Made by a program: the position numbers and the translations under genes
Part shown: in pieces, positions 1 through 64,000 of the stretch
Layout of the letters: the number at the start of each line of letters is the position of its first letter
Position numbering within the stretch: position 1 is the stretch's first letter
The notes under the pieces: model-generated
Told to the model about the DNA's origin: nothing
The model's input: only the letters and a program-made list of their open reading frames with translations
Database searches by the model: none
NCBI GenBank assembly: GCA_036488585.1
Contig: DASXHH010000009.1
Coordinates: 366-64,365 of the forward strand
Direction of reading: 5' to 3'
Length of the DNA: 64,000 bases
Source: Candidatus Saccharimonadia bacterium
Lineage (GTDB): Bacteria > Patescibacteriota > Saccharimonadia > UBA4664

Positions 1-202
1 AACTAGCCCAGTCGCCGCGAGGGCCAGGGCAGTAAGCAGTTTTCTTGACGAGCTCCCTATACATATAAAACGCCGGGTGTTCAGACCTGTTCCTCACAAA
101 CTACTTACGCTTTTCATTATGAACTAATTGTGAACCATGCTCAAGTTAAAAAATGGCCATTTTTGACGTTCAGATAAGCAAGATAGTTAACTCCGGTAAA
201 GA

Positions 203-223
203 ATTTACTTATTAAGTAAATTA
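203..223. promoter_or_regulatory. Perfect 10-1-10 palindrome AATTTACTTA-t-TAAGTAAATT in the AT-rich upstream region of ORF 269-994; candidate operator for a dimeric regulator
   Basis: Read directly: the arms are exact reverse complements. It lies ~45 nt upstream of the GGAGAGGGGGTGAG Shine-Dalgarno and ATG at 269. Confidence 0.4.
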
Positions 224-268
224 TGGTTAAATAATTTCGAAATTCCACCGATATCCCCAGGAGAGGGG

Positions 269-994
269 GTGAGTGGCATGTCCATTGAGAACTCAGCGCT
301 TCCGCCGGTCTCTCAGGAGAGGGACCCGGAGGAAATCAGCCACTTCGGAAGATGGGCCATTAAGATCAGCCTGGATACTGCCCTGGGCATGTGGGCGGCT
401 CAGAAGCTGGCGTACCCGCTCCAAATAAAGATGGCTTCGCAGCCGCTGATACTGGTGATGCTGAACCCGATCGCTCCGGCGCTGGCCGACCTGCACGACC
501 ACTACAACTTCTGGCTCTATCTAACCATTGGCGGCTTGCGGTCGTGCATATTTATGCCGACTTCGTACTTTATGGGCCGCTACGGGAAGGAGTACGTGAA
601 GGCTCTGGCTGCTAAGCGCGAGCGCCGCACAGGCCGCCAGCTGATGTGGCCTGGTAAGGCCAGGCGTGGGATCGACCATGTGGTCAGCCCGGTCCGCGAT
701 TGGCTAACTAGCTTTGTAGCGGCCACACCGGTGCTGGCATACCCGTGGGTCTGGCTCAAGGGCCTAGGCCGATGGCTCAAGCCAAGGGTTTTGGACAACT
801 TCGCCAAATGGGGCTGGCTAATGGTCTTTATCCGGCCAAACCAATGGACGCTGATGGCTGCCGGCGCCAAGCGTATGAACCCCTGGGTGACTGGAGCGGC
901 AGCCGTTTCCGGCGAGCTAGCTTGGCTTGTGCTGGTGGCCTACATGGGCCAGCATATACCCCATATTGTGTTGAACATCTTCTCAATCTTTTAG
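269..994 (+). CDS. hypothetical protein (241 aa), Trp/Pro-rich, no recognisable domain
   Basis: Long ORF preceded by a GGAGAGGGGG Shine-Dalgarno and followed by an intrinsic terminator. Confidence 0.55.
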   Translation: MSGMSIENSALPPVSQERDPEEISHFGRWAIKISLDTALGMWAAQKLAYPLQIKMASQPLILVMLNPIAPALADLHDHYNFWLYLTIGGLRSCIFMPTSYFMGRYGKEYVKALAAKRERRTGRQLMWPGKARRGIDHVVSPVRDWLTSFVAATPVLAYPWVWLKGLGRWLKPRVLDNFAKWGWLMVFIRPNQWTLMAAGAKRMNPWVTGAAAVSGELAWLVLVAYMGQHIPHIVLNIFSIF

Positions 995-1031
995 ACCCCT
1001 TGTCGCCGTGCAAGGGGTCTTCACTTTTTAG
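995..1031 (+). terminator. rho-independent terminator (GACCCCTTG-loop-CAAGGGGTC followed by a T-run)
   Basis: Inverted repeat immediately after the TAG at 992-994, followed by TTCACTTTTTA. Confidence 0.7.
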
Positions 1032-1143
1032 TTTACCGTGCAGCGGATTTCGGCGATGAGAAGATGATGGCGCCACAGCACGGAGTTGAATCCAGACTTC
1101 CGGATGGGAGTTTTTCAAGTTCGATGTAAACGTAGCAATTGGC

Positions 1144-1178
1144 GTTCAGGCCGGCAGCTACACGCTGCCGGCCTGAAC
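1144..1178. terminator. 15-bp perfect stem-loop (GTTCAGGCCGGCAGC-tacac-GCTGCCGGCCTGAAC) between convergent genes
   Basis: Perfect inverted repeat downstream of the minus-strand gene 1190-1819. There is no T-run, so it is a hairpin-only terminator typical of high-GC genomes. Confidence 0.5.
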
Positions 1179-1189
1179 TATGGTTGTCC

Positions 1190-1819
1190 TCAGGCGGACC
1201 GTGGCATGAGCGGCGCAGCTGTGCGCCAGGCACGATCTGACAGCGGCTGAACACCGGTCTTGCGGAAGCCCTTGAGCTGCCGGTTGATTGCCAGGGCGAA
1301 ATACCCGGTCGCAAGGAGGGTACACAGACAGGTGAAGATAACGTAGAGGACGAAGCCGATGCTCCCGCCGGAGGCGAGACGGAACAGCTCCTGGTCGTTG
1401 AAGTACCTCTGCTGCTCGGTGTGGTTGAACAGGACCAGCGGGATCCACTTGCCGTGGCGCTGGGCGTGACACATCGTGACGACCTGGCCCGACCAAAGAT
1501 CGACGTTGAAGCCGGTCAGTGAGAAGCTACGCTCGCCCTGCTGGCCAACGAGCCGGAATGAATCGGTGCGCGTCACGTGCGTACCCCGGTTCACGATCAC
1601 CGCGTCGGAAGCCGACAGGTACGTAGCCGTATCGGTGACGGTGGTGGTCTGCGTGCTGCGCGCCCCATTCACAACTCCGGTGAAGGTTTGGATTGGGTAG
1701 CCAAGAACTTCGGTGCCGTCAGTGCTGACGACCATGGGCCTGTGGGCCTTCCGGATTCGTAGGAAGATGGGGATGCTGAAAACACAGCAGACCATCACAT
1801 ACGCGATGAACGCGGTCAA
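1190..1819 (-). CDS. hypothetical membrane protein (209 aa) with N- and C-terminal hydrophobic helices
   Basis: ORF with hydrophobic N-terminus (FIAYVMVCCVFSIPIFL) and C-proximal TM (FVLYVIFTCLCTLLATGYFALAI). Confidence 0.55.
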   Translation of the reverse strand: MTAFIAYVMVCCVFSIPIFLRIRKAHRPMVVSTDGTEVLGYPIQTFTGVVNGARSTQTTTVTDTATYLSASDAVIVNRGTHVTRTDSFRLVGQQGERSFSLTGFNVDLWSGQVVTMCHAQRHGKWIPLVLFNHTEQQRYFNDQELFRLASGGSIGFVLYVIFTCLCTLLATGYFALAINRQLKGFRKTGVQPLSDRAWRTAAPLMPRSA

Positions 1820-2128
1820 GGTTGTCCTCCTGCCTGCGTGGGCGGCGAGTTGCCGTCCAGGTGCGACGCCAAGACGTCCGGAAAATTTTAATATGGATTA
1901 GTCAATTAGTAAAGGCTTGGCTAAGGCTAAAAATTGTAGTGGACAGGGCTTGACTCCTGGGCACCACGCCTCGATTTGCGAGGTGAGTGATGCCCAGGAA
2001 GATGCGAGGACGCACAGTTGGATCAGCCGGCGCCGGAGATGCCGACGTTGTATACCACAAACTCCAGTCGAACTCTTGAAGTGGCTGGATCTGCTTAATC
2101 AGTATTGTGTCTCAATCGTTGAAGATAG

Positions 2129-2464
2129 CTAATAGGACGGCTTCGGAGCTCCAGTGGTAATATCGCACACCGATGAGTGGTTGCCCAAGCAAGCATTTAG
2201 CTTATTGATTTCGTATTGGTTGTATAGCCAAGCCTGCGAGGCTCCAGCGTTCGTAATGTCCTGATTATGAATAGTGGTGAAAAGAACGTAGTTAGTGAAT
2301 ATGAGACATAAAGCTAGGAGGCCAATGATGACGTCCCGAAGGTTGAGTTTATATTTTCGTTTTAACATAAATGCATTATACACTTTTAAGCATAAGAACA
2401 TTGGTGCGCCACACTTCCCAATTCTGGAACCATTTGTTGATAGCTTGCTGCGAGTCGACGTCAA
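2129..2464 (-). CDS. small hydrophobic hypothetical protein in an AT-rich (foreign-looking) segment
   Basis: ORF in a low-GC patch with one TM segment (IIGLLALCLIFTNYVLFTTI). It overlaps the tRNA-flank repeat copy at 2388-2409. The coding call is weak. Confidence 0.25.
   Translation of the reverse strand: MTSTRSKLSTNGSRIGKCGAPMFLCLKVYNAFMLKRKYKLNLRDVIIGLLALCLIFTNYVLFTTIHNQDITNAGASQAWLYNQYEINKLNACLGNHSSVCDITTGAPKPSY
2388..2409. repeat. 22-nt direct repeat of the tRNA-Leu 3'-flank/3'-end (aagcataagaacattggtgcgc), identical to 5085-5106
   Basis: Exact match by eye to the sequence spanning the tRNA-Leu 3' end. Confidence 0.7.
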
Positions 2465-2694
2465 GATAACGAAACTCGGCTTAGTTTACGAAGTCGATCA
2501 AGTTGTTGCCCGCCCGCTGGACGGAGATCCGGTCAAAAATGAACCACCTGAATGCTCAAACTCTTTGCTTAAGCGCTCGGGTGGTGCCGTCCTGGACACC
2601 ACGGGCGCTGTGTTGCACCGTGATGTCCAGGACTGGTACGCCGTTTCGACCCCCCGCAGGGATCGGCCCGAACGGCGACGGGCCGAGTTGTGGA

Positions 2695-3051
2695 TCAGTC
2701 GTGCTGATCCGGTCCGGGGCCGGGGGCCGGCGTGATGTACTCCGGCTCGGCCGGGAGCAGGACGCGCCCGGCTTCCTCGTTCAGGCGGCTCGCCACGAGT
2801 TCGGCCACGACGTTGACGTCGTTGTAGACGTCGTCGCCGGGGATCTCGAGCGATCCGAGGTTGAAGGCGAGCATGCCGTTGCGGCCGACATGGAAGTCGG
2901 CGCTCAGGAGTTCACCCGACGCCCGGAGGCGAGCAAGGACGTCCTCGAGGACGTCCCAGTCCCGCTCATCGGATGTGACCACGCCGGCCAGGTAGGTCGA
3001 ATCGTGGTCCCACTCGACGGTGAACGGGTTGGGGTTGGCGCTAACGGTCAT
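2695..3051 (-). CDS. hypothetical acidic protein (118 aa)
   Basis: ORF with good codon periodicity in GC-rich DNA, lying between two tRNA-fragment repeats. No recognisable domain. Confidence 0.45.
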   Translation of the reverse strand: MTVSANPNPFTVEWDHDSTYLAGVVTSDERDWDVLEDVLARLRASGELLSADFHVGRNGMLAFNLGSLEIPGDDVYNDVNVVAELVASRLNEEAGRVLLPAEPEYITPAPGPGPDQHD

Positions 3052-3117
3052 GACCTCTCCTTGGTATCGACAACCGTGCGTTGCTTATTATACCTTGTTT
3101 CGTATCTGGCGTCAAGT

Positions 3118-3140
3118 TGCGCGAGAGAGGAGTCGAACCT
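3118..3140. repeat. 23-nt direct repeat of the tRNA-Leu 3' half (tgcgcgagagaggagtcgaacct), identical to 5102-5124; att-like remnant
   Basis: Exact match to the acceptor-stem and T-arm 3' strand of the tRNA-Leu gene at 5099-5184. Confidence 0.8.
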
Positions 3141-3222
3141 TTTTCCAGATATAAAATTTCGAAAACACAAAAGGCGCCCAAACTGGGACTCTTCTTATTT
3201 TTAGATCTAAATTGGTGCGCGA

Positions 3223-3235
3223 GGGGTATTTAGAT
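3223..3235. repeat. 13-nt partial copy (attggtgcgcgag) of the tRNA-Leu 3' end and flank (matches 5097-5109)
   Basis: Short exact match. On its own it could be chance, but it is the third such copy within 1 kb. Confidence 0.4.
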
Positions 3236-3402
3236 GGAACTCTTTATGCCATGACATCTTGAGTTTGGGCAAGAAATTGACAGAACTGGGGTTGGGTATG
3301 ACAGGCGAAAAGTTGTTCTAACGATCTCGGATCCCTGTTGTACACTAAGCGTAAGCCTTGTGAGGGCTTGGAGAATACAAAAAATTAACAGGGGGACAAA
3401 AA

Positions 3403-4359
3403 ATGCCTCGCGAACTTGATATATTGCTACCCACCAAACTTAAGCCAGGTGATCGCGTCCGCTTCGTATCGCCGGCTAGCCCAGTGCCGAAGGGCGGGCT
3501 AGACAAGGCCGCGGAGGTACTCGAAGGTCTAGGCTTAGCGGTTGAGTACGGAGAGCATGTCTATGATGTGGATGAGACGATTGATTATCTGGCCGGTAAA
3601 GATGAATACCGGCTGGCAGATATTAATGATGCTCTGCGCGATCCTGGTATTAAGGCCATTATTGCTACTCGCGGCGGCAAAGGCGCCTACCGAATTGCTG
3701 ATGGCCTGGATTTTACTGCGGCACTCAAGCACCCAAAGTTAGTGGTTGGCTTTAGCGAAATAACCATTTTGCACATGGTCTTACTTAAGAACTGCGGGCT
3801 AGCCGGCATTCATGGCGCAGCGTGGGACGCTGAGAGGTTCGGCCAGGCGAGTGCTGCGTCATTTGTGAAGGCAGTCATGACCACTGAGCCCGTCACGGTT
3901 CATTCAACAGACAATGAGCATACGCATTTGCTTACGACCAAAGGCAAGGTAACAGGACGACTAATTGGCGGCAATCAGGATTCGATCGCTACAGGCGCCG
4001 GCTGGGCGCTGCCAAGTTTTGACGGCGCAATTTTGTTGCTCGAGGCGTTTAACTTGCGTCTGGGCCATATTGATCGACAACTGACCATGCTTCTAAAGAC
4101 GGGCATTTTTAAGAATATTGCTGGAGTGGCAATTGGTCAGTATACCAACTGCGGTGCCGCGAGTGATCCTACCGCCACTCCTGATGTGCGCTGTACCGAG
4201 ATTGAGATTTTGCGCGATCGCCTCGGTAGCTTAGGCGTGCCGATTTTGGGTGGATTGCCGTTAGGGCATGGAAAGTACCCGATTGCTGTTCCGATTGGTA
4301 CTATGGCGACGCTCGACGCAGACAACGGAGCTCTTACCGCCTCAGCGGGAGTTAAATAG
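3403..4359 (+). CDS. LD-carboxypeptidase (peptidase S66, LdcA/MccF-like)
   Basis: S66 family signatures in the protein: N-terminal VRFVSPAS, the DPGIKAIIATRGGKGAYRI block, and VVGFSEITILH (catalytic Ser context). Confidence 0.75.
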   Translation: MPRELDILLPTKLKPGDRVRFVSPASPVPKGGLDKAAEVLEGLGLAVEYGEHVYDVDETIDYLAGKDEYRLADINDALRDPGIKAIIATRGGKGAYRIADGLDFTAALKHPKLVVGFSEITILHMVLLKNCGLAGIHGAAWDAERFGQASAASFVKAVMTTEPVTVHSTDNEHTHLLTTKGKVTGRLIGGNQDSIATGAGWALPSFDGAILLLEAFNLRLGHIDRQLTMLLKTGIFKNIAGVAIGQYTNCGAASDPTATPDVRCTEIEILRDRLGSLGVPILGGLPLGHGKYPIAVPIGTMATLDADNGALTASAGVK

Positions 4360-4360
4360 C

Positions 4361-5035
4361 GTGACTCATCAAAAAGAAATACCAGCGCATCCAAGCGATC
4401 TCCAACCCCGAATTGTCCAAAAAGTATATCAACGGCGCGGTTCATTGTACGCATTTCCGACTCTTGATCCAACCAAGACTGCCCTGGTGGTGGTTGACCT
4501 AGATATGGGAACGGCTCGTGATGCTGCAAATCTGCAGCAGGTGGCCGACAACGTAAACGAGCTGGCGACTGCCTTGCGTGATCACGGTGGAACGGTTGCT
4601 TGGGTGATAACCCCAATCCAGAAACCAACTAAAAACTTCCAGGCGGTATTTGGAACGGCCGCGAGTAAGTTTGAGAATATGGGACGGCCGGGCGGGGCGG
4701 CGCATATGCTATGGCCAGAACTCAACCCACCCACAGACACCGATATACGAACTACCAAGTTGGGTCACAGCGCTTTCTTCCCCGGTAAATGTGATCTGAA
4801 TGAGAGGCTGAAAGCCAAGGGTATAGAGTCAATTTTGATCGTGGGGGCGGTCACCAACGTTTGCTGCGAAGCTTCGGCCCGCGATGCGGCGGAACTAGAT
4901 TACCAAGTCACCCTCATTTCTGACGCGATGGCAGGGCTGCCAGGGCTGATTCAGGGAACGCTCACGACATTTTTTCGTTGGTATGGTGACGTGCGAACCT
5001 CGCAGAACGTCATTCAACTCTTAAGCGAGAGTTGA
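4361..5035 (+). CDS. isochorismatase-family cysteine hydrolase
   Basis: ALVVVDLDMG motif and ILIVGAVTNVCCEASARDA (catalytic Cys region). A GTG start abuts the upstream stop; an ATG at 4268 would create a 92-nt overlap, so the start is ambiguous. Confidence 0.7.
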   Translation: MTHQKEIPAHPSDLQPRIVQKVYQRRGSLYAFPTLDPTKTALVVVDLDMGTARDAANLQQVADNVNELATALRDHGGTVAWVITPIQKPTKNFQAVFGTAASKFENMGRPGGAAHMLWPELNPPTDTDIRTTKLGHSAFFPGKCDLNERLKAKGIESILIVGAVTNVCCEASARDAAELDYQVTLISDAMAGLPGLIQGTLTTFFRWYGDVRTSQNVIQLLSES

Positions 5036-5098
5036 ATGAGAGTGATGGATGAATAAAAGCGAAAAAGACCTCACGAGGTCTTTAAAGCATAAGAACAT

Positions 5099-5184
5099 TG
5101 GTGCGCGAGAGAGGAGTCGAACCTCCACGTCCTTGCGGACACTAGTACCTGAAACTAGCGTGTCTACCATTCCACCACTCGCGC
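5099..5184 (-). tRNA. tRNA-Leu (anticodon CAG), class II with long variable arm, encoded CCA
   Basis: Reverse complement folds as a cloverleaf. Acceptor GCGCGAG/CTCGCGC; D-stem GTG/CAC; anticodon stem CTAGT/ACTAG with loop TTCAGGT (U33, CAG, G37); variable arm GTCC-gcaa-GGAC; T-loop TTCGACT; discriminator A plus CCA. Confidence 0.9.
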
Positions 5185-5236
5185 GGGTGGGCGTTAACTG
5201 GGTTACATTAGCATAATTTGGGGGCCTGGGGAAGAG

Positions 5237-6964
5237 TTAGCGAATCGGGATCAGACGGCGGCGGACGGTCCAGCGCTCCACGCCGTAGAAGCGGTCGGCC
5301 GGGGCGACTAGGCGGTGGGCCATTATGCCCGAAACATCGGAGCTGGCGGCATACACGTAAGCGGATTCGTAGAGAACGGCTGCGGGCGCGTCGGCGTCCC
5401 AGGCCTTGAGAAACTCCTCATATTTGCCCTGGCGCACAAGCGGGTCGGACTTCACGCGGCCGGATTCCAAAGCCGAGTCGGCGTCTAGGCTGGAGTAGCC
5501 GGAGAGATTAACACCGGGGTCTTTCGCCTGACTCGAGTGCCAGAATGAGTAGACATCGGGGTCGGAGCCGAGGTTCACGCCGTAGAGGAGCATTTGGAAG
5601 TTGCGCGGGCGCATGTAGGTTTGCTGAAGTTCGTTCTGATCGACGGCGGTAATACTGAGATTTATGCCGAGGGCCGACCACTGGTGCTGAATGTCTTTAG
5701 CGGCGAGCTCAAGCGGACTGCCCGCCAGGGTGACCAGCCTGAGGTGGAGCTGGCCGGGTTTGTAGCCGGCGGCAACCAGGGCTTTTTTGGCATCGGCAGA
5801 GCTGAGAGGGCCGGGGTAGTACTGGTTGGTATAGCCGGTTTGGCCCGGCAGGATGGGTTGAGTAACGGCCACGCCTTGGCCAGCCGAGGCCTGCTGCATG
5901 ACTTCGCCCCGGTCGATGGAGCGCGACAGGATGAGGCGCAAGGTTTTGTCCTTGAGCGTGGAGTCGCCGGTGGCGAAGAACAAAGTGGTCTCCTCGGGCA
6001 ATGTGAAGGTGTACTCGGTGAGTCCAACCGCCGACCGGGCCTGAGAGGCAACTTCGGGCTCGATGCGGCCCGGTGAAGTCACCTGGCGGGCGGCGTAGGC
6101 GGTGAGGGTTTGGGCCGGCGTGTCGTAGAATTTGAACATGAACTCGTCAAGTTTTGGCTTGCCAAAGTAATAATTGGGGTTGGCAGTGAGTTCAATTTCT
6201 TTGGCGGAGGGGGCAAAGGTTTTGAGCTTGAATGGGCCGGTACCCACAGGGTTCTGGTTGAAATCGGCCTCGCGCAACTGCGATGGCTCCACGTTTTCGA
6301 GCAAGTGCCGGGGAACGATGCCGACGGTGGTCGAATCGAGGAACGAATCGAGGGGCTGCGGCAGCTTCATGACCACGGTGTAATTATCGGGGGTGTCACA
6401 GGTGACGCCCTGCCAGGATGAAGCCAGCGGCGAACGGGAGTCGGGGTTTTGGATGGCGGTGAGGGTGAAGGCGACATCCGCAGAGGTGAACGGCACACCA
6501 TCGTGCCACTTGACGCCATGGCGCAGGTGGAAGGTGTAGGTTTTGCCGTCTGGCGAGACATCCCAGCTAGTGGCTAGATCCGGCACGTGCTGGCGGCGCG
6601 AGTTGTAACGGGTAAGGCCGGAGAAGACGAGACGATTAATATCGTCGGCGGTAGCTGATTCGGGAAGCAGCGGGTTGAGGGTTTGCACGGTGCCCACGGC
6701 CGCCTCGGTGTAGGTGCCGCCGGGAAAGCCGACCGCCGTGGTATAGAGCCGGTCGAGCGCACCCATTTGCTGCAGCAAGCCAACGAAGGCGACCGCCGCC
6801 AGCGCCCACCACAGCAGCAAGAAGCGCCGTACCACCCTCACCTGGTGCCATTTGCCCCAGATGTGGCGGTCTATGTAGTTGCGGGACCATTGGCGCCAGA
6901 TGCGGGTGTTGCGGCGCGCTCGACGCACCGCCCTGCGCCATCGGAACCGAAAATAGTTAAACAT
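5237..6964 (-). CDS. ABC transporter substrate-binding protein, family 5 (peptide/nickel/oligopeptide-binding type), with Arg-rich N-terminal extension and signal-anchor helix
   Basis: SBP_bac_5-type sequence along its length (WHDG..., KWHDGVPFTSADV). Its start lies 4 nt after the secG stop. Confidence 0.75.
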   Translation of the reverse strand: MFNYFRFRWRRAVRRARRNTRIWRQWSRNYIDRHIWGKWHQVRVVRRFLLLWWALAAVAFVGLLQQMGALDRLYTTAVGFPGGTYTEAAVGTVQTLNPLLPESATADDINRLVFSGLTRYNSRRQHVPDLATSWDVSPDGKTYTFHLRHGVKWHDGVPFTSADVAFTLTAIQNPDSRSPLASSWQGVTCDTPDNYTVVMKLPQPLDSFLDSTTVGIVPRHLLENVEPSQLREADFNQNPVGTGPFKLKTFAPSAKEIELTANPNYYFGKPKLDEFMFKFYDTPAQTLTAYAARQVTSPGRIEPEVASQARSAVGLTEYTFTLPEETTLFFATGDSTLKDKTLRLILSRSIDRGEVMQQASAGQGVAVTQPILPGQTGYTNQYYPGPLSSADAKKALVAAGYKPGQLHLRLVTLAGSPLELAAKDIQHQWSALGINLSITAVDQNELQQTYMRPRNFQMLLYGVNLGSDPDVYSFWHSSQAKDPGVNLSGYSSLDADSALESGRVKSDPLVRQGKYEEFLKAWDADAPAAVLYESAYVYAASSDVSGIMAHRLVAPADRFYGVERWTVRRRLIPIR

Positions 6965-6968
6965 GGGC

Positions 6969-7190
6969 TTACTTCTTTGAAAGAATGCTCAAAATTACAG
7001 ACAGAACGAGGATAACGGCCGTGATGATGGTGGCATTAAAAATTACAGCCTCAGCGCCACGACGGGAGCGGTAGTAGCTGGTATCGCCGCCGAAGGCCGC
7101 GCCCAAGCTCTGGCCGCGGGATTGGATGAGGATAAACATTATGGTGAGCAGCGCCGAAATGACGGTAATGATATTAAATATGTTCTTCAT
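6969..7190 (-). CDS. secG: preprotein translocase subunit SecG
   Basis: 73 aa with two TMs and the conserved LIQSRGQ(S/G)LG..FGG motif. Confidence 0.75.
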   Translation of the reverse strand: MKNIFNIITVISALLTIMFILIQSRGQSLGAAFGGDTSYYRSRRGAEAVIFNATIITAVILVLSVILSILSKK

Positions 7191-7542
7191 GCTTGGGCTC
7201 CAGAAGTTCAGTTAGCAGGTAGTTTACGATCCATACCACCACCGTGGCTAGGACTGCGGTCCAAAACGAGCGTAGGTGGAACTTGGGATAGATAACCGTC
7301 ACAAGATAGAGCATGAAGGCATTTATCACAAGGGTGAACAGCCCGAGCGTAAGTACAATGGCCGGTAGCGACAACAGCACCACCAACGGCCGAATGACGG
7401 CGTTGACCACCGAGAAGATGAGCGCAGCCACTACTAGAATGCTGAGCTTGTCGTTGTACTGAATGCTGCCCGTCATTAATTCGGCGGCAGCCCAGAGGCC
7501 GAGGAAGTTGACGAGCCAGCGCAAGATAAATTTGCGGATCAT
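7174..7542 (-). CDS. membrane protein of the phage-holin-4/DUF360 type (YvlD-like), 4 TM
   Basis: MIRKFILRWLVNFLGLWAAAEL... matches the usual N-terminus of this family. Overlaps secG by 17 nt. Confidence 0.55.
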   Translation of the reverse strand: MIRKFILRWLVNFLGLWAAAELMTGSIQYNDKLSILVVAALIFSVVNAVIRPLVVLLSLPAIVLTLGLFTLVINAFMLYLVTVIYPKFHLRSFWTAVLATVVVWIVNYLLTELLEPKHEEHI

Positions 7543-7691
7543 GACCCGACTATGTTAGCACAATTACCGCTTCTTGCGTAGGAGCTTGCCCAGCGAGAAC
7601 ACGCTCGCACCCGTTACCTTCATGCGAGGCGTGCGTTTGCGTTCGCGAGCGGCGGCCCGGCGGATGGCTTTGTCGATGTGATAGCCGCGGC

Positions 7692-8951
7692 TCATGATTT
7701 GGCTGATTTGCTTAATAGCTCTTCGAGCTGATCGGGGTCTGAAGGGATGTCGCGGGAGATAACTTCGCACCCACCGGTGGTGATGAGCAGATCGTCTTCG
7801 AGCCGTACCCCTATCCCCTCTGTTTTTAGGTAGAGGCCGGGCTCGCAGGTGATGACCATGCCGGGCTCGAGTGGGGCTCGGAAATCAGAGTTGTCATGGG
7901 CATCGAGGCCCATTTGATGAGAGATGTGACCGGGATAGTAGTTAAAAAGCGGACCTTTGAGGCCGAGTTTTTTGATTTCTTCGGTGAGGACCTCGCGCAT
8001 ATGGTTGTCGACGCTCACGATGGATTCGCCGGGTTTACAACGGGCGATACCAGCGAGCTGGGCCCGGCGCAGAGCCTCGTAAGTATCGCGCTGGCGCTTG
8101 GTGAATCGACCCGATACAGGGGCGACGCGGCTAATGTCTGAGGCATACCAGCCCATTTCGGCGCCGGTATCGAATAAGACGAGGTCGTGATCGCCGAGCG
8201 GAGCGTCATTTTTCATGTAATGGATGATGGTGGCATTACGGCCGGCGGCTACAATTGGCGTGAAGGCGTGGCCGGTGGCTCCGTGGCGTAGGTATTCGGC
8301 GGTGAGCTCGGCCTCAAGCGCGTATTCGGGCAGCCCCGGCGACATGGCCAACCACGCCCGCTCGAGGCCAGCCTTAGTGGTGGCGACGGCGCGGCGGATT
8401 TGCTCGATTTCGGCCGGGTCTTTAATTTGGCGGTGGTGGTTAAGCTGTGGTAGGGCGGAGCGGAGTTGGTGGAGAGGTGCTCGGCGGCGCAGTTCTCTGG
8501 CTCGGCGAGTAGCGGGCGAGGATTGGTGCGAATCGAGCGATTCGTCGGCATTGAGATAAACAGTGTGGTAACGCTCGAGTAATCGATTGAGCAGACGCGG
8601 CAGGTCCGAGAGCGGCATAACGGTTTTAATGCCAGATAGTTTTTCGGCCTGTCTTGGCGTGAGGCGCTCCCCTTCCCAGGTGCCCACAAAGTCGTTGGTA
8701 CCGCTCACGAACAACAACTGGCGGGCCTCAGGGTTAGAGTGACCGGGTACCAGCACCAGCACCGCCTCAGGTTCAGCGATGCCGGTGAGGTAGTAGAAGT
8801 TGGAGTCGGGGCGGAACGGATACTCGGCATCGGCGCTGCGCATGATTACATCGGACGTATCGATAATGGCGATAGCTTCGGGGCCGATAGCTTCCTCGAG
8901 TTTGGATCGGGCCGCGGCATGGAATTTCGGCGGCAGGGGTTCGTAGCGCAT
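7692..8951 (-). CDS. pepP: Xaa-Pro aminopeptidase (M24B, PepP-like)
   Basis: M24 pita-bread motifs: HGATGHAFTPIVAAG, DLVLFDTGAEMGWYASDISR, GHISHQMGLDAHD, LEDDLLIT. Confidence 0.8.
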   Translation of the reverse strand: MRYEPLPPKFHAAARSKLEEAIGPEAIAIIDTSDVIMRSADAEYPFRPDSNFYYLTGIAEPEAVLVLVPGHSNPEARQLLFVSGTNDFVGTWEGERLTPRQAEKLSGIKTVMPLSDLPRLLNRLLERYHTVYLNADESLDSHQSSPATRRARELRRRAPLHQLRSALPQLNHHRQIKDPAEIEQIRRAVATTKAGLERAWLAMSPGLPEYALEAELTAEYLRHGATGHAFTPIVAAGRNATIIHYMKNDAPLGDHDLVLFDTGAEMGWYASDISRVAPVSGRFTKRQRDTYEALRRAQLAGIARCKPGESIVSVDNHMREVLTEEIKKLGLKGPLFNYYPGHISHQMGLDAHDNSDFRAPLEPGMVITCEPGLYLKTEGIGVRLEDDLLITTGGCEVISRDIPSDPDQLEELLSKSAKS

Positions 8952-8984
8952 ACGCGTATTGTACCTGACGGTAGGCCGGCGGTC

Positions 8985-10076
8985 CTAAAATTGGCGCTGG
9001 ATGCAAAAGTTAGCCAGTTCGGTAAGGCGGGAGCGAGCGTCTCGGCCGAGACCGGCTTTAGACAGAGCCTGAAGGCTGGTTTTGAGGAACGACTCGGCTA
9101 GTTCCTGAGTTTTTTGGGGCGCGCCAGTGGCCCGCAGCAGCTCTCGTACCGCCTCAAGCTCGGCGGTGCCGGCGTTGCGATGACCCCAGAGCAGGCCAAG
9201 CTCACGCTTTTGAGCGGAGGTGGCAGCTGCAAGCGCGAAGTGGATGAGCACGGTGCGCTTGCCTTCTTGAAGGTCTGAGAGCACCGGCTTACCGAGCGCC
9301 TCCTCACGGCCAAATACGCCGAGCAGGTCGTCGGTAAGCTGGAAGGCCACGCCGAGGGCCTGGCCAAAGATGGCCAGCTCTCGTTGGGTGCTCTTGGTGG
9401 CGCCGGCAAGCTCTGCACCCACCAAAAGCGGTACTTCGAAGCTGTAGCAGGCGGTTTTGTAGCGGCAGACCCGCAGCAGGGTCTCGAGAGCGGGCGGGCT
9501 GATGGTCGGAAGGGCTGCAGCCACATCGGCGAGCTGGCCGCCCATCTCCTCAAACAGCATGCGCTGAACATGAGCCGCGGCGGCCAGTTTGCGCTCGGCC
9601 GGGAACGGCGCCGTGAGGATGGCCTCGAGTCCGAGGGCCATGGTGGCGTTGCCGGCGAGGAGGGCAAAAGACGAGGCCTGGTGCCAGGCTTCATCGGATT
9701 CGAGCCCCTGCTCCACAAAGCGGCGATGGTACACGCCTAGCACGTTGGGGCGACCATGACGGATGGTGTCGCGGTCGATAATATCGTCGTGAATGAGCAG
9801 AAAATTATGGAACAACTCCTGAGAGATGGCCGCTTGCAATGCCGGCTCGCGCTCGCTACCACCACAACCCTCATAGGCGGTCAGCATGATATACGGCCGC
9901 AAGCGCTTCCCACTGCCGAGCGCCTGATCACGCACCACCCCGAGCAGCTCGGCGTAACCGGGGTCGATTGGATGGGCCCGAGCAATGGCCGATTTGAGCA
10001 GGCGGCTCAGGTGCTCGTCAACCTGGGCCTTAAAGCCCCGCGGCATGACTTGGGGTTGGTCAGTTAAGTGCGGCAT
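8985..10076 (-). CDS. short-chain trans-polyprenyl diphosphate synthase (FPP/GGPP synthase-like)
   Basis: First Asp-rich motif FLLIHDDIIDRDTIRHGRP (aromatic at -5) and second motif FQLTDDLLGVFG. Start set at ATG 10076 (MPHLT...); the upstream 57 codons of the raw ORF look non-coding. Confidence 0.8.
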   Translation of the reverse strand: MPHLTDQPQVMPRGFKAQVDEHLSRLLKSAIARAHPIDPGYAELLGVVRDQALGSGKRLRPYIMLTAYEGCGGSEREPALQAAISQELFHNFLLIHDDIIDRDTIRHGRPNVLGVYHRRFVEQGLESDEAWHQASSFALLAGNATMALGLEAILTAPFPAERKLAAAAHVQRMLFEEMGGQLADVAAALPTISPPALETLLRVCRYKTACYSFEVPLLVGAELAGATKSTQRELAIFGQALGVAFQLTDDLLGVFGREEALGKPVLSDLQEGKRTVLIHFALAAATSAQKRELGLLWGHRNAGTAELEAVRELLRATGAPQKTQELAESFLKTSLQALSKAGLGRDARSRLTELANFCIQRQF

Positions 10077-10164
10077 AATACTAGTTTTGCATCTTGTGGT
10101 CAGTTTTAGGCCATAGTTAAGAAAAAGTTTATCTGGATACCCTATGCTTATGCTAAGGAGAGAT

Positions 10165-10833
10165 ATGCGAATTTTATTGGTTGAGGACGATAGGACCGTC
10201 GCCGAGACTCTCACCGAGGCTCTTGGCTGGTATTTCGTGGTCGACAATGCCTATAGTGGCTCTGAGACACTCGAAATGCTGTTTCAACATGCTTATGACC
10301 TAATAATCTTAGACTACACCCTGCCCGACATCCAGGCGCCACTGCTATACGAGCAGATCCGCAGTATCGACCAGACCGTGAAAGTGCTATTGGTAACGGG
10401 CAATGACAACGTGGAAGACAAGATTAAGATGTTGGACGCTGGAGCCGATGACTACGTGATAAAGCCGTTCGAGATCCGGGAGCTGCGTGCCCGCATCCGG
10501 GCGGTGCTGCGCCGAGGCAACCAACGGCCGGGGTCGTCGTTGATAGTGCTCGACGACCTGCAGGTGGACGTGGCGGGCCGGACGGTGAGACGCCGGGGCA
10601 TTGAGATCAAGCTGCAGCGCAAGGATTTCGATATCCTAGAGTACCTGTTGCGCAACCAAGGTCGGGTAGTGACGCGCGAGATGATTTTGAACCACGTCTG
10701 GACCAACCATAAAGAAAGTTCTGGCAATCTGGTGGACGTGCATATTAAGAAGATTCGCGACCAGATAGACAAACCATTCCAGCACCCGCTGATTCACACC
10801 GTGCCGGGAGTGGGTTATAAAATCGACACCTAG
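10165..10833 (+). CDS. two-component response regulator, OmpR/PhoB family (REC + winged helix)
   Basis: MRILLVEDD, DLIILDYTLPD and DYVIKPF in the receiver domain, with a C-terminal Trans_reg_C-like wing. AGGAGAG Shine-Dalgarno precedes ATG 10165. Confidence 0.9.
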   Translation: MRILLVEDDRTVAETLTEALGWYFVVDNAYSGSETLEMLFQHAYDLIILDYTLPDIQAPLLYEQIRSIDQTVKVLLVTGNDNVEDKIKMLDAGADDYVIKPFEIRELRARIRAVLRRGNQRPGSSLIVLDDLQVDVAGRTVRRRGIEIKLQRKDFDILEYLLRNQGRVVTREMILNHVWTNHKESSGNLVDVHIKKIRDQIDKPFQHPLIHTVPGVGYKIDT

Positions 10834-10881
10834 CAGCCGTGAGGCTTACAGGGTGAATTTAAACGAAAGGAGGTGATATGA

Positions 10882-10995
10882 ATGAGCGAAGTGATTAAGA
10901 AGGCCTTAACCGACAAGAGCGCCCGTAATACGGAAGCGCTCCGGGCGGTGGCCACCAAGGAGGTCGCGTCCCCCTGGGGCAGCGTTGACGTCTAA
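10882..10995 (+). CDS. 37-aa hydrophilic peptide (MSEVIKKALTDKSARNTEALRAVATKEVASPWGSVDV) with strong SD and its own terminator, lying between the RR and HK genes
   Basis: AAGGAGGTGA sits 8 nt upstream of the ATG. The ORF ends 4 nt before a textbook terminator. A 6-codon ORF (ATG 10878) precedes it. Confidence 0.4.
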   Translation: MSEVIKKALTDKSARNTEALRAVATKEVASPWGSVDV

Positions 10996-11001
10996 ATAAG
11001 C

Positions 11002-11031
11002 AGACTGGGCGCGGCTCCGCCCAGTCTTTTA
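11002..11031 (+). terminator. rho-independent terminator (AGACTGGGCG-loop-GCCCAGTCT-TTTT)
   Basis: Perfect 9-10 bp GC stem followed by a T-run. Confidence 0.8.
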
Positions 11032-11083
11032 TGAGAATAACAAAACGCTTATGCTTAAACTAATATGAACTATACTTTGTAAA

Positions 11084-12466
11084 ATGCTTTCCCGACTAAT
11101 CGAACGCACATATAAGCTATTCATTAAACCAAAAACGGCCGATGCCGAACAGCGGCGACAAGAGTTTATTCTAAACATTATTCTGACCGGCTCGTTTGTG
11201 CTGTCGCTGGTGGCACTGTTTGTGGTGATTTTGAATCTGGCGGCTGAGAGGGTGTCGTACACCGGCGAATCTCCGGGAATGGCAGTAGTGAGCGTGGCGC
11301 TATTCGGCGGGCTGCTGGCGATTTCCCGCGGCGGTCGGTTTAAGGTTTCGGGCTACACGATTGTGGCACTGTATTTAATGATGGCCTTTTATACCCTGTT
11401 CCGCTGGGGAATTTCGCTGGCGGAAGGCGTGCTACTGATGGCGCTGGTGCTGGTACTGGCCTGGATTTTGCTGGGGACAATCGGCGGCGTGGCGGCCACG
11501 GCTTTGGCGATGGGCGGGCTGATCGTGTTGGGTTACCTGCAGCAGGAACATTTAGTACATTTTGATTCGAGCTGGATGAAGACGCCCGGCAATATGAGCG
11601 ACGGAGTGACATTTTCGCTGACGTTGTGGGTGATTACTATTGTGTCTTGGCTAAGCAACCATGAAACCGAGCGCTCGCGGCGACGGGCGCAACGCAGTGA
11701 AGAGGAGCTGAGGCGGCAGCGCGACTTGCTCGAGGAGAAGGTGCGCGAGCGGACCCGGGAGTTGGAGATAGCCCAGCATGAGCAGCTTATGCAGATGTCG
11801 AAATTCGCGGAGTTCGGTCGGCTGACCTCGGGCATCGTACACGAACTGGTGTCGCCGTTAATGGCGGTGAGCGCCAACCTGCAGCAGATGAACAACCGGA
11901 CCGCCTCCGATAAGCTGCGCCGGGCCTTGGAGGGAACCAAGCGCATGGAGCGCTACATTCTGGCAGCCCGCAAACAGCTGCAGAACCAAGCCGAGGAAGC
12001 GGAATTTTCGGTCAGCCACGAAATTGAATCGGTGGTGGATTTTCTGGCGCCGTTGGCCAAAAAGCAACAGGTGAAAATTGAGTTTATAAAACTGGGCGAG
12101 CCGGAGCTGCGGGGTAGCGCCATTAAATTGCACCAGATAATGACCAACTTGGTATCGAACGCGTTGGACGCCTACGGAACGGCTGAAGTGGCGAGCCAAA
12201 AGCGGGTGGTGGTGGAGCTGGTACGGGCTGATAGCAATGTAATGATACGGGTGCAGGATTGGGGCACCGGAATAGCGGCGGAAAACTTAGACAAGATCTT
12301 TGAGCCGTTTTATACCACCAAGAGCTCCGACCAGGGGATGGGGTTGGGCTTGTCTTTGGTGAAGGAATACGTGGAGCAAGGGTTTGGCGGCGCAATCTCG
12401 GTGACCAGTGACGATGTAAACGGCACAGTGTTTGCGCTCAGACTGCCAATAAAACGAGCGGGCTAG
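11084..12466 (+). CDS. sensor histidine kinase (multi-TM sensor, HisKA + HATPase_c)
   Basis: N-terminal TM helices, H-box GIVHELVSPL, N-box LHQIMTNLVSNALDA, G-boxes DWGTGI and GMGLGLSLV. Confidence 0.9.
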   Translation: MLSRLIERTYKLFIKPKTADAEQRRQEFILNIILTGSFVLSLVALFVVILNLAAERVSYTGESPGMAVVSVALFGGLLAISRGGRFKVSGYTIVALYLMMAFYTLFRWGISLAEGVLLMALVLVLAWILLGTIGGVAATALAMGGLIVLGYLQQEHLVHFDSSWMKTPGNMSDGVTFSLTLWVITIVSWLSNHETERSRRRAQRSEEELRRQRDLLEEKVRERTRELEIAQHEQLMQMSKFAEFGRLTSGIVHELVSPLMAVSANLQQMNNRTASDKLRRALEGTKRMERYILAARKQLQNQAEEAEFSVSHEIESVVDFLAPLAKKQQVKIEFIKLGEPELRGSAIKLHQIMTNLVSNALDAYGTAEVASQKRVVVELVRADSNVMIRVQDWGTGIAAENLDKIFEPFYTTKSSDQGMGLGLSLVKEYVEQGFGGAISVTSDDVNGTVFALRLPIKRAG

Positions 12467-12496
12467 AATTTGGATCAGCGGCGTCGGAGGGAGCTG

Positions 12497-14422
12497 ATGC
12501 ATCGAGTGGCAGAGGAACAGCAACCGGAGGGATGGTTTACTAGTTGGTCGGCGCCAGAAGGTACAACACCTGGTCTGGGGGATGCGCGCCACGCTACCAC
12601 CTTTTTTACGTCCCTGGTGGCGGTCGCGCTGGCGGAGGTGGACGAACCCGAGGCGGAGGTGGTTCGACAACAGTCGGTGGACTGGCTGCTTGGGGAGCGC
12701 GGATCGCAGTGGTCGTTTAACTACTGGGCGCGCGGATCGGAAGAAGCCGCCGCTCTCCCCTACCCCGACGACTGGGACGACACCAGCTGCGCACTGGCGG
12801 CAATAATGCGGCTGCGGCCAGAGGCGGTGAGCGGTGGGGCGTTAGCAGCCATGGTGAATCTGCTCACCGCCACCGAGGTAGCCGAAGGCGGCCCCTACCG
12901 CACCTGGATGGTGAATGCGGAAGCTGGGCCCGAATGGCAGGACGTGGATGTGGCGGTGAATAGTAACATCGCCTATATGTTGAGCCTGCAGAAGGTAGAA
13001 TTACCGAGCTTGTCGGGATTGATAGAGCGGGCGATTGAGGCGAACGAGCTGCGGTCGCCGTATTACCCCACGAGCTACCCGCTAGTGTATTTTGCGTCGC
13101 GATGGTATCGGGGATCGGAAGCGGCGCGCTTGAGGGAATGGCTGAAGTTGCGCAAACGAAACGGCTGGTGGGGCGACCCGCTGCGGACCGCTCTAGCAAT
13201 AACCGCTAGCCTTAACCTGGGGGCGCGCCCGGAGGAGGTGGCGACGCCACTGGCAGTGCTGGCCGGACGGCCACTTGAGAGCTTAGCCCGGGCCTACCCC
13301 TTTTGCTATGATCCGGAGGCGGGCGGGCAACACTACGTAGCAGGGGCGTCGGCCCTGACCACCGCCCTAGTGTTGGAGGCGGACGCCAAGTACGAGCGGG
13401 CTGTGGCGACGACGGGGCGAGACAAGGCGGAGCACGGCGGGCGTGAGGCGGAGTCCGACCGGATTCACGAGCAGGTAGTGAGCCGAGTGCGAGAACGACT
13501 GAATGTTGCCGGGCCCGACCTGGCGGGGTCAGCCAGCTACATCATCGACCGGGTCACGCGGGATGATCCGGCACGGCAGGTAACGCTTCTACCCTGGGTG
13601 TTTCGGCGAGCACTGGGCGAGGCTGGCGAGACGGTTACGGACGAGCGGTTAGTGCTGCTGGGCGCCTTGAGCTTGTTGGGCTGGATGGCCTACACGATTT
13701 ACGACGATTTTCTCGATAACGAGGGTGAGCCCAAGCTACTGCCACTAGCTAACCTGGCCCTGCGCGAAGTGGTGGTGGCCTTCAATTCCGATACGGCCGG
13801 ATCTGGCCTGATGGCAATGGTGGTGCTCGACCTGATGGACGCGGCCAACGCCTGGGAGGTAAACCACTGCCGGGTGGCCAGCCAGGGCGAGCTACTGCGG
13901 GTGGCGCCGCCGGATTATGGCAATTTGGGCCGGCTGGCCGAACGGTCGATGGGTCACGCGCTCGGGGCTATGGTGATGATGTTGGATCTGGGGTATGGGG
14001 CTGACTCACGGGAGGTGGGCGCGGTGGAGGAGTTTTTCCGTCATTATTTAATTGCGCGACAACTCAACGATGAGGCTCACGACTGGAAACCGGACCTTCA
14101 AAGCGGCCATATCAACGCCGTCGGAGCGCGGCTGCTGGCGGCAGTGAGCAACCGCGGAGACAGCGTGGAACGGCTGTACGACGGGCTCGAGCAGGTGTTT
14201 TGGGAACAAGAGATCGGGCCGGTCTGTGAGCGGGTACTAGAGGAGTTAACGCTGGCGCGGGCGGCGCTGGCGCGGGCCGATGTGTCTCGTCCCGAGGAGC
14301 TGGAGGTGCTGCTCGAGCCAGTAGCTGCAGCCGCCCACCGGGCCCTAGAGGGGCAACGTCAAACATTGGATTTTTTGCAGGCCTATCGAGATAAAACCGG
14401 AAACGGTGGAAAAATACAGTAA
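12497..14422 (+). CDS. two-domain terpene-synthase-like protein: N-terminal alpha/alpha-toroid repeats (prenyltransferase/squalene-oxidase-type) + C-terminal alpha-helical isoprenoid-synthase-like domain with DDxxD
   Basis: N-terminal half has repeated helical-hairpin motifs (VDWLLGERGSQWSF; PYPDDWDDTSCALAAIMRL, which is DxDDT(A/S)-like; NGWWGDP). C-terminal half has IYDDFLD (DDxxD) and about 120 aa later QLNDEAHD (degenerate second Asp-rich/NSE-like motif). GGAGGGAG Shine-Dalgarno precedes ATG 12497. The domain assignment rests on motifs only. Confidence 0.45.
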   Translation: MHRVAEEQQPEGWFTSWSAPEGTTPGLGDARHATTFFTSLVAVALAEVDEPEAEVVRQQSVDWLLGERGSQWSFNYWARGSEEAAALPYPDDWDDTSCALAAIMRLRPEAVSGGALAAMVNLLTATEVAEGGPYRTWMVNAEAGPEWQDVDVAVNSNIAYMLSLQKVELPSLSGLIERAIEANELRSPYYPTSYPLVYFASRWYRGSEAARLREWLKLRKRNGWWGDPLRTALAITASLNLGARPEEVATPLAVLAGRPLESLARAYPFCYDPEAGGQHYVAGASALTTALVLEADAKYERAVATTGRDKAEHGGREAESDRIHEQVVSRVRERLNVAGPDLAGSASYIIDRVTRDDPARQVTLLPWVFRRALGEAGETVTDERLVLLGALSLLGWMAYTIYDDFLDNEGEPKLLPLANLALREVVVAFNSDTAGSGLMAMVVLDLMDAANAWEVNHCRVASQGELLRVAPPDYGNLGRLAERSMGHALGAMVMMLDLGYGADSREVGAVEEFFRHYLIARQLNDEAHDWKPDLQSGHINAVGARLLAAVSNRGDSVERLYDGLEQVFWEQEIGPVCERVLEELTLARAALARADVSRPEELEVLLEPVAAAAHRALEGQRQTLDFLQAYRDKTGNGGKIQ

Positions 14423-14448
14423 CGCGGCCGTGTTACGATTAAGCATTA

Positions 14449-15242
14449 TGAAGAAACTGAAACTGCTGGCCTACACATTGAGCCTAGCCGGAATGCTTGC
14501 AGCGGCGCCGGTGCTAGCGGCCAAACCAGCGGGAGCCGGCAAAATCGGCCCCGGCCTGGGCATGGACGTGTCTTATCCGCAATGCGGCAAGAGCCTACCG
14601 ACGACTCCGGCGTTTGCAGTGGTGGGCGTGAACGGGGGCGTGGCTAACAATTTCAACCGTTGTTTTAGCTCGGAGCTGACCTGGGCCGAGGGTGCCAGTG
14701 GTGGCACACAGCAGCCGAAGGTGTCAGTGTACGTAAACACCGGCAACCCCGGCGACGTGTTGGCCCAATACAATCTGGCCGATTGGCCGACCAGCACCAA
14801 CCCGGCCGATCCGTACGGCTCATGCATGGGCGTGTGGACCGATGACTTGGCCTGCTCTTGGGAGTACGGCTATGAGCGGGCGCAAGGCGATGTGGGTTAC
14901 GCCGGCAGTGGTGCGCGCAGATGGTGGCTGGACGTTGAGACTTCCAACAGCTGGACTATCGATGCCGCCAAAAATCGTGCAGCGCTCGAGGGCATGGTGT
15001 ATGGGCTGACTGAGGCCGGCGGCACGGTGGGGCTGTACTCCACGGCTGGTGCCTGGTCTAGCGTTGCAGGTGCCGTGCCCATGGCCAGTCCGCTGTACGC
15101 GTTGCCGGAGTGGCGACCGGGCGCCGAAACCCAGCGCCAGGCACAAAGCAATTGCAGCCTCTCCCCTCTTACTGGCGGTGGTCACATCACGCTCACACAA
15201 TACACCACCACGCTCGATTACGATTACAGCTGCATTAACTAA
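14449..15242 (+). CDS. secreted glycoside hydrolase-like protein (GH25/DUF1906-like TIM barrel), signal peptide
   Basis: Signal peptide MKKLKLLAYTLSLAGMLAAAPVLAA. GMDVSYPQCG... resembles the N-terminal catalytic strand of GH25 and Rv2525c-like proteins. Function uncertain. Confidence 0.5.
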
Positions 15243-16777
15243 GACGTAGTCATGTCGTCGGAAACGGGAGCTGGGTCGGCTGGTGACTCAACCGGGGCGC
15301 TACTGTGACCCAGGTGCTCCTTCACCACGGCGGCTTTAGCCGGGCCAATGGCGGCCGCTACCTCCTCCTGGGTGGCCTGCCGCACGCCGCGCACCGACCC
15401 GAAGCGCCGGATGAGCGTTTTGCGGGTGGCCGGGCCGATCCCGGGTATGGCATCGAGCAGGCTCTGGGTTTGGCGTTTGCCGCGTAGGATCGACTGGTAG
15501 GTAATGGCAAAACGGTGGGCTTCGTCACGCACCCGTTGCAGAAGTTTGAGCACATGGCTGGAGGGCGGTAGCAGGATGGTTTCGAAATCCTGGTTGGTGG
15601 TGACCCAAGCCTCGTCTTCGTAATGGCCCGGGTCAACCACGCGCGACTCTGGCCGGCGGCGAATTATTTCCTCCTCGCGCTTAGCCAGGCCGATAGCCGG
15701 AATGCCGAGCCCCATGGCATCGAGCACGCTGAGCGCGGCTGCCAGCTGACCCTTGCCGCCGTCAATCAGTAGCAGGTCGGGTTTGGGCCATTCTTCGAGG
15801 TGTTTGGGGCCGAAGCGGCGAGCGAGTACCTCGCGCATGTGGGCGAAATCATCGTTGCCGGCGAGGTGCATTTTGAAGCGGCGGTACTCGTCACGGTTGG
15901 GCACACCGTCCGAAAACACCACCATGCTGGCGACATTATCGGTGCCGCCGAGGTGTGAGATGTCGTAGGCCTCGATGCGACGAGGAATGCCCTTGAGCTC
16001 CAGCCGCTCGGACAGGCCGGTGAGCGCTTGGTCGCGGGTGAGGTCGAAGGCCTCTTTGTCGCCGAATACCATTTGCTTGCCAAACGCGCGTAGGTCGGCC
16101 AGCTGGTCGCGGCGGCGAGCGGCCTCTTCGTAGTGCTTGCGCCCCGCGAGTTGGGCCATTTCACGCTCAAGCTGGTCCATGAGCTTGGTCTGTTCGCCTT
16201 TTAGATAAAGTTCTAGCTTGCGAATGTTCTTGCGGTAATCGGCTACAGTGATCGCGCCTTCTTCCGGCCCCGGACACAGCCCCAGGTGGTATTGCAGGCA
16301 GCCGCGGGCGGGCCATTTGTCGTGTGTGACATACGGAAACACTTTGCGCAACATGCGCATGGCCCGGCGCAGAGCATCACTGGAAGTAAACGGTCCGTAG
16401 TAATGAGCCTTATCATCCAAGGGCCGGCGGACGTATGACACCACCGGAAATTCCTCCGCACTGATCTTCACATAAATGAAGTTTTTCTCGTCTTTCCAAT
16501 CGATGTTGTATTTGGGCTTGTAACGCTTTATGAACTCAGATTCCAGGAACAGCGCTTCGGCCTCACTGCCAGCGATGATCCATTCAGTGTCCGCAATTTC
16601 GGCCACTAGCAGCCGGGTCTTGGGGTCCTTGCGGCCATTCTGGAAGTAACTCATGACACGGTTTTTGAGCACGGCGGCTTTGCCGATGTAAATAATCTTT
16701 TTGTCGGCATCGCGATGGAAATACACACCAGGTTCGGCGGGTAGGGTTTTGAGTTTGGCTTTTAGAGCGTCGGTCAT
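15239..16777 (-). CDS. uvrC: excinuclease ABC subunit C
   Basis: N-terminal GIY-YIG (GVYFHRDADKKIIYIGKA...), UvrBC-interaction region, and C-terminal HhH (AIPGIGPATRKTLIRRFGSV). Confidence 0.9.
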   Translation of the reverse strand: MTDALKAKLKTLPAEPGVYFHRDADKKIIYIGKAAVLKNRVMSYFQNGRKDPKTRLLVAEIADTEWIIAGSEAEALFLESEFIKRYKPKYNIDWKDEKNFIYVKISAEEFPVVSYVRRPLDDKAHYYGPFTSSDALRRAMRMLRKVFPYVTHDKWPARGCLQYHLGLCPGPEEGAITVADYRKNIRKLELYLKGEQTKLMDQLEREMAQLAGRKHYEEAARRRDQLADLRAFGKQMVFGDKEAFDLTRDQALTGLSERLELKGIPRRIEAYDISHLGGTDNVASMVVFSDGVPNRDEYRRFKMHLAGNDDFAHMREVLARRFGPKHLEEWPKPDLLLIDGGKGQLAAALSVLDAMGLGIPAIGLAKREEEIIRRRPESRVVDPGHYEDEAWVTTNQDFETILLPPSSHVLKLLQRVRDEAHRFAITYQSILRGKRQTQSLLDAIPGIGPATRKTLIRRFGSVRGVRQATQEEVAAAIGPAKAAVVKEHLGHSSAPVESPADPAPVSDDMTTS

Positions 16778-16796
16778 AGGTTTATTATATCTGTTA

Positions 16797-16830
16797 TCAA
16801 AAAGACCCGCTTGCTGGCGGGCCTTTTGAA
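16797..16830. terminator. bidirectional intrinsic terminator (AAAA-GACCCGC-ttgctg-GCGGGCC-TTTT)
   Basis: Stem-loop flanked by A-run and T-run, downstream of the minus-strand gene 16848-17090. Confidence 0.6.
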
Positions 16831-16847
16831 TTTAAGGGCCAAGGGGT

Positions 16848-17090
16848 TTACACGGCTTCGTCCATGTCTTCGTCCTCGCTCGCCCGACCTCGAGCCTCAC
16901 CGCCCTTGCGGCCGGCCGCTTCTACATCTTCTTTCGGACGGTTGGCGAAGTTTCCAGGGTTGTTTTGCTTACCTTGCTTCTTGCCGATTTCTGAATAAAA
17001 CTCGGAACCGCGCTCGTTTCGGACCTTCTCTCCGCCCATCCTGCCGGCCTGCGAGGTGGTCATCGAACCGTCTTTGCTCTTGTCTGCCAT
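16848..17090 (-). CDS. KGG-repeat general stress protein (YciG/GsiB-like)
   Basis: 80 aa, hydrophilic, with repeated KGG-type units (GRKGGEARG, GKKQGKQ, GRMGGEK). Confidence 0.65.
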   Translation of the reverse strand: MADKSKDGSMTTSQAGRMGGEKVRNERGSEFYSEIGKKQGKQNNPGNFANRPKEDVEAAGRKGGEARGRASEDEDMDEAV

Positions 17091-17211
17091 ATACGGGATT
17101 TCTCCACTTAATTAAAGCGAAGATTAACAGCCTGGACCGGTGGAGTCACTTACGAAATTCACAAGAAGCCGGCGCCTGTTGGGCCCTAATATCATGGATA
17201 TAGCTTAGCCG

Positions 17212-17694
17212 TTAAAGGCTGGGTGAAGTGCCGATTTGACCTTGAATTTGCAATTCAGACCGAAAGCCAGGCTGGAGGGAATCGGGACCAGAGGCAGGTT
17301 GGTAGGCTGAGGTGGCCATAAGGGAGGCTGGGCTGCCAGCCTGGGCTTGCTGGATGCTGGTGGCAGGCTGCACGGTGAGATTGGGCTGTGCGGGGGTGGC
17401 GGCAAGACCGATAGCGGGAGTAGCGGCGGTGGCTGGCTGGATGGTGGCCTCAGCAATGGGAGTAGGCGGCTGGGTAGTGTCGGCGGTGCGGGATTGCAGA
17501 ATGAGTTGCCCAATGCCGGCGCCGGCTGCGATGGTGGCTAGCGCCCAGACAACCCAGAGCAATGGCTTCAGGCTCGACCGGCTGAGGCTAGGGACGACAA
17601 CTGAGCGCATCGGCGGCGCCAGAGTAAGTGATTCATGGAAGGGTTCGGGTTGATTTTGGGGGGGTTTGGTGGCTTTTGTCATGGCTTTCCTCAT
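17212..17694 (-). CDS. hypothetical membrane-anchored Pro/Thr/Ala-rich protein (160 aa)
   Basis: Single TM (LLWVVWALATIAAGAGIG) followed by a low-complexity PTA-rich tail. Confidence 0.5.
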   Translation of the reverse strand: MRKAMTKATKPPQNQPEPFHESLTLAPPMRSVVVPSLSRSSLKPLLWVVWALATIAAGAGIGQLILQSRTADTTQPPTPIAEATIQPATAATPAIGLAATPAQPNLTVQPATSIQQAQAGSPASLMATSAYQPASGPDSLQPGFRSELQIQGQIGTSPSL

Positions 17695-17775
17695 TGTTTC
17701 ACCCTCCGTAATTTCGGATAGTTTATAACGAGCAGCGCCATTTTGCTAGTTTCTAAAGCCAAAAAGCTTGGCTTA

Positions 17776-20640
17776 CTAGACGCGGGAGGGGGTTTTGGAG
17801 GTAGCAGGGGCGGACTTGGTGCCAGCCTCGAAGATGCGCTTGAGGTAGTGGCCGGTGTGGCTTTCGGCCACCCGCGCCACCTGCTCGGGCGTGCCTTGAG
17901 CGATAATCTGGCCGCCGCCGGAGCCGCCCTCTGGGCCCATGTCGATCAGCCAATCGGACGATTTGATGACGTCGAGGTTGTGCTCGATGATGAGCACCGA
18001 GTTGCCGGTGTCGACCAAGGCGTTTAGCACATGCAGTAGGCGGTTGACGTCCTCGAAGTGGAGGCCGGTGGTGGGCTCGTCGAGGATGTAGAGGGTGCGA
18101 CCGGTACTGCGGCGGGCCAGCTCGGTGGCCAGCTTGATACGCTGAGCCTCGCCACCGGAGAAGGTGGTGGCGGATTGGCCGAGGTGGATGTAGCCGAGGC
18201 CAACCTCGTTGAGCGTGGCAAATTTGCGGCGGATGGCGGGGATGTTCTCGAAGAACTTCACGGCCTCTTCCACGGTCATATCGAGCACGTCCGAGATGCT
18301 CTTGCCCTTGTATAGGATTTCCAGGGCTTCTCGGTTGTAACGCTTGCCCTTGCACTCTTCGCAGGTGACATAAACGTCGGGCAGGAAATGCATTTCGATC
18401 TTGATGATGCCGTCGCCACGGCAGAGCTCGCAGCGACCGCCTTTAACGTTGAAGCTAAAGCGGCCGGCCTTGTAGCCGCGGATTTTGGCCTCGGGGGTTT
18501 GGGCAAACAGCTCGCGGATGTCGGTGAAGACGCCGGTGTAGGTGGCGGGGTTAGAGCGCGGGGTGCGGCCGATGGGCGACTGGTCGACGGAGATGACCTT
18601 GTCGAGGTTTTTGAGGCCCTGGATTTCATCGTGACGCCCGGGTAGGTCACCGGCGCGGTGATATACCTGAGCTAGCTTTTTGGCCAGAATGTCGTTTACG
18701 AGGCTAGACTTGCCGGAGCCGGACACGCCGGTGACGGATACAAGCATGCCGAGCGGAATGCTGACGTCGACACCCTGGAGATTGTGCTCGCGGGCGTTCT
18801 TGACAATGAGTGATTTGCGGTTGCCGGTGCGTCGCTTGGCGGGAACGGGGATGGCTTTGGTGCCGCGCAGGTACTGGCCGGTGAGGCTATCTTCGACGGC
18901 GGCGACCTCGTCGGGGGTACCGGCGGCCACAACTTTGCCACCGTGCTCGCCGGCGGCAGGGCCGATATCGATGACATAGTCGGCCATGCGAATGGTGTCC
19001 TCGTCGTGCTCTACCACAATGACGGTGTTACCGAGGTCACGGAGGCGGCAGAGGGTGGCGATGAGGCGGTCGTTGTCGCGTTGGTGGAGGCCAATGCTGG
19101 GCTCGTCCAGGATGTAGAGCACGCCCATGAGGCTAGAGCCGATCTGGGTGGCCAGCCGGATGCGCTGAGCCTCGCCACCGGCCAGGGTGTTGGCGGAACG
19201 GTCGAGGGTGAGGTACTCGAGGCCGACGTCCTTGAGGAAGTCGAGACGAGCGCAAATTTCTTTGAGGATCTGGCGAGCAATTTGGGCCTCACGCGGACCG
19301 AGGTCGAGGGATTCGAACAGCTTGGTGGCCTCGCCAATGGAGAGCTGAGTCAGGTCAACGATGGACTTGCCGCCGACCGTCACGGCCAGAATTTCGGGCT
19401 TGAGGCGTTTGCCATGGCAGACCGGGCATTCGCGCTCGGCCATGTATTTCTCGATTTCTTTGCGGACAAAATCGGAGTCGGTTTCGTGGTAACGACGCTC
19501 CATGTTGGGTATCACACCCTCATAGGTGGTGCGGTAGGTGCGGCCGCCGGGACCACGCATGGAGATTTCGGTGTCACCAGCGCCGTAGAGCACCACACGC
19601 AGGTCGGCAGGTTTCATTTCGGAGACCGGGGCGTCGAGGGAGAAGCCGAAGGATTTGGCCACCCCTTCGAGCAACTTGACATACCAGTTCATGCGGCTGG
19701 TGGTCTTGGCCCACGGACGGATGGCGCCTTCGGACAGCGTAAGGCGGCGGTTGGGGATGACCAGCTCAGGGTCAACTTCGAGGCGGGATCCCAGGCCGGT
19801 GCAGTGCGGGCAGGCGCCGTGCGGCGAGTTGAAGGAGAAGTTGCGCGGGGCGATGTCGGGCAGCGATACCTCCCGGTGGACCGGACAGGCGTAATGCTCG
19901 GAATAGACCTGCTCCAACCCGGTGTCGGCTTGGAGCACCTTCACGATGCCGTCGCCGAGGTTTAAGGCCTGCTCGAGCGATTCAGTGAGGCGCTGGCGAA
20001 TTTCGAGGTCAACGGCCACGCGGTCGGCCACGGCCTCCACGGTATGCTTCTTTTGTTTGTCGAGTGCCGGAAATTCATCGATGCTGGTGATGGTTCCATC
20101 CACGCGCACGCGGGTGAAGCCGGCCTTTTTGAGTTCGGCCACCACGCCGCGGTGCTCACCTTTTTTGTCGTCGATAACGGGCGCCAGCAGCATAATACGA
20201 GTGCCTGCTGGCAATTCGAGGATTTGGTCGACGATTTGGGCGGGGGTTTGGCGAGTCACTTCGCGGCCGCAAATTGGGCAGTGCGGCACGCCCACCCGCG
20301 CGTAGAGCAGACGGAGGTAGTCGTACACCTCGGTGACGGTGCCGACGGTGGAGCGGGGATTGCGAGAGCTGGATTTTTGGTCGATAGAGATGGCGGGGCT
20401 AAGGCCGTCGATTTGGTCGACGTCGGGTTTCTCCATGAGGCCGAGGAATTGGCGGGCGTAGGCCGAGAGCGACTCCACGTAACGGCGTTGACCTTCCGCG
20501 TAGATGGTGTCGAATGCGAGCGATGATTTGCCGGAGCCGGACAGACCGGTGATTACTACAAGTTGGTCGCGCGGAATCTCGACATCAATGTTCTTGAGAT
20601 TATGTTCTCGCGCACCGCGCACTACGATCTTGTCTGTCAT
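17776..20640 (-). CDS. uvrA: excinuclease ABC subunit A
   Basis: Two ABC ATPase modules ([14 protein letters not shown]; [14 protein letters not shown]), zinc-finger CxxC motifs, and two signature motifs ([16 protein letters not shown]). Start at MTDKIVV with a GGGGAGG Shine-Dalgarno. Confidence 0.95.
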
Positions 20641-20767
20641 AGGCCTCCCCACCCCGAGCCAGAGCTCGGTATTACGAGGTGGAATTGTACACAAAAATTG
20701 CACGTTTGGCAATCCTGAAAGGCGCCAAAAGACACCGCTAGCAAGGTAGCGGCAATTGGCTATTTTC

Positions 20768-20796
20768 TTGACATTTCATCTTAAAGATTGTAATAT
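20768..20796 (+). promoter_or_regulatory. consensus sigma70-type promoter: TTGACA - 17 nt - TAATAT
   Basis: Exact -35 hexamer, 17-nt spacer and near-consensus -10 in the AT-rich divergent region. It would give a ~75-nt leader to ATG 20876 (SD ATAGGAGG). Confidence 0.6.
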
Positions 20797-20875
20797 GTAT
20801 TAACTCCAGCGATGTCTTTTGTGCTCGCTCGAGCGATCCTCTGAACATCCAATTCGAGACCTCTGATAGGAGGCA

Positions 20876-21901
20876 ATGATGCACGCAGAAACGAAACAGC
20901 CTGTGCCCTTGTGGCTCAGCATCTTTGACGAAAGCAAGACCGTTCGGAACTGGTTCAAGTGCGCGATCATCTTGTATGGGGCGGCTGTGTACCTGTTCCT
21001 GATCTTCGCCATCCATACCGGCCGCCCCGAGTTCGCCGTTCTTGGTGAGCTCATGGCATCCAACCTACCCGTGAATCTCATGGGATGGCTATATGAAGAC
21101 CGTGGCGAGTGGACCATAGAGTGCTACGATGGCGTGCGGCGAAATCAGCTCCAACGCCGCCTCGACCCGAGGGTCCAGTCATGGGCCTTCCTCGCCGACC
21201 TGGTGGGGGTGGCGCCAATGCTAGCGTTCGCGGCACTTACCTATCCGCACCTGCCCCACTTCATCCTGTTCAACGGGGCGTGGTGGGCCCAGGCGCTGTG
21301 GGTGGTGCTACCGGTGGCTCCAGCGATCTTCGGCTCGTGGAGCTTCCGGAAGGGTGAGACCGACGAGTACGATCCCCTTCGGTACTTCTCGTTCACTAAG
21401 TTGCTCCACAACGGGGTCGCTTTCAGCGTGCTATTCGCCGTCATCATCCACGTGCTGCCGATGCTCTTTACGGGGCTGATCTTCAGTCTGGTGACAGGAC
21501 ACTACCTGGTGGCCCTATGGGCGAGCCTCGGCCTGCTCGGGTTGGCCATCTGGGGAGCGGCGGCGTTTGGCGACGGCAAGCGGGGCGAGACCAGTCGCTA
21601 TCCGCTGGTAGCGAAACTGCTGCACCGGCAAGTGGACAAATGGGGACGAGGGCTCCCTGAGGAGATCACCGATATCCCAACCATGGCGGGGTTCTGGAAG
21701 GAGGACCCTGCTCGTGCTTCCATCTGGACGGACGTGTTCCATACCAGAAAGCTCATGCCGCGAATCCAGCGGCTGAGAGGACGGAAGCAAGAGCAGTACG
21801 ATCCGGTCCCATCCGGTACCAATCAGGAGCTGTCTCCGACCGACTACGACGAGCGCCAGCCACAAGAGTGGACGGGCGACGGGCCCAATAAGCCGGGCTA
21901 G
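20876..21901 (+). CDS. hypothetical polytopic membrane protein (341 aa), Trp-rich
   Basis: Multiple hydrophobic helices and a hydrophilic acidic C-terminus. No recognisable family. Confidence 0.6.
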   Translation: MMHAETKQPVPLWLSIFDESKTVRNWFKCAIILYGAAVYLFLIFAIHTGRPEFAVLGELMASNLPVNLMGWLYEDRGEWTIECYDGVRRNQLQRRLDPRVQSWAFLADLVGVAPMLAFAALTYPHLPHFILFNGAWWAQALWVVLPVAPAIFGSWSFRKGETDEYDPLRYFSFTKLLHNGVAFSVLFAVIIHVLPMLFTGLIFSLVTGHYLVALWASLGLLGLAIWGAAAFGDGKRGETSRYPLVAKLLHRQVDKWGRGLPEEITDIPTMAGFWKEDPARASIWTDVFHTRKLMPRIQRLRGRKQEQYDPVPSGTNQELSPTDYDERQPQEWTGDGPNKPG

Positions 21902-21926
21902 CAGCAATCAAGTTCAGAGGGTCATG

Positions 21927-21969
21927 GCGATCTCCGGGCGTTTCGCGCAAGCGGCGCCCGGAGATCGCA
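21927..21969 (+). terminator. 14-bp perfect stem-loop (GCGATCTCCGGGCG...CGCCCGGAGATCGC) after gene 20876-21901
   Basis: Perfect inverted repeat 25 nt after the stop. A T-run (GGGTGTTTTTTG) follows about 35 nt later. Confidence 0.55.
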
Positions 21970-22252
21970 ACCCCAGACTTAAATCGCACCCTACTTGATG
22001 TTGGGTGTTTTTTGTTATATAAAATGCGTGACCACAGATTGCATGATCTGGAAGCCCGGCTGGTCCTCGAACCAGATCCGGATGCAGTTTGCCGGCTGGG
22101 GCCCATTGCTCTGAGTTCAGGCAGCATACCTCAACGTGGACAGCCTCGAACGCCGCATATGTGACGTTCGACGGGTTGAGCGTCCAGCCGCCGAATCTGA
22201 ACGTATGCCCGCTATCGGTGACAACCTGCTGCGGGACACCCCGACATAGTAA

Positions 22253-22284
22253 AGCCCAGCCGCGAAGGCTGGGCGTTTTTTTGT
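22253..22284 (+). terminator. rho-independent terminator (GCCCAGCC-gcgaa-GGCTGGGC-GTTTTTTTG) closing a ~250-nt non-coding transcript
   Basis: 8-bp GC stem, 5-nt loop and a 7-T run. No protein-coding gene lies upstream on the + strand. Confidence 0.8.
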
Positions 22285-22303
22285 TATGGGGATAATTTCG
22301 TGA

Positions 22304-22352
22304 CGCCGGCCCGTCACCGCAGCGTAGGATAGCTGCGGTGACGGGCCGGGCG
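22304..22352. terminator. ~20-bp near-perfect stem-loop downstream of minus-strand gene 22370-23293
   Basis: GACGCCGGCCCGTCACCGCAGC-gtaggata-GCTGCGGTGACGGGCCGGGCGCC. No T-run, so a hairpin-only terminator. Confidence 0.55.
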
Positions 22353-22369
22353 CCGTACGGGTTGGCGGC

Positions 22370-23293
22370 TCAGGCCGTCGGGTGGAGCTGGGTCTCAAAG
22401 TGCGGGCGCACCTTCTTGACGAGCGCGTCGCGAATGGCGTCGCGGTCGGCCAGCAGGGTGCCGTGGGCAGAGCCGTCGTACTCGAACGCCAGCAGCCCGG
22501 GGTAGCTCCTGCTAGCTTCCCGGACCGACCGGTCGACGAGCACGACCTTGTCCAGGCTCTTGCCGTGGTGCTTGCGGAGGTTGAGGGTCACAACGTGACT
22601 CCCCGCCTCCGGCATGCGCCTGCCAAGGCCCTGGTAGAGGGCGATGAACTGGGCGTTTTGCAGCACCCACGGCGAATTCCTGGCTGCCCAGCGCATGTGC
22701 TTGAGCAATGCCCTTAGCTCGGTGCGGTCACCCTTCCAGTTGCGCTCCACGCGGTTCATTTCGTCCTGGGCCAACTTGGTGCCGAACCGCCGCGACAAAC
22801 CAATGCCGCGATGGGGGCTTAGCCACAGCGAGGCCGAAACGGCCATACGCTGCACGAGGCTAAGGAACTTGGCGGTCGGAGGGACCTCGGCCAGCACGAA
22901 CCCGATGCCGTCGTGACCGTGAGCGGCCACGTCGCGGCGGTAGGTCTGGTTGAGCTCCATGCCGCCACACGACCAGCCGACGTAAATCCGGCTACTACTG
23001 AGTTCTCGGCAAAGCCGGTCGGCCTCAGCGATGACGGCGGCGTGGAACGCCTTCTCGTGGCCGGGCCGGATGTGGCCGGTCACGATGAGACTGTCTTCGG
23101 GGTGGAGCTCGGGGATAAACCCGAACGCGCTCCAAGGTGCAATGCCTTTGCTCGGAAGGTTTCCGGTGGCGTGCACACAGGGGTCCATGAAGTACCCCGC
23201 CGCGACGATCCAGACCTTGCCGTGCTTGCCGCCAATGGGCTCGCCCGGGTACACAGCCAGGATCGGGTGGGTGGGAACCGTAGTGTAGGCCAT
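22370..23293 (-). CDS. alpha/beta-hydrolase fold protein (esterase/thioesterase-like), GWSCG nucleophile elbow
   Basis: GxSxG-type motif IYVGWSCGGMEL with His/Asp-containing C-terminal region. Confidence 0.6.
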   Translation of the reverse strand: MAYTTVPTHPILAVYPGEPIGGKHGKVWIVAAGYFMDPCVHATGNLPSKGIAPWSAFGFIPELHPEDSLIVTGHIRPGHEKAFHAAVIAEADRLCRELSSSRIYVGWSCGGMELNQTYRRDVAAHGHDGIGFVLAEVPPTAKFLSLVQRMAVSASLWLSPHRGIGLSRRFGTKLAQDEMNRVERNWKGDRTELRALLKHMRWAARNSPWVLQNAQFIALYQGLGRRMPEAGSHVVTLNLRKHHGKSLDKVVLVDRSVREASRSYPGLLAFEYDGSAHGTLLADRDAIRDALVKKVRPHFETQLHPTA

Positions 23294-23449
23294 CTGGCCT
23301 CACATCCCTTCGGAATCGAGGCCTGGTGTGGCCAAATATCAAACCGTACGACTGTCTTACGACTGAACTATTATACCATTTTATTCTGGTTTGGTCAATT
23401 TAGCGGTTATGGTTGAAGCGGTAAGGGTAAAGCAGGTAGCATAATAGTA

Positions 23450-24286
23450 ATGATCCGACACACCGTTACCATTCAGGGCAAGCAGGTATCGTATTGGGAG
23501 CGTAACCCCCACTTGCCCGTCACCATAGTGGCCCTGCATGGATTTCGCGGCAACCATAAGGGCCTCACCGAAATGTCCCAGCATCTGCAGGGCTACCGGG
23601 TGATCGTGCCGGACCTGCCGGGGTACGGGGAGTCGGAGGCGCTGGACGTGCCCCATACGCTGACAAATTACGCCGGATGGCTGGACCAGTTTGTGGGCGC
23701 GCTGGAACTAGAAGAATGGGTGAGCTGGAGCCATTCGTACAGCGGCTCAATTGCGCTCATTCAGGCCACCGAGGGTAAGCACCCGCCGGTGGCGGCGGTG
23801 AGCGTGTCACTGGCTGACGTGCGCCGTGATTTGGCCAGCGCTGCTAGCACGATCTACTACTGGCTGGGTCAATATCTGCCCCGGCGGTGGATCACGAGCC
23901 GCACGATTGATCACGCGGCCGGACGGTGGCTGTTTATGACGGTGACGCCGCGCCGCCGCAAAGTACTCCAGAAGCGGGGTGAGCGCAATTTGCCCATCTT
24001 GAACGCGAAGGTGGTGATTGAAGAATATCTGAGCTCAATGAGCACGCCGCTCGAGCCTTATGCGCGGCGACTAGAAATTCCGATGCTAATAATTGCTGGA
24101 GCCAAGGATGCGATCGTGCCACGACGCCGGCTAGAGAGATTGGTGACCCTAATGCCCAAGGGCTCGATACTGGTTATGCCAGACCAAGGCCATCTGGCGC
24201 CCATCGAGCGGCCGGCCGCTACCGCCACACTTACGAAGCGGTATCTAAGCGAACAGGCCGCTCTGGCGCGGCATCCCCGGTACTAA
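23450..24286 (+). CDS. alpha/beta hydrolase (278 aa)
   Basis: VTIVALHGFRGNHKG and WSHSYSGSIAL (GxSxG-like) with a C-terminal GHLAPIERP His region. Confidence 0.75.
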   Translation: MIRHTVTIQGKQVSYWERNPHLPVTIVALHGFRGNHKGLTEMSQHLQGYRVIVPDLPGYGESEALDVPHTLTNYAGWLDQFVGALELEEWVSWSHSYSGSIALIQATEGKHPPVAAVSVSLADVRRDLASAASTIYYWLGQYLPRRWITSRTIDHAAGRWLFMTVTPRRRKVLQKRGERNLPILNAKVVIEEYLSSMSTPLEPYARRLEIPMLIIAGAKDAIVPRRRLERLVTLMPKGSILVMPDQGHLAPIERPAATATLTKRYLSEQAALARHPRY

Positions 24287-24610
24287 ATTATTGACCGGGA
24301 GTACCCGTAGGTGCGCGAGGATGACTCCGCGGCGCGCTGGGTTGCTGCCAGGTTCGAGGATTCTCGGCGAACCCTAGCCGCCTCACCCTCTAGCTCGCGG
24401 GCGGCTCGGTCCAGGTCCGAGGATTGCCGGCGCATGTCATCGGCCTGTCGCTCCAGGTCATAGGCTGTTCTGTCCAGATCTCGTGGGTCCATATATCGCC
24501 CCTCCTTTAGTGAGGTCGGCTCATTATAGGGGAATCGCGGGGACCATCATTGGGTATTATGCCAAGATGGTAGGGTTGGTGCTGGCATTTTGCACAAGCG
24601 CTCGACCGAG

Positions 24611-26614
24611 CTAGCGACCGCGGACGGCTTTGCGAGGCTTGCGGGTAGCAGTACCGCCGAGCTCTTCGATCTGATCGCGCAAAGCTGCGGCTTTTTCGAA
24701 CTGGAGGTTTTCGGCGGCCATTTGCATCTGCTGAGTGAGCTCGGCGATGAGACGACCCCGCTCTTCTTTGGGAATGTCCTCGGGATGAATATCTTTAACG
24801 TCGGCTTTTTCGGCGGCTTCGGCGGTGCGCATACGCTCTCCCATCGCCTTCTTGATGCCTTCCGGTGTAATGCCGTGCTCTCGGTTGTAGGCCTCCTGGA
24901 TCTGCCGGCGGTGAGTGGTGGTGTCGATGGCCACACGCATGGCCGCGGTAGTGCGGTCGGCGTACATAATGACACGGCCCTCCACGTGGCGAGCGGCGCG
25001 GCCGATGGTCTGGATAAGGGCCGCTTCGCCGCGCAGGAAGCCTTCTTTGTCGGCGTCGAGGATGGCCACAAGCGACACCTCGGGCAGGTCGAGGCCCTCT
25101 CGCAAAAGGTTAATACCCACCAGCACGTCATACACGCCGGCGCGTAGGTCTTGCAAAATGTCGACACGGTCGAGGGTGTTGACCTCGGAATGCAGGTACT
25201 GGACCTTGATGCCGAGCTCCTGGAGGTACTCGGTGAGATCCTCGGACATGCGCTTGGTGAGGGTGGTAACGAGCACGCGCTGGCCCTTAGCGATGGTGGC
25301 GCGGATCTCGGCGATGAGGTCGTCGACCTGACCGCGTACCGGCCGCACGTCGATGGCCGGGTCGAGCAGGCCGGTGGGCCGGATTACTTGCTCTACCACC
25401 TGCGAGCTACGTGACAGCTCTAATTCGGCCGGTGTGGCCGACACGTAGACGGCTTGGTTGAGGTGGCGGTCGAATTCGGCGAACTTGAGCGGCCGGTTGT
25501 CGAGTGCGCTGGGCAAGCGGAAGCCGTATTCCACTAGGGTCTCCTTGCGGGCGCGATCGCCGTTGTACATGCCGCGCACCTGGGGCAAGGTGATGTGAGA
25601 TTCATCCACGAACAGCAGGAAGTCGTCGGGGAAGTAGTCGAGCAAGGTGGCGGGCTGTTCACCGGGCTCGCGTTCGGACAGGAAGCGGGAGTAGTTTTCG
25701 ATACCAGGTACCATGCCGGTCTCTTGGAGCATTTCCATATCGAACTTGGTGCGCTGCTTGAGGCGCTGGGCTTCAAGGTTTTTGCCGGCGGCTTCGAGCT
25801 GGAGTAGGCGGGCGTCGAGTTCCTCGCCGATCTTGGCGACGGCGCGCTGCAATTTTTCCTGGGGAGTGACGTAATGTTTGGCGGGAAAAACCTTAAGCTC
25901 GGAGCGGTCCTCTCCCACCTCGCCGGTGAGCGGGTCGACCGGACGGATGCGCTCAAGCTCGTCGCCAAAGAATTCCAGACGGTAGGCCTGCTCTTCGCCA
26001 ATCGGCCAGACGTCTACAACATCGCCGCGCACGCGGAATTTGCCGCGGGTGAAGTCGATGTCGTTGCGCTGATACTGGATGTCGGTAAGATGGCGGATCA
26101 TTTTGTCACGGAGGCGGGTTTGGCCTACCTTCACGTCGACGGTCATGGTGGTGTAGTCGGAAACGTTGCCGAGTCCGTAGATACAGCTCACAGAAGCCAC
26201 GATCAACACATCGCGACGCGTAAGCAGGCTCATGGTAGCGGCGTGGCGCAAGCGGTCGATTTCCTCGTTGATGGAACTGTCTTTCTCGATAAACGTGTCG
26301 GAGCGCGGAATGTAGGCCTCGGGTTGGTAGTAATCGTAATAACTCACAAAATATTGAACGGCATTGTCCGGGAAAAACTGCTTGAACTCGCCATAAAGCT
26401 GGGCGGCCAAGGTTTTGTTGTGGGACAGCACCAGAGTGGGCCGCTGAAGCTCTTGCACGATGTTGGCCATGGTGAAGGTCTTGCCGGAACCGGTCACACC
26501 CAAGAGAGTTTGCTCGCGATCGCCATGCTTAAGCCCGGCCACCAGCTGCTCGATGGCTTTGGGCTGGTCGCCGGCGGGGGCATAGTTGCTAACAAGTCTA
26601 AACTTTTGGTTCAT
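24611..26614 (-). CDS. uvrB: excinuclease ABC subunit B
   Basis: Helicase motifs ([16 protein letters not shown]), beta-hairpin region, and C-terminal UVR domain ([28 protein letters not shown]). Start at MNQKF. Confidence 0.95.
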
Positions 26615-26773
26615 TCGAGTAATTATAGCAGTTATTTGACATACCTGGTGATAAGTTTTATTCCAGTGCCAGATTGGGACAACACCCAATGTGCTGGCAA
26701 CTATGGACAAGTAGCGTGACCTCGGCACTAAGCCAAGAAGCAGCAAGCTTGAAAATTCGGAAGGAGCTGCCGC

Positions 26774-27601
26774 ATGGATACCCAGCTACTTACCCGTATA
26801 GAGCGCCCGCCCCGGCTGACCGTTGGCATACCAACGCGCAACGAGGAGAACACTATCGCGGTAGTGCTGAGCGACCTAGCTGCGGCGCTACGGAGAGAGC
26901 CGTCGCAGCTAATGGTGCTCGACGACAGCGACGACGACACGCCCGCTCAGGTACAAAGCGCTGTCTTCACAGAGCGAATCGGGGGACATCAGGTGGCGCT
27001 GCTGCACCGCGAGCGTGACGAGCGCAAAGGTGGACTCGCCTCCGAGGTACTACTCGGCCTCGAGATCGCCGGCCAGCAGGACGGTATGAAGTACTTCGCG
27101 CTCATGGACGGCGACGGCCAGCACGACCCGAAGGCCATTACCGACATGCTAGTTAAGATCGAGGAGACCGGCGCCGACATCGTGATCGCCAGCCGCTACA
27201 TCGAGGGTGGCCGGGCGACGGGCCTGAGTCCGGTCCGGGAGGTAGTGTCGCGAGCAGTAACACTACTCACTCGAGCCATTTTCCCGAAGCGGCTGGCCGG
27301 CGTGACTGACGTGGCCAGCGGCATGTTCATGGTGCGGCTGAAGTCGGTCGACACCAGGCCTGTATACGCCGATGGCTTTAAGATCCTGCTATCTCTGCTA
27401 GTCACGCACGACTGGTCCAAGGCCGAGGTAGCTTACGTATTCCGCGACCGGATCGCGGGCGAGAGTAAGGCCGGAGCCGCCGAGGGACTAAAGTTCCTGC
27501 GGCTGGTGGGCGCCCTGCGGCTGCGGTCGTGGCGCGAGCGCAGCCGGCAAGCGACAGAGAGGCTCTTCAAAGAGAGCATGAGCATCAAATCCCTCTTCTG
27601 A
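26774..27601 (+). CDS. GT2 polyprenol-phosphate sugar synthase (DPM1/GtrB/ArnC-like)
   Basis: [18 protein letters not shown] and MDGDGQHDP motifs typical of dolichol/undecaprenol-phosphate glycosyltransferases. GGAAGGAG Shine-Dalgarno. Confidence 0.8.
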
Positions 27602-27612
27602 CATCAGGAAGG

Positions 27613-29058
27613 ATGACAATGAAGAGTAAATGGTGGGTATCGCTACTGATACCGGCAGCGGCAGCGGTGCTAGTGACAAGTGCGCCGCCAGCCCAGGCCG
27701 GGATCGCCCAGCTCACTCGTTACCCCTACCTGACCGACGTGGTGCCGGCAGGTAGTACGGACAATGCAACGGTGAACTTCGCCACCGACCAAACAGTCAC
27801 TGCAGCCTACGCGACCATCGGACCGGTTGGCTCGTGCACAGGTACCAACCGCACGGGATCGAAGACCGCGATAGTCGTTAACGGCAAAGGTGAGTACCAG
27901 TGGAAGGTAAGGTTCACCGGACTAGCAGCCGCTTCAAATTACTGCTACCGGCTGCGGGCCGGAAGTCCAACGGCGCCCGGTCCTGATCTTCTGGGTACTG
28001 ACCCGTCACCGGTATTTATGGCTCCGGGCGGTAGCACCTCGTTCCAATTCGCCGTGATGGGCGACTGGGGCGATACAAACGCCGACGGATCCAACGCAGC
28101 TCAGGCCAGCCTGGACCAGCAGATCGCCTCTAGCGGCGCGCAATTTATGTTCGGCACCGGCGACACGGCCTACAACAGCGGCTCGCAATCGAACTACGGC
28201 GACCTGTTCCAGACCGGTTACCGGATTTCGGATGTGTTCCGGCAATCGTTCTTCGGGCAGGTTGGCGACCATATTCCGATATACAACGCGCTCGGCAACC
28301 ACGGAATGAGCTCCACCTTCCTGAATGTGTGGCCAGAGCCCTCGGCGCCATCGCTCTCTGGCGGGCGCTACCAGATGGACGCGTTCCCAAGTATCAACGG
28401 CTCGACAGCCGCGAGCTACCCGAGCGCATGGTACGCGTTCAGCGTGGGGTCAGCACGATTTTATGTACTGACAGCAGCCTGGGCCAACAGCAATGTTGGT
28501 ACAGGCAACATCTACAGCGACGACTACACGGCCCACTGGACCACCAACGCCGCTGAGTACCAGTGGCTAGCCGCAGATCTGGCAGCGCATCCTGGCGGAC
28601 TTAAGTTCGTATTCATGCACCTGCCGATGTACTCCGATTCCAGTACCGAGCACGCCGATACGTACTTGCACTCGGGCTCCACCGCCATGACGGACGCAAC
28701 GGGTGGCGTGGCCGCGCTGCTGTCCCAATACGGTGTGGATATCGTGTTCAACGGCCACGCTCATATATACGAGCGCAACTCCCGGTATCAGAGCGAGAGT
28801 TTCGTGTCGTACGTGACGGGCGGAGGTGGAAGCGTCCTCGAGCCGGTGGGAACCGGCGGGTGCGGCACCTACGATGCGTACGCCATCGGATGGTCGCCGA
28901 CTGCGCTCAAGGGCTACAAGTGCGGGGCAGCCATCGCGCCGAGTTCCGCCAGCCAGGTGTACCACTTCCTGCTCGTGAGCGTAAAAGGGCTAACCGTTTC
29001 GGTCACGCCGACGGCCTCTACGGGTCAGACCTTTGACGTCCAGACCTACTCCTTCTAG
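27613..29058 (+). CDS. secreted purple-acid-phosphatase-like metallophosphoesterase with N-terminal beta-sandwich domain
   Basis: Signal peptide, then the calcineurin-like motif series GDWGD, GDTAYN, GNHG and GHAHIYER. Confidence 0.75.
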   Translation: MTMKSKWWVSLLIPAAAAVLVTSAPPAQAGIAQLTRYPYLTDVVPAGSTDNATVNFATDQTVTAAYATIGPVGSCTGTNRTGSKTAIVVNGKGEYQWKVRFTGLAAASNYCYRLRAGSPTAPGPDLLGTDPSPVFMAPGGSTSFQFAVMGDWGDTNADGSNAAQASLDQQIASSGAQFMFGTGDTAYNSGSQSNYGDLFQTGYRISDVFRQSFFGQVGDHIPIYNALGNHGMSSTFLNVWPEPSAPSLSGGRYQMDAFPSINGSTAASYPSAWYAFSVGSARFYVLTAAWANSNVGTGNIYSDDYTAHWTTNAAEYQWLAADLAAHPGGLKFVFMHLPMYSDSSTEHADTYLHSGSTAMTDATGGVAALLSQYGVDIVFNGHAHIYERNSRYQSESFVSYVTGGGGSVLEPVGTGGCGTYDAYAIGWSPTALKGYKCGAAIAPSSASQVYHFLLVSVKGLTVSVTPTASTGQTFDVQTYSF

Positions 29059-29249
29059 GTGAAGGGGCAATGATTGGCGAAGCGGCGGCATAGAAACTGC
29101 CGCTTCGCCAACACTTTTTTGTAATTATTTCCAAATATACACCCCGCGGGCGTTGGTACGATGACGCCACCGTTTTCGGCAATAGCTCATTGAGAATATG
29201 GCAAAAAACAACCTTGGGACGATCGTCCCCACTTGCCCCCGGAGGCAAA

Positions 29250-30824
29250 ATGCTCAATGCATCGAACGCGGGCACAACGGTTGTCCCCGCACGCAGGCCG
29301 TTTGTAATGGTACTCACGGACCGCCGCCTACTCACAAGGGCTGCCTGGCTCATGGCTATCATGGGTGCGGGCGGCTTTTTGCGATTGTGGGACCTCGGCC
29401 GGATCGGCTTCAACAGCGACGAAGCCGTGTATACAGGCCAGGCCGCAGCACTAGCCGGCAATCCGCATCTACAGCCGCTATTCCCGGTGTTCCGGGCCCA
29501 TCCCCTGCTGTTTCAAGTGTTGCTGTCGCTGGTACTGCGTACCGGCACGAGCGACATCAAAGCGCGGATGGTAGCGGCGGCTTTTGGCATAGCAACCATC
29601 CTGGTGGTGTACCTGTTGGGCAAACTGCTCTATGGGGCGCCCGTGGGTATGGTGAGCGCAGCCATTATGGCTGTCACGCCTTACGGCGTGGTGGTAAGCA
29701 GGCAAGTACTGCTAGACGGACCGATGGCGTTCTTCGCTACCGTTACGCTCTACTGCCTGGCGCGATACTGCTTGGTGCGAGACCCGCGCTGGCTGTACGC
29801 GGCAGGCGCCATGATGGGCCTCACCATCCTAGCCAAAGAGACCGCCGCGCTGCTTCTCGTGGCCATCTTCGAATTCTTCGCTCTAGTTCGCACCCGGCGA
29901 CCCCGGTGGCGGGAATGGAGCGCGGCCCTGCTGATAATGATAGCGGTGGTGGCGGTATACGTGGCCGCCTTGGTGGTGGCACACCGAACGCACACAGGCG
30001 AGCAGTACTTTCTGTGGCAGAGCGCACGCCCGGCCAACCATTCCTACGGCTTCTACATCCGAGTGGTGCCGCCGGCCGTGGGCTGGGGCGTGATAGCCCT
30101 GGCCTTCGGCGGCGCGGCTTGGACTTGGCGGAGCAACGGGTGGCGGGAAGGGCTACTGTTGACATGGGTACTGGTGCCGGCCGCGGTGTTCTCACTGGTA
30201 GTAGCCATAAAAGGCTTCCAATACCTCGAGTTCATCGCTCCGGCCCTGAGCGTGCTGGCAGCCAGGACAGTCGTTTTGGCCCCGGTTCGGCATAAGCCCA
30301 GGCAGGCCCGGTTGGTGCAAATCGGCCGGGCGGCGGTGGGCGCATTGCTGCTCGTGAGCCTGGCGATCACCAGCTGGCAACAGCTCAACCCGGCGCCCAC
30401 CACCAGCTTCCTAGCGGGATCAGGTGGGCTGCCCGGCGGCCGGGAAACCGGCTACTGGGTAGACGGCCACGTGCCACAAGGTGGGCAACTACTGACGATC
30501 GGGCCATCAATGGCTAACGTGATTCAGTTTTATGGTCACCGGCGGACCTTGGCGCTATCAGTGAGCCCGAACCCGCTTGACCGCAACCCGTCCTACGAGC
30601 CAGTGGACAATCCGGACCAGCAACTCAGACAAGGAAACTTTCAGTACCTGGTATGGGACACCTTCAGTGCCCATCGCTCCCCCACTTTCTCATCCAAGCT
30701 ACTCAGTTACGTCAGCAAATACCATGGCGTAGCGGTGTACACACAGCTAATCCCGGTGAGACAGCGGGACGGACACACGTTCAAGACCCCGGTAATCGTG
30801 ATCTACGAGGTGATAAGCACGTGA
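29250..30824 (+). CDS. GT-C fold glycosyltransferase (PMT_2/ArnT/GT39-GT83-like), polytopic membrane
   Basis: FNSDEAVYTGQ (DE motif in the first loop), about 10 or more TMs, and a C-terminal soluble domain. GGAGG lies 5 nt before ATG 29250. Confidence 0.75.
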   Translation: MLNASNAGTTVVPARRPFVMVLTDRRLLTRAAWLMAIMGAGGFLRLWDLGRIGFNSDEAVYTGQAAALAGNPHLQPLFPVFRAHPLLFQVLLSLVLRTGTSDIKARMVAAAFGIATILVVYLLGKLLYGAPVGMVSAAIMAVTPYGVVVSRQVLLDGPMAFFATVTLYCLARYCLVRDPRWLYAAGAMMGLTILAKETAALLLVAIFEFFALVRTRRPRWREWSAALLIMIAVVAVYVAALVVAHRTHTGEQYFLWQSARPANHSYGFYIRVVPPAVGWGVIALAFGGAAWTWRSNGWREGLLLTWVLVPAAVFSLVVAIKGFQYLEFIAPALSVLAARTVVLAPVRHKPRQARLVQIGRAAVGALLLVSLAITSWQQLNPAPTTSFLAGSGGLPGGRETGYWVDGHVPQGGQLLTIGPSMANVIQFYGHRRTLALSVSPNPLDRNPSYEPVDNPDQQLRQGNFQYLVWDTFSAHRSPTFSSKLLSYVSKYHGVAVYTQLIPVRQRDGHTFKTPVIVIYEVIST

Positions 30825-32140
30825 AAGGTTACCGCATAATCGTGGACCTGGCACTAATGGCTGGGCTGGTAATATGGCCCCAAGCGGCTATAGCCAGCCC
30901 AGCTCCAGGGTCAGTCACACCCATCCAGCACCTCGTGGTGCTGATGCAATCCGGCCACTCCTTCGATAATTACTTCGGCACCTACCCAGGCGCCGATGGT
31001 ATCACTCAAGGAGTGTGCCTGCGCCCCGAGCTAAGCAAGACCAGCACTAACGGCTGCGTGCAGCCGTTCCATCTCGGCAATGAACCCGTTCAGGATCTCG
31101 AGCACAGCCTGAGCGTTTGGAGCCGCCAGTACGATAATGGCCTCATGGATGGTACAGTGGCGGCTTACCGGGCGCTGGGCCTGGGCACCAATACTCCCAT
31201 GGGCTATTACGACAGCCATGACCTGCCCTATTACTGGGGGGTGGCCCAGAACTATGTGCTATTCGACCACTTCTTTAGCTCGGCGCCCGTCGGGACCAGA
31301 CTCAACAGATTCTGGTGGGTTGCCGGGCGCTCCACTCCCGGCAACCTTGAGAGCCTCCCTAAAGGGGGCTACGGCAACATTCCAACCATCTTCGATCGGT
31401 TGGAGGCCGCCGGCGTGTCGTGGAAGTTCTACGTTCAGGGTTACCACCCGAATGTGACCTTCCGCTCCAACACCCGAGGCAAGAACTCCGAGCAGACGGC
31501 CTGGGTGCCACTGGTGGACTTTCCGCGGTTTGTAGATCAGCGAGAGCTGAATTCACACATTGTGGATATGAGCCAGTACTACACCGACCTCAACTCCGGC
31601 ACCCTGCCGGCGGTGGCGTTCATGACCTCGGCGCAGTCCAATGAGAGCCCGCCCGGTAACATCCAGGCGGGCCAACAGTTGGTGCGCCAGCTCACCACCA
31701 GCCTAGTCATGAGCCGCTATTGGCGTTCCAGCGCCTTTATGTGGACCTACGACGACTGGGGAGGCTGGTACGACCAAATGAAGCCGCCCCAGGGTTACGG
31801 TTTCCGGGTACCGGCGCTACTCATGAGCCCATACGCTAAAAAGGGCCAGGTTAACCACACAGTGCTTGATTACACGAGCATCCTGCGGTTTACCGAGTAC
31901 AACTGGCGGCTGGCACCACTGGCTAGTCGGGACTACCGGAGCAACAACCTGCTCAGTGCGTTCGACTTTACAGCTGGCCCACGCCCAGCCCAGCTGATCG
32001 GGCAAGCAGCCGTACTACCAGAAGCCAATGTCGCACCGGCTGTGTCAATTCTGTACCTACTCGCGATGGTGGTAGGGATTGCACTGGCACTGTGGGCATG
32101 GCTTACAACCCGATCGCCTGACGAGGTGATAAAAAAATGA
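30821..32140 (+). CDS. phosphoesterase-family protein (phospholipase C / AcpA acid phosphatase family), C-terminal TM anchor
   Basis: HLVVLMQSGHSFDNYFGTYPG matches the conserved ENRSFDHYFG region of PF04185. GTG start overlaps the upstream stop (GTGA). Confidence 0.7.
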   Translation: MKGYRIIVDLALMAGLVIWPQAAIASPAPGSVTPIQHLVVLMQSGHSFDNYFGTYPGADGITQGVCLRPELSKTSTNGCVQPFHLGNEPVQDLEHSLSVWSRQYDNGLMDGTVAAYRALGLGTNTPMGYYDSHDLPYYWGVAQNYVLFDHFFSSAPVGTRLNRFWWVAGRSTPGNLESLPKGGYGNIPTIFDRLEAAGVSWKFYVQGYHPNVTFRSNTRGKNSEQTAWVPLVDFPRFVDQRELNSHIVDMSQYYTDLNSGTLPAVAFMTSAQSNESPPGNIQAGQQLVRQLTTSLVMSRYWRSSAFMWTYDDWGGWYDQMKPPQGYGFRVPALLMSPYAKKGQVNHTVLDYTSILRFTEYNWRLAPLASRDYRSNNLLSAFDFTAGPRPAQLIGQAAVLPEANVAPAVSILYLLAMVVGIALALWAWLTTRSPDEVIKK

Positions 32141-33174
32141 AACTGCTAAGCCGCGGACTCGGCTTGGTGCTAGGACTGGTGCTCACGGGCGGTCTACTAA
32201 TAGTAGCCGCCCCACCAGCATTGGCCCAGCGCATAGTTACCCTCACCATAGTCACCGTACCGCACCTGCCCGCCGCCCGGTTCTCGTTTGACGGCCAGAG
32301 GGTGACCTCCGACAGCAAGGGAGTGGTGCGGCTATACGTACCGGCGAGCCGGAGCCCACATAAACTGCAATTGCTGACGCCTACGATAAGGAGTGGCGGG
32401 ACGCAAGCCCAGTTTGTGCGGTGGTGGGGGCAACCCAACCACGACCAAGATTACAAAACCAACCTTACAGGACTGTCGGTAGACCGTAGCGAACGACTAC
32501 AGGTAGCGTTCAGGGTAAGTTACCTGGTGAAATATCGCATGGTCAATCAAAACCATCAGCCCGTCGATTCCCGCCGCATCGAGCAGGTGGTGATCAAATC
32601 GGATACCGGTGAGCTCATTAATGTCCATGGAGGGCAAGCACGACTGACAGGCTACCGGCCGGCGCTCCAAAGCGGGACGATGGCCGAGAAGCAAGCGGTG
32701 TACTCGCTGTGGACGATCACCATTAACGGCTCGGATGCGATACACGCAGGCCAAATGCGATTCCTGCCCAGTCTGCCGCGCGATCAGAACCTGGAGTTTG
32801 TGATACCGCTCAAGAGTATCCAAATTACTGCCAGTGATCGGCTGCTCGGAAGGAGCGTGGGGAAGGCAGTGGTACTGACATTTCCAGACCACACATCAAC
32901 CACCATCCCGTTTGGCAGGAGCCACACGATAACGATCAATAACCTGGTACGAGGCAACTACCAAGTCCGACTGGTGGGCTCGAGTGGATTCGGTGGCAAC
33001 CGATCGCTCTCCCTGTCACGCAACCAGAATATAGTCCTTCGGGTCTGGAACTTCGAGGACTTCGCGCTGGTACTGCTAGTGCTGATTATTATCGTCACTA
33101 GCAGTCTGGTGGGTGGTCGGCTGGGACGACCCAGGCGCGCCCGACGCAAAAACGCTAAGGAGTCCGTGCCATGA
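32137..33174 (+). CDS. hypothetical secreted protein with C-terminal TM anchor (345 aa)
   Basis: Signal peptide, beta-rich body, and C-terminal LVLLVLIIIVTSSLVGG followed by a basic tail. Its ATG overlaps the upstream stop (ATGA). Confidence 0.6.
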   Translation: MKLLSRGLGLVLGLVLTGGLLIVAAPPALAQRIVTLTIVTVPHLPAARFSFDGQRVTSDSKGVVRLYVPASRSPHKLQLLTPTIRSGGTQAQFVRWWGQPNHDQDYKTNLTGLSVDRSERLQVAFRVSYLVKYRMVNQNHQPVDSRRIEQVVIKSDTGELINVHGGQARLTGYRPALQSGTMAEKQAVYSLWTITINGSDAIHAGQMRFLPSLPRDQNLEFVIPLKSIQITASDRLLGRSVGKAVVLTFPDHTSTTIPFGRSHTITINNLVRGNYQVRLVGSSGFGGNRSLSLSRNQNIVLRVWNFEDFALVLLVLIIIVTSSLVGGRLGRPRRARRKNAKESVP

Positions 33175-35339
33175 TGCGACTAATACGACGGCTGGGTCTG
33201 CTAACGGGCGCCATGATCGTGGCGCTATCTGTGACAGGCCTGGCGCCCGCCAGTGCCAGCTCTGGGCGACCCCCGGTGCTGGCCTACTACTACATCTGGT
33301 ATAACCAGGCGTCCTGGGGACATGGTAAGAGCGACTACCCGGCCCTAGGACGATATAATAGCGGCGACGCGAACATCATGCGCCAGCAGATCGAGCTGGC
33401 GAAGGGTGCGGGCATCGACGGCTTCATCGTGAGCTGGAAGGAGGCGCCCGACCTGGACGCGCGGCTGGCGACACTGGTGCAACTGGCACAGCAGGAGCAC
33501 TTTAAGCTGTCCGTCATCTACGAGGCACTGGATTACAACCGCCAGCCCCTGCCGGCGGCCAAGGTAGGCAGCGATCTGCAGTGGTTCGCAGCCCGCTACA
33601 GCAACAACCCAGTGTTTAACCTGTTCGGAAAGCCGCTGGTGATCTGGTCGGGAACGTGGATGTTCTCGCCCAGCGACATTCAAAAAGAAGTGGCGCCAGT
33701 GAGCAACCAGTTGCAGGTGCTGGCGTCGGAAAAAGACACTTCCGGATATCAACGACTGGCCGCGAGTGTCGCCGGTGACGCATACTACTGGTCGTCTGTG
33801 AACCCCTCCAGTAACCCCGGTTACGGCGTCAAACTGCACGACATGGCAAACATAGTTCACGCCGACCATGGGCTGTGGATTGCACCCTTTGCCCCTGGCT
33901 TCGATGCTCGGGACGTGGGCGGCCATGACGTGGTGTCGCGCAACGATGGCGACACACTAAGGACTGAGTACAGCACGGCGGTCACCTCCAGTCCTGATGC
34001 GCTGGGATTGATTAGCTGGAACGAGTACTCGGAGAATTCGGAGGTCGAACCCAGCCACAATACCGGCACGCTGTACCTGCGGGTACTACGCCAGCTCACT
34101 CACGGGCTCGGACCGAGCGCCGCTGAGCTGGGTATCGACTCCAGCGATTCCTCGGGCTCGGGCGGCGGCGGCCTGGCGCTACCCTTGCTAGGCCTGCTCG
34201 CGATACTGGTGCTCGTGACGATAGTGGGGATTCGCATGCGTGGCGGCCGCAACGACAACGACGAGGACGAGCCGCCTCCCCCACCACCGCGTCGCCGAGT
34301 TAGTTCAGGAAAGTTTCGAGCCGTAATGCGCCGCCGCGGGCTCGGACTCATCGTTGTGATGCTGGTGGCGCTGGTGCCGGCGGGAGCGACGGTGATTCCC
34401 AGCGACAAAGTCACTGAGACACCTCGTACAACGACGGCGGTGCCCGCGTCGGCGGTGGCTCATTACATGGGGCACATGCCGCCGGCCGGCAAAACCACAA
34501 TCACGATAGCCGCGGCCGGCGACATCGCCTGCACCGCGGGCGACCCGGATGCGGCTAACGCCCCGCTCTACAAAAACGATGTCTGCAAACAGCAGACCAC
34601 TGCCAACCTGATAACCAAGGTGATCCATCCGGATGCGGTGCTGCCGCTGGGCGACAACACCTATCCCAGCGGCAGCTTCAAAGGTTTCGAGCAGCTATAC
34701 GACCCGACATGGGGCAAGCTCAAGGCCATTACCTACCCAGTACCAGGTAACCATGAGTACGGCACGCCCGGAGCTAGCGGCTACTTCGCTTACTTCGGAA
34801 AGGCCGCCGGTATGCCAGGTCAGGGCTGGTACAGCTACAACATCGGCGACTGGCACATGGTGGCTCTCAACTCCGAGTGCGAGGATATTGGCGGCTGCGG
34901 CCGCGGGTCGCCCGAGGAGAGCTGGCTGCGGGCTGACCTGGCGGCCCATCCGGCGGCTTGCACGCTGGCCTACTGGCACAAGCCGCGTTGGAGCTCGGGC
35001 ACACACCACAGCAACGCCGCCTACAACGTCTTCTGGCAAGACTTGTACGCGGGCGGCGCTGACCTGGTGCTGGTCGGCCACGACCACGATTACGAGCGGT
35101 TCGCGCCGCTCGATCCCAGCGGAAAGGTGGATAACAACCGGGGAGTCCGGGAGATTGTAGCTGGCACCGGCGGCGACAGTCACTACCTCATACACACCCC
35201 GGTGAACGGTAGCCAGCGCCGCATCCAAGGAATATTTGGAGTGCTGGACCTAACGCTGCAACCACATGGTTACAGCTGGAAGTTTTTGGCGGAGCCAGGG
35301 GCGGGCGTGCTCGATTCTGGCTTGGCGGCCTGCCACTAA
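33171..35339 (+). CDS. fusion protein: N-terminal glycoside-hydrolase-like domain (GH99-like YYYxWY region) - TM - Pro/Arg-rich loop - TM - C-terminal calcineurin-like metallophosphoesterase
   Basis: PPVLAYYYIWYNQASW...GIDGFIVSW in the first domain. Two internal TMs (LALPLLGLLAILVLVTIVGI; LGLIVVMLVALVPAG). Second domain has GDIACT, GDNTY, GNHEYG and GHDHDYER. It is one uninterrupted ORF. Confidence 0.65.
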   Translation: MMRLIRRLGLLTGAMIVALSVTGLAPASASSGRPPVLAYYYIWYNQASWGHGKSDYPALGRYNSGDANIMRQQIELAKGAGIDGFIVSWKEAPDLDARLATLVQLAQQEHFKLSVIYEALDYNRQPLPAAKVGSDLQWFAARYSNNPVFNLFGKPLVIWSGTWMFSPSDIQKEVAPVSNQLQVLASEKDTSGYQRLAASVAGDAYYWSSVNPSSNPGYGVKLHDMANIVHADHGLWIAPFAPGFDARDVGGHDVVSRNDGDTLRTEYSTAVTSSPDALGLISWNEYSENSEVEPSHNTGTLYLRVLRQLTHGLGPSAAELGIDSSDSSGSGGGGLALPLLGLLAILVLVTIVGIRMRGGRNDNDEDEPPPPPPRRRVSSGKFRAVMRRRGLGLIVVMLVALVPAGATVIPSDKVTETPRTTTAVPASAVAHYMGHMPPAGKTTITIAAAGDIACTAGDPDAANAPLYKNDVCKQQTTANLITKVIHPDAVLPLGDNTYPSGSFKGFEQLYDPTWGKLKAITYPVPGNHEYGTPGASGYFAYFGKAAGMPGQGWYSYNIGDWHMVALNSECEDIGGCGRGSPEESWLRADLAAHPAACTLAYWHKPRWSSGTHHSNAAYNVFWQDLYAGGADLVLVGHDHDYERFAPLDPSGKVDNNRGVREIVAGTGGDSHYLIHTPVNGSQRRIQGIFGVLDLTLQPHGYSWKFLAEPGAGVLDSGLAACH

Positions 35340-35620
35340 CATGGCGAAACTGGGCCGGGGTGCAATTTTTGCCCCCGGCTCGGCCCCTCAGTCAATTGCT
35401 TGGGGGTATGAACGATTTTTGCGCAAAGGTGCGCTATTTTTTTAGGACTTATAGAGATGAGTGACAGTCGTGAGTGGTTTAGGTTTTACACAAGCCGTTT
35501 TTTTCAGAAAAAAGGGGCTGGGTTCGGGCACCTTTCGGGTGCAGGGGGATCTTTCACAACCAAGAGCACATGCTGCTCGTATCGAATCGTGCAAGTGAAG
35601 CAACGAGGAAGAGGCAGACC

Positions 35621-37510
35621 ATGTCTAATGCCATGCCACAAACACAGACCGCTACCGACACAGTGCCGGAGCCCCGGCTCTGGATTATGCGCCTCCTTAG
35701 TCACCGGTTTACGCGCGAGGCCATCAGCTGGGCTATCGTCGGACTCACCGGCGTAGCCGTAAACCAGCTCGCGCTCTGGGTGTTCGTGCAAATCGGCCTT
35801 GGACTGTGGCTAGCCAACATCCTGAACACGCCGGTCTCGACCACCTGGAATTTCTGGTGGATCGAGAAGCAGGTATACCACAGTAGCCGTCACCATCGAC
35901 TACGCCGGTTCGCCGGCGTGCTAGCAATCAACACATCGCTACTCCTGGTGCAGGGGCCGATGCTCATCTTTCTCATCGAGGTGCTACATAAGCACTATCT
36001 GACGGCCAACCTGCTCACACTCGCGCCGCTGTGGATCGTGCGCATGCTGTTGAGCCGGACGCTCTGGTTCAACACGTTCACGTCGGCGATGGCCGGCGCC
36101 GGCACCATTACCGACATCCCGGACACCATCGACCCAGACGAGCGCCGCGGTCCGGCGCGCCTAATCGAAGACGATGAAGTGCGGGGGTACCTCTACCGGA
36201 ACCATCTGCGCTGGAAGCCGCGCGGCCACCGGCGTAGGTTCTTCTACGACGTACATGGTTTGGTCCGGATCGTGAGCGATGTGCGCCTGCCAGAGCTGAC
36301 CGTATTCCAGATACAGCTGCACAACAAGAAGCGAATCGAGAGATTCGTGAAGCGCAGTCAGATTAAGATCGCGCGAGGGCGAGTCGGCAACACCACGCCG
36401 CGACGGCGGGTTGAGGCTTACCGAGTGAATGGTAAGCTGTTTAGCTACCTGGAACAATGTGGTAACCTCGGCGCCAACTTCCATGTTTCCCATAAGCACG
36501 GCGGGGAGCGCGTTCAGATTCGGGTGAGCCCACTGCTGGCTGGATCACCGCATGTGCTATACACCAACGTGGTGGAGGCCGTACTGCGCTTTATGTTGGC
36601 GCAGCGCGGGTACATGCTACTGCATTCGGCTACCATGGAGCTCGATGGGCGCGGAGTAATGCTGTCCGCCCGCACGGACACCGGCAAAACCGGCACAGTC
36701 CTGCGGATGCTAGCGGAACACGGGGACCGTATCCGGTTCCTATCCGACGACATGACCATCGTGAATGCCAAGGGTGAAGCCTGGTGTTACCCCAAGCCGC
36801 TAACTATTAGCTCGCACACACTGCGGGCCGTGAACCGCAAGGCGCTGAACCGATGGCAGCGAGTATTCCTGCCTGTCCAGAGCCGGATCCATTCCAAGAG
36901 CGGCCGAGGGTTCGCATTCCTGCTGGCCAAGCTCAACCTGCCGATTATGTCGATCAACTGCCTGACGCAGATGATCATCCCGCCACCCAAGTACTGGGTG
37001 GACGAACTGGTGCCGTGTCGAATCGCCAGACAGACCAAAGTGAAGCACTTGTTTATCATCGAGCGCGGCCACCAGATGAGCGAGCGCCCGATCGGGTGCT
37101 ACGAGGCTGTGGACGTCATGTTGGCTAACACCGAAGACGCCTACGGCTTCCCACCGTTCGCGATACTGGCGCCGGCCCTCACTCTCGGCGAGATCAACAA
37201 CCTAGTGCTGCGGACACGTGAGCGCGAGATCCTTAACGAGTTCCTGCGCTACATTCCTGTCACCAATCTGGTCGACCCCAACTTTGGTTGGGCCGATCGC
37301 ATTCCGGCGGCGCTGGCCAAGGGTGCACTGCCGAGTTTCCTCGTCCAGCACCAGATTGACAGCGAGCAGCTTCTGGCTCGCCAGGCGGTGCAGTCGGCGC
37401 CAGAGCTGCCGGCACTGGACGGGAGCCATGTGCCAGCCAACGGTACGGTCCTCAGGGGCGTGGTCGTGAAGATAATCAATGCCGAAAACGGTAACCAGGC
37501 GGAGGGGTAG
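35621..37510 (+). CDS. GtrA-like membrane domain fused to a large cytoplasmic domain with P-loop-like motif (AxxxxGKT; HprK/kinase-like?)
   Basis: N-terminal 4-TM GtrA-type region (AISWAIVGLTGVAVNQLALWVFV... WNFWW). C-terminal ~480 aa contains LSARTDTGKTGTVL and an RFLSDD segment. Confidence 0.6.
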   Translation: MSNAMPQTQTATDTVPEPRLWIMRLLSHRFTREAISWAIVGLTGVAVNQLALWVFVQIGLGLWLANILNTPVSTTWNFWWIEKQVYHSSRHHRLRRFAGVLAINTSLLLVQGPMLIFLIEVLHKHYLTANLLTLAPLWIVRMLLSRTLWFNTFTSAMAGAGTITDIPDTIDPDERRGPARLIEDDEVRGYLYRNHLRWKPRGHRRRFFYDVHGLVRIVSDVRLPELTVFQIQLHNKKRIERFVKRSQIKIARGRVGNTTPRRRVEAYRVNGKLFSYLEQCGNLGANFHVSHKHGGERVQIRVSPLLAGSPHVLYTNVVEAVLRFMLAQRGYMLLHSATMELDGRGVMLSARTDTGKTGTVLRMLAEHGDRIRFLSDDMTIVNAKGEAWCYPKPLTISSHTLRAVNRKALNRWQRVFLPVQSRIHSKSGRGFAFLLAKLNLPIMSINCLTQMIIPPPKYWVDELVPCRIARQTKVKHLFIIERGHQMSERPIGCYEAVDVMLANTEDAYGFPPFAILAPALTLGEINNLVLRTREREILNEFLRYIPVTNLVDPNFGWADRIPAALAKGALPSFLVQHQIDSEQLLARQAVQSAPELPALDGSHVPANGTVLRGVVVKIINAENGNQAEG

Positions 37511-37640
37511 ATGGCAAGACAAAGAGAAGAGCTCTAACCAACCAAAGCCACCCGGGTGCCTCGAGTGGCACCCATGCAGTTGCAAGAGAGCGGTCACGCT
37601 CTCTTGCAACTGCCAGTCAACTAGAACTTATTCATGAATA

Positions 37641-38309
37641 TTATTCCGTGGGCTCGGAAAGGCCTTGGCTGTGCAGAAACCGTTCGTGAATTTCGAGGGC
37701 CTCGTCGGCAATCTCCTGCGGATCGGAGGCGCCACGGAAGATAAACTTTTCTTCGGCGCCAGCCGATTCAATCTCCACATCGCCGTAATTGAAGATGGTT
37801 CGGGCAATGCCCTTGCGAGTGCCGGTGACGTCCTGAACACGCACGAAGGCTACCTGCGAAATCCGATGGCTAAACAGTCCGTATTGCTCGGCCACTAGCA
37901 GGTGAACGTTAGTAAAGATGAGCACATTGCGCTGATATACGAACAGTCCGATTAGAAAAATAAGGGCCGCCAGCACCAGCAAGATCACCACGAGTGCGAA
38001 AACCATGAGACGCGGGAACGGGATGGTATCCGGGTAGCGTCCCTCGCCAAACGCGAACGCGAGGGCTACCAGTATAAGCAGAACCGATGTGAACAACGTG
38101 GGCAATAGAGTGAGCGGATGACGGTGAATAATTCGGGTGATTTGCTCACCGGGATCTAGATCGAAGCCATAGGGCGTGGGAGTCTCGCCGGGCTCGGGCA
38201 ATTCGCCCGTTTCGGCCGAGTGCCCGACGGTTGGACCCGGCTGCTCGGGGGCCGGTGGCTGGGCTTGAGCCGGCGATTGGTTGGGCGTTGGAATGGGAGT
38301 TTGGTCCAT
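37641..38309 (-). CDS. bacterial PH-domain (bPH_2/YdbT-like) membrane protein
   Basis: Two TMs followed by a PH-like region (VLIFTNVHLLVAEQYGLFSHRISQVAFVRVQDV...IFNYGDVEIES). Confidence 0.6.
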   Translation of the reverse strand: MDQTPIPTPNQSPAQAQPPAPEQPGPTVGHSAETGELPEPGETPTPYGFDLDPGEQITRIIHRHPLTLLPTLFTSVLLILVALAFAFGEGRYPDTIPFPRLMVFALVVILLVLAALIFLIGLFVYQRNVLIFTNVHLLVAEQYGLFSHRISQVAFVRVQDVTGTRKGIARTIFNYGDVEIESAGAEEKFIFRGASDPQEIADEALEIHERFLHSQGLSEPTE

Positions 38310-38324
38310 GGTAAAGCTATTATA

Positions 38325-39491
38325 CTACCCGACTTTGCCGAAGCCAGATGCCATTAAATTGAGTATCACCAGGGTGAGGCCGGAGAGCTGAGCGGCGGCG
38401 AACAGGCGGTAACGGGGGCTACGCCAGCGCGACAGACCCTTGCGCCATACCACCATGTGTGTGGCCGCGTACACGACGAGCAGCAGCAATAGCAGCATGA
38501 GCGTGGCCTGGGTATTCCAGCTGAGGGTGGCCACAACGGATAGTGGACGGAACAGACTATAGGCCTGAGGCTTGGGAGCCAAGGTGCCCGCTGGCGCCGG
38601 CGAGATTTCGCCGCTCACGACCGGCGGCGTGCCGATAGGCGTGGGCACTGGAGTGGGCGTAGGAACCGGGGTCGACACTGGAGTGGAGGCGGGGGTGGAG
38701 GCGGCGGCCACAGTGGGTCGTGGGGTGGTGGCCGGTGCTGGTGCTGCGGCCACCGGCTGGGCGGCTGTGGCGCCATAATGCGCCACCACCAACGTGGTCG
38801 GCTCGTTGGCCTGGGCTACTGGTGCGGTGCAGGTGGGCGTGGTGTAAGCCGAGCTGCCGCTCGAGGGAATGCTGTCGTAGGGCGACTGGCCGTTTTCCAC
38901 CGCGAAGCCGACGTCGGTATAGTGAGGATTGAGGATGTTGGCGCGGTGGCCGGGCGAATTCATCCAGCCATCCATCACGCCCTGGGCGGTGTCGAAGTCT
39001 TTAGCCAGGTTTTCGCCAGCGTAGGTGTAGTTGTAGCCAGCCAGCGTAAACCAGTGCCAGGGTTGGACGCAGGCCGGGCTGACATGGTTCCAGTAGTCGT
39101 TTGCGAACATGTCTTGGGCCTTCATGGAGGCGGAATTGTTAAGTCGCGCGTCCATGCGCAGAGCGGGCAAGCCACCTGCGGCGCGCTGTTGGTTGGTGAG
39201 ATCGAGCAGCTGGGTGGGCGTGATGCTGCCGGTGGCGTAGGACAGCACGTTACCGCCATTGGTGCTGCCGGCACCTTTCACTATAGGGGTCGGGGCGGAA
39301 TGGTGGATGGCCGTCGCCAGCGCGGAGGCTTGCAACCCGACGATTAGCACGGCCATCAGGGCCAGGCCGGGCAGACGGATCAAGTGGGGGCGATGGTCGT
39401 TGTGGGTATGCGGTACCAACCAGCGCTTGGCGTGACGCGCGAGGTGGTGATGCAACCGAACGGGTTGAGTTTTGCGCTTAGGTGTTCGCAT
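38325..39491 (-). CDS. secreted CAP/SCP/PR-1 domain protein with PT-rich linker and C-terminal TM segments
   Basis: CAP motifs (LLDLTNQQRAAGGLPAL; GENLA; GHRANILNPHYTDVGFAV). Low-complexity PVPTPTPVPTP linker. Confidence 0.7.
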   Translation of the reverse strand: MRTPKRKTQPVRLHHHLARHAKRWLVPHTHNDHRPHLIRLPGLALMAVLIVGLQASALATAIHHSAPTPIVKGAGSTNGGNVLSYATGSITPTQLLDLTNQQRAAGGLPALRMDARLNNSASMKAQDMFANDYWNHVSPACVQPWHWFTLAGYNYTYAGENLAKDFDTAQGVMDGWMNSPGHRANILNPHYTDVGFAVENGQSPYDSIPSSGSSAYTTPTCTAPVAQANEPTTLVVAHYGATAAQPVAAAPAPATTPRPTVAAASTPASTPVSTPVPTPTPVPTPIGTPPVVSGEISPAPAGTLAPKPQAYSLFRPLSVVATLSWNTQATLMLLLLLLVVYAATHMVVWRKGLSRWRSPRYRLFAAAQLSGLTLVILNLMASGFGKVG

Positions 39492-39545
39492 AAAATGCCT
39501 ACGTTAATTGTACACAGTCTTTTTGCTGAGGTGTACCATGAGATC

Positions 39546-40268
39546 ATGGAAGTTCTTACGGTTAAGAAGTTATACAAACAGTACGGGCGGGCCGAAGCCG
39601 CTCGCGACATCAGTTTTTCAGTCGCAGAGGGTGAAATATTTTCGCTGGTGGGCCCTAACGGTGCAGGCAAATCAACCACTTTGCGTATGATCGCAACGAT
39701 CCTGCGGCCGACTGCGGGTGAGATTAAGATTGCTGGGCACGATGTACAGCAGGAGTCCGGGAAGGTCCGTGAATTAATTACCTACTTGCCAGAGGAATCG
39801 GGAGCATACAAAGCGCTAACAGGCCGGGCTTACCTTAAATTCATGGCAGGTCTGTATAGTACCGATGCGGCGAAGCAGCATGAGTACGTGCACAAAGCCG
39901 AAGAAATCACCGACTTGGGCGAGAAGTTAGATACCAAGATCGGCACTTACAGCAAGGGCATGACGCGTAAGCTACTGCTGGCCAGGGCCATGATGACTGC
40001 TCCGAGACTGGCGATACTGGATGAGCCGACCAGCGGGTTGGACGTGCTCAACTCGCTGGAGATCCGCAAATTGATCCGGCGGTTGGCCGAGCACGGCACA
40101 GCGGTACTGCTGTCGAGCCACAATATGCTCGAAATTGAATATTTATCCGACCGGATAGGCCTGATCGTGAGCGGACAACTAAAGGAAGTGGGGACGGCTG
40201 AGGCGCTCAAGTCTAAGCACAAGGCCCGGAACCTGGAAGAGGTATTTTTGAAGGTGGCACAGGCATGA
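39546..40268 (+). CDS. ABC transporter ATP-binding protein (ABC-2/NatA-like)
   Basis: Walker A GPNGAGKST, signature YSKGMTRK, Walker B LAILDEPTSGLD, H-loop. Confidence 0.9.
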   Translation: MEVLTVKKLYKQYGRAEAARDISFSVAEGEIFSLVGPNGAGKSTTLRMIATILRPTAGEIKIAGHDVQQESGKVRELITYLPEESGAYKALTGRAYLKFMAGLYSTDAAKQHEYVHKAEEITDLGEKLDTKIGTYSKGMTRKLLLARAMMTAPRLAILDEPTSGLDVLNSLEIRKLIRRLAEHGTAVLLSSHNMLEIEYLSDRIGLIVSGQLKEVGTAEALKSKHKARNLEEVFLKVAQA

Positions 40269-41527
40269 AACGATTTATGGTGCTGCTGGGCAAAGAGTTG
40301 CGGGAACTCCTGACACCGCAGACGATTTTGCCGATAGTGCTGGTAATTTTGGCCTTCATCGGACTGGGCAAGGTTCTTTCCCAACAGAGCAAGGTGGCGA
40401 GCAAACCCCAGCCGGTGCTGGTGGTGGACCACGATAGCACACCAGCCTCAGCGGCAGTGGCGAAGCTACTGAAGGCGAGCAACTTTGATGTGACCCAGCA
40501 AGCCAGCGACCCGGATTTCAGTCAGAACATTGCCCAAAAAGCGGTGGTAGTGATTCCGGCGGGTTTTGGACGCGACCTGGCTGCCGGCAAGCAGACCACC
40601 CTCGAGACTTACACGGTGCAGAGTGGGTTTTCGCTGGCCAAGATAGCCAACGCCACCCTCCTGACCGGCTTAACAGCCCAACTAAATACTGCCTTGGCAG
40701 CAAGCCGGATAGCGCAAATCGCACCCCGTCTGGACCCGACCAAGGTGCTGGCGCCAGTAAAGAACGACGAGCACATAGTGGCAAATGGCAAAGTGGCGAA
40801 TATTAGCCCCGACAAAATTGCCGCCTATTTGGGCTCCCAGATCACCTTCGTGCCGGTGATACTATTCATTGTGATCGTATTTGCCGGCCAAATGGTGGCT
40901 ACGGCCATGGCGAACGAGAAAGAGAATAAGACGCTGGAGACGCTGCTGTCGCTACCGATTTCGCGGACCACGATTGTCGGGGCAAAAATGCTGGCAGCCG
41001 CCATTGTGGCCGGCGCGACGGCCGTGGCCTACATTTATGGTCTTCATAGTCTGCAGTCGTCTTTCACCGGCGGCGTGGCAGTGGACGATGCCACCAAGGC
41101 GGCGGCAAGCCAGTTGGGGCTGACCCTCTCGACCAGCAGCTATGTAATGCTAGGTGTAGCTTTGTTTCTTGGGATACTGGCGGCTTTGGCGATCGCGCTG
41201 GTGCTCGGAGCATTCGCCGATAACATCAAGAGCATCCAGGCGCTAATTATGCCGCTGCTACTGCTACTATTAGTGCCGTACCTCGCAACGATGGCGACCG
41301 ACATCCAGACACTGCCTGGCTGGTTCAGGGGCGTGCTTTATGTGATTCCCTTCACCTACACCTTCCAGGCCATGCCCAACTTGTACCTCCACAACTATGG
41401 CTTGGTAGCCCTTGGCAGCCTGTATGAGTTGGTGTTTTTCATAGTGTTTATGGTAATAGCGGGGCGACTGTTCGCTTCCGACCGGCTACTAACGCTGCGT
41501 CCGGGCAGCTTGTTTTCGAGGAAATAA
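40265..41527 (+). CDS. ABC-2 family transporter permease
   Basis: N-terminal TM, large extracytoplasmic loop, and 5 C-terminal TMs. Overlaps the ATPase gene by 4 nt (ATGA). Confidence 0.8.
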   Translation: MKRFMVLLGKELRELLTPQTILPIVLVILAFIGLGKVLSQQSKVASKPQPVLVVDHDSTPASAAVAKLLKASNFDVTQQASDPDFSQNIAQKAVVVIPAGFGRDLAAGKQTTLETYTVQSGFSLAKIANATLLTGLTAQLNTALAASRIAQIAPRLDPTKVLAPVKNDEHIVANGKVANISPDKIAAYLGSQITFVPVILFIVIVFAGQMVATAMANEKENKTLETLLSLPISRTTIVGAKMLAAAIVAGATAVAYIYGLHSLQSSFTGGVAVDDATKAAASQLGLTLSTSSYVMLGVALFLGILAALAIALVLGAFADNIKSIQALIMPLLLLLLVPYLATMATDIQTLPGWFRGVLYVIPFTYTFQAMPNLYLHNYGLVALGSLYELVFFIVFMVIAGRLFASDRLLTLRPGSLFSRK

Positions 41528-41532
41528 GCAGA

Positions 41533-43209
41533 CTACTGGCCGGCTTGAGGCGTAACCTCAGCTAGGGCCTGAGCCATCGTGAGGTTGGCGAGGCCGGCGT
41601 TGTGAACGGTAGTCATTTCGGTGGTGAAGTCGGCGGGCGTGGTGTTGTACTCGCCGGCTGCGGGATCGGTGCTGACCTGGTGGTAAACCAAGATGAGCCA
41701 GGTATGATCGGCCGCCGCCTGGTTGATCCAGGCTTGGACCTGGGCCGGAGTGGTGGTGTTGGTGATGTTTTGGACCCGCAACCGGTAGATGTCGAGGTCG
41801 TCTTTCGAGTTGTAACCGGGATCGGTGGTACGCTGTGAGGCGTAATACTGCTGAATCGCGGCGACGGTGCGGTTGTCGTAGGTGCCGTAGGGCGAGGCGA
41901 AATCGGTGACGGGACTACCAAGAACGCTCTGGAGCTTAGTTTGGCTGTTTTTGAGCTCGTTGGTCAGCCGAGTGGCCCCAAGTGTGGTGAGATCGGGGTG
42001 AGTGACCGTGTGTGAGCCAATCTCCATGCCGGCGGCCTTTAGAGCCTTCACCTGGGCCGCAGTCATATAGTCGGGCTGAGAGGTGAGGTTTCCAGAAATG
42101 ATGTAGAAGGTGCCATGTAGGCCGTTTTGCTGCAGGATGGGCAAGGCATTAGTGTACTGATTAGTAAAACCATCGTCGAGGGTGACAGTGACAAGGCCGC
42201 GACTGAAGCCAGTGGGATGGTACTGCGACATGGCATAGTCGTCGGTTTGGAGCCAGCCGTTGGAGTAGAGCAGGTGCATCACCGAGGCGGAGACGGCGCC
42301 GGCGGGCATGTCGTACTCAAGACGCTCCTTGGTCCAGCCCACGGTCTTTAAAGCTGAGCCCATGTAGAGATACTGGGTAGAGCCATCTTGCATGGTAACG
42401 GCGATGTCGACTTCGGTGGCCACATTGGATTGGTACCAGTCGGTGAAGAGGTAATGGCCGCCGGCGACTACGGGTTGGGGCTGGTACATCCAGTTGGCGG
42501 TGCCGCTCTGGTAATTCGACAGTGTGACCTTGAGGCTATGGGTGCCGGTGTGGCCGGAATTCAAATAGGCAAAAGCGTGGGTATTGGTGCCCCAGACAGT
42601 CTTTGTCCAAGAGTTGGGCTGACCGCCTGTGTTGGCTTCGACCGAGGGGTTGGGTACGCCGGAGGCAACTGCAGAACTGGCGTTGGTGAGCGAGAAGTTG
42701 TCGGTGGCGAGGGTGCCGTTGGCCGCAATTAGATGGAAAATTGTAATGAATTTGGCGTTCGCTGGGGCGGTGAAGTTGGCACTCACCTGCTGCCAGCTGG
42801 AACTCGCAGGCACGGTTTGGAGATCGAGATAGGTGTAATTGCCGGAGCCGTCATCGGACTGCACAACCACCGAGGTGCCAACGGTAGCGTGGTAGTAGTC
42901 GCTAAAAGCGTACTGCTGGCTACCGCTGACCGCCACCGGGGTGAAGTACCACTTAGCGTCTCCGCTCTGGTAGCCGGACATGGTAATACCGAGGGCGTGC
43001 GAGCCGTCCTGGGCGCCGGACGCTAGGTAGCTAAAAGTGGCCGTGCCGGTGCCCCATTGGCCTTGGCTCCAGCCCGTGGGCTGACCGGCCGAGGCGGTTT
43101 CGGCCGAGGGGTTAGCGATGATATTGGTGGAGGCAGATGCAGGGTTAATTGGCAACAACAAACTAACCGCCAGCAGTCCAGCCGCCGTGATGCGCGAAAA
43201 CAGTTTCAA
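41533..43209 (-). CDS. secreted polysaccharide deacetylase (CE4/NodB domain) with two N-terminal CBM-like beta-sandwich repeats
   Basis: NodB motifs VTVTLDDGF, HGTFYIISG and IGSHTVTHPDLT. Two ~140-aa repeats each ending in ...TDDY/TDNF. Signal peptide. TTG start preceded by AAAGGAAG. Confidence 0.8.
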   Translation of the reverse strand: MKLFSRITAAGLLAVSLLLPINPASASTNIIANPSAETASAGQPTGWSQGQWGTGTATFSYLASGAQDGSHALGITMSGYQSGDAKWYFTPVAVSGSQQYAFSDYYHATVGTSVVVQSDDGSGNYTYLDLQTVPASSSWQQVSANFTAPANAKFITIFHLIAANGTLATDNFSLTNASSAVASGVPNPSVEANTGGQPNSWTKTVWGTNTHAFAYLNSGHTGTHSLKVTLSNYQSGTANWMYQPQPVVAGGHYLFTDWYQSNVATEVDIAVTMQDGSTQYLYMGSALKTVGWTKERLEYDMPAGAVSASVMHLLYSNGWLQTDDYAMSQYHPTGFSRGLVTVTLDDGFTNQYTNALPILQQNGLHGTFYIISGNLTSQPDYMTAAQVKALKAAGMEIGSHTVTHPDLTTLGATRLTNELKNSQTKLQSVLGSPVTDFASPYGTYDNRTVAAIQQYYASQRTTDPGYNSKDDLDIYRLRVQNITNTTTPAQVQAWINQAAADHTWLILVYHQVSTDPAAGEYNTTPADFTTEMTTVHNAGLANLTMAQALAEVTPQAGQ

Positions 43210-43279
43210 CCTGCTTCCTTTCAGTTATTTAGATATGAAGACGCGGGGGCTGACCCCCGGTAAATAAGGCGACTCTGGC

Positions 43280-43387
43280 TTAGTGTAGCCCTGCCCAAAG
43301 CAAAAACTGTCTGCCAGTGAATACAAACTGGTAGATCAATAATGCAGCGAGAACAGCTACGCCAATCCAGGTGATCCAGCGCTGCAT
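43280..43387 (-). CDS. 35-aa single-TM peptide (MQRWITWIGVAVLAALLIYQFVFTGRQFLLWAGLH)
   Basis: Its ATG lies 4 nt after the stop of the upstream peptide gene, in operon orientation. There is no SD of its own, so it may be coupled to the upstream gene or spurious. Confidence 0.25.
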   Translation of the reverse strand: MQRWITWIGVAVLAALLIYQFVFTGRQFLLWAGLH

Positions 43388-43391
43388 GGTA

Positions 43392-43571
43392 TTAGCGCTT
43401 AAACATTGCCTGGGCCATGTATACAACTGCCCAAGTCGCAAGACCAGCGGCAGCAGCGACAGCCACGTGGGTAGCCGAGCTCATACCGGTCTGGGGCAAA
43501 ACAGTGGTACAGGCAGCGGCGGCGCCACCGGCGATGGTGCAGGAACCTAGAACTTGTCCGTTTCCGTACAT
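43392..43571 (-). CDS. 59-aa peptide with LPQTG + hydrophobic segment + KR tail (cell-wall sorting-signal-like), Cys/Thr/Gly-rich N-terminus
   Basis: GAAAGGAAAG Shine-Dalgarno 4 nt upstream of the ATG. Sits between the GT2 and CE4 genes on the same strand. MYGNGQVLGSCTIAGGAAAACTTV-LPQTG-MSSATHVAVAAAAGLATWAVVYMAQAMF-KR. Confidence 0.45.
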   Translation of the reverse strand: MYGNGQVLGSCTIAGGAAAACTTVLPQTGMSSATHVAVAAAAGLATWAVVYMAQAMFKR

Positions 43572-43585
43572 TGCTTTCCTTTCAG

Positions 43586-44671
43586 TTAATTATTACTTAC
43601 CGCTTCAGTCGCGATGCGGTATCGGCGCCCAGCGGTGCTCCAGCCTGGTGTGGCCGAGCGGAATTTGTGCTGGACGACGATTTCGTACCACGCCCTGAAG
43701 AAGGCAAACAGGTTTACAAATCGCAGGATGTAGAAGAACGGGAAGCCGGAAATCACGTCGGCGCGGTTGTTAACGCCGGCAGCCCAGACGGTGATGCCAA
43801 AGAAGATAGTGAGGTCAGTAAGGAACATGAGCGAGACGGGGCCATAATTTTGCCCCCACCAGGCCAGAAATGGCAGGATGGTGATCTCGGCCAACAGGAT
43901 GAGCTCTTCGGCTACCATCCACAACATATAGCCGTCGACGCGGTGAGGCCGCAGACCGATTTTGTGGCGCAACATAACCTGCCAGGCGCCACGATACCAG
44001 CGCATCACCTGTTTGAAGTAGTCACTGAAGTCCTTGGGATCTTGGGTGAAGGCTTTGGCTTGCGGGATGAAGGCGATCTTGCCGAGTTTCTTGCGGTGAA
44101 TCTGGATGGTGAGGTCCATATCCTCGGTCAGGGATTCGGAATTGAAGTCGAGGTGCTCCAGGATGTCGGTGCGATAAATGCAGGTGGCGCCGGGAATGAC
44201 AGGGATGGCGCCGATGGCGGCCTGAATGCGGCGCATCACCTCAAGGCCAAGCGTGTACTCGAAGGTGCGGTATTTGGAGATCCAGCCGGCCTTGATGCTC
44301 TGGAGATGTCCGGTGGCGGCACAGTATTTGGTGGACAGGCGATTGGTAAGCTCGGCAAAGTAGTTTGGACCAAAGACGCCGTCGGCGTCAGCGATGTGGA
44401 CCCACTCGTAACGATCGGCGATACCGAAGTACTTCAAGCCGCTGAGAATGGCAACGCCCTTGCCGCTTTGGGGCTGCTGAATTACGTGGCCGTCGTCAAG
44501 CATTAGATATGCCAGATCGACGGTCCAGTCGGTGGAGCCGTCGGAGACCAAGAAGATGTCCTCGCGAGGTTGGCCAGCATCAAGAGCCGAGCGAATGGTG
44601 TCGGCGACCACCATCTGCTCGTTGTGGGCTGGAATCAGCAAAGCAAGTTTTCGCTTAGGACTGCGATCCAT
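43586..44671 (-). CDS. processive family-2 glycosyltransferase (PgaC/IcaA/NodC/cellulose-synthase-like)
   Basis: DAD (HIADADGV), TED (SLTEDMDLT) and QxxRW (QVMRWYRG) motifs, with C-terminal TM helices. Confidence 0.85.
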   Translation of the reverse strand: MDRSPKRKLALLIPAHNEQMVVADTIRSALDAGQPREDIFLVSDGSTDWTVDLAYLMLDDGHVIQQPQSGKGVAILSGLKYFGIADRYEWVHIADADGVFGPNYFAELTNRLSTKYCAATGHLQSIKAGWISKYRTFEYTLGLEVMRRIQAAIGAIPVIPGATCIYRTDILEHLDFNSESLTEDMDLTIQIHRKKLGKIAFIPQAKAFTQDPKDFSDYFKQVMRWYRGAWQVMLRHKIGLRPHRVDGYMLWMVAEELILLAEITILPFLAWWGQNYGPVSLMFLTDLTIFFGITVWAAGVNNRADVISGFPFFYILRFVNLFAFFRAWYEIVVQHKFRSATPGWSTAGRRYRIATEAVSNN

Positions 44672-44734
44672 TGCTACACCCTTTCGTGTGATGAAACATC
44701 ATACCGAAATTTGGTCATTTTGTCAAAGCCTACT

Positions 44735-46123
44735 TTAATGCTTAAGCTGTGGTTGGAGTTCTGCATAAGCGTCGTGTACAGTCTTCACCGAAATGCCGGA
44801 CGCGACGACTTTTTGCATGTCGTGAGCAAAGTCGACGTTGTTGCGAGAGAAGGGCGAGCCGGAGGTGTCGACCTGGTGGTACACGAGGATCAGCCAGGCA
44901 TGGTTGGCCTTGGCGGCGTCGAGCCAGCCCTGCAGTTGCTGAGGAGTAGTGTTAACGCTCATATTTACAACCTTGAGCTCGTAAGGGTTGAAGTGGTCGG
45001 CGGTGTTGAGGCCAGTGTCGGTGGAGCGGGCGGTTTGGTAGAGGCCCTTGATAGCGGTTGTGGTACGGACGTTATAGGTGCCATACGGGGCAGCGAAGTC
45101 GGTAGCGGGGTTGTAGCATTTGCTAATAGCGTTGTGCGGAATCGTCAGTTCAGTCCCCAGCTGTTTGTCATTTTGCTTGGTGAGATCGGGGTGAGTGAGG
45201 GTGTGAGATGCGATTTCGTGGCCGGCATTGCGGAAGTCGTAGATATCGCTGGCGGTTTCATAGCCCTTAGTGCCCAGAATGCCGGTCACGATGTACTGCG
45301 TGGAGACCACCCCGTACTGCTTCATGATCGGCAGGGCGTTGGCGTGGGCGCTCTCCCAGCCGTCGTCGAAGGTGATCGAAACCAGCGGCTGCTTAAACTG
45401 GGCTGACGGTGTGGCGGCCTGCAAGGAGTAATCGTCGGTCTCGAGGGCGCCGGCTCGGTCGAGGGTGTGAGATACCATGGCCTGATGCACGTTGCCAGGA
45501 ACGGCAAAGCGCACCGTGTACTGGGTCCAGTTGGTGGAGGACGGAATGGTGCCGAGGCTGTAGTAGCGCTGGTTACCCTGGTCGTCCTTGAACTGGAGGG
45601 TGACATGGGTGGTGACGTTGGAGCGGTAATAATCGCTGAACTGATAGTAGCCGTTTGGCTGGACGCTCGTGAGACCAGTGAACCAGTCGGCAGTACCGTC
45701 CTTGAAGTCGGTGATGTCAATGCGCAGCGCGCGACCGGAGTCGTGGCCCAATACTTGGGTAAACCTGGCATTGTTGTTGCCGGTGTGGTTGTTGTACCAA
45801 CTGGTGGGATTGCCGGCGCTAAGGGTTTCGACGCCGGGGTTCGGGATCAGGTTGGGGCCAGAGGTGGTGACCGGCTGCTGGATGGTGAGCGCGGTGTCGG
45901 ACTCAGAGTCGGTGGCTTGTGACGAGTTGGCGGCGCTGGGAGCATCGGCCACTAAGGCGCCAGGTGCGTTGGTACGGCCCAGGAAGGCGCCGGCTCGGCA
46001 GCGACTCTCATTAATCATCTGGACCGGGTTAACGCCGGCATAACCGACCTGAAACGATCCAAAGCCGCCGATAATTGCGGCAGCGACAAATATGACAATG
46101 CGCTTAGAGAAATGTATGGCCAT
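44735..46123 (-). CDS. secreted polysaccharide deacetylase (CE4/NodB) with one N-terminal CBM-like domain
   Basis: VSITFDDGWESAHANALPIM, HEIASHTLTHPDLT, signal peptide. Confidence 0.8.
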   Translation of the reverse strand: MAIHFSKRIVIFVAAAIIGGFGSFQVGYAGVNPVQMINESRCRAGAFLGRTNAPGALVADAPSAANSSQATDSESDTALTIQQPVTTSGPNLIPNPGVETLSAGNPTSWYNNHTGNNNARFTQVLGHDSGRALRIDITDFKDGTADWFTGLTSVQPNGYYQFSDYYRSNVTTHVTLQFKDDQGNQRYYSLGTIPSSTNWTQYTVRFAVPGNVHQAMVSHTLDRAGALETDDYSLQAATPSAQFKQPLVSITFDDGWESAHANALPIMKQYGVVSTQYIVTGILGTKGYETASDIYDFRNAGHEIASHTLTHPDLTKQNDKQLGTELTIPHNAISKCYNPATDFAAPYGTYNVRTTTAIKGLYQTARSTDTGLNTADHFNPYELKVVNMSVNTTPQQLQGWLDAAKANHAWLILVYHQVDTSGSPFSRNNVDFAHDMQKVVASGISVKTVHDAYAELQPQLKH

Positions 46124-46237
46124 GGTTCATAATCACAAAAGGATTAATCACCATACATTTTATCTGGTGTTTTGTCAACTGCGGCTACGTACTATTTGGG
46201 GCTTGGGAGCACGTAGCCCGCTCTTTTAGAAGCTTGT

Positions 46238-46882
46238 CTACTGGCAGCGGTGGTATTCAAGGGAAATGCGGAAACTGACCGGCTGGGTGAGCTTGGGCGT
46301 TTTGGCAATGAAATAGCGGTTGGTGGCAGTATTGGCAACAGGACAGGTCACAGTGGGAACGGTGAGCGTAGCGTCGACGGTAGTACCGGCGGAGCTGGCG
46401 ATGACGCCGGTGACCTTGAGACCGTAACCGTTGGTGAGCTCGCGGCCACTGGAGAGAGAAACGATGTCGGAGGAGTTAAAGTCGACCGGCAGGATGGGCG
46501 GAATCGAGGGCAGGCCGCTGTGTACTTGGTCCCAATACTGCTGCCAGGCGGCCTGAGTAGTGATAACTTCCTGGCGCTTGGGATAGTTGCCGCCGCTATC
46601 TCCTTCTACCATGAGTTCGAACGGCAAAGTTTGGCCGGCGGGCTCCGTTGGCGTCGTGATGGCATCGCCCAGGAAGGCGCGATGGCCGTCGCTGCAGGCG
46701 GGCGGATTGGTGTCGGTAACGATATAGCCTGCCTGGGTACACTGCGCGAACGAGGTGATGGGCGGCGCCATGCGGCCGCGAAACGCCCAGGATGCCAGCG
46801 CCGACACCACGAATAGGCCTAAGATGGCACCTCCGGCGAGGATTTGTTGACGGCGGCTAAGCGTTCGCAGAGTGATGGCCAC
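46238..46882 (-). CDS. hypothetical N-terminally anchored extracytoplasmic protein (214 aa)
   Basis: One TM (ILAGGAILGLFVVSALASWAF). No confident family assignment. Confidence 0.5.
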   Translation of the reverse strand: MAITLRTLSRRQQILAGGAILGLFVVSALASWAFRGRMAPPITSFAQCTQAGYIVTDTNPPACSDGHRAFLGDAITTPTEPAGQTLPFELMVEGDSGGNYPKRQEVITTQAAWQQYWDQVHSGLPSIPPILPVDFNSSDIVSLSSGRELTNGYGLKVTGVIASSAGTTVDATLTVPTVTCPVANTATNRYFIAKTPKLTQPVSFRISLEYHRCQ

Positions 46883-46884
46883 GA

Positions 46885-47481
46885 TTATAGCTCTTTGGTG
46901 AGGTCCGGCAGTTTACGGTTTTTTTCTTCTATGAGGTCGATGAGGTCGTCGACGAGCGCAGCGGGATCGTGATTGAAAATAATGCCGGTGCGGGCGCGCT
47001 TGGCGGATTTAAGCACGCGCTCGACCTCCTCGGTCATGCCACCGGAGCCGAGCAACACCCCAATGGGTTTGCGCTCCTCGATGGCGATGGTGAGCTCGTT
47101 TAAGGTGCCGATGCGGCCACCCACCATCACCACGGCGTCGGAGCTGCGCACGAGCAGCAGGTTGCGGCCAGTGTACTCGAAACCGGTAAAGAGGATGGTG
47201 TCGAAGGCGTCGACCGGTAGCTGGTATTTTTTGACGTGGGCAATACGACTAGCTGCCGGCGAGAAGCCGATGGAGCTGACGGTGTCGGGTGCGGCCTCTT
47301 TGGCGGCCACGGCGGCATAGTACGGCAGGCCGCGGGTGGCGCCGGAGATCACGAGGTGGCCGCGCCGCACTATTTCGCGGGCAGCCTCGGCGGCCAATTG
47401 CTTGCCCATCTCAATGCTCGGCCCGCGGGCGGCACCAGACACGCAGATCTGGTAGCGAATTTTACTAGCTTTCTGGGTCAC
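46885..47481 (-). CDS. LOG-family / TIGR00725-like Rossmann-fold nucleotide-binding protein
   Basis: ICVSGAARG, VISGATRGLPYYAA and VVMVGGRIGTLNELT motifs of the LOG/YvdD/SLOG superfamily. GTG start overlaps the upstream stop by 1 nt. Confidence 0.7.
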   Translation of the reverse strand: MTQKASKIRYQICVSGAARGPSIEMGKQLAAEAAREIVRRGHLVISGATRGLPYYAAVAAKEAAPDTVSSIGFSPAASRIAHVKKYQLPVDAFDTILFTGFEYTGRNLLLVRSSDAVVMVGGRIGTLNELTIAIEERKPIGVLLGSGGMTEEVERVLKSAKRARTGIIFNHDPAALVDDLIDLIEEKNRKLPDLTKEL

Positions 47482-48725
47482 TATTTAGACCTCACCAGGA
47501 CTTCGGGCTTAATGACGGCATTATCGAGCTTTTCGAGCAATTGCTCCTCGAGCACCTTCTCGCCCATGTAGCGGGCAAATACCTCGTTCCAGAGCGATTC
47601 GCGGAAGTGGTAGAGGTAACGGTCTTGATATGACACAGCGTTGGAGTAACCGAAGCTAAGGTCAAACAGGTTGAAGGTGACGGTGTCGTGGGCGGGACCC
47701 TTAAGGACGGCCACGTAGTCCATGCCTTGCCAGAAATCTAGCTCAGGGTCAATCTCGTACAGCACCTCTTCGGCCCGGCGCCAATGTAGGTCTTCGGGTT
47801 GAAGGTGGGGCTCAAAGATTTCCGGGTGCTTTTCGTTCGTAAGCTTGCCGAAGTAGCGCTGAATGACACGCCAGTGAATACGGGTGGTGTCGGCGATTTT
47901 AACGTGAGCGGGGTCGGCGATGAGCGTGTCGGAAACAATGGCACCAAAATTCTTCTTGGCTTGCATGAGCTTAAAGAACGAACTGTAGAGGCGCACCTCG
48001 TTGAAGTAATGGCACAGCAGCGGGAGAACTTTGAGGGTAATGCCAGGCATATGGGTTTCGACCATGGGCATAACGGCGATGGCGCCCATTTCCTTGGAAT
48101 GCGTGATGTTATGGCGCTTCTTGGCAATGAAGTGCTCAGCGATATCGCCCCACTTTTCAACCGCGAACGGTACTACCTTAATGGGCCGGGTCTCAAAGTC
48201 CGTGGGCTCGAGGTCGAGATAGAGGCGATCGAAGTCGTTAAGCCAGGCGGGGTCTTCGGCGAAACGCAGGGCCAGGATAAGTTCGTAGATGTTTTCCTGT
48301 TCGAGTAGCCGTGACACCAGATGGTAACCGAGGCGTTCCATAATAGCCATGGGCGGCATGTGGCGCAGCATCTCGCGAGCCTTGTCTTCTTTCAGGAACC
48401 AACCGGACTTAGGTAACGGGGCGGCTTCAGCGGCTTTCACGATGAGCGGGATCATCTCGCGCAGATCGGTGGGGTCAGTGCCGCCAATGGAGCGGGCGGC
48501 GTGGTCATCGTCGGCGGCCACCTTTTTAATGAGGGCATCGTAGAGCTCGGGGCCGGTGGCATCTGGGCCGAGGCCGAGCCGTTTGGCGTGCGAGGCAGCT
48601 TTTTCGGTGATTTCAGCGGTGAGCTTGGCATCAACCCCTTTTTGGTGCGTTAAGAGTTCTAGCTGGTGAAGCGCATGATCGAATAGCGGTTCCTTGGCTT
48701 GTAGAAATCGTCCCAGATTAGACAT
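47481..48725 (-). CDS. hypothetical protein (~414 aa), no recognisable domain, translationally coupled between PfkB kinase and LOG-family genes
   Basis: Good GGAGG Shine-Dalgarno 6 nt before ATG 48725. Overlaps both neighbours. Confidence 0.6.
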   Translation of the reverse strand: MSNLGRFLQAKEPLFDHALHQLELLTHQKGVDAKLTAEITEKAASHAKRLGLGPDATGPELYDALIKKVAADDDHAARSIGGTDPTDLREMIPLIVKAAEAAPLPKSGWFLKEDKAREMLRHMPPMAIMERLGYHLVSRLLEQENIYELILALRFAEDPAWLNDFDRLYLDLEPTDFETRPIKVVPFAVEKWGDIAEHFIAKKRHNITHSKEMGAIAVMPMVETHMPGITLKVLPLLCHYFNEVRLYSSFFKLMQAKKNFGAIVSDTLIADPAHVKIADTTRIHWRVIQRYFGKLTNEKHPEIFEPHLQPEDLHWRRAEEVLYEIDPELDFWQGMDYVAVLKGPAHDTVTFNLFDLSFGYSNAVSYQDRYLYHFRESLWNEVFARYMGEKVLEEQLLEKLDNAVIKPEVLVRSK

Positions 48726-49701
48726 TACCAACCTCCGTTACCTTAAGCTTCATGCGTTTGATGCGCCCCGTCTTGAGAATACCGGTCTTGGCGCCCATTT
48801 GGGCCACCACGCTCGAGGCGTTGGCGCTGGCGAGCGACAGAGCGTCTTCGATGGGTAGACCCTTGGACAGTGCGGCCACGAATCCAGAGCCAAAGGCATC
48901 ACCGGCGCCGGTGCGATCCACCACCTTCACCTTCTGGTACTGACCAGCTTGGTAGAGCTTACCGTCCGCTGAGGCGTAGGAGCCGGACGCGCCATTGGTG
49001 CCGACCACATAGGGGCAGGTGTCGGCAGCGCGGAGCACGGTGTCTTTGAGGTTGTCGCCACCAAACAGAGTGGCAAGCTCCTCGGCATTGGCCTTGAGCA
49101 CGGTAACGAGAGGAAGCAGGGCGCGCAGTTTCTTGGCTTGGGCGAGTTCACCGTTGCCGGGGTCGAGAGCCACTTGGATGCCACGATTGTTGGCGTGTTT
49201 GAGCAGACGCCCGAGCAAATCTAGGTTGCCGGCCAACGAGGTAATGTAAAACCAATCGGCCTCGAGGGTGCGGATCGCGATGTCGCGAGCGCCGAGAGCG
49301 TGGGAGGGGCCTCGATAGACCAGCACGGTGCGTTCACCGGTGGGCGCCACCAACAGGACCGAGAAACCGGTGTTTAGGCGCGGGTCGTAGACAATGCGAT
49401 CGGTCGACACACCCTCTCGACGCAGCGCACGCACCACTTCCCCGCCCGCTGGGTCGTGGCCGATTTTACCGATATAGCCGGCCTCAAGACCTTGGCGGGC
49501 GAAGGTGACGGCTGCATTGGTGGCGCCGCCGCCAGTGTCGAAGTAGACATTATCGAGCTCGAGCTTGGCGCCGAGCGGGAATTGTTCAACGTAATCCCGG
49601 GTGCGAACATCGCGCCGGGCATGGAGCGCCTTGCCGGTCAGGAAGACATCCTGAGTGGCGGCGCCAAATGTGAGAATTTTGACATTCACCTCTGCCATCA
49701 C
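48718..49701 (-). CDS. PfkB-family carbohydrate/nucleoside kinase (ribokinase-like)
   Basis: DTGGGATNAAV (substrate-binding GG) and the C-terminal DRTGAGDAFGSGFVAAL ATP/anion-hole motif. Confidence 0.85.
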   Translation of the reverse strand: MMAEVNVKILTFGAATQDVFLTGKALHARRDVRTRDYVEQFPLGAKLELDNVYFDTGGGATNAAVTFARQGLEAGYIGKIGHDPAGGEVVRALRREGVSTDRIVYDPRLNTGFSVLLVAPTGERTVLVYRGPSHALGARDIAIRTLEADWFYITSLAGNLDLLGRLLKHANNRGIQVALDPGNGELAQAKKLRALLPLVTVLKANAEELATLFGGDNLKDTVLRAADTCPYVVGTNGASGSYASADGKLYQAGQYQKVKVVDRTGAGDAFGSGFVAALSKGLPIEDALSLASANASSVVAQMGAKTGILKTGRIKRMKLKVTEVGNV

Positions 49702-49825
49702 ATCTGATGATAGCAGTTATGTTTGGAAAAAAATAGTTGGTTTATAAAACTGATTAATTGATTTTTTGAGCTTTTGCTTGTATAGTTATGTCTTGTACAT
49801 AACGTACGTATAGCGTCGAGAGGAC

Positions 49826-50389
49826 GTGAGGATAATTAAGCGCGTAAGGCTCTGGATCGTAACGGCTGTCTTCGCGGCAGCTTGCATGGCGAGCAGCGGA
49901 TGTTGGCACCCGTTTACCACCTACATGCCCAACGTGCCGACGACATCCGGACCGCTAAATCCGCTACAGCAATGCTCGCAGCCGGATGGGGCCAATGCCT
50001 ACCTCGAGCTGGATGTCGAATCGCCCGACCGAATCAAGACCGTTGGCCGAGCCTTGGTCTTTACCCAGAAGCACGGCTGGGAGACGGCGCCGGCGGGGCT
50101 GATCACATTGCAATTGGTACGAATCGACGACGTTGGCCACTCGCTGCTGAGTTGGCAGACCGATTTGCATCGCATCGACTGGATGGGCGCGGCCTACCAA
50201 AGCTGGCCTGGCAGCACTCAGGTGAACACCCTGCATCCAGATGTCCTGAACAACCAGGAATTTACGGAACAAGTGATAGTTCACCCAGTGGTGGGCGAGC
50301 GGTTTGCGGTGTGGGCGGCTTTGCCCCGAGGTGCCGTGCAGGGCCTCAGCTGCTATGCGACCAACGGTCGCCAGGCGTTCCTTACCTAA
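49826..50389 (+). CDS. hypothetical lipoprotein-like secreted protein (187 aa)
   Basis: Signal peptide with lipobox-like AACMASSGC. Confidence 0.5.
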   Translation: MRIIKRVRLWIVTAVFAAACMASSGCWHPFTTYMPNVPTTSGPLNPLQQCSQPDGANAYLELDVESPDRIKTVGRALVFTQKHGWETAPAGLITLQLVRIDDVGHSLLSWQTDLHRIDWMGAAYQSWPGSTQVNTLHPDVLNNQEFTEQVIVHPVVGERFAVWAALPRGAVQGLSCYATNGRQAFLT

Positions 50390-50538
50390 CCCCTCACACT
50401 TGGCGGCGCGGACACCAGTCTGCGCCGCCAAAGCCGCAATTATTCAAACAGACCCCCAGCCCGGGGGTTTTGTGGTTTTTGACATTGTGGCGTCCAAGCC
50501 GAGCATGTGACATACATACATAACGTGAAGAGTGGCGT

Positions 50539-51024
50539 ATGCAAAGGAAATTCCGGGTGCTAGTGGTCGTGGTGGCCACAGCCGCGGCGATTTGGGGCAG
50601 CGTGTGGTGGGTTCGATATGCCTACGTGAAGCCGCCGAGGCCTGTGGCTATGACATTACCGGCAGGAGGCCCGGTGGTGATTGTGAATGGCCTGAGTATT
50701 ACGCAAAACTGCCGCCTCCCAAACGACACGATTATTACCGATTGCCCAGAGGAGGTGGCGGAGGGCGAAGTAGTGCCAGTGGGGGCCAGCCCGGTACCGG
50801 TGCCGACGCAGGGTGTGGCCGAGGAACCGGAGGCGACGTTAACTCCGGAACCCGAGACAGCCGTAGGCGGGGCAGAGCCGTGCATTACGCCGCCGGGTGC
50901 GATCTTTTCGCCGAGCTGTGCGGCCCCGCCTGGCAGCGCAGTGTTTAGCGGCGGAGGTGGGGGTGGTGGTGCACCTCAACCCTGCGTCACGCCGGCGGGC
51001 GCGATCTTTTCGCCTGGTTGCTAG
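50539..51024 (+). CDS. hypothetical membrane-anchored protein with duplicated C-terminal C(I/V)TP(P/A)GAIFSP(S/G)C motif and Gly-run
   Basis: N-terminal TM, acidic Pro/Glu-rich linker, and two near-identical Cys-flanked 15-mers. Confidence 0.5.
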   Translation: MQRKFRVLVVVVATAAAIWGSVWWVRYAYVKPPRPVAMTLPAGGPVVIVNGLSITQNCRLPNDTIITDCPEEVAEGEVVPVGASPVPVPTQGVAEEPEATLTPEPETAVGGAEPCITPPGAIFSPSCAAPPGSAVFSGGGGGGGAPQPCVTPAGAIFSPGC

Positions 51025-51304
51025 CGCGATTATTGAAACGAATTGGGACTGGGCGAGGCTGTGACGCCCGGCTGCAGACTACGTGTGGGCGATGGGCTCG
51101 GGCTGGGTGAGGCCGCGTCACTGGGGCTGGGCGACACGCTCGCGCTCGGGGTTGGTGACGGCGACGGAGTCGGGTTGGGCAAGCCTAGGAGCGCTGGCCT
51201 GGCCGAGGCGTGCCACCGCATAGATGATGGCGATCATAATGAGAATGCCGGCAAAAATGGCAACCGCGATGCTATCGGCATAGCCGCGTTCGCGTATGGA
51301 TTTT

Positions 51305-52198
51305 TTAGCGTGCCTTGCCACTGGAACCAAAGATGTCCATTTTGTTCTCAACTACGGCCTGAATAGCTTCGATAACGGGAGGCATGAGCTTTACGACAGC
51401 GAACTCGGTGGGGTGCTCGGCCAGCACTTTTTCGAGATTGGTGCGGAAGGCCTTGCGCATCTCAGAGTTGATGTTGATCTTGGAGATGCCACGTTGGACA
51501 GCTCCACGAAAATCGTCTTCGGGAGTGCCGGAGCCGCCGTGAAGCGATAGGTAGGCGGCGTCGGGGACGTCGGCGCGGATTTGCTCGAGCAGGTCCAGGT
51601 GCAACTGCTTGGGTACCGGGTAGAGGCCGTGGAGGTTGCCGATGGCGACTGCGAAGGTGTCGATGCCGGTGTCGTTAATGAACTTCACGGCCTCTTCGGG
51701 CTTCGTGAAGTATTTTTTGATGTCATCGTAGTCGATAGCTTCGGTGTGGACGTTGGAGCTGCCGCCGAAGTAGTGCGGCTCGCTCTCTACCAGTGCGCCG
51801 GTGGTCTTGGCGTAATCCACCACCTCTTTGGTGGCTGCGGTAATTTCGGCATCGGAGGCGTCACGCTTGGCTTGGCTGAGGTCGATGTGAATGAACTCGA
51901 ACCCGGCGTCGATACCGGCCTTGGCAGCCTCCACGCTGGGGCTGTGGTCGAGGTTCACGAACATTTGGATGCCATATTCGGCGCGGTAATTGTCGACCAT
52001 ACAGCGGACGTTCTGGAGGCCAAGTGCCTCGACCTCGCCGGCACTCACCTCCACTAGCACCGGCGACTTCTTGGCAGCGGCAGCTTTGGCGACAGCGATA
52101 AGGGTTTCCTGGTTGTCGATATTAAAGGCACCGAGGGCAAATTTTTCGGCTTTAGTGCGGGCGTACAGTTCACGAGCAGCTAGGATGTTGGGTTTCAT
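51305..52198 (-). CDS. fba: class II fructose-bisphosphate aldolase
   Basis: ALGAFNIDN, MFVNLDHS, IHIDLS, SLHGGSG motifs of the class II FBA/tagatose-bisphosphate aldolase family. Confidence 0.9.
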   Translation of the reverse strand: MKPNILAARELYARTKAEKFALGAFNIDNQETLIAVAKAAAAKKSPVLVEVSAGEVEALGLQNVRCMVDNYRAEYGIQMFVNLDHSPSVEAAKAGIDAGFEFIHIDLSQAKRDASDAEITAATKEVVDYAKTTGALVESEPHYFGGSSNVHTEAIDYDDIKKYFTKPEEAVKFINDTGIDTFAVAIGNLHGLYPVPKQLHLDLLEQIRADVPDAAYLSLHGGSGTPEDDFRGAVQRGISKININSEMRKAFRTNLEKVLAEHPTEFAVVKLMPPVIEAIQAVVENKMDIFGSSGKAR

Positions 52199-52367
52199 AC
52201 CTTAAGTTTACACCTGATTTTAAGCAAAAACGGCTTTCGTTCGTAAAGCTCTTGGAATATTGCAAAACTCACAATATTGTGCTATAATTATGTGCGTTGG
52301 AACTTGAAATTTCACCTCCCACATATACCTGGAAGACTCCGCAGTTCCTCGGAAAGGACCATGTACG

Positions 52368-52847
52368 ATGTACGCAACCATGCACAGCTCTGCCCGGCAG
52401 ACCACTCCCGAGCAGCGCATCGCCGGGCTGCTTATGGCAGCCGGTATGGTAGTGGGTCTGTTCTTTCTGTCGTCCTGGGGCCTCGCTACGCACCCCGCGT
52501 GGCAGCGCCCAGTTGTGGTGACAGTCGTCGGGCAGCCCGCAGTGGTCTGTACCACTGACGCCTGTCAGGAGAACGCCGACGTTGAAATCGCTGGATCCGA
52601 TAATACCTTCACCCTCTGGGGCTTGAAGGACCAATACGGCTCAGGCGACCAGATTAAGGCCTACGGCCTAATCGGCAACAACTACGGGACTGACGGGACC
52701 TCGATCATCGCAGTCTCCCAGAACCCCTACCCGCACGAGTACAGCATCTGGCCCCGGATCTCCGGATTCGTGGTCGCCTGCATCATCGGCCTCTGCTTCT
52801 TCATCTGGGGACTCTACCTGGTCTTCCGACCCACCTACAGGAGGTGA
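52368..52847 (+). CDS. hypothetical two-TM membrane protein (159 aa)
   Basis: TM at N-terminal third and C-terminus, with a Cys-containing extracytoplasmic domain. Confidence 0.5.
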   Translation: MYATMHSSARQTTPEQRIAGLLMAAGMVVGLFFLSSWGLATHPAWQRPVVVTVVGQPAVVCTTDACQENADVEIAGSDNTFTLWGLKDQYGSGDQIKAYGLIGNNYGTDGTSIIAVSQNPYPHEYSIWPRISGFVVACIIGLCFFIWGLYLVFRPTYRR

Positions 52848-53046
52848 TATCTCCCCCGTCCAACGACTGGCCGGTGGCGACGCATTCAATGCGCTCGCCC
52901 CGGCCTTTTCGCTTTAGGGAGACTGAACCGAGGTGCAATGGCGGGCATAAGCGTCATTGACAAAGTAATAATCTTAGTGTATTATATACAGAAGCTTTAC
53001 CGCTTGTTCATCCTGAGTTTAGGCAAACACCCTGAGGGGACGCAAA

Positions 53047-53613
53047 GTGAACATTCCGGTTCGTAATGTGGCGCTAGCCGGGCTCGGCGCCGCGTTGACA
53101 GTGATCGTGGCCGCGATCTTCGGTCTCGGCTTCAACCACTCAACCACCTACGTCACTACCCCGGCTAACGGCCACGCAGTCAACACTGGCCAGCAGTCGG
53201 TTGGCGGCAGCCCTTCTGCAAGCGCGTTGCCGGCCCGCCCCTGGGTAGTGTCGACCGTGGACGAAGGGACTACCCGTATGTCCTGCGCTCTCGGTCTCGT
53301 ACCGATGGACTTGCCGGTAGGCAGCCACGTCGACCCGCACGCTACCTACAACCTGACTGCCGACATCGCGTACGGGGGTGCTCAGACCGACGTCCGCCTC
53401 GCCATACATCACGCGCCCACAGCCATCGTGGCCATGATCGTTCATGCGAGCGGACCCAACGCCAACGGGCACAGCAACGACACGGAACACGACATCAACC
53501 TCAAGTCAGGCGGAAGCCTCGGGGTGCTAGTCGATACGCCCAGCAGCGTCTACGATGGCTATAACGGCATGTACAAGATCACATCGTTGGAGCTGTGTGC
53601 CGCCGCAGCTTAG
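53047..53613 (+). CDS. hypothetical N-terminally anchored secreted protein (188 aa)
   Basis: TM/signal anchor VALAGLGAALTVIVAAIFGL. Followed by a strong terminator. Confidence 0.5.
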   Translation: MNIPVRNVALAGLGAALTVIVAAIFGLGFNHSTTYVTTPANGHAVNTGQQSVGGSPSASALPARPWVVSTVDEGTTRMSCALGLVPMDLPVGSHVDPHATYNLTADIAYGGAQTDVRLAIHHAPTAIVAMIVHASGPNANGHSNDTEHDINLKSGGSLGVLVDTPSSVYDGYNGMYKITSLELCAAAA

Positions 53614-53622
53614 GACGAACGT

Positions 53623-53675
53623 GCCCGGTGGGACCTCTGTAACAGGAGGGTCCCACCGGGCCACTTTCGTTTTAT
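53623..53675. terminator. bidirectional intrinsic terminator (13-bp stem GCCCGGTGGGACC/GGTCCCACCGGGC + T-run)
   Basis: Perfect inverted repeat between convergent genes, followed by CACTTTCGTTTTA on the + strand. Confidence 0.8.
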
Positions 53676-53679
53676 GAAG

Positions 53680-54072
53680 TTATTTCGCTAAACGCTGGGC
53701 TACGAAATTACAGGCGACATAGTACAGACCGAAGAGCAGGTACATCACAAACATAAAGAGGGTGAGCTGGGTGGTGTTGTGAATGGAACCGGCGACGAGA
53801 CGGACCAGCAGTTGAGCGGTGAGTTCGGCCAGGACCATGGCGATGACAGTGGCCACTATGATGGCTTTGAACGAACGCTTGGCGCCGAGGGTAATGGTAG
53901 TGAGGATGGCTATGCCAAAGCCGTAGACGACAGCGCTGATGACGATGCCGAGGGTCTCGGCCAGGAGTTGGCTATTCATGACGGGCACGAAGGTTGAGGC
54001 TTTACTGCTCAGCCAGAAGAAGGCCATGCCGGCGACGAAGCTAACGATAAATTGGATTTCGCCTTTGGACAT
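53680..54072 (-). CDS. hypothetical 4-TM membrane protein (130 aa)
   Basis: Four hydrophobic helices. No family recognised. Confidence 0.5.
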   Translation of the reverse strand: MSKGEIQFIVSFVAGMAFFWLSSKASTFVPVMNSQLLAETLGIVISAVVYGFGIAILTTITLGAKRSFKAIIVATVIAMVLAELTAQLLVRLVAGSIHNTTQLTLFMFVMYLLFGLYYVACNFVAQRLAK

Positions 54073-54110
54073 GGTAAGAGCTTAGGCGACCGCGGGCGAA
54101 CTGTCGAGTA

Positions 54111-55097
54111 TTAATGTTTGCGCTTCAGGAGGTCTTTGGCATGGGCGGCAATGTGCCTGGCAGTGAGTCCGAAGTGCTCCAGGAGCTCGTCAGGAGCGCC
54201 GGACTCGCCGAAGCGATCAGCCATGCCCACACGCACCATTGGGACCGGGTAGTGGTCGGCCAACGCCTCGGCCACGGCGCCACCCAGACCGCCGGCAATT
54301 TGGTGCTCTTCGGCTGTAATGACGGCACCGGTCTTGCGGGCACTTGAGGTGATGGTGATCGTGTCGAGTGGCTTGATGACGGCGGCGTTTATGACCTCGG
54401 CCTCAATACCCTGTTGTTCGAGCTGATGTGCGGACATGAGCGCCTGGTATACCATGGTGCCGCAGGCCACAATCGTGAGGTCGGTGCCGGAGCGCAGCAC
54501 TTGAGCCTTGGAAAGCGAGAACGGGGTGGCGTCAGTGGTGATGACCGGGGTTTTCTCGCGTGCCAGCCTGATGTAAGCCGGACCCTTCTGATGAGCGAGT
54601 GCGATGGTGGCCTTGGCGGCCTCAACGGAGTCGGCTGGGGCGACCACGGTCATGTGAGGCAGCACGCGCATGAGAGCAATGTCTTCGAGCATCTGGTGGG
54701 TGGCCCCGTCTGGACCCACAGACACGCCGGCGTGCGAGCCCACCACCTTAACGTTGGTCTGGTTAAGGCAAACGGTGGTGCGAATTTGCTCCCAGTTGCG
54801 GCCGGGTGAGAAGGCGGCATAGCTAGAGATGAACGGCGTCTTGCCGGCTAGCGCCATCCCGGCCGCGACGGTCACCAAGTTTTGCTCGGCAATACCGATC
54901 TCCACGAAGCGCTCAGGGAAGCTTTTGGCGAACTCGTTCATCTTGGTGGACTCGGTAAGGTCGGCGCAGAGAGCCACGACGTTTTTATCGCGAGTGCCGG
55001 CCTCGAGCAGTCCACGGCCAAAACCAGCCCGGATTGGCTCCTGTTTGATTTCGGGGCTCGAGAGGTCGCGGACCAGGTGTTGCTGCGGATCAATCAT
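54111..55097 (-). CDS. tktB: transketolase, C-terminal subunit (pyrimidine-binding + C-terminal domains)
   Basis: FVEIGIAEQN, GSHAGVSVGPDGATHQ, and C-terminal domain. A separate gene from the N-terminal subunit. Confidence 0.9.
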   Translation of the reverse strand: MIDPQQHLVRDLSSPEIKQEPIRAGFGRGLLEAGTRDKNVVALCADLTESTKMNEFAKSFPERFVEIGIAEQNLVTVAAGMALAGKTPFISSYAAFSPGRNWEQIRTTVCLNQTNVKVVGSHAGVSVGPDGATHQMLEDIALMRVLPHMTVVAPADSVEAAKATIALAHQKGPAYIRLAREKTPVITTDATPFSLSKAQVLRSGTDLTIVACGTMVYQALMSAHQLEQQGIEAEVINAAVIKPLDTITITSSARKTGAVITAEEHQIAGGLGGAVAEALADHYPVPMVRVGMADRFGESGAPDELLEHFGLTARHIAAHAKDLLKRKH

Positions 55098-55256
55098 GGT
55101 CTAATAATACTTGTGCTTTTAGAAAATTACAAAACGCTTATGGCAAGCCAACTGATAGGGGCACTCGCTGGCTATTGATTTTTCTCCGTTATTATGCTAA
55201 CGTTTACATAGGCAATAAGCACAAGCGTCTTCACCGTCTTTCCGAGAGGAAAACAA

Positions 55257-55526
55257 ATGACAATGACAAGGACTGTTGCCGCTTTCGTGGGCACGCTGCC
55301 GACCGACATGATCGACGGCCCGCCCACCGATGCCCTCCAGCTAGTGCTGAACAAGCTCAGCTGCGACATCGACAGCACGCCATTCTGGCACTTCCTCTAC
55401 TACGCGGACATGCTCGCGAACGGGACCGAGATCCACCGTCTCGCCGAGAGCTACGCCGACGCAGATGACAAGGCCAAAGTCCAACGTGCGAAGAACAAGC
55501 TCGCGGTGACCGCCGCCGCCCGCTAG
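55257..55526 (+). CDS. hypothetical small protein (89 aa) encoded on the opposite strand between the two transketolase subunit genes
   Basis: GAGAGGAAAACAA Shine-Dalgarno region before the ATG. No family recognised. Confidence 0.4.
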   Translation: MTMTRTVAAFVGTLPTDMIDGPPTDALQLVLNKLSCDIDSTPFWHFLYYADMLANGTEIHRLAESYADADDKAKVQRAKNKLAVTAAAR

Positions 55527-55636
55527 CGGACCACCGCCCGTCCCACCGGGCACCCGTCCGCACTGCCGCCCATGGGGGACCTACTGCGCACGCGCAGCTA
55601 GCGTCCCTCCTGGGCGGTTCTTCAATTTAGGAGCAA

Positions 55637-56509
55637 TTATTCGTGCTCGGAGCGGATTTGGCCGCCGAGGGTGCGCAGTTCATGTAGAGCCACGCGGGCC
55701 TGATCCTTCTTCTCGGGGTCGCCGGGTAGACTGAGCGTGCCGGGCGGATTGCCATGCCAGTGATAGTCGTATTCCATGTAGTCGACACCCTTGCCGGGGA
55801 TGGTGTGGGCGATGATGGCCACCGGTGACTCAACCACCGCCTTGGCTAGGTTGCAGGCGTCGATGATGGCCTGCATGTTGTGGCCGTCGATTTCGATAAC
55901 ATGCCAGCCGAAGACCGCGAATTTCTTAGCTATATCGCCGAGCGGCATGATTTGCTCGGTGGGGCCGTCGATTTGGATGTTATTGCGGTCGATGATGGCG
56001 GTAAGGTTGGCAAGCTTGTACTTGGCCGCAAACATCACGGCTTCCCAGATATTGCCTTCGTCGAGCTCACCGTCGCCAGTAACGCAATAGACGTGAGCGC
56101 GAGAGCTGTCCATGCGTAGGGCTAGAGCGTGTCCGGCGGCCTGACTGAGGCCGGAGCCGAGCGGGCCCGAGGTGGATTCGAGGCCGGGCAGGCGCAAGCG
56201 TTCAGGGTGACCCTGGAGGCGGGAGCCGAGTTTGCGCAGAGTTTTGAGCTCCGACACCGGAAAGTAACCGGCTCGAGCCATGGTGGCGTAGCGGACCGGT
56301 ACACAATGGCCGTTGGAGAGAAACAGGCGGTCGCGGTCGGGCCAATCGGGTTGTTTTGGCCGATGGCTCATGACCTCGAAGTAGAGGGCGGTAAAGACGT
56401 CGGCGAGGCCGAGCGGGCCGGCGCTATGGCCACTCCCCGCTTCCACGAGCATCTTGACGATGTCTTGGCGGATTTCGTTGGCCTGGAGCTCGAGCTGCTT
56501 GTGGGTCAT
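55637..56509 (-). CDS. tktA: transketolase, N-terminal subunit (TPP-binding)
   Basis: GSGHSAGPLG, GHCVP and VTGDGELDEGNIWEA (TPP-binding GDG...N) motifs. Confidence 0.9.
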   Translation of the reverse strand: MTHKQLELQANEIRQDIVKMLVEAGSGHSAGPLGLADVFTALYFEVMSHRPKQPDWPDRDRLFLSNGHCVPVRYATMARAGYFPVSELKTLRKLGSRLQGHPERLRLPGLESTSGPLGSGLSQAAGHALALRMDSSRAHVYCVTGDGELDEGNIWEAVMFAAKYKLANLTAIIDRNNIQIDGPTEQIMPLGDIAKKFAVFGWHVIEIDGHNMQAIIDACNLAKAVVESPVAIIAHTIPGKGVDYMEYDYHWHGNPPGTLSLPGDPEKKDQARVALHELRTLGGQIRSEHE

Positions 56510-56558
56510 GCGTTAATCATAAGCCGTTTCGAGAGCTTTGAGGAGAGCTTGCCGATCT

Positions 56559-57197
56559 TCATGAAGTGCCCTCGGCGATGGCCTCGATGGCGACGTAGGC
56601 AATCTCGGGATCGACGGAGTCTTGGATAAACGAGCCGACGTCAAGCAGGTCGGCGCCGGCTTCTACGGCCAGGCGGGCGGTTTCCTGATTAAGCCCACCG
56701 TCCACGGCGATCTCAAGGTTGGGGTTGATGGCACGGGCTTGGCCGATCTTTTCGAGGCAGTCGCCGCGGAACTCGCCGCCATTGTGTCCGAGCCGGCCGG
56801 TAAACACCACCAGGTGGCTCACGGTTGAGAGTACGTCTTTGACCTGATCGATGGTGGTCTCGGTTTTAATGGCGAGCCCCACGCGGATTTCGAGCTGGCG
56901 CAGTTCTTTGAAGAAAGCTTCGCGGTCGAACGGCGCCTCATAGTGCACGATGACGAGCTGAGGCTGGAGGGCAATGATGTTTTCGAGCTGGGATTCCGGA
57001 TGGGCCATCATGAGATGAAGATCGAACGGCACGCCGTCGATATCGTAGACCTGAGTGAGACCAACCGATTTTTGATCCTCGAACACACCGTCGGCCACGT
57101 CAATATGCAGACGTTTGGCAAACGGCTTCACGTTGTTGATGCGGTGGGCATAGTCTTCGGGAGTGGTGGCGAGAATGGTGGGCGCGACACTAGCCAT
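56559..57197 (-). CDS. rpe: ribulose-phosphate 3-epimerase
   Basis: IAPTILA..D, HIDVADG, LHLMM, VDGGLN motifs. Start ATG 57197 (GGAGGAG SD) overlaps the rpiB stop by 8 nt. The upstream 57 codons of the raw ORF were rejected. Confidence 0.85.
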   Translation of the reverse strand: MASVAPTILATTPEDYAHRINNVKPFAKRLHIDVADGVFEDQKSVGLTQVYDIDGVPFDLHLMMAHPESQLENIIALQPQLVIVHYEAPFDREAFFKELRQLEIRVGLAIKTETTIDQVKDVLSTVSHLVVFTGRLGHNGGEFRGDCLEKIGQARAINPNLEIAVDGGLNQETARLAVEAGADLLDVGSFIQDSVDPEIAYVAIEAIAEGTS

Positions 57198-57636
57198 AGA
57201 GCTCCTCCAACTCATCGAGGCGCCGAAGGTACTTGGGGTCGGATTTGAATTCGGTGGCGAGCCAGGCATCGACCATGTCCAAGGCGGCCTCTTCGGCGAC
57301 AAACCGGGCCGGGAGCACGAGCACATTGGAGTTGTCGTCGGCGCGGGCGGCTTTGGCGGAGTCGGCATTCCAGGCTAGGGCGGCGCGCACGCCGTTTACG
57401 CGATTGGCGGCCATACTCATCCCCTGCCCCGAGCCACAGATCAAGACGCCGCGGTCGTCCTCGTCGGCGCCGAGAATTTTGGCAGCTAGGGCGTAGGCAT
57501 AGCGCGGGTAGTCATCGTCATCGTCGAGCGTTTTCGCGCCCACATCTTCAACTTCATACCCGTTGTGAATGAGGTGCTCTTTGAGCTGGTTTTTCAGTTC
57601 ATAGCCGGCATGGTCGGCGCCGAGAAATATCTTCAT
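57190..57636 (-). CDS. rpiB: ribose-5-phosphate isomerase B
   Basis: MKIFLGADHAGYELK and CGSGQGMSMAANR (RpiB/LacAB family). Confidence 0.9.
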   Translation of the reverse strand: MKIFLGADHAGYELKNQLKEHLIHNGYEVEDVGAKTLDDDDDYPRYAYALAAKILGADEDDRGVLICGSGQGMSMAANRVNGVRAALAWNADSAKAARADDNSNVLVLPARFVAEEAALDMVDAWLATEFKSDPKYLRRLDELEELYG

Positions 57637-57715
57637 ACTGCTAGCTTACGATAAGCGTTGGTACTTTGCCACCAGCGGACGCCCAATTGAGGTGTCCGCT
57701 GGGCAGGAGCAATTA

Positions 57716-58726
<1,011 letters not shown>

Positions 58727-58813
58727 AATATCCGTGTTTTATCCCGTTTGTCGGTTTAACTATATGAGCAATAGCGGTTTGGGTCAATCTGATGAGAATA
58801 TTGCGAGACAGCC

Positions 58814-58849
58814 GCGCCCCCGGCCGCACAATAACGCGGCCGGGGGCGC
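58814..58849. terminator. 14-bp perfect GC hairpin (GCGCCCCCGGCCGC-acaataac-GCGGCCGGGGGCGC), hairpin-only terminator downstream of gene 58875-59297
   Basis: Perfect inverted repeat in the gap/membrane-protein intergenic region. No T-run. Confidence 0.5.
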
Positions 58850-58874
58850 AGGGGGAAGAGGAGAACGGCGCCCT

Positions 58875-59297
58875 TCAGTGGCCAACTACGACGTTGTACA
58901 CCCATTGTCCGAGGCCGGTGCTAGCCACGAACAGCAGGAAGCCCAAGAAGGCGACTACAACGAACGTTCTCGAGCCCTTGGCGATGAGCACAAGTATGAC
59001 GAGCGCGACCACCATGATCCAGCCCAAGGCCGAAAAGTTGGTATTGATCAGGCTGTAGGGATCGGGCGCAGCGATATGGAACGCCCGCAGGATGGCGGCA
59101 TGAATAGCCAAACCGGGACCGGTGGCAGCCAGGACAACGCCCGCAAACGCGGCCAGGACAGCGGCAGCCTTGTCGCCCAGGCCCCTGGCCTTGGCGATAG
59201 CGATGATGGCAAGCCCTAGCGCCACTAGGCCAAGGACGTCGTTCCAGCCGAGGTGCTTGATCACCGACGGCTCCCTTCCGTGGATTTTCAATTCCAA
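58875..59297 (-). CDS. hypothetical 4-TM membrane protein (140 aa)
   Basis: Four hydrophobic helices. No family recognised. Confidence 0.5.
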   Translation of the reverse strand: MELKIHGREPSVIKHLGWNDVLGLVALGLAIIAIAKARGLGDKAAAVLAAFAGVVLAATGPGLAIHAAILRAFHIAAPDPYSLINTNFSALGWIMVVALVILVLIAKGSRTFVVVAFLGFLLFVASTGLGQWVYNVVVGH

Positions 59298-59432
59298 CCC
59301 TGGTTTAGAGTTGGCGTAGTTATTTTCAAATTCTTAGCGGGTAATGTAAATGTTTTTTAACACATTTACGCGATGGGCAGAGATTTTTCCTTGACATAAG
59401 TAAAAAAGAGGTGTATAAAGTGCTAGCGTTCC

Positions 59433-59879
59433 ATGGCCAAAAATCTAGGTCAAGGAGGTCCCATGAGCGCAAGAAATCCGGACAGACCGGACAGAGCTGA
59501 AGTGTCCAGGCGTCCAGCCAGGCCGTTCAGTTGGCCGGCAGCCATCGGGCTAGTTCTGGTGTTGGTGGTTGTCGGGTTCCTGTTCTCGGCCCTACACGTC
59601 GGGAGCTTGGCGATTCACCTGACCCAGTTCCTCATCGCGTTGGCGACGGCGGCGTACTGGCGGGGAACGAACCGCGACGGCTGGCTTTTGCTAGTGGCCG
59701 TCACCCTGGTCGCCGGCCTGAACAGCCTGCCCATCGGTCAGTGGACCCTGCTCCTGGATGTGCTGGCGGTGATCGGTACGTACGTCTACGGACGGCACCG
59801 GCGATCCGCAGCCATCAGCCCCCAGGGCCCCGGCAACACGCAGCCCATCGACCCCGGAGTCCACGGACCCAACGCCTGA
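59433..59879 (+). CDS. hypothetical membrane protein (148 aa)
   Basis: Basic N-terminus, three TMs, and a Pro/Gly-rich tail. Confidence 0.5.
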   Translation: MAKNLGQGGPMSARNPDRPDRAEVSRRPARPFSWPAAIGLVLVLVVVGFLFSALHVGSLAIHLTQFLIALATAAYWRGTNRDGWLLLVAVTLVAGLNSLPIGQWTLLLDVLAVIGTYVYGRHRRSAAISPQGPGNTQPIDPGVHGPNA

Positions 59880-59897
59880 CCGGGTCGCCCCCCCTAC

Positions 59898-59946
59898 GCC
59901 CGGCCGGACCCGCTTCATGCGGGACCGGCCGGGCGCTGAAGTTTTT
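59898..59946. terminator. bidirectional intrinsic terminator (16-bp stem GCCCGGCCGGACCCGC/GCGGGACCGGCCGGGC + GAAGTTTTTA)
   Basis: Perfect inverted repeat between convergent genes, followed by a T-run. Confidence 0.8.
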
Positions 59947-59963
59947 ATAGGCTGACTAGAGAG

Positions 59964-60497
59964 TTACCACCACTTGTCGGACTGGGCCCGCTCGGAGCAT
60001 TCGCGGATGATCTTCCAGGCCTCGTCCGGGCCCAGGATGCCGCGCACGTTGGTGCCGCCCTTTTTGAGATCCTTGTAGTGGTTGAAGTGATGGGTAATTT
60101 GTTTCTTCCATTGCTCACCCAGCTCGTCCACATGCTTGATCTCGCCATAATGCCGGTCGTCTGAGGGTACGGCCACCACTTTATGGTCATTTTCGCCGTC
60201 GTCTTCGAAGTCGACCAGCCCGATTACACGGCACTCCTCTACCACCAAGCCCATCGGCAACGGCTCGCCGGTGACTAACAGTACATCGAGCTCATCGCCG
60301 TCCTCGTCGAGGGTTTGCGGTATAAAACCATAGTTTACGGGTTTGGCGAAAATGCCCGGCTCCACGCGATCCAGAATAAAGTAGCCCTTCTTGCGGGCCC
60401 ATTCGGCCTTGAGCATCGAACCCTTAGGGATCTCGATTACAGCAGTGATATAGTCGCCGTCTTTGCCAAAAGTGATGTCATTAAAAGGATAACTCAT
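59964..60497 (-). CDS. ppa: inorganic pyrophosphatase (family I)
   Basis: IEIPKGS, YGFIPQTLDEDGDELDVLLV, DHKVVAV motifs. Start at MSYPF (ATG 60497). Confidence 0.9.
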   Translation of the reverse strand: MSYPFNDITFGKDGDYITAVIEIPKGSMLKAEWARKKGYFILDRVEPGIFAKPVNYGFIPQTLDEDGDELDVLLVTGEPLPMGLVVEECRVIGLVDFEDDGENDHKVVAVPSDDRHYGEIKHVDELGEQWKKQITHHFNHYKDLKKGGTNVRGILGPDEAWKIIRECSERAQSDKWW

Positions 60498-60679
60498 GGG
60501 TCTCCAGATGTTAGTTTTCGCGAACATCATAACACGACCAGATTCCTGATTGCTGGCTGAGCTTGGGCGTTTTGCCAAAGGTAGGGAATACCATGGACTA
60601 AGTATTGGAGGAACTACCATTATCCTAATAACCTCGAGACAGCTATTTTTAGTTGGCAATTAATGTGGAGGAACGCGAT

Positions 60680-60943
60680 ATGTTCTGGACAATTGTGACC
60701 TGGATCATTCTCGGGGCGCTCGCGGGATGGATCGCAAGCATTATTACCGGCACCAACGCCCAAGTGAACGGCGTGATGAACGTGGTGGTCGGTATAATCG
60801 GGGCGTTCATCGGCGGCCTGGTGCTGCAGCTCCTAGGCGCCGGCACCCCCAGCGGCTTCAACCTGGCGAGCCTGCTGACCGCCATCCTAGGCGCGGTAAT
60901 CCTGCTGTCGCTGGTGCGGGCTTTCCGGCGCGACACCCTGTAG
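60680..60943 (+). CDS. GlsB/YeaQ/YmgE-family (transglycosylase-associated) small stress membrane protein
   Basis: 87 aa with G-rich TM helices (ILGALAGWIAS; VVVGIIGAFIGG). GTGGAGG SD. Confidence 0.7.
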   Translation: MFWTIVTWIILGALAGWIASIITGTNAQVNGVMNVVVGIIGAFIGGLVLQLLGAGTPSGFNLASLLTAILGAVILLSLVRAFRRDTL

Positions 60944-60963
60944 ACAGTTACCAGTAGCGCGCA

Positions 60964-61000
60964 AAACGGCCCCGCTTTTCATGGCGGGGCCGTTTTTTTT
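60964..61000. terminator. bidirectional rho-independent terminator (AAAACGGCCCCGC-ttttcatg-GCGGGGCCGTTTTTTTT)
   Basis: Perfect stem with an A-run upstream and an 8-T run downstream. Confidence 0.9.
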
Positions 61001-61010
61001 GGGACTAGCG

Positions 61011-61262
61011 CTAGGCGAGGCCGAGTTCTTGAGTGAGGCGGGGCTGGTCGAAACCGATGATGCCCACTTTTTGACCATCGTCTTTGGTGATGACGGTGAA
61101 CGGCACTCCCATCTGGCCCGATAGGTGGACCATTTCGTGTGCGGCCTGCTCATCTGCTTCTACGTTCACATCCTCGAATTTCACCCCTTTTTCGGTCAGA
61201 AATTTCATTTCAGCTTTGCAGAAGGCGCACCAGGTAGTGGAATAAATTTTAACGTTTGGCAT
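61011..61262 (-). CDS. glutaredoxin-like protein (NrdH/mycoredoxin-type thiol-disulfide oxidoreductase)
   Basis: 83 aa, CxxC active site (WCAFC), and the downstream GVPFTVI motif of the glutaredoxin fold. Confidence 0.8.
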   Translation of the reverse strand: MPNVKIYSTTWCAFCKAEMKFLTEKGVKFEDVNVEADEQAAHEMVHLSGQMGVPFTVITKDDGQKVGIIGFDQPRLTQELGLA

Positions 61263-61316
61263 AGTAATGATTGTTCTCCTATATTCACTATACCAAATGA
61301 AGCAATAGGGGGCTGT

Positions 61317-61946
61317 CTAGTTGGTGGTAGCTGGGGCAGCGGTGGAGTCGCCGAGCACTTGAGACTTGGCGGGAGCGGGCTGGATCGTGGGGGTGGGGCT
61401 CGGACTGGGAGTAGGACTCGGTGTGACCGCCGGGCTGGGCGTGGGCATGGGCATGGGCATGGGGCTGGCTAGCGGCATGGGCGTCGATGCGGGCGGGGCC
61501 GGCACAGGCGTGGTAGTGGTTTGCACGCTGGAAGCCTTGGGCTGAGCCACTCGTTTGATGGCGGTGAGTCGCATGTCGCGCTGGGCCGGCTGGGCTGCTG
61601 CGGGGCTGAGACCGGGCGAGGGCACCAGCTGGCTGCGAGCAATGCCCGTGTGGTTGACCGTATGCTGCGGTGCCGGCTGGTGGCCCAGGAGGCTCGCAAC
61701 CGTCTTGCTGCCGACCGACAGCAACGCCACCGCGCCACCAATGGCGGCCAAGATGATAAAGAAGCGGGGCATGTGAATACGCAGGAAATGACGCCGCAGG
61801 TTAATGGTTTTTTTAACTTTTTCGAGATCGGTGCCCCTGAGGTAGTTAGAGAGATGATTGAAGGGCACACGCAGGCTGCGGCCGTCCTTGAATGACAGCA
61901 GCACTATCTTATCGGTTTCTATACTGTAGTTGACCAATTCACTCAT
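61317..61946 (-). CDS. hypothetical protein: small N-terminal cytoplasmic domain, one TM, Pro/Ala/Thr/Met-rich extracellular tail
   Basis: TM FFIILAAIGGAVALLSV and low-complexity PMPMPMPTPSP repeats. Confidence 0.5.
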   Translation of the reverse strand: MSELVNYSIETDKIVLLSFKDGRSLRVPFNHLSNYLRGTDLEKVKKTINLRRHFLRIHMPRFFIILAAIGGAVALLSVGSKTVASLLGHQPAPQHTVNHTGIARSQLVPSPGLSPAAAQPAQRDMRLTAIKRVAQPKASSVQTTTTPVPAPPASTPMPLASPMPMPMPTPSPAVTPSPTPSPSPTPTIQPAPAKSQVLGDSTAAPATTN

Positions 61947-62049
61947 GCGGGCATGGTAGCACTAAGCGGTATGGCCGTCATTTGTTGAAAGTTCCTAAGG
62001 ATAAGAATTGTTGGCTTAATCTGGGGACAAAGGGCTGTGGAAAAAGAAA

Positions 62050-62217
62050 TTATCCGTGGACTAATTTATAGGCACCCCAGATTCCCACGATTCCGCCAAT
62101 GGTGCTGAGCAGGATGCCCCAGCCCGAGAAGTCGCTGGCGTGCCAGAGCCCGGGAACCAACCCGCCGAGGGTGGCGCCGATACCTCCACCGAGGTAGTAC
62201 AGGCTCTTGTTGCTCAC
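62050..62217 (-). CDS. 55-aa Gly-rich membrane peptide, GlsB/YeaQ-like, GTG start overlapping galU stop (GTGA)
   Basis: MSNKSLYYLGGGIGATLGGLVPGLW...GILLSTIGGIVGIWGAYKLVHG with GxxxG-rich helices. Translationally coupled to galU. Confidence 0.4.
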   Translation of the reverse strand: MSNKSLYYLGGGIGATLGGLVPGLWHASDFSGWGILLSTIGGIVGIWGAYKLVHG

Positions 62218-63122
62218 GCGAGCTGGGCCTTTTGAGCTAGCTTGTCTTTGAGGTAGCGCTCAAAGTCGGGCGCGATGGTCGGGTCATCGAGGGCGACATC
62301 CACGATGGCTTCGAGGTACTTCTGCTTGTTACCAGCGTCGTGCCAACGACCGTCGATGACGCGGGCAATTACCTGGCCGTCGTGGTCTTTGGCGAAATGG
62401 TTGATGGCGTTGGCCAGCACTAGCTCGCCGGACTTGTCGGGCTCAAGCTCGTTGACGTATTTCATCATTTCGGGAGTGAAGATGTAGCCGGCGGTGCTGG
62501 CGAAGACCTTGCCGTCGTGTTGGGGGGCATCGGCGGGGTCGGGCTTCTCGATAAGGCCAGAGAGCTCGAGGGAATGGTCGTCGATGACGCGCTTAATGTC
62601 AGCCACGCCGTAGTTTTTGGCCCGGCTCTGCTCCACCGGCACCACCGCGATTACCGGTTGCTGGTACTGATTGAAGGCCTCCATGAGCTGAACGGCGCGC
62701 GGCACCTGGGAGTTGAAGAAATCATCGGCGAACAAGACGAGGAACGGCTCGTTTTCGAGCAAGTGGGCAGCGTTGAGCACGGGCGTGGCGTTGCCGTAGA
62801 GACCTTTTTGGCGCAGGTAAATGAAGTTACCTAGCTCGGCCACCTTCTCCATGCGCTCGGCGAGCTCGACTTTGCCGTCTTTGCGCAGTTTTTGCTCCAG
62901 CTCGTACTGGTGGTCGAAGTGATCCTCGATGGTGCGCTTGTTGGCGCTGCCGACGATAATGATGTCGGTAATGCCGGCGGCAACAGCCTCCTCGACGACG
63001 TACTGAATGATGGGCTTGTCAATGATGGGCAGCATTTCCTTGGGCATGGCCTTGGTCATAGGCAGGAAGCGCGTGCCTAGGCCGGCGGCGGCGATGACGG
63101 CCTTGGTAACTTTTTTCGGCAT
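62214..63122 (-). CDS. galU: UTP--glucose-1-phosphate uridylyltransferase
   Basis: AVIAAAGLGTRFLPMTKAMPKEMLP (GalU signature), with VEKP-type downstream motifs. AAGGAGAG SD before ATG 63122. Confidence 0.9.
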   Translation of the reverse strand: MPKKVTKAVIAAAGLGTRFLPMTKAMPKEMLPIIDKPIIQYVVEEAVAAGITDIIIVGSANKRTIEDHFDHQYELEQKLRKDGKVELAERMEKVAELGNFIYLRQKGLYGNATPVLNAAHLLENEPFLVLFADDFFNSQVPRAVQLMEAFNQYQQPVIAVVPVEQSRAKNYGVADIKRVIDDHSLELSGLIEKPDPADAPQHDGKVFASTAGYIFTPEMMKYVNELEPDKSGELVLANAINHFAKDHDGQVIARVIDGRWHDAGNKQKYLEAIVDVALDDPTIAPDFERYLKDKLAQKAQLA

Positions 63123-63153
63123 TGTCTCTCCTTGGTACAAACGCAGTTTACTA

Positions 63154-64000
63154 CTAGAGCTGGGTCCGGAAAAGGTTAGCGCCAGCTTCGGCAAGCCGTG
63201 CCAGACGGCCGCGCTGAGGCCAAGTGGCGGGCTGGATGTGCGTGGCGTGCTCGAGGTCGGTGCGGAAACTGCGGTCGAGAGCGGCCACTAGCTCGAGGTC
63301 AGTGACGGCGACATTGAGCTCGTCGTTGAGGACCAGCGAGCGATCGTCGAGGTTGGTCGAGCCGATGGTGGCCCAGGATGAGTCGGCGGTAATAATTTTG
63401 CCATGGTGCATGCCACGATACTCGTAAAGCTTAACGCTACCCGCCAGCAGCTGGGCGTAGGAGGCACGGCCGGCTTGGCGGGTGATTTTGTGGTTGGTGA
63501 GCGGGCCGTTGGTGAGCACCCGCACATCCACGCCGCGGCCAGCCGCCCGGATGAGGCCGGCGATAATCTGTTCCGAGGGCACGAAGTAGGCCGAGGTGAT
63601 CCAGAGACGCTCCCGCGACTGGTCGATCACCGCGTGCACCAGCTTCTCCATGCTGGTAGGGCGGAGACGCCGGCCGGCGGTGCTGGAGACGACTTGGACA
63701 GCAGTATGGCCGTTTATGGGGACTGGCGGGTGGTCGGGGAGCTGCTCGCCGGCGCATTCGGCCCAGTTTTCGGCGAAACTCGCACGCAAATCCGCGCAGG
63801 CCGGGCCCGTGATGCGGCAGTGGGTTTCGCGCCAATGATGGGCGTCCTGGCCGGCGCCAGTCCACTCGTCGGCGATGCCAACGCCGCCAGTGAAGCTGAT
63901 GTTGCCATCAACGATCAGAATTTTGCGGTGGCTACGGTTATTGAATTTTTGGAGGTAGGGCCAACGCACCGGCCTAAACCAGCCGAGCTTCACTCCGGCG
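63154..64000 (-). CDS. phospholipase D/cardiolipin-synthase family protein, C-terminal part (gene continues beyond window end)
   Basis: HKD motif HRKILIVDGNISFTGGVGIADEW. The ORF is open to the window edge, so it is partial. Confidence 0.7.
   Translation of the reverse strand, partial: AGVKLGWFRPVRWPYLQKFNNRSHRKILIVDGNISFTGGVGIADEWTGAGQDAHHWRETHCRITGPACADLRASFAENWAECAGEQLPDHPPVPINGHTAVQVVSSTAGRRLRPTSMEKLVHAVIDQSRERLWITSAYFVPSEQIIAGLIRAAGRGVDVRVLTNGPLTNHKITRQAGRASYAQLLAGSVKLYEYRGMHHGKIITADSSWATIGSTNLDDRSLVLNDELNVAVTDLELVAALDRSFRTDLEHATHIQPATWPQRGRLARLAEAGANLFRTQL

Follow-up and report, generated by a model that had tools for sequence, protein, structure and literature searches.

A tRNA-Leu-anchored island with a recurrent junction module, probably built from cassettes without an integrase, in a Saccharimonadia genome

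An intact tRNA-Leu(CAG) gene in a Saccharimonadia (TM7/CPR) metagenome contig is followed on its 3' side by what is probably an additive island, seeded at the tRNA and assembled through site-specific insertion of integrase-free cassettes. The window analysed was a stretch of 64,000 nucleotides of this contig. Scars of a tRNA end are a familiar mark of insertion; a regular junction layout that recurs in relatives is the unusual part. Like other CPR groups, Saccharimonadia live on other bacteria, and their genomes measure about 1 Mb. To our knowledge, how they gain or swap accessory genes is poorly known, and the literature searched gave no account of islands anchored at a tRNA, or of cassette arrays, in Saccharimonadia/CPR. 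Should the junction module described below belong to an insertion system that still works, the variable gene sets beside tRNA-Leu and tmRNA in these genomes would be accounted for, and metagenomes could be searched for such cargo by the sequence of the module. Should it be no more than the debris of old integrations, the island would be an ordinary tRNA-seeded one.

The tRNA-Leu(CAG) gene that anchors the island was located at 5099-5184 by the sequence-only reading, and ARAGORN and Rfam (RF00005, 53.1 bits) agree, placing it on the minus strand. The tRNA's 3' flank, F1 (ATGTTCTTATGCTTTAAAG), follows at 5064-5098 on the same strand, together with its terminator hairpin (terminator-like site 5083 to 5064). 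This flank and hairpin were also found 3' of tRNA-Leu(CAG) in L007, tRNA-Leu(GAG) in L086 and a tRNA fragment in L085. SBP followed by tRNA-Leu(CAG), as in the window, was present in nine related Saccharimonadia loci that still reach the tRNA. Related loci that extend far enough keep the upstream order M24 peptidase (absent in some), holin, SecG, SBP, tRNA-Leu(CAG). Genes 3' of the tRNA differ from relative to relative. The six window genes to the left of the tRNA had homologues in none of 15 related loci, so the 3' side of the tRNA is a variable island. Relatives with the same genes at this tRNA would have spoken against the sequence-only reading and none appeared among the 15; the inserted DNA is missing from the same site in these loci, with upstream synteny intact. 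The relatives compared are distant (SBP 45-74% identical) and so no precise empty site was seen. The close relatives retrieved represented the same genome only, with neither an empty site nor an excised circle, and a 22-mer scan of metagenome contigs gave no attP-like or empty-site contig.

Three copies of parts of the tRNA end were present farther out. Copy 1 is an exact 22 nt match between 2388-2409 and 5085-5106, comprising 14 nt of 3' flank and 8 nt of the tRNA end. Allowing one mismatch, the match is 27 nt long (2383-2409 against 5080-5106). Copy 2 is a T-arm fragment, AGGTTCGACTCCTCTCTCGCGCA, at 3118-3140 on the minus strand; it matches 5102-5124 in 23 of 23 nt and runs from the T-arm to the discriminator base, without the CCA. 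Both copies had been reported at these positions from the sequence, and each gave zero matches in 100 shuffles. Copy 3 is the 13-mer ATTGGTGCGCGAG at 3211-3223, matching 5097-5109. It exists as reported, at a position 12 nt from the 3223-3235 first given. Copy 3 is weak by itself (0.17 matches expected with one mismatch allowed), but it keeps the register and the strand and forms part of a junction module found in other genomes. Its tRNA-proximal partner, CTCGCGCACCAAT when read on the tRNA strand (5097-5109, minus strand), is a 13-nt direct repeat that matches 3211-3223 exactly and marks the edge of islet 1.

The 23-nt and 27-nt fragments share a GCGCA overlap and when joined account for 44 of the 45 nt of 5124-5080 (T-arm, CCA and flank). 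Between them sits a unit of 708 bp with a strong promoter and a 118-aa ORFan. The two fragments are two halves of one tRNA 3' half-site, parted by the 708-bp insert. The layout is nested and a model of three equal scars needs changing, the 13-nt copy being the far edge of the LD-carboxypeptidase/isochorismatase unit. The earlier proposal of successive integrations at the tRNA keeps its foundation, true copies of the tRNA 3' end that bound compositionally distinct units; its three equal scars give way to the nested arrangement. As in tRNA-integrated islands, tRNA-end repeats bound the insert and the intact tRNA stands at one end. Over 2384-2409 (26 nt) no base differs from the tRNA-Leu(GAG) flank of L086. 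The fragments are not assignable to the CAG gene alone because tRNA-Leu(GAG) of the relatives has an identical 3' end.

Islet 1 spans 3224-5096, is antisense to the tRNA, includes the F1 flank and terminator and is edged by the 13-nt repeat. It encodes on the plus strand an LD-carboxypeptidase (3403-4359; Pfam S66 N- and C-terminal domains, E 6e-32 and 4e-25) and an isochorismatase-family hydrolase (4361-5035; Pfam Isochorismatase, E 3e-26). Neither gene was found 3' of tRNA-Leu(CAG) in the 15 related loci. The GC3 of the two genes is 0.52 and 0.53, that of the 118-aa gene is 0.87, and the window median is 0.725 (sd 0.078); by GC3 the composition is atypical, as in tRNA-integrated islands. LD-carboxypeptidase is common in Saccharimonadia and 70-79% identical in many genomes, so islet 1 could be relocated lineage DNA instead of a dedicated mobile element. 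The GC content is 0.375-0.44 over 2101-2500 and 0.435-0.485 over 3001-3400, well below the 0.587 of the window, which bears out the AT-rich stretches of the sequence-only reading. Promoter and terminator spacers plus one small AT-rich gene make up most of these stretches, rather than foreign DNA in bulk.

The cargo of the inner insert is the 118-aa ORFan gene (2695-3051, minus strand, GC 0.68). Its promoter (TTGACG, 17 nt, TATAAT; 3087-3115, minus strand) agrees with 11 of 12 consensus positions, is the best site within 1800-5300 and begins 2 nt past the T-arm fragment. A ribosome-binding site, AAGGAGAGG, precedes the ATG. The protein had no Pfam or PADLOC match, matched itself only among 5.8 billion proteins, and in a full HMMER search gave low-complexity matches alone, such as RTX repeats. 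The AlphaFold model was poor (pLDDT 59). A hairpin 3' of the gene (2589-2633, inverted repeat I12, 16-nt arms, 94% complementary) is probably its terminator, and a second, similar hairpin lies at 1955-1999 (inverted repeat I24). A conserved imperfect palindrome lies at 2538-2592 on the plus strand, with outer stem CCACCTGA/TCGGGTGG and inner stem GCTCAAA/TTTGAGC. Five copies of the palindrome were found in three genomes (one in the window, three in L085 and one in L007; nhmmer E 2e-7 to 3e-14). Three of the 16 stem pairs show compensatory change. The L085 copies are spaced 781-810 bp apart, and similar hairpins, judged by eye, follow the motif there. A covariance-model search over 365 kb found no copies beyond the five and the palindrome had no Rfam match. 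A hairpin of the REP or IS200-IS605 type was considered and rejected: the 64-kb window has a single copy, 365 kb of loci yielded five, and no Y1 transposase (TnpA or RAYT) was seen.

The far boundary of the inner insert (2383-2430, minus strand) consists of a GTTCCA box (at -23), variable nucleotides, GCGCACCA and 19 nt of F1 flank. Beyond it an AT-rich 79-aa ORF with an N-terminal hydrophobic segment was predicted from the sequence (2132-2368, minus strand, GC 0.43). It has TGTATAAT upstream, immediately past the F1 remnant, and no Pfam or PADLOC match. This putative gene is possibly the next cassette of the island.

The junction module is about 100-130 nt long and was seen eight times in five Saccharimonadia genomes. 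It opens with a GTTCYA box, placed 22-23 nt ahead of GCACCA; a tail identical to the tRNA comes next, then a spacer of 70-95 nt that contains a terminator-like hairpin, and then a T-arm-like box with a promoter and a gene after it. At the far boundary of islet 1 (3211-3244, minus strand) the GTTCCA box begins 22 nt ahead of GCACCA and is followed by 16 variable nt and the 13-nt tRNA-identical tail at 3211-3223. The 70-nt spacer (3141-3210, minus strand) contains a weak hairpin and T-run, ends in TATCTGG and aligns with seven other modules from L005, L006, L014, L085 and L089. The module adjoins tRNA-Leu(CAG) in L005, tRNA-Leu(GAG) in L006 and, in L089, an apparent tmRNA 3' end that was read by eye with no ARAGORN call. 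Modules between cassettes were found in the window, L014, L085 and L089; this distribution, both beside the anchoring genes and between cassettes, is that of tycheposon-type islands. GTTC(C/T)A stands at -22 or -23 from GCACCA in seven of nine internal junctions from four genomes, and at -18 in the tRNA genes checked and in the L089 tmRNA-like end. Modules of L005 and L014 are 94% identical over 67 nt compared to 67-72% for coding DNA. A junction with a tmRNA-type tail (CCGCACCA) was present within the tRNA-Leu array of L014. Since the left edges of the tRNA-identical tails vary (8 to 19 nt) and the T-arm boxes end at differing bases, no single fixed crossover point can be read. The T-arm box of L006 is TTCAAGT compared to TTCGACT in the resident tRNA, so the box is not always a displaced piece of the local tRNA.

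The favoured explanation supposes at least two or three successive insertions at the tRNA 3' end or at displaced copies of that end. Read in the direction of the tRNA, the island would be ordered as the intact tRNA with F1 flank and terminator; islet 1, isochorismatase then LD-carboxypeptidase; the junction module with its GTTCCA box, 13-nt tRNA tail, 70-nt spacer and 23-nt T-arm box; the promoter, 118-aa ORFan, hairpin and conserved palindrome; a second GTTCCA box, GCGCACCA and the F1 remnant; and the small AT-rich gene. The tRNA 3' end would recombine with an att-like site on incoming circular DNA bearing a matching tail. Each event would restore the tRNA, supply a new flank and terminator and shift older units outward. 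The repeats, the way they tile, the breaks in composition, the lack of these genes in relatives and the recurring, fixed junction geometry were observed directly; this chemistry, the order of the events and any continued movement of the units we infer. No unit encodes a recombinase and so the enzyme that acts on them would be encoded elsewhere. The sequence-only reading took the array as probably decayed. This is doubtful because the junctions look ordered, with conserved geometry in five genomes, and at least one unit has its own promoter. "Degraded array" may therefore be the wrong description, and an orderly set of cassettes, mobilised by a recombinase from another locus, a possible alternative.

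The absence of an integrase, as first described, was borne out over about 6.6 kb on the left and 17 kb on the right of the tRNA, where precomputed Pfam calls included no integrase, excisionase or transposase. The window was also screened by motif and by tblastn, which are weaker tests than Pfam, again with no recombinase. None was among the 25 of 54 families listed from a Pfam screen of 40 further window ORFs. No recombinase was found beside the junction modules of other loci, no element-encoded integrase was found next to an att site, and no unit examined had a tyrosine recombinase with a replication or packaging module. The sole recombinase seen was in L096, a locus without an identified module.

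Ordinary homologous recombination, for example after natural transformation, could have shuffled leftovers of tRNA-Leu paralogues and local tandem duplications into a similar pattern with no site-specific system, though we consider this rather improbable. The 23-nt and 27-nt fragments would then be a broken tRNA-Leu(GAG) gene with its flank. Relatives have a tRNA-Leu(GAG) gene 2.8-8.8 kb downstream; its 28-nt 3' end is the same as that of the CAG gene and its 5' end nearly so, and HD, FAD-oxidase and 114-aa genes and tRNA-Val lie between the two tRNA-Leu genes. All of these, including tRNA-Leu(GAG), are missing from the window and the 6.6 kb to its left. The distal fragment fits the L086 GAG flank (26 of 26 nt) one base better than the CAG flank of the window itself. 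Cargo-free tandem duplications of the tRNA 3' end and terminator occur in L009 and L013 with periods of 132 and 165 nt, and modules of about 100 nt are long enough for homologous exchange. However, in place of the first two-thirds of the supposed GAG gene there is a spacer that can be aligned with the modules of other genomes, and this is not a random deletion edge. A GTTCYA box fixed at 22-23 nt from GCACCA in unrelated cassettes is unexpected from decay or unequal crossing-over, and a tmRNA-type junction inside a tRNA-Leu array also argues against this reading. The GAG gene may persist elsewhere, because Logan unitigs break within the tRNA at about 5127-5155 and this could mean another locus in the sample sharing at least 31 nt (T-arm, CCA and flank).

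The same breaks bear on whether the assembly has joined tRNA-Leu(CAG) to DNA that really lies 3' of another tRNA-Leu gene with the same 3' end and flank. Two SRR11834592 unitigs stop within the tRNA gene, L004 near 5127 and L002 near 5155, and tRNA-Leu(GAG) of L086 bears the same flank. Such an artefact is nevertheless extremely improbable. The shared stretch of about 50-75 nt is presumably shorter than the largest k-mers of current metagenome assemblers, and the same proteins are recorded on a 157.6-kb contig, one source being an NCBI MAG. The repeats and nested structure lie wholly within unitig L004 (window 5-5127) and so are independent of the join. Selection on functional cis elements (terminator, promoter or RNA structure), with likeness to the tRNA as a by-product and no recombination scars, is a very unlikely origin of the module and palindrome. 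The terminator-like hairpin and following promoter of the module, the 16-pair fold of the palindrome with some compensatory change, and the greater conservation of modules than of neighbouring genes would suit it. Yet in the window and in L089 junction j3 the gene facing the module terminator is transcribed divergently, so there is nothing for it to terminate. Every base of the tails agrees with the end and flank of the resident tRNA. Each genome has different genes between its modules, most of them ORFans, and no Rfam family was matched.

Partial tRNAs between tandem elements and accretion beside the tRNA are a hallmark of tRNA-targeted integration, and Prochlorococcus tycheposon islands are additive islands seeded by tRNA-targeted elements (bioRxiv 10.1101/2020.12.28.424599). 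The island described here resembles elements targeted to tRNA/tmRNA genes, tycheposons among them, in its insertion at a tRNA/tmRNA 3' end with the intact gene proximal. As in tycheposon islands, partial tRNA copies stand between tandem units and are dispersed through the island, variability peaks beside the tRNA, the cargo is of mixed composition and many units lack an integrase. In contrast to tycheposons, none of the units seen here has a recombinase (tyrosine or serine), a replication module or a phage-like gene within it or close by. They are tiny (0.7-1.9 kb, one or two genes), at least one with its own promoter, and their regular junction module of about 130 nt was not found described for tycheposon remnants. 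Williams in 2002 is said to have distinguished sublocation classes for integration within tRNA/tmRNA genes.

An integron-like cassette system in Saccharimonadia, in which small units with their own promoters, mostly ORFans, are inserted serially at tRNA-Leu/tmRNA 3' ends through an att-like site of about 130 nt by a recombinase encoded elsewhere, is a tentative and unlikely reading. That site, borne by each unit, would comprise the GTTCYA box, a tRNA-type tail with GCACCA at its end, a terminator and the T-arm-like box. If true, epibionts with tiny genomes would own a dedicated route to sample accessory genes. The conserved palindrome would tag some of the units. Integron cassettes are similarly co-oriented single-gene units of about 0.7-0.8 kb, mostly ORFans, with an imperfect palindrome after each unit and the newest unit expected beside a fixed primary site. 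In contrast to integrons, the primary site is a tRNA/tmRNA 3' end and not attI, and cassettes here have their own promoter. The palindrome boxes are CCACCTGA and TCGGGTGG (or the complement), without the RYYYAAC...GTTRRRY of attC, and just five palindromes are known so far. An integron proper was rejected: no recombinase, and hence no IntI with attI and Pc, was found near the array, and attC boxes were absent.

Pavlovic et al. in 2004 reportedly described CIMEs and ICE accretion arrays with ICESt1 and ICESt3 of Streptococcus thermophilus. Like CIMEs, the units here are att-bounded segments without an integrase that stand one after another at a conserved gene's 3' end, and both are presumably mobilised by a recombinase from elsewhere. 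Unlike CIMEs, they have no partner ICE at the window locus, and the window contains no T4SS, Replic_Relax or large serine recombinase genes. ICE-like context was seen only in L096 and L097, where these three kinds of gene lie near LD-carboxypeptidase homologues. The LD-carboxypeptidase/isochorismatase pair of islet 1 also occurs in L097, after a T4SS coupling-protein gene.

The tRNA-Leu(CAG) gene at 5099-5184 on the minus strand was the sole tRNA predicted by ARAGORN in the 64 kb. The sequence-only reading had described three partial copies of its 3' end, separated by AT-rich islets, as the remnants of a probably decayed array. Its observation was essentially right with one coordinate wrong, and its interpretation was partly right. 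The 22-nt copy at 2388-2409 is identical to 5085-5106 and the 23-nt copy at 3118-3140 is identical to 5102-5124, each with 0 occurrences in 100 shuffles. The 13-nt copy exists and matches 5097-5109 but is located at 3211-3223, not at 3223-3235. The AT-rich stretches were borne out by the GC profile. The 22-nt copy widens to 27 nt with one mismatch (2383-2409 compared to 5080-5106) and comprises 8 nt of tRNA end and 19 nt of flank. The 23-nt fragment at 3118-3140 covers the tRNA from the T-arm up to the discriminator base and lacks the CCA. Its GCGCA end is the GCGCA start of the 27-nt fragment, and the joined 45 nt match 5124-5080 at 44 of 45 positions. The 708 bp at 2410-3117 can therefore be read as one insert within a displaced tRNA 3' half-site. 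The fragments are not assignable to one tRNA gene because the 3' end of tRNA-Leu(GAG) in relatives is the same as that of the CAG gene.

Read along the minus strand, the tRNA is directly followed by the flank F1, ATGTTCTTATGCTTTAAAG, and then a terminator hairpin (5083 down to 5064). Islet 1 (3224-5096) contains two genes antisense to the tRNA, first an isochorismatase-family gene and then one for an LD-carboxypeptidase. As CTCGCGCACCAAT at 3223-3211 on the minus strand repeats the tRNA end, islet 1 is bounded by a 13-nt direct repeat. A spacer of 70 nt lies between this repeat and the 23-nt T-arm fragment. Two bases past the fragment is the best promoter of the region (TTGACG, 17 nt, TATAAT; 11/12 match), with a ribosome-binding site and the 118-aa gene downstream. 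After this gene there is a hairpin with 16-nt arms (2589-2633) and an imperfect palindrome (2538-2592), then approximately 125 nt before the distal boundary, which consists of GCGCACCA and 19 nt of F1 (2409-2383, minus strand). Past the F1 remnant, an AT-rich ORF of 79 aa starts at an ATG that is preceded by TGTATAAT. The hairpins at 1955-1999 and 2589-2633 are alike (TCCTGGRCACCAC ... GTGATGYCCAGGA) and lie in neighbouring units. The 135-aa gene that the JGI annotation places at 2328-2735 on the plus strand extends from AT-rich DNA through the tRNA fragment and palindrome, and is antisense to the end of the 118-aa gene (3' part). This call is probably spurious.

The same junction recurs as a module. 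A 22-mer scan of metagenome contigs gave two loci, L085 and L086. In L086, tRNA-Leu(GAG) is followed by the same flank and a hairpin, and beyond these lie a promoter and a small gene; L085 is a 2.7-kb array of at least three units with tRNA-end fragments between them. Additional junctions were found in the Saccharimonadia loci L005, L006 and L014 and in L089, a locus with an LD-carboxypeptidase homologue. In an alignment of eight modules from five genomes, each tail has CACCA at its end and leads into a spacer of approximately 70-95 nt, which contains a terminator-like hairpin. Next come TATCTGTTGCATG, the T-arm-like box (consensus GGTTCAAGTCCTCTCTGG), and lastly a promoter and gene. The module lies directly after tRNA-Leu(CAG) in L005, tRNA-Leu(GAG) in L006 and an apparent tmRNA 3' end in L089, the last read by eye without an ARAGORN call. 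In the window, L014, L085 and L089, modules also separate cassettes from one another. GTTC(C/T)A was found exactly 22-23 nt upstream of GCACCA in seven of nine internal junctions; in the tRNA genes checked and the tmRNA-like end of L089, GTTCNA is at 18 nt. We estimate that a six-base box at this fixed offset in 7/9 junctions is far beyond chance, even with some junctions paralogous. Between L005 and L014, module identity is 94% over 67 nt, compared to 67-72% for their coding DNA. In L014, the tail of one junction within the tRNA-Leu array is of tmRNA type, CCGCACCA. The tRNA-identical tails vary from 8 to 19 nt and the T-arm boxes end at differing bases, so no single crossover point is readable. 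The stretch GCGAGAGTTGAATGAGAG (5022-5042), at the isochorismatase 3' end and approximately 25 nt past the tRNA terminator, looks like a T-arm box that has lost 6 nt. It may be a degenerate T-arm box from the module that belongs to islet 1. Viral contigs gave no match to the module pattern; a looser pattern gave one match, in a phage coding region and by chance. The tRNA 3'-end pattern matched only two jumbo-phage tRNA arrays there.

The DNA past this tRNA differs among related genomes. The SBP-family gene beside the tRNA has its nearest relatives (45-74% identical) in Candidatus Saccharimonadia/Saccharimonadales MAGs, which makes the organism a member of TM7/CPR. The gene order M24 peptidase (absent in some), holin, SecG, SBP is conserved where related loci extend that far, and tRNA-Leu(CAG) directly follows SBP in nine of 15 related loci. 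None of the 15 had homologues of the window genes left of the tRNA. The shortest arrangement is that of L010, with tRNA-Leu(CAG), an HD hydrolase, an FAD oxidase, a 114-aa gene, tRNA-Leu(GAG) and tRNA-Val; other genomes have 4-9 kb of differing genes past the first tRNA. The HD hydrolase, FAD oxidase, 114-aa gene and second tRNA were absent from the window and from 6.6 kb to its left. In L014 (11747-11832, 19137-19222), tRNA-Leu(CAG) and the 86-nt tRNA-Leu(GAG) share the 5' flank tctattcaagttcaccc and are alike over most of the gene body; the GAG gene looks like a duplicate with an altered anticodon. Cargo-free tandem repeats of the last 19 nt of tRNA-Leu and the terminator were seen in L009 (11808-12069) and L013 (15973-16190), with periods of 132 and 165 nt. 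The second copy in both is preceded by GGGAGGT(C/G)GCGCAGC(G/C)AC, which resembles a T-stem with a foreign loop. The L009 contig terminates within its repeat.

The best reading is an additive island seeded by the tRNA, in which insertion after insertion at the tRNA 3' end would build the island. tRNA-targeted elements and tycheposon islands follow the same additive model (bioRxiv 10.1101/2020.12.28.424599). The successive tRNA integrations proposed earlier are kept in this model; the proposal of a decayed array is doubtful, as the regular junction geometry looks more like an att site with flanking boxes than like random wreckage. The claim that no integrase remains was borne out for approximately 6.6 kb on the left side of the tRNA and 17 kb on its right side, where no recombinase was found. 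Elsewhere in the window, weaker screens gave no recombinase either, nor did a weak regex screen across all loci. Given the ordered geometry, the units may be cassettes mobilised by an enzyme encoded elsewhere, with a recombination chemistry that we infer.

The chief alternative invokes homologous recombination among paralogous tRNA-Leu genes and duplicated modules. This would account for the missing GAG gene and for the identity, at 26/26 nt, between the distal fragment and the GAG flank of L086, but it leaves the fixed-offset GTTCYA box unexplained, and repeated insertion at the tRNA is preferred. The window also lies within the 77-kb JGI metagenome contig Ga0376663_0000162, and SRR11834592 has the same DNA in its Logan unitigs. 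Any assembly artefact is unlikely to affect this reading, as the nested repeats sit wholly within a single Logan unitig. Two unitigs of SRR11834592, L004 and L002, end within the tRNA, immediately 5' of the T-arm (window approximately 5127-5155). This hints that at least 31 nt of T-arm, CCA and flank also occur at another locus in the sample, such as a tRNA-Leu(GAG) whose flank is identical. Features of this kind are known; from a literature search, the ordered cassette layout without an integrase appears undescribed in Saccharimonadia and merits a genome-wide survey.

The palindrome occurs five times, always after an ORFan gene: once in the window, once in L007, and three times in L085 at spacings of 781-810 bp. 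It has 16 pairs, three with compensatory change, and folds slightly better on the window plus strand (-21.9 compared to -18.8 kcal/mol). A covariance-model search of 365 kb gave no extra copy, viral contigs had no match to its pattern, and Rfam matched the tRNA only. A small-gene start was rejected: three copies have MNxLKAQ-like starts but L007 and L085-1767 have no ATG. The attC consensus of integrons and the defining features of REP/IS200 elements were lacking, and both readings were rejected. In L085, hairpins of similar flavour to the 1955-1999 and 2589-2633 pair come after the palindrome (by eye).

The 118-aa protein matched only itself in a word-indexed search of a protein collection, and full HMMER gave only low-complexity matches (RTX-repeat, fasciclin and similar). 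Its structure model (pLDDT 59) was too poor as a search query. The 348-aa protein of L007, whose gene is the one with the palindrome, also matched only itself in the protein collection. No Pfam or PADLOC match was found for the ORFan cargo (the 118-aa, L007 348-aa, L085 and L086 proteins).

The GC content of the window is 58.7%, and GC3 across 55 of its ORFs has a median of 0.725 (sd 0.078). GC3 was 0.52 for the LD-carboxypeptidase, 0.53 for the isochorismatase, 0.53 for the 79-aa ORF and 0.87 for the 118-aa gene. The LD-carboxypeptidase is widespread in Saccharimonadia at 70-79% identity. The genomes bearing it elsewhere (L089, L092, L096, L097) have 46-50% GC, which fits the low GC3 of islet 1. 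In L089 it adjoins a junction module in an array beginning at the apparent tmRNA end. In L092 it is approximately 3.6 kb from tRNA-Tyr amid toxin-antitoxin genes. L097 (986-8343) has it with its isochorismatase partner immediately past a T4SS coupling-protein gene, and in L096 (1-20945) it is near Replic_Relax and a large serine recombinase. In both of these lower-GC Saccharimonadia loci it comes right after T4SS genes (VirB4-like ATPase, coupling protein), with Replic_Relax downstream. This neighbourhood is ICE-like. Genes for T4SS, relaxase and serine recombinase are all absent from the window. A short hairpin, (A)GCCTTGTGAGGGCT(T), is kept in the LD-carboxypeptidase leader of four genomes (window 3345-3370; L089 approximately 7960-7985; L092 approximately 7920-7945; L097 approximately 5950-5975), upstream of the gene, with a possible regulatory role. 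Protein P0041, deposited under the actinobacterium Jiangella anatolica on a 47.6-kb contig, is an LD-carboxypeptidase with 76% identity to that of the window. This could be Saccharimonadia epibiont DNA in the Jiangella anatolica assembly or a gene transfer between host and epibiont.

Follow-up and report, generated by a model that had tools for sequence, protein, structure and literature searches.

A conserved regulator, peptide, kinase and fused-enzyme gene cassette of Patescibacteria as a candidate system for a terpene-modified peptide signal

What could a two-component system, a very small peptide gene and terpene-type enzymes accomplish together in a member of the Patescibacteria (CPR), i.e., bacteria that are ultra-small and carry tiny genomes with few regulators? 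This question is raised by positions 8985 to 15242 of the window, which here denotes the whole stretch of 64,000 nt that was analyzed from a Candidatus Saccharimonadia bacterium. In an initial annotation, the region was read as a terpenoid pathway enzyme, and thus a conditional isoprenoid output, placed under an "envelope-sensing" kinase. On balance, and with moderate confidence, we favor a four-to-five-gene autoinducing peptide cassette, consisting of a regulator, a precursor, a kinase and a fused maturase, plus a prenyl-diphosphate synthase. By analogy with known systems, this cassette most likely makes and senses a terpene-modified Trp peptide signal.

All six genes that had been annotated are present in the order claimed, with slightly corrected coordinates. 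The polyprenyl synthase gene (8985-10046, minus strand, 353 aa) is divergent from the gene of an OmpR/PhoB-type response regulator (10165-10833, 222 aa), which is followed, likewise on the plus strand, by a ribosome-binding site and a precursor-like peptide gene (10866-10995; ORF 10882-10995, 37 aa), a sensor histidine kinase gene (11084-12466, 460 aa), a TTG-started gene for a 650-aa protein with two fused domains (12470-14422), and a gene for a secreted protein with a predicted GH25 fold (14448-15242, 264 aa). The last three genes lie close together, as had been claimed, but the gaps of 3 nt and 25 nt are smaller than the ~30 nt given. The spacer in front of the kinase gene is indeed AT-rich; the separate promoter proposed for it was not confirmed, as a sigma-70 scan of the peptide-kinase spacer found no promoter. 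The JGI gene call for the 650-aa protein, 601 aa, falls short of the full length, since homologues can be aligned from the first residue onward.

The gene linkage was assessed in a comparison set of 80 related loci that together represent all the major lineages of Patescibacteria, and every major CPR class has kept the cassette, which spans over 1,400 sequence clusters at 50% identity. The kinase and 650-aa genes adjoin each other in 77 of 79 loci, the remaining two ending at a contig edge, so that synteny in 77 of the 77 loci with upstream sequence supports the functional link between the kinase and the terpene-synthase-like gene that had been suspected. The stop and start codons of this pair mostly overlap (-4, -8 or -1 nt) or nearly abut, and the linkage outlasts rearrangement, e.g., in three loci (L002-L004) the peptide and kinase genes are divergent from the 650-aa gene. 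The OmpR-type regulator gene usually comes first, being on the same strand as and upstream of the peptide gene in approximately 54 loci, and the peptide gene lies directly 5' of the kinase gene in every locus with enough sequence. The sole other recurrent neighbor is a polyprenyl synthase homologue, which adjoins the module in 14-16 of 79 loci (~18%), mostly directly 3' of the 650-aa gene. Among the neighbors of the related loci, no conserved protease, exporter, transporter or immunity gene was found near the module. Precursor, modifying enzyme, membrane kinase and regulator are encoded together, as a ComQXPA-type cassette requires.

In conservation, the peptide ranks second among the elements of the locus, and a picture built on a pathway enzyme leaves it out. 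The window's copy reads MSEVIKKALTDKSARNTEALRAVATKEVASPWGSVDV and is preceded, 5 nt 5' of its start, by the strong ribosome-binding site AAAGGAGGTGA (10866-10876). Members of the family are 34-42 aa long and align nearly without gaps to the pattern MxxLxKKxLTDKxAR…PW, with invariant L9, R15 and W32; the Trp is followed by 0-8 variable residues. With the family HMM, exactly one copy per locus was recovered in 72 loci (71 related loci and the window contig; E-values 3e-17 to 3e-5), and no further matches were obtained among 40,391 segments. The start codon is ATG in 67 of 71 loci, and an SD-like site is present in at least 51 of 71. The peptide matched no entry of Pfam or NCBIfam. A chance ORF was rejected, as the gene is kept with ribosome-binding sites across genomes of 24-60% GC. 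The label "tiny peptide" in the initial annotation underrated its significance.

The terminator reported after the peptide gene is also found: 3' of the stop codon, at 11002-11033 (plus strand), a 10-bp GC-rich hairpin (AGACTGGGCG-CGGCTC-CGCCCAGTCT; fold z = -4.9) is followed by the T-run TTTTAT and forms a candidate terminator or attenuator. Such an element would fit a different function for the small ORF, namely, that of a regulatory leader or ribosome-arrest peptide that is not a substrate, with Trp-codon translation beside the hairpin controlling read-through into the kinase and 650-aa genes. TnaC and TrpL are short ORFs with a conserved Trp, which this ORF resembles, and a comparable hairpin (z < -2) lies 3' of the peptide gene in 41% of the loci. 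However, the conserved amino-acid motif is N-terminal and far from the stop, the distance of 0-8 codons from the Trp to the stop is a misfit for positional arrest, and 59% of the loci have no strong hairpin. In addition, there is one Trp codon, and the downstream genes are unrelated to Trp supply. The leader explanation is regarded as highly improbable.

The 650-aa protein had been called terpene-synthase-like, a description that holds by motifs, profile and fold. Its N-terminal domain (residues 1 to ~320; 12470-13429, plus strand) is assigned by motif, profile and fold to the beta-only class II terpene cyclases, and its catalysis is predicted. The motif PYPDDWDDT is encoded at 12758-12784; PYPDDxDDT is invariant in 40 of 40 homologues, with P99, D100, D101, D103 and T105 being the domain's invariant residues and D103, the middle Asp of DxDD, the presumed general acid. 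In a profile search of the PDB, the domain matched drimenol synthase 9mhs at 8e-13 with the motifs aligned, and this enzyme is the only sequence-detectable solved relative of the 650-aa protein. Foldseek matched the domain to the monodomain cyclases 8pak and 8paj (3e-8) and to squalene-hopene cyclase. A single-sequence search of the PDB returned noise only. The window's protein matched neither Pfam nor NCBIfam, polyprenyl-synthase models included; PF28380 (AstC-like_C) matches some of its homologues.

The C-terminal domain (residues ~324-650; 13439-14422, plus strand) has a predicted trans-IDS fold, with Foldseek TM scores of 0.65-0.70 (target-normalized) to hexaprenyl, GGPP and FPP synthases and to the Trp farnesyltransferase Ord1. 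It carries the conserved Asp-rich motifs DDFLD (412-416), within the FARM-like YDDFLDNEG encoded at 13700-13726, and D(D/E)AHD (534-538), within the SARM-like RQLNDEAHDW encoded at 14057-14086; D412, D416, Q531, D534 and D538 are invariant. The IPP-binding residues (GKxxR, RRG after FARM, KT, and GK after SARM) are absent from the 650-aa family but invariant in 15 neighboring true synthases. A chain-elongating synthase was rejected, as these residues are missing, and so was a canonical class I cyclase, as the NSE/DTE motif has no canonical form. The protein has no match to PF00348. Comparing its family to the neighboring synthases by hhalign gave a marginal match in the SARM region only (E = 0.009, probability 4.6%), and a profile of the C-terminal domain retrieved no solved structure from the PDB, Ord1 included, at E <= 10. 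In Ord1, a Gln N-terminal to the SARM and the first SARM Asp (Q216/D219) recognize indole (PMC13290415). The Q531-x-x-D534 spacing is the same, a feature that does not discriminate because canonical synthases also have FQxxDD. An adjacent precursor with a conserved acceptor-type Trp, as trans-IDS-like Trp prenyltransferases have, is present in the cassette.

The neighboring product of 8985-10046 is, by its sequence, a short-chain trans-isoprenyl diphosphate synthase: it matches PF00348 at 6e-44 and has canonical motifs (GKxxR, the FARM LLIHDDIID with a Phe at -5 before it, RRG, KT, FQxxDD and GK). It is the probable supplier of the prenyl donor. As such a synthase adjoins some loci, the cassette might instead serve membrane-terpenoid homeostasis, an explanation close to the initial annotation. 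The 650-aa protein would then form a free cyclic terpenoid, such as a hopanoid- or drimane-like lipid, from a prenyl diphosphate; the kinase would sense the membrane state or the lipid and adjust expression, and the peptide would be an accessory kinase modulator. This is compatible with a kinase sensor that is all-membrane and has no periplasmic domain, with the occurrence of class II and Asp-rich motifs in one protein, as in bifunctional diterpene synthases, and with the use of free FPP by the nearest sequence relative of the N-terminal domain. Nevertheless, homeostasis would leave unexplained why a peptide gene with a strong ribosome-binding site is linked universally and why its product has an invariant Trp and a conserved leader-like motif at the N-terminus, the class I cyclase NSE/DTE motif has no canonical form, and Trp is the target of all characterized trans-IDS-like peptide prenyltransferases (PMC13290415), i.e., of all known peptide-associated IDS-like enzymes. 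The homeostasis explanation is considered unlikely. The notion of a pathway enzyme is likewise at odds with a prenyl-binding domain that lacks the IPP-binding residues of chain-elongating synthases. A model in which the enzyme acts on the peptide and the kinase detects what is formed accounts better for the locus.

The arrangement had been considered undescribed, which is too strong, as ComQXPA and PalPXQ are described analogues. ComQXPA of Bacillus, which produces the ComX pheromone, likewise unites in one cassette a short, ribosomally made precursor whose Trp is close to the C-terminus, an IDS-like prenylating enzyme (predicted in the CPR cassette), a multi-pass membrane histidine kinase and a regulator. 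In contrast to ComQXPA, the CPR genes follow the order regulator-peptide-kinase-enzyme, they occur in Patescibacteria, and the enzyme's predicted prenyltransferase domain forms one polypeptide with a class II terpene cyclase domain. The CPR cassette is analogous and not orthologous to ComQXPA because the kinase and regulator subfamilies differ, namely, HisKA/OmpR type in CPR and HisKA_3/NarL (LuxR) type in ComP/ComA. PalPXQ of Paenibacillus alvei comprises a histidine kinase, a trans-IDS-like prenyltransferase and a precursor in which a C-terminal Trp is conserved (PMC10853753), and the CPR cluster also pairs a kinase, a Trp precursor and a trans-IDS-fold enzyme. Unlike the CPR peptides (34-42 aa, 0-8 residues after the Trp), PalX has a long NHLP leader and a strictly terminal Trp, and PalQ has no cyclase domain.

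Fusions similar to the 650-aa protein are known outside signaling systems. Hubrich et al. (Chem 2024) are said to have described prenyltransferase-cyclase maturases that modify proteusin, Nif11 or lasso-type precursors, with natural products as the outcome. To our knowledge, systems of this ChrPC/NctPC type are not known from CPR, nor together with a two-component system of their own. A review describes ChrPC/NctPC as one polypeptide that unites a peptide Trp-prenyltransferase, in ChrPC trans-IDS-like, with a monodomain class II cyclase acting on the attached prenyl (PMC13290415). By that description the CPR protein resembles them as a prenyltransferase-cyclase fusion, whereas its cyclase domain is nearest to the AstC/drimenol-synthase type and not to MstE. 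Drimenol and drimenyl-diphosphate synthases (HAD-like; AsDMS, AstC; 9mhs, 9m7d) share the beta-only class II cyclase domain with PDDLD(D/T)T, but their fusion partner is a HAD phosphatase, their substrate is free FPP, and they have no peptide or kinase linkage. Bifunctional class II/class I diterpene synthases such as abietadiene synthase also combine DxDD protonation with an Asp-rich diphosphate-ionization site; they have an alpha-beta-gamma architecture, place the class II site where the beta and gamma domains meet and possess canonical NSE/DTE, whereas the CPR protein is beta-alpha, without a gamma domain and without canonical NSE/DTE.

On the signaling side, the kinase has approximately six transmembrane helices (residues ~25-195) with very short loops, and according to this crude hydropathy estimate its sensor lies wholly in the membrane, without a periplasmic domain. 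An H-box, SGIVHELVSPL at H253 (HisKA-like), is followed by HATPase_c. The regulator ORF begins with the ATG at 10165 (MRILLVEDD), behind the ribosome-binding site AAGGAG, and its product contains Response_reg (1.8e-25) and Trans_reg_C (1.9e-24) domains. At 10102-10133 (plus strand), in the promoter region that it shares with the polyprenyl synthase gene, three degenerate direct repeats (AGTTTTAG, AGTTAAGA and AGTTTATC, with spacings of 13 and 11 nt) can be read as candidate regulator boxes; they score below the PWM threshold. At the same place, the relatives show a clear consensus, wTTTAATrA-nn-wTTTAATAAT, with TTTAAT repeats 11 bp apart, and the box PWM scored 43 times between -120 and -20 relative to the regulator start, in 33 of 51 loci, where 0.34 hits were expected. 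Regulator-type direct repeats precede module genes in the relatives, in line with the regulator-binding site that the initial annotation proposed to look for, and these TTTAAT repeats are candidate boxes for the regulator. Smaller box clusters are located 5' of the peptide gene, 5' of the 650-aa gene and just 3' of it. The last of these positions is where the synthase sits in some loci. In the window, the PWM matches 207-240 and, weakly, 11046-11077.

From the observed gene linkage, peptide family, two folds with their motifs, and repeat motif, we infer a substrate, a reaction order, an export step, a ligand-receptor relation and a regulon for the autoinducing cassette. The synthase would supply farnesyl or geranylgeranyl diphosphate, which the C-terminal domain would hold via its DDxxD/Mg site and use to alkylate the invariant Trp near the peptide's C-terminus, like ComQ, PalQ and the P domain of ChrPC. 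In the N-terminal domain, D103 would then protonate the terminal double bond so that the prenyl chain is cyclized; alternatively, cyclization to a drimenyl- or copalyl-type diphosphate may come first and transfer second. The lipophilic product would exit the cell and be sensed by the six-helix kinase within the membrane. The kinase would phosphorylate the OmpR-type regulator, and this would bind to the 11-bp-spaced TTTAAT repeats 5' of its own operon, resulting in positive feedback and the expression of local output genes, here possibly including the GH25 muramidase. Counting against this reading, the C-terminal domain matches the ComQ/PalQ/Ord1 type by fold alone, with a marginal hhalign match to synthases, the kinase and regulator are of other subfamilies than ComP and ComA, the regulator boxes of the window are degenerate, and there is no conserved protease or exporter nearby.

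More tentatively, as a possibility somewhat short of even, the cassette may represent a lineage-wide, vertically maintained CPR autoinducing system, signaling by means of a ribosomal peptide that carries a cyclized terpene on its Trp, is made by a beta-alpha cyclase-prenyltransferase fusion and is read by a dedicated six-helix kinase. In the literature on CPR and ComX/ComQ, quorum sensing or two-component systems, no report of such cell-to-cell signaling, or of any signaling chemistry in CPR, was found. If true, the CPR superphylum would have its first cell-cell or episymbiont-population communication system and bacterial pheromones would gain a new chemical class; host-attack functions, e.g., the downstream muramidase, could be under the control of that system. 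It would bear on how CPR coordinate attachment, host killing and population behavior, and would extend terpene-cyclized ribosomal peptides from rare natural products to an apparently conserved physiological signal. The 650-aa protein family and the peptide family defined here are missed or barely detected by current domain libraries, and they offer a concrete, synthesizable target consisting of a 35-40 aa peptide, one enzyme and one receptor.

The GH25 muramidase downstream in this genome also bears on whether the modified peptide is an effector, i.e., a membrane-active lipopeptide directed against hosts or competitors whose production or immunity is regulated by the two-component system. Prenylation raises the membrane activity of peptides, and the characterized prenyl-cyclized RiPPs of the ChrPC/NctPC type count as natural products. 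Nonetheless, each peptide here has strictly one multi-helix kinase as its partner and its gene sits between the regulator and kinase genes, the signature arrangement of autoinducing circuits (agr, com and pal among them), and no conserved immunity or transporter gene lies nearby. An effector role is considered quite unlikely. The hydrolase, which had been taken as probably co-transcribed with the kinase and terpene-synthase-like genes, was rejected as a member of the module, as it adjoins it in only 1 of 80 loci. The muramidase is a local passenger, the gene of which is probably co-transcribed with the module. Its GH25-like character held for the fold and the conserved DxE motif but not for Pfam, since neither Pfam, including the GH25 sequence model, nor NCBIfam gave a match. 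The predicted structure (AF2 pLDDT 83) gave six best Foldseek hits that were all GH25 (E 6e-6 to 2e-4), and the invariant residues D40, S42, Q45 and WLDxE (D162-x-E164) correspond to the GH25 DxSxxQ and catalytic DxE features, which points to a GH25-fold muramidase-like protein.

The gene order of the initial annotation was borne out by ORF listing and family scans, namely, a polyprenyl synthase on the minus strand (8985-10046, its coding range ending at 10046; PF00348, 6e-44), followed on the plus strand by an OmpR-type response regulator (10165-10833, ATG start at 10165), a 37-aa peptide ORF (10882-10995), a histidine kinase (11084-12466), a 650-aa protein (12470-14422) and a secreted protein of 264-278 aa (14448-15242, ATG start at 14448). 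The peptide ORF, which is also among the JGI gene calls for this metagenome contig (Ga0376663_0000162), has a ribosome-binding site (AAAGGAGGTGA), and the terminator claimed for it would correspond to a 10-bp GC-rich hairpin with a T-run at 11002-11033, 3' of the gene. The 650-aa gene starts with TTG at 12470, 3 nt past the kinase stop, and the secreted protein 25 nt past the 650-aa gene, i.e., the genes are close together as claimed, with gaps tighter than the proposed 30 nt or so. Since 40 homologues align from residue 1, the 601-aa database call of the 650-aa protein is truncated.

To assess conservation of this arrangement, one genome per species was scanned, and relatives turned up in at least 212 species; 80 loci were kept, from Saccharimonadales, Levyibacteriota, Microgenomates, Doudna-, Shapiro-, Morani-, Pacei- and Colwellbacteria, and CPR2. 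A kinase homologue adjoins the 650-aa gene in 77 of 79 loci, the remaining two being cut at a contig end. It lies directly upstream on the same strand in 74 loci, where stop and start codons usually overlap or nearly abut, and is divergent in three close relatives. The 650-aa proteins of these three (L002, L003 and L004) are the nearest to that of the window (48-50% identity); in these loci the peptide-kinase pair is inverted and the regulator is not adjacent, so the linkage of kinase and peptide to the 650-aa gene survives rearrangement. A regulator homologue, typically the first gene of the operon, is found within 7 kb in 66 loci, and 14-16 loci have a neighbouring polyprenyl synthase, mostly directly 3' of the 650-aa gene. 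No other neighbour recurred in more than 12 loci in the neighbourhood count, and the secreted hydrolase, which had been counted as part of the unit, recurs near the module in one locus only. Thirteen loci titled Gammaproteobacteria (L011, L013, L014, L021, L023, L029, L033, L037, L042, L056, L057, L076 and L080) and four with other non-CPR titles, namely, L022 (Vitreimonas), L016 (Methylomirabilota), L054 (Sulfotelmatobacter) and L066 (Dormiibacterota), carry a complete CPR-type module; several of these records are single contigs of about 1-1.4 Mb, and all look like mislabelled or mis-binned Patescibacteria genomes.

The 650-aa protein had no match in Pfam and NCBIfam scans. The family is large: among 1.84 billion scanned cluster representatives (50% identity), 1,431 match at E <= 1e-30 and 3,105 at E <= 1e-3; nearly all of the best 150 are about 650 aa long, and the named members are from Patescibacteria and annotated as hypothetical. 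Three blocks are invariant in the alignment: PYPDDxDDT (residues 97-105), (Y)DDFLDxEG (411-419) and RQLxD(D/E)AHDW (530-539). Among solved structures, the only kind matched by the family profile is the beta-only class II cyclase domain of a bacterial drimenol synthase (9mhs, 8e-13), whose PDDLD(D/T)T motif coincides with that of the family in the profile alignment; some homologues weakly match PF28380 (AstC-like_C), a Pfam family of the same domain type. AlphaFold predicts two helical domains with confidence (pLDDT 89.8). The N-terminal half resembles the monodomain 345-aa 'squalene-hopene cyclases' 8pak and 8paj (E 3e-8) as well as squalene-hopene cyclase itself, and the C-terminal half resembles trans-isoprenyl diphosphate synthases (TM up to 0.70, normalised to target) and the tryptophan farnesyltransferase Ord1. 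By sequence, a profile search with the C-terminal domain alone detected no relative among solved structures, and in profile-profile comparison with the neighbouring synthases the second Asp-rich region alone aligns. A chain-elongating synthase is ruled out for this domain because it lacks the IPP-binding residues GKxxR, RRG, KT and GK, which are invariant in 15/15 neighbouring true synthases.

Residues 1 to about 195 of the kinase are almost wholly hydrophobic, forming about six helices with very short loops, and are followed by a HisKA-type H-box and HATPase_c. An 11-bp-periodic direct repeat (wTTTAATrA-nn-wTTTAATAAT) precedes the regulator genes, lying at -120 to -20 in 33 of 51 loci (43 matches vs 0.34 expected from overall density), with smaller clusters immediately before the peptide gene, before the 650-aa gene and just after it, the last being the synthase position in some loci. 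Such an arrangement is what one expects for OmpR-family binding and for autoregulation. In the high-GC window, only degenerate repeats are found at 10102-10133, as candidate regulator boxes. The best match of the box PWM in the whole window (15.7 on one strand, 12.3 on the other) lies at 207-240, about 40 nt upstream of an ORF (278-994, 238 aa, weak VTT/DedA-like match) that may also belong to the regulon.

For a two-component operon, the spacer between regulator and kinase is unusually long (median 231 nt in related loci), and it contains a conserved small ORF. Forty-six copies of the peptide align almost gap-free as MxxLxKKxLTDKxAR…(P)W…, with L9, R15 and W32 invariant and 0-8 variable residues after the Trp. 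A peptide HMM, run over every stop-to-stop segment (40,391) of the loci and the window, found exactly one match in each of 72 loci (71 related plus the window's own contig; E 3e-17 to 3e-5), directly 5' of the kinase and on its strand, two further weak matches, both where the peptide gene is expected, and no other match below E = 1; every locus without a match ends short of the expected position. An ATG start is present in 67 of 71 copies and an SD-like site in at least 51. In a collection of 5.8 billion proteins only 66 relatives exist as called proteins, all unnamed and without Pfam domains. In the JGI calls for one related locus (L082), a 56-aa ORF is called antisense in the spacer (1620-1790), with no plus-strand gene there, which suggests a precursor peptide family missed or mis-called in public annotation. 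A strong hairpin lies 3' of the peptide gene in 41% of loci. A leader or arrest peptide is very improbable, and a free membrane terpenoid, with the peptide merely modulating the kinase, is unlikely; neither accounts for an invariant Trp combined with a conserved motif at the N-terminus and a Trp-to-stop distance that varies.

Because published precedents fit closely, the region is read, with moderate confidence, as an autoinducing cassette in which a Trp-prenylated and cyclised peptide would be sensed by the kinase. All characterised trans-IDS-like peptide prenyltransferases, namely, ComQ, PalQ and the ChrPC P domain, modify tryptophan, and in ChrPC and NctPC the prenyltransferase is fused to a monodomain class II cyclase and the attached prenyl chain is cyclised (PMC13290415). 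The PalP-PalX-PalQ cluster comprises a kinase, a precursor with a conserved C-terminal Trp and a prenyltransferase (PMC10853753); in it, as in ComQXPA, such enzymes likewise sit in kinase-linked cassettes. By analogy, the precursor would be prenylated on Trp32, the chain cyclised by the fused 650-aa enzyme, and the product sensed in the membrane by the kinase, with feedback via the regulator. The reverse order, cyclisation before transfer to the peptide, is also plausible, given the sequence kinship to drimenyl-diphosphate-forming domains. That the product is an antimicrobial lipopeptide rather than a signal appears doubtful. The arrangement had been called undescribed: its ingredients, i.e., prenylated-Trp pheromones, prenyltransferase-cyclase maturases and beta-only class II cyclases, are known, and ComQXPA and PalP-PalX-PalQ are published kinase-linked cassettes, whereas a full-text literature search found no description of these joined to an OmpR-type two-component system and to a dedicated precursor of 35-40 aa conserved across Patescibacteria, with possible overlap with 2024 fused-maturase genome-mining data. 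Full-text searches likewise found no CPR literature on ComX, ComQ, quorum sensing or two-component systems, and the terms are absent from two major CPR papers.

The best NCBIfam match of the polyprenyl synthase is 'family 2 encapsulin cargo polyprenyl transferase' (226 bits vs a cutoff of 450), probably reflecting general similarity only. The secreted protein had no match in sequence-family scans; its GH25-like label holds, as all significant structure matches of its model (pLDDT 83) are GH25 muramidases, and D-x-S-x-x-Q and D-x-E are kept across its family. It is outside the conserved module and is probably co-transcribed with the upstream genes in the window; as such it is a candidate for a local output of the circuit. 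Outside its own MAG, the nearest relatives are from Actinomycetota MAGs (Jatrophihabitans and others; 55-62% identity). Saccharibacteria usually have Actinobacteria as hosts, and together this suggests that the gene moved between episymbiont and host lineages. Unrelated to the cassette, a small gene for a KGG-repeat stress protein (PF10685, 7e-11) is found at 16848-17090, between uvrC and uvrA.

Follow-up and report, generated by a model that had tools for sequence, protein, structure and literature searches.

According to PMC13290415, all the characterised peptide prenyltransferases of the trans-isoprenyl diphosphate synthase (trans-IDS)-like type, namely ComQ, PalQ, and the P domain of ChrPC, target Trp. 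The same source describes ChrPC and NctPC (Hubrich et al., Chem 2024), in which a transferase is combined with an MstE-like cyclase and the Trp-bound prenyl group is cyclised. In ComQXPA and PalPXQ, a precursor and a histidine kinase accompany the transferase, and PalQ constitutes a separate sequence cluster in the isoprenoid synthase superfamily.

Here, a 64-kb stretch of DNA was analysed (the window, meaning this whole stretch), in which a gene for a 641-residue fusion enzyme follows genes for a response regulator, a small peptide, and a histidine kinase. While this kind of enzyme has been known since 2024, neither its CPR-wide family nor the ComX-like precursor nor the association with a two-component system appears to have been described; for CPR, Patescibacteria, or Saccharibacteria, a literature search on ComQXPA, ComX, and RiPP prenyltransferases found nothing relevant. 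The cassette has the appearance of a peptide-pheromone system that had so far gone unrecognised. The features of the locus are as follows.

8985-10046, - strand: short/medium-chain trans-isoprenyl diphosphate synthase (IDS) of 353 aa (PF00348, 150 bits; public call)
10165-10833, + strand: OmpR/PhoB-type response regulator with receiver and winged-helix domains, the first cassette gene (PF00072 and PF00486)
10866-10876, + strand: perfect Shine-Dalgarno sequence AAAGGAGGTGA, 8 nt before the peptide ATG, read from the sequence
10882-10995, + strand: precursor peptide of 37 aa, MSEVIKKALTDKSARNTEALRAVATKEVASPWGSVDV (gene call in the public record)
11002-11027, + strand: GC-rich 10-bp hairpin followed by UUUUAU, directly 3' of the peptide stop codon (terminator scan)
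11084-12466, + strand: histidine kinase of 460 aa, the proposed receptor (HATPase_c, 86.7 bits; weak HisKA)
12497-14422, + strand: enzyme gene (641 aa), with the ATG at 12497
12497-13411, + strand: N-terminal domain of the enzyme (residues 1-305), a predicted monodomain (beta-type) class II terpene cyclase
12764-12784, + strand: PDDWDDT, class II general-acid motif D92-x-D94-D95(-T96), invariant in 50/50 sequences
13442-14401, + strand: C-terminal domain of the enzyme (residues ~316-635) with the trans-IDS-type isoprenoid-synthase alpha fold, a proposed peptide Trp prenyltransferase
13700-13717, + strand: YDDFLD, first Asp-rich motif (FARM-like DDxxD), the proposed Mg2+/diphosphate site
14060-14083, + strand: QLNDEAHD, Gln and second Asp-rich motif (SARM-like DDxxD)

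The fusion enzyme and its two domains

The longest ORF at the enzyme gene extends from 12470 to 14422 on the + strand, and the frame opposite to it on the - strand contains many stops. A preliminary description of this DNA had claimed a two-domain protein of 641 residues and had quoted three motifs from it. The ORF and the two predicted folds bear this out, and all three motifs are in place. An AlphaFold2 model of high confidence (mean pLDDT 90.9, pTM 0.80; low confidence at the linker, residues 311-313) together with fold searches confirmed the two-domain architecture. An HMM search, which had been suggested as another check, yielded no Pfam or NCBIfam match for the enzyme at E <= 0.1. Thus, the family assignment was made from profiles and structure. 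A PDB sequence search with the single enzyme sequence returned noise only.

The enzyme family comprises 1,137 clusters at 50% identity (E <= 1e-30) and is found in 248 GTDB species genomes, being restricted to Patescibacteria-type genomes. Nearly all of the members are annotated as 'hypothetical'; one is named 'terpene cyclase/mutase family protein' in one database source, and three have a precomputed match to PF28380. In all full-length members, the cyclase occupies the N-terminal part and the transferase the C-terminal part. Among 50 family members, sub-threshold Pfam matches were found to TED_complement (25/50), SQHop_cyclase_C (14/50), and Prenyltrans (10/50), and PF13243/PF13249 are reached below the gathering score only. 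Residue invariance was counted in a 50-sequence alignment of homologs that are 36-75% identical to the window enzyme. D92, D94, D95, T96, D403, D407, Q522, D525, and D529 are each invariant (50/50), and the conservation of the enzyme motifs is far above chance.

From successive helical-hairpin repeats, one of them with DDWDDTS, an alpha/alpha-toroid had been suspected in the N-terminal half. It proved to be a class II-type alpha/alpha-barrel with a genuine DxDD acid motif. In the fold search, the N-domain is an (alpha/alpha)6-barrel beta domain closest to characterised class II cyclases, and the motif varies only as D92-(L/W/M)-D94-D95-T96, with the Asp and Thr positions kept in 50/50. With the family profile, residues 30-311 could be matched to the drimenol synthase AsDMS (E 1.3e-11), and in this alignment D94 falls on AsDMS D323, the experimentally assigned general acid (PMC12232559). 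Judging from profile and model, the N-domain is a class II terpene cyclase homolog, predicted to be of the monodomain type. In AsDMS, four residues including R368, R370, and R415 hold the (di)phosphate (PMC12232559). These three Arg residues correspond in the remote alignment to W147, D149, and P188 of the enzyme, W147 and D149 being conserved in 50/50 family members. The replacement argues that an AsDMS-like binding of prenyl diphosphate is unlikely in the N-domain. The same remote alignment suggests that prenyl transfer would come first and cyclisation second.

The C-terminal half had been described as alpha-helical with a DDxxD motif. The alpha fold was confirmed and is closest to trans-IDS enzymes in the fold search; in the FARM-like motif, Y402, D403, F405, and D407 are present in 50/50 and D404 in 48/50. 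QLNDEAHD, which had been taken for the second metal motif of class I terpene synthases, is indeed a second Asp-rich motif, but of the SARM type (Q-x-x-DDxxD) and not NSE/DTE. A motif of the form (N,D)Dxx(S,T)xxxE was not found in the C-domain, and no class I terpene cyclase is among its top structural neighbours; both results speak against a class I terpene cyclase. A canonical chain-elongating trans-IDS does not fit either, since both the PF00348 match and the IPP-binding basic motifs are missing. The C-domain has no conserved Lys and no GGKRxR-type first motif, and its FARM continues as DDFLDxEGxP, whereas the neighbouring true IDSs have LLIHDDxxD..RRG. PF00348 is absent from the families matched by at least two of the 50 members, and the window enzyme matches nothing at E <= 0.1.

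According to the review PMC13290415, a conserved Gln just before the SARM and the first SARM Asp together serve indole-NH recognition in trans-IDS-like Trp prenyltransferases and in Ord1. The FARM, the Gln, and the first SARM Asp are all present here, as D403, D404, D407, Q522, and D525. Ordinary trans-IDS enzymes also carry a Gln before the SARM (the FQxxDD motif). Thus, Gln522 is consistent with, rather than diagnostic of, Trp recognition.

How close is the C-domain to ComQ? By hhalign, the comparison with an alignment of 12 authentic ComQ sequences was not significant (P = 0.23 over 19 columns), the sole local overlay being on the ComQ FARM, DIMDDLED. The comparison with the canonical IDS encoded nearby was marginal (P = 0.009), and ComQ and IDS matched each other with 98.8% probability. 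A PDB search with the C-domain profile alone returned noise only. Membership in the ComQ family (IPR033965) or in PF00348 was rejected on the non-significant and marginal hhalign scores. Since a sequence relation to ComQ was not detected, the label 'ComQ-like' rests on the fold, the motifs, and the context of the C-domain.

The linked peptide, kinase, and regulator genes

The four genes of the cassette are arranged in the window in the order response regulator, peptide, histidine kinase, and enzyme. Is this arrangement common? Linkage was counted at the 65 distinct loci that have enough upstream sequence (at least 2.6 kb). A homologous small ORF was found in 65/65 of these. A kinase homolog including the membrane region (E 1e-47 to 1e-108) was found in 64/65, lying within 400 nt of the enzyme gene in 59/64. 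A regulator homolog (E < 1e-20) was found in 56/65, in most cases on the same strand and some 1.5-1.7 kb upstream, and all four genes are together in 56/65 loci. The genes around the cassette vary between loci, and the linkage persists through rearrangement, with a divergent orientation in the Saccharimonadales subgroup. These results showed that the four-gene linkage is near-obligate across Patescibacteria. A downstream ORF of 278 aa (14406-15242) was rejected as a part of the cassette; its product is secreted, and just one further locus has a homolog.

The peptide MSEVIKKALTDKSARNTEALRAVATKEVASPWGSVDV, of which the window has one copy, begins with a conserved leader, continues with a variable middle, and has its only Trp (W32) five residues before the C-terminus. 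There is one precursor gene per locus. Among 70 unique peptides, which are 32-40 aa in length and ComX-like, the leader consensus is M..(I/L)KK.LTDKS.R, and the Trp is invariant (70/70), occurs exactly once in 68/70, and is preceded by Pro in 54/70. It is the sole invariant residue outside the leader, and it lies one to six residues before the C-terminus, always trailed by residues. A hydrophobic stretch precedes the Pro-Trp in 15/70 peptides, the other 55/70 not being hydrophobic there. A Sec signal peptide or a TM helix was therefore rejected as a general description of the peptide. A Pro at +1 disfavours signal peptidase I. The hydrophobic segment in the 15 peptides would also fit a membrane-embedded peptide.

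An SD-like 4-6-mer is found before at least 42/71 peptide ORFs, for which the start-codon calls are approximate. The hairpin behind the peptide gene has a fold energy of -22.2 kcal/mol (z = -4.2), and is probably a leaky terminator or an mRNA stabiliser that would raise the precursor-to-enzyme ratio. A hairpin of comparable stability (z < -1.5) recurs behind the peptide ORF, but in 23/74 loci only, and a universal terminator at this position was rejected.

In the kinase, hydropathy indicates a membrane region (residues ~30-195) of about six TM helices, which are closely spaced and have short loops, and no large extracytoplasmic domain; the DHp and HATPase domains follow this region. The regulator ORF may also start at 10144; the public call is 10165. 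No dedicated exporter or protease gene was found in the 64-kb window. Across the loci, the precursor is not linked to any transporter, immunity, or protease gene, and no genes for the biosynthesis of an aromatic acceptor are linked to the cassette.

A prenyl diphosphate synthase had been proposed as the partner of the enzyme. The IDS is real, having the canonical FARM context LLIHDDIIDxD..R.G, and it recurs, but it is a minority neighbour; a homolog was found in 15/81 loci and is absent from 66/81. It lies directly downstream of the enzyme gene on the same strand in 11/15 of these loci. In the closest relatives (L012 and L049), it is found directly upstream in divergent orientation, as it is divergent from the cassette in the window. 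The IDS is likely to supply the prenyl-diphosphate donor. The conserved partner of the enzyme is the regulator-peptide-kinase cassette and not the polyprenyl synthase.

Proposed function and alternative readings

It is fairly probable that the enzyme is a bifunctional maturase, that it acts on the 37-aa peptide whose gene lies two places upstream, and that it belongs to a ComQXPA-like pheromone circuit. The C-domain would bind and ionise an allylic prenyl diphosphate via YDDFxD and Mg2+. The donor is probably of C15-C20 length and would come from the polyprenyl synthase that often adjoins the cassette. The prenyl cation would be moved onto the indole of the single conserved Trp of the peptide, which the invariant Gln522/Asp525 pair may position. 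Then, the middle Asp of the N-domain motif (D94 of D92-x-D94-D95) might protonate the distal C=C bond of the peptide-bound prenyl chain, which would fold into a cyclic terpenoid on the Trp. Removal of the leader and export may be carried out by host functions, leaving a short Trp-terpenoid peptide. This would be sensed by the adjacent six-TM histidine kinase, which would phosphorylate the OmpR-type regulator. The cassette would thus be a functional analogue of Bacillus ComQXPA centred on a ChrPC-like prenyltransferase-cyclase fusion.

The peptide, kinase, and regulator partners favour a peptide (RiPP) substrate and signalling over a free terpene or a membrane-lipid cyclase. On the other hand, autoinduced antimicrobial RiPPs typically have a linked two-component system as well, which leaves the pheromone role a proposal. 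With the same enzyme chemistry, the product might be an antimicrobial, host-directed, or membrane-anchoring lipopeptide, and the two-component system might only control its production or act in immunity-type sensing, as NisRK is the regulator and immunity-type sensor for nisin. Two-component systems are common beside the precursors in autoinduced bacteriocin clusters, cyclic isoprenoid RiPPs have been discussed in the literature as membrane-binding, CPR bacteria are episymbionts that need to interact with host membranes, and the hydrophobic segment in 15/70 peptides would suit such a product. However, each locus has a single short precursor without linked transporter, immunity, or protease genes, the minimal unit of regulator, peptide, kinase, and enzyme follows the exact logic of ComQXPA, and the sensor region of the kinase is purely membrane-embedded, which is still compatible with a dual role. 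A lipopeptide of this kind in place of a pheromone is rather unlikely.

What if the substrate is not a peptide? The preliminary description had envisaged a novel isoprenoid or a surrogate of membrane-lipid cyclases, whereas the genomic partners point to a peptide substrate and signalling. A stand-alone class II/class I terpene synthase that converts FPP or GGPP, made by the neighbouring synthase, into a free cyclic terpenoid or a hopanoid-like lipid would account for the intact DxDD motif, the alpha-fold domain with two Asp-rich motifs, the presence of a polyprenyl synthase close by in 15/81 loci as well as in the window, and the name given to one family member. Nevertheless, it is improbable. 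The C-domain has neither NSE/DTE nor a class I cyclase among its top structural neighbours, the diphosphate-binding Arg residues of AsDMS are replaced in the cyclase domain, and the IDS is missing in 66/81 loci while the Trp peptide and the kinase are essentially always there. It also gives no reason for the invariant Trp in a co-inherited ORF of 37 aa.

It is very improbable that the small ORF encodes an MgrB/SafA-like kinase regulator while the enzyme modifies a non-peptide aromatic acceptor, quinone-like or benzoate-type, to make an MstE-like meroterpenoid. In most of the peptides (55/70), the stretch before the Trp is not hydrophobic, and their sole invariant non-leader residue is a Trp near the free C-terminus, the acceptor in every characterised trans-IDS-like peptide prenyltransferase; moreover, linked genes for an aromatic acceptor are lacking. 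Extremely improbable is a C-domain that elongates chains to feed the fused cyclase and yield a cyclic prenyl diphosphate, as in the fungal prenyltransferase-cyclase fusion PvCPS, with the ORF encoding an unrelated kinase accessory peptide, since there is no PF00348 match, conserved Lys, GGKRxR-type motif, or RRG, a separate canonical IDS often encoded right beside the enzyme gene would make this activity redundant, and the invariant Trp would be left unexplained.

If the reading of a peptide maturase in a pheromone circuit is extended to the whole family, Patescibacteria (CPR) may own a native, widespread peptide quorum-sensing or cell-cell signalling system, with a cyclised-terpenoid-Trp pheromone, one fusion enzyme, and an intramembrane kinase. 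I put this forward tentatively, with somewhat more doubt than confidence. CPR bacteria make up a large share of bacterial diversity and have tiny genomes and an obligately episymbiotic life, and how they sense kin or hosts is poorly understood. If true, these ultra-small episymbionts would gain their first defined signalling system, and a cyclic terpene would for the first time be seen as the modification of a pheromone. It would extend the cyclic-terpenoid RiPPs, a recent discovery, to a new and very compact precursor class and to a new, highly divergent prenyltransferase family, and it would be relevant to peptide lipidation biocatalysis. The cassette offers a testable hypothesis, with the genes for ligand, enzyme, receptor, and regulator within 4.3 kb; thus, heterologous reconstitution without culturing should be possible.

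Comparison with known prenylation and signalling systems

The preliminary description had regarded a beta-alpha fusion as unusual for bacteria. It is unusual, but not unprecedented, because the peptide fusions ChrPC and NctPC have been described since 2024, according to PMC13290415. Compared by that description, they share with the present enzyme, as interpreted here, a single polypeptide that joins a peptide-Trp prenyltransferase to an MstE-like class II cyclase. As far as the same account of ChrPC goes, a trans-IDS-like transferase, a Trp acceptor in a ribosomal precursor, and a cyclase acting after transfer are also the features proposed here. Both predicted domains of such a fusion maturase and an adjacent Trp-containing precursor are present in the cassette. 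A difference from ChrPC and NctPC is that the cassette here includes a two-component system, made up of histidine kinase and response regulator, and that its precursor is a ComX-like peptide of 32-40 aa. The precursors in the study of Hubrich et al. are reportedly of the proteusin, Nif11, and lasso types.

Among the cyclases, AsDMS (PDB 9mhs/9m7d) is likewise of the monodomain class II type, but its fusion partner is a HAD phosphatase, while the partner here is a proposed transferase. AsDMS has a DxDT motif and acts on free FPP, whereas the present enzyme has DxDD and is proposed to act on a peptide-bound prenyl chain. MstE and related monodomain class II cyclases (6sbb, 6ij1, 8paj/8pak) stand alone without a transferase domain, unlike the fused enzyme here, and their substrates are small-molecule meroterpenoids. 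Among the transferases, Ord1 (PDB 9v4g/9v4i) is a trans-IDS-like farnesyltransferase that accepts free tryptophan and lacks a cyclase domain; in the PDB searches, no sequence similarity between Ord1 and the C-domain profile was detectable.

The Paenibacillus PalP-PalX-PalQ system likewise has a histidine kinase, a Trp precursor, and a trans-IDS-like prenyltransferase. However, PalQ lacks a cyclase domain, and the Trp of PalX, a precursor of the NHLP type, is strictly C-terminal, whereas one to six residues follow the Trp in the peptides found here.

Bacillus ComQXPA has a Trp-modifying DDxxD enzyme of the isoprenoid-synthase fold, a multi-TM kinase, a regulator, and a short precursor in which a leader is combined with a Trp near the C-terminus, and it works without a dedicated exporter or protease. 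The modifying enzyme, the Trp precursor, the membrane kinase, and the regulator of such a gene set are all present in the cassette, where their roles are assigned by analogy, and the window has no dedicated exporter or protease either. Homology to ComQ, ComP, and ComA was not found. ComQ is a clear relative of PF00348, lacks the SARM and a cyclase domain, and leaves ComX with a linear geranyl or farnesyl group; the C-domain here is not such a relative, has an invariant DDxxD in this place, and is joined to a cyclase. ComA is a NarL/LuxR-type regulator, unlike the OmpR-type regulator (PF00486) of the cassette, and Pfam and NCBIfam revealed no ComP-specific signature in the kinase. The gene order also differs, being regulator, X, kinase, and Q here and Q-X-P-A in Bacillus. 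Given the OmpR-type regulator, the lack of a ComP signature, and a C-domain that is not ComQ-like in sequence, the circuit is analogous and not homologous to ComQXPA. If the proposed function is true, the ComQXPA logic, in which a pheromone with a prenylated Trp is paired with a two-component system, arose independently outside the Firmicutes.

The enzyme and its two domains

The enzyme gene is an intact ORF of 641 codons (12497-14422, +), with the opposite strand closed by stops. A search of 5.8 billion proteins returned 562 homologs, nearly all of them full length (~640-670 aa), without annotation, and from Patescibacteria/CPR assemblies. Since the homologs align from residue 4-8 onward, the form starting at the ATG at 12497 is correct; the public (JGI) call is 601 aa long and starts 40 codons downstream, at 12617. 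The N-terminus of the window enzyme and its closest relatives is ~13 residues shorter than in most family members. The relatives closest in enzyme sequence, at about 50% identity, carry the label Saccharimonadales.

The preliminary description proposed a beta-alpha terpene synthase and picked out three motifs, each of which was found at its quoted place:

12764-12784, +, PDDWDDT
13700-13717, +, YDDFLD
14060-14083, +, QLNDEAHD

In an alignment of 50 homologs with 36-75% identity to the query enzyme (A1), residues P90, D92, D94, D95, T96, Y402, D403, F405, D407, Q522, D525, D529, and D533 are each present in 50/50 sequences. Thus, the ORF and the motifs are real, and the absolute conservation goes beyond chance. 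The AlphaFold2 model built from A1 has a mean pLDDT of 90.9 and a pTM of 0.80, and residues 311-313 are its sole disordered internal stretch. This model and the fold searches agree with the proposed beta-alpha architecture, which is correct. The two parts are as follows:

about residues 1-305, N-terminal domain, predicted monodomain class II cyclase
about residues 316-635, C-terminal domain, trans-IDS-like alpha fold (IDS, isoprenyl diphosphate synthase), candidate Trp prenyltransferase

The HMM search suggested for the protein is negative on its face, since the enzyme has no match at E <= 0.1 in Pfam and NCBIfam. A very recent Pfam family, PF28380, may already cover part of the enzyme family; the protein database holds a precomputed match to it for three members (P0005, P0026, and P0068).

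In the fold search with the N-terminal domain, class II cyclases rank above glycosidase (alpha/alpha)6 barrels (17.5 at most for the latter), and Foldseek agrees. The A1 profile matches the cyclase domain of the drimenol synthase AsDMS over residues 30-311 with an E-value of 1.3e-11, and the family motif PYPDDLDDT overlays FPDDLDTT of AsDMS. D323 of AsDMS is assigned in its structure paper as the general acid, the 'middle' Asp of DxDD (PMC12232559). By this overlay, D94 of the enzyme aligns with D323. All computational tests for a monodomain class II cyclase gave a positive result, and the N-terminal domain is a predicted class II cyclase of the beta-only type.

The C-terminal domain had been taken for the alpha domain of a class I synthase. 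This assignment did not hold: the second Asp-rich motif (SARM) departs from the NSE/DTE pattern of class I enzymes, and no class I terpene cyclase is found among the top 60 structural neighbours. The domain retains the first Asp-rich motif (FARM, YDDFxD) and a Gln-preceded SARM (Q-L-N-D-D-A-H-D). It lacks the IPP-binding hallmarks of IDSs, having no conserved Lys and having xEGxP after the FARM; the true IDSs neighbouring enzyme genes have LLIHDDxxD..RRG. Its sequence is very divergent, with no match in Pfam and, for a domain-only profile, none in the PDB. When compared profile to profile, the domain scored P = 0.23 with aligned authentic ComQ proteins and P = 0.009 with the canonical IDSs whose genes adjoin enzyme genes, while ComQ and IDS matched each other with 98.8% probability. 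In summary, fold, motifs, and context are those of a trans-IDS-like Trp prenyltransferase, and sequence-level membership in the ComQ family and in PF00348 was negative. The alpha domain has the look of a trans-IDS-lineage transferase, not of a cyclase.

Searched against 1.84 billion proteins, the C-terminal domain profile alone matches 1,620 cluster representatives (50% identity) with E <= 1e-3, of which 1,137 reach E <= 1e-30. All full-length proteins in the best 150 matches have the domain at their C-terminal end.

The cassette and its small peptide

The enzyme gene is the last of four genes, with an IDS gene on the other strand:

8985-10046, -, polyprenyl diphosphate synthase (IDS)
10165-10833, +, OmpR-type response regulator
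10882-10995, +, 37-aa peptide
11084-12466, +, histidine kinase
12497-14422, +, enzyme

The small ORF, also called as a gene in the public annotation, encodes MSEVIKKALTDKSARNTEALRAVATKEVASPWGSVDV. A perfect Shine-Dalgarno sequence, AAAGGAGGTGA, lies 8 nt upstream, and a -22 kcal/mol hairpin with a U-tract (z = -4.2) lies between the ORF and the kinase gene.

Is this arrangement common in other genomes? In all six distant members inspected on long contigs, a two-component system adjoins the enzyme gene, the flanking genes are otherwise unrelated, and gene callers put a 34-40-aa ORF between the response regulator and the kinase. Of 185,579 species genomes scanned, 248 encode an enzyme relative, and 80 loci were retrieved. 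They belong to Saccharibacteria, Microgenomates (Levy-, Davies-, Shapiro-, and Roizmanbacteria), Parcubacteria/Paceibacteria, Doudnabacteria, Moranbacteria, and CPR2. With an HMM that started from seven peptides and was later refined, a small ORF is recovered at a constant place, one kinase gene ahead of the enzyme. There are 81 distinct loci, 65 of which have at least 2.6 kb upstream.

Occurrence of cassette genes
Peptide ORF: 65/65 loci with at least 2.6 kb upstream
Kinase homolog, including the membrane region: 64/65 such loci; 59 within 400 nt of the enzyme gene
OmpR-type regulator: 56/65 such loci
Polyprenyl synthase homolog: 15/81 loci; 11 immediately downstream on the same strand

The polyprenyl synthase, which the preliminary description linked to the enzyme, is a real partner, but these counts make it a secondary one. 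It is immediately upstream and divergent in the two closest relatives (L012 and L049). In a Saccharimonadales subgroup, the peptide-kinase pair is inverted while its linkage to the enzyme is kept.

The small ORFs of different loci are mutually homologous, with a single precursor gene per locus. The 70 unique peptides are 32-57 aa long (mean 37). They share an N-terminal leader, M-x-x-(I/L/V)-(I/L/M)-K-K-x-L-T-D-K-x-x-R, followed by a variable middle and an invariant Trp, which is the only Trp in 68/70. Pro precedes this Trp in 54/70, and just 1-6 variable residues follow it. The stretch before Pro-Trp is hydrophobic in only 15/70; thus, neither signal peptide nor TM helix describes these peptides in general. 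Its anatomy is that of a putative leader-core RiPP precursor resembling ComX, with the Trp as the single putative functional core residue. Two precursors end in Cys-Cys shortly after the Trp (L021 3341-3457, …GPWECC; L040 3303-3458, …HPWCC), which may point to a disulfide or a further modification in certain lineages.

Several loci have features of their own. In L018 (~382-1419) and L034 (~2253-3299), a divergent IDS paralog (E ~1e-18 to the window IDS; FARM context SEDWLLIHDDxEDHSxERRH) replaces the response regulator upstream of the peptide gene. The Doudnabacteria contig CAVYGQ010000001.1 carries, ~3 kb upstream of the cassette (L001 3337-4712; same region in L015), a bAvd-like accessory gene and a reverse transcriptase (RVT_1) with phage-integrase genes nearby, together the signature of a diversity-generating retroelement. 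Many cassette contigs (L019, L021, L022, L024, L025, L030-L033, L068, L080, and others) carry non-CPR GenBank labels such as 'uncultured Gammaproteobacteria', 'Vitreimonas', 'Methylomirabilota', 'Sulfotelmatobacter', and 'Dormiibacterota'. They are probably mislabelled MAGs, an example being the 'Vitreimonas' contig, which is 1.4 Mb long; alternatively, the cassette, elsewhere restricted to CPR, is present outside CPR too.

In the window, the cassette is followed by a 278-aa ORF (264 aa in the public call). This ORF overlaps the enzyme stop codon, encodes a signal peptide at its N-terminus, MKKLKLLAYTLSLAGMLAAAPVLAAKPAG, and is without a match in Pfam or NCBIfam. As a homolog occurs in one other locus only (L052), it was rejected as a conserved cassette neighbour. 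The 12 kb downstream of the cassette hold all three uvr genes with unannotated ORFs among them, and are followed by a large cell-envelope glycan region and a compact central-carbon block:

14406-15242, +, 278-aa ORF
15239-16777, -, uvrC
17776-20712, -, uvrA
24611-26746, -, uvrB
~26770-46120, glycan region: GT2 glycosyltransferases, PMT_2-type mannosyltransferase, GtrA-domain protein, GH71/GH99-like and metallophosphoesterase proteins, two polysaccharide deacetylases
39384-41527, ABC-2 exporter pair of the glycan region
54111-55097 and 55637-56509, both -, transketolase split into N- and C-terminal-half ORFs, adjoining ribulose-phosphate epimerase, GAPDH, and class II aldolase

No MEP- or mevalonate-pathway gene as a source of IPP/DMAPP for the IDS was seen within the 64-kb window. 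The G+C content of positions 1-64000 is 58.7%, which is unusually high for a Saccharimonadales-type genome.

Predicted reaction and known peptide prenyltransferase systems

The terpene synthase reading survives as a two-domain fusion of a cyclase with an alpha domain, but the transferase-like C-terminal domain and the near-universal peptide partner speak against the rest of it. The enzyme is most likely a bifunctional cyclase-prenyltransferase, predicted to mature the adjacent ComX-like Trp peptide. The C-terminal domain would transfer a prenyl group to the peptide Trp, and the N-terminal domain would then cyclise the Trp-bound chain in a protonation-initiated reaction. The pairing of the enzyme with the 37-aa peptide is a prediction I regard as likely. 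The overall explanation, in which the adjacent two-component system senses the product, is put forward with moderate confidence, and the pheromone role on its own is tentative.

In AsDMS, the (di)phosphate is clamped by R368, R370, R415, and Y416 where the cyclase pocket opens (PMC12232559). They align with W147 (50/50 in A1), D149 (50/50), P188 (42/50), and Y189 (49/50) of the family. If this remote alignment is right, the diphosphate clamp is lost while the acid motif is intact, as would fit a substrate without a diphosphate. Because of this loss and the precedents of ChrPC and MstE, prenyl transfer is placed before cyclisation. Position -5 before the FARM is Phe, Ala, Ser, or Gly in the neighbouring IDSs, residues that would be compatible with a donor chain of C15-C20 or longer.

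The characterised trans-IDS-like peptide prenyltransferases (ComQ, PalQ, and the ChrPC P domain) all act on Trp (PMC10853753, PMC13290415). In these enzymes and Ord1, the Gln just upstream of the SARM and the first SARM Asp are implicated in indole recognition (PMC13290415); the enzyme shares this pair as the invariant Q522 and D525. In ChrPC and NctPC, a prenyltransferase is fused to a monodomain class II cyclase of the MstE-like kind, and this cyclase acts on the prenyl group once it is on Trp, closing it into a ring (PMC13290415). The present family is probably a further form of this fusion type, although the genome mining done for ChrPC may already have reached it. Among 8 million papers and preprints, none was found tying CPR, Patescibacteria, or Saccharibacteria to ComX, ComQXPA, or RiPP prenyltransferases.

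In the Bacillus ComQXPA and Paenibacillus PalPXQ systems, a trans-IDS-like transferase is encoded beside a precursor and a histidine kinase (PMC10853753, PMC13290415). In the window kinase, about six TM helices follow closely on one another and a large extracellular domain is lacking, as expected if the receptor binds a lipidated peptide. Neither the window nor the other loci examined show an exporter, leader peptidase, or immunity gene linked to the cassette. In ComQXPA likewise, ComQ is the one dedicated maturation factor that is named, and the proteases cleaving the prenylated precursor are not known (PMC10853753, PMC13290415). The cassette would work like ComQXPA, as an analogue and not a homolog, since its regulator is OmpR-type and its kinase and transferase are unrelated. 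It unites the fusion idea of ChrPC and NctPC with the precursor-kinase idea of ComQXPA and PalPXQ.
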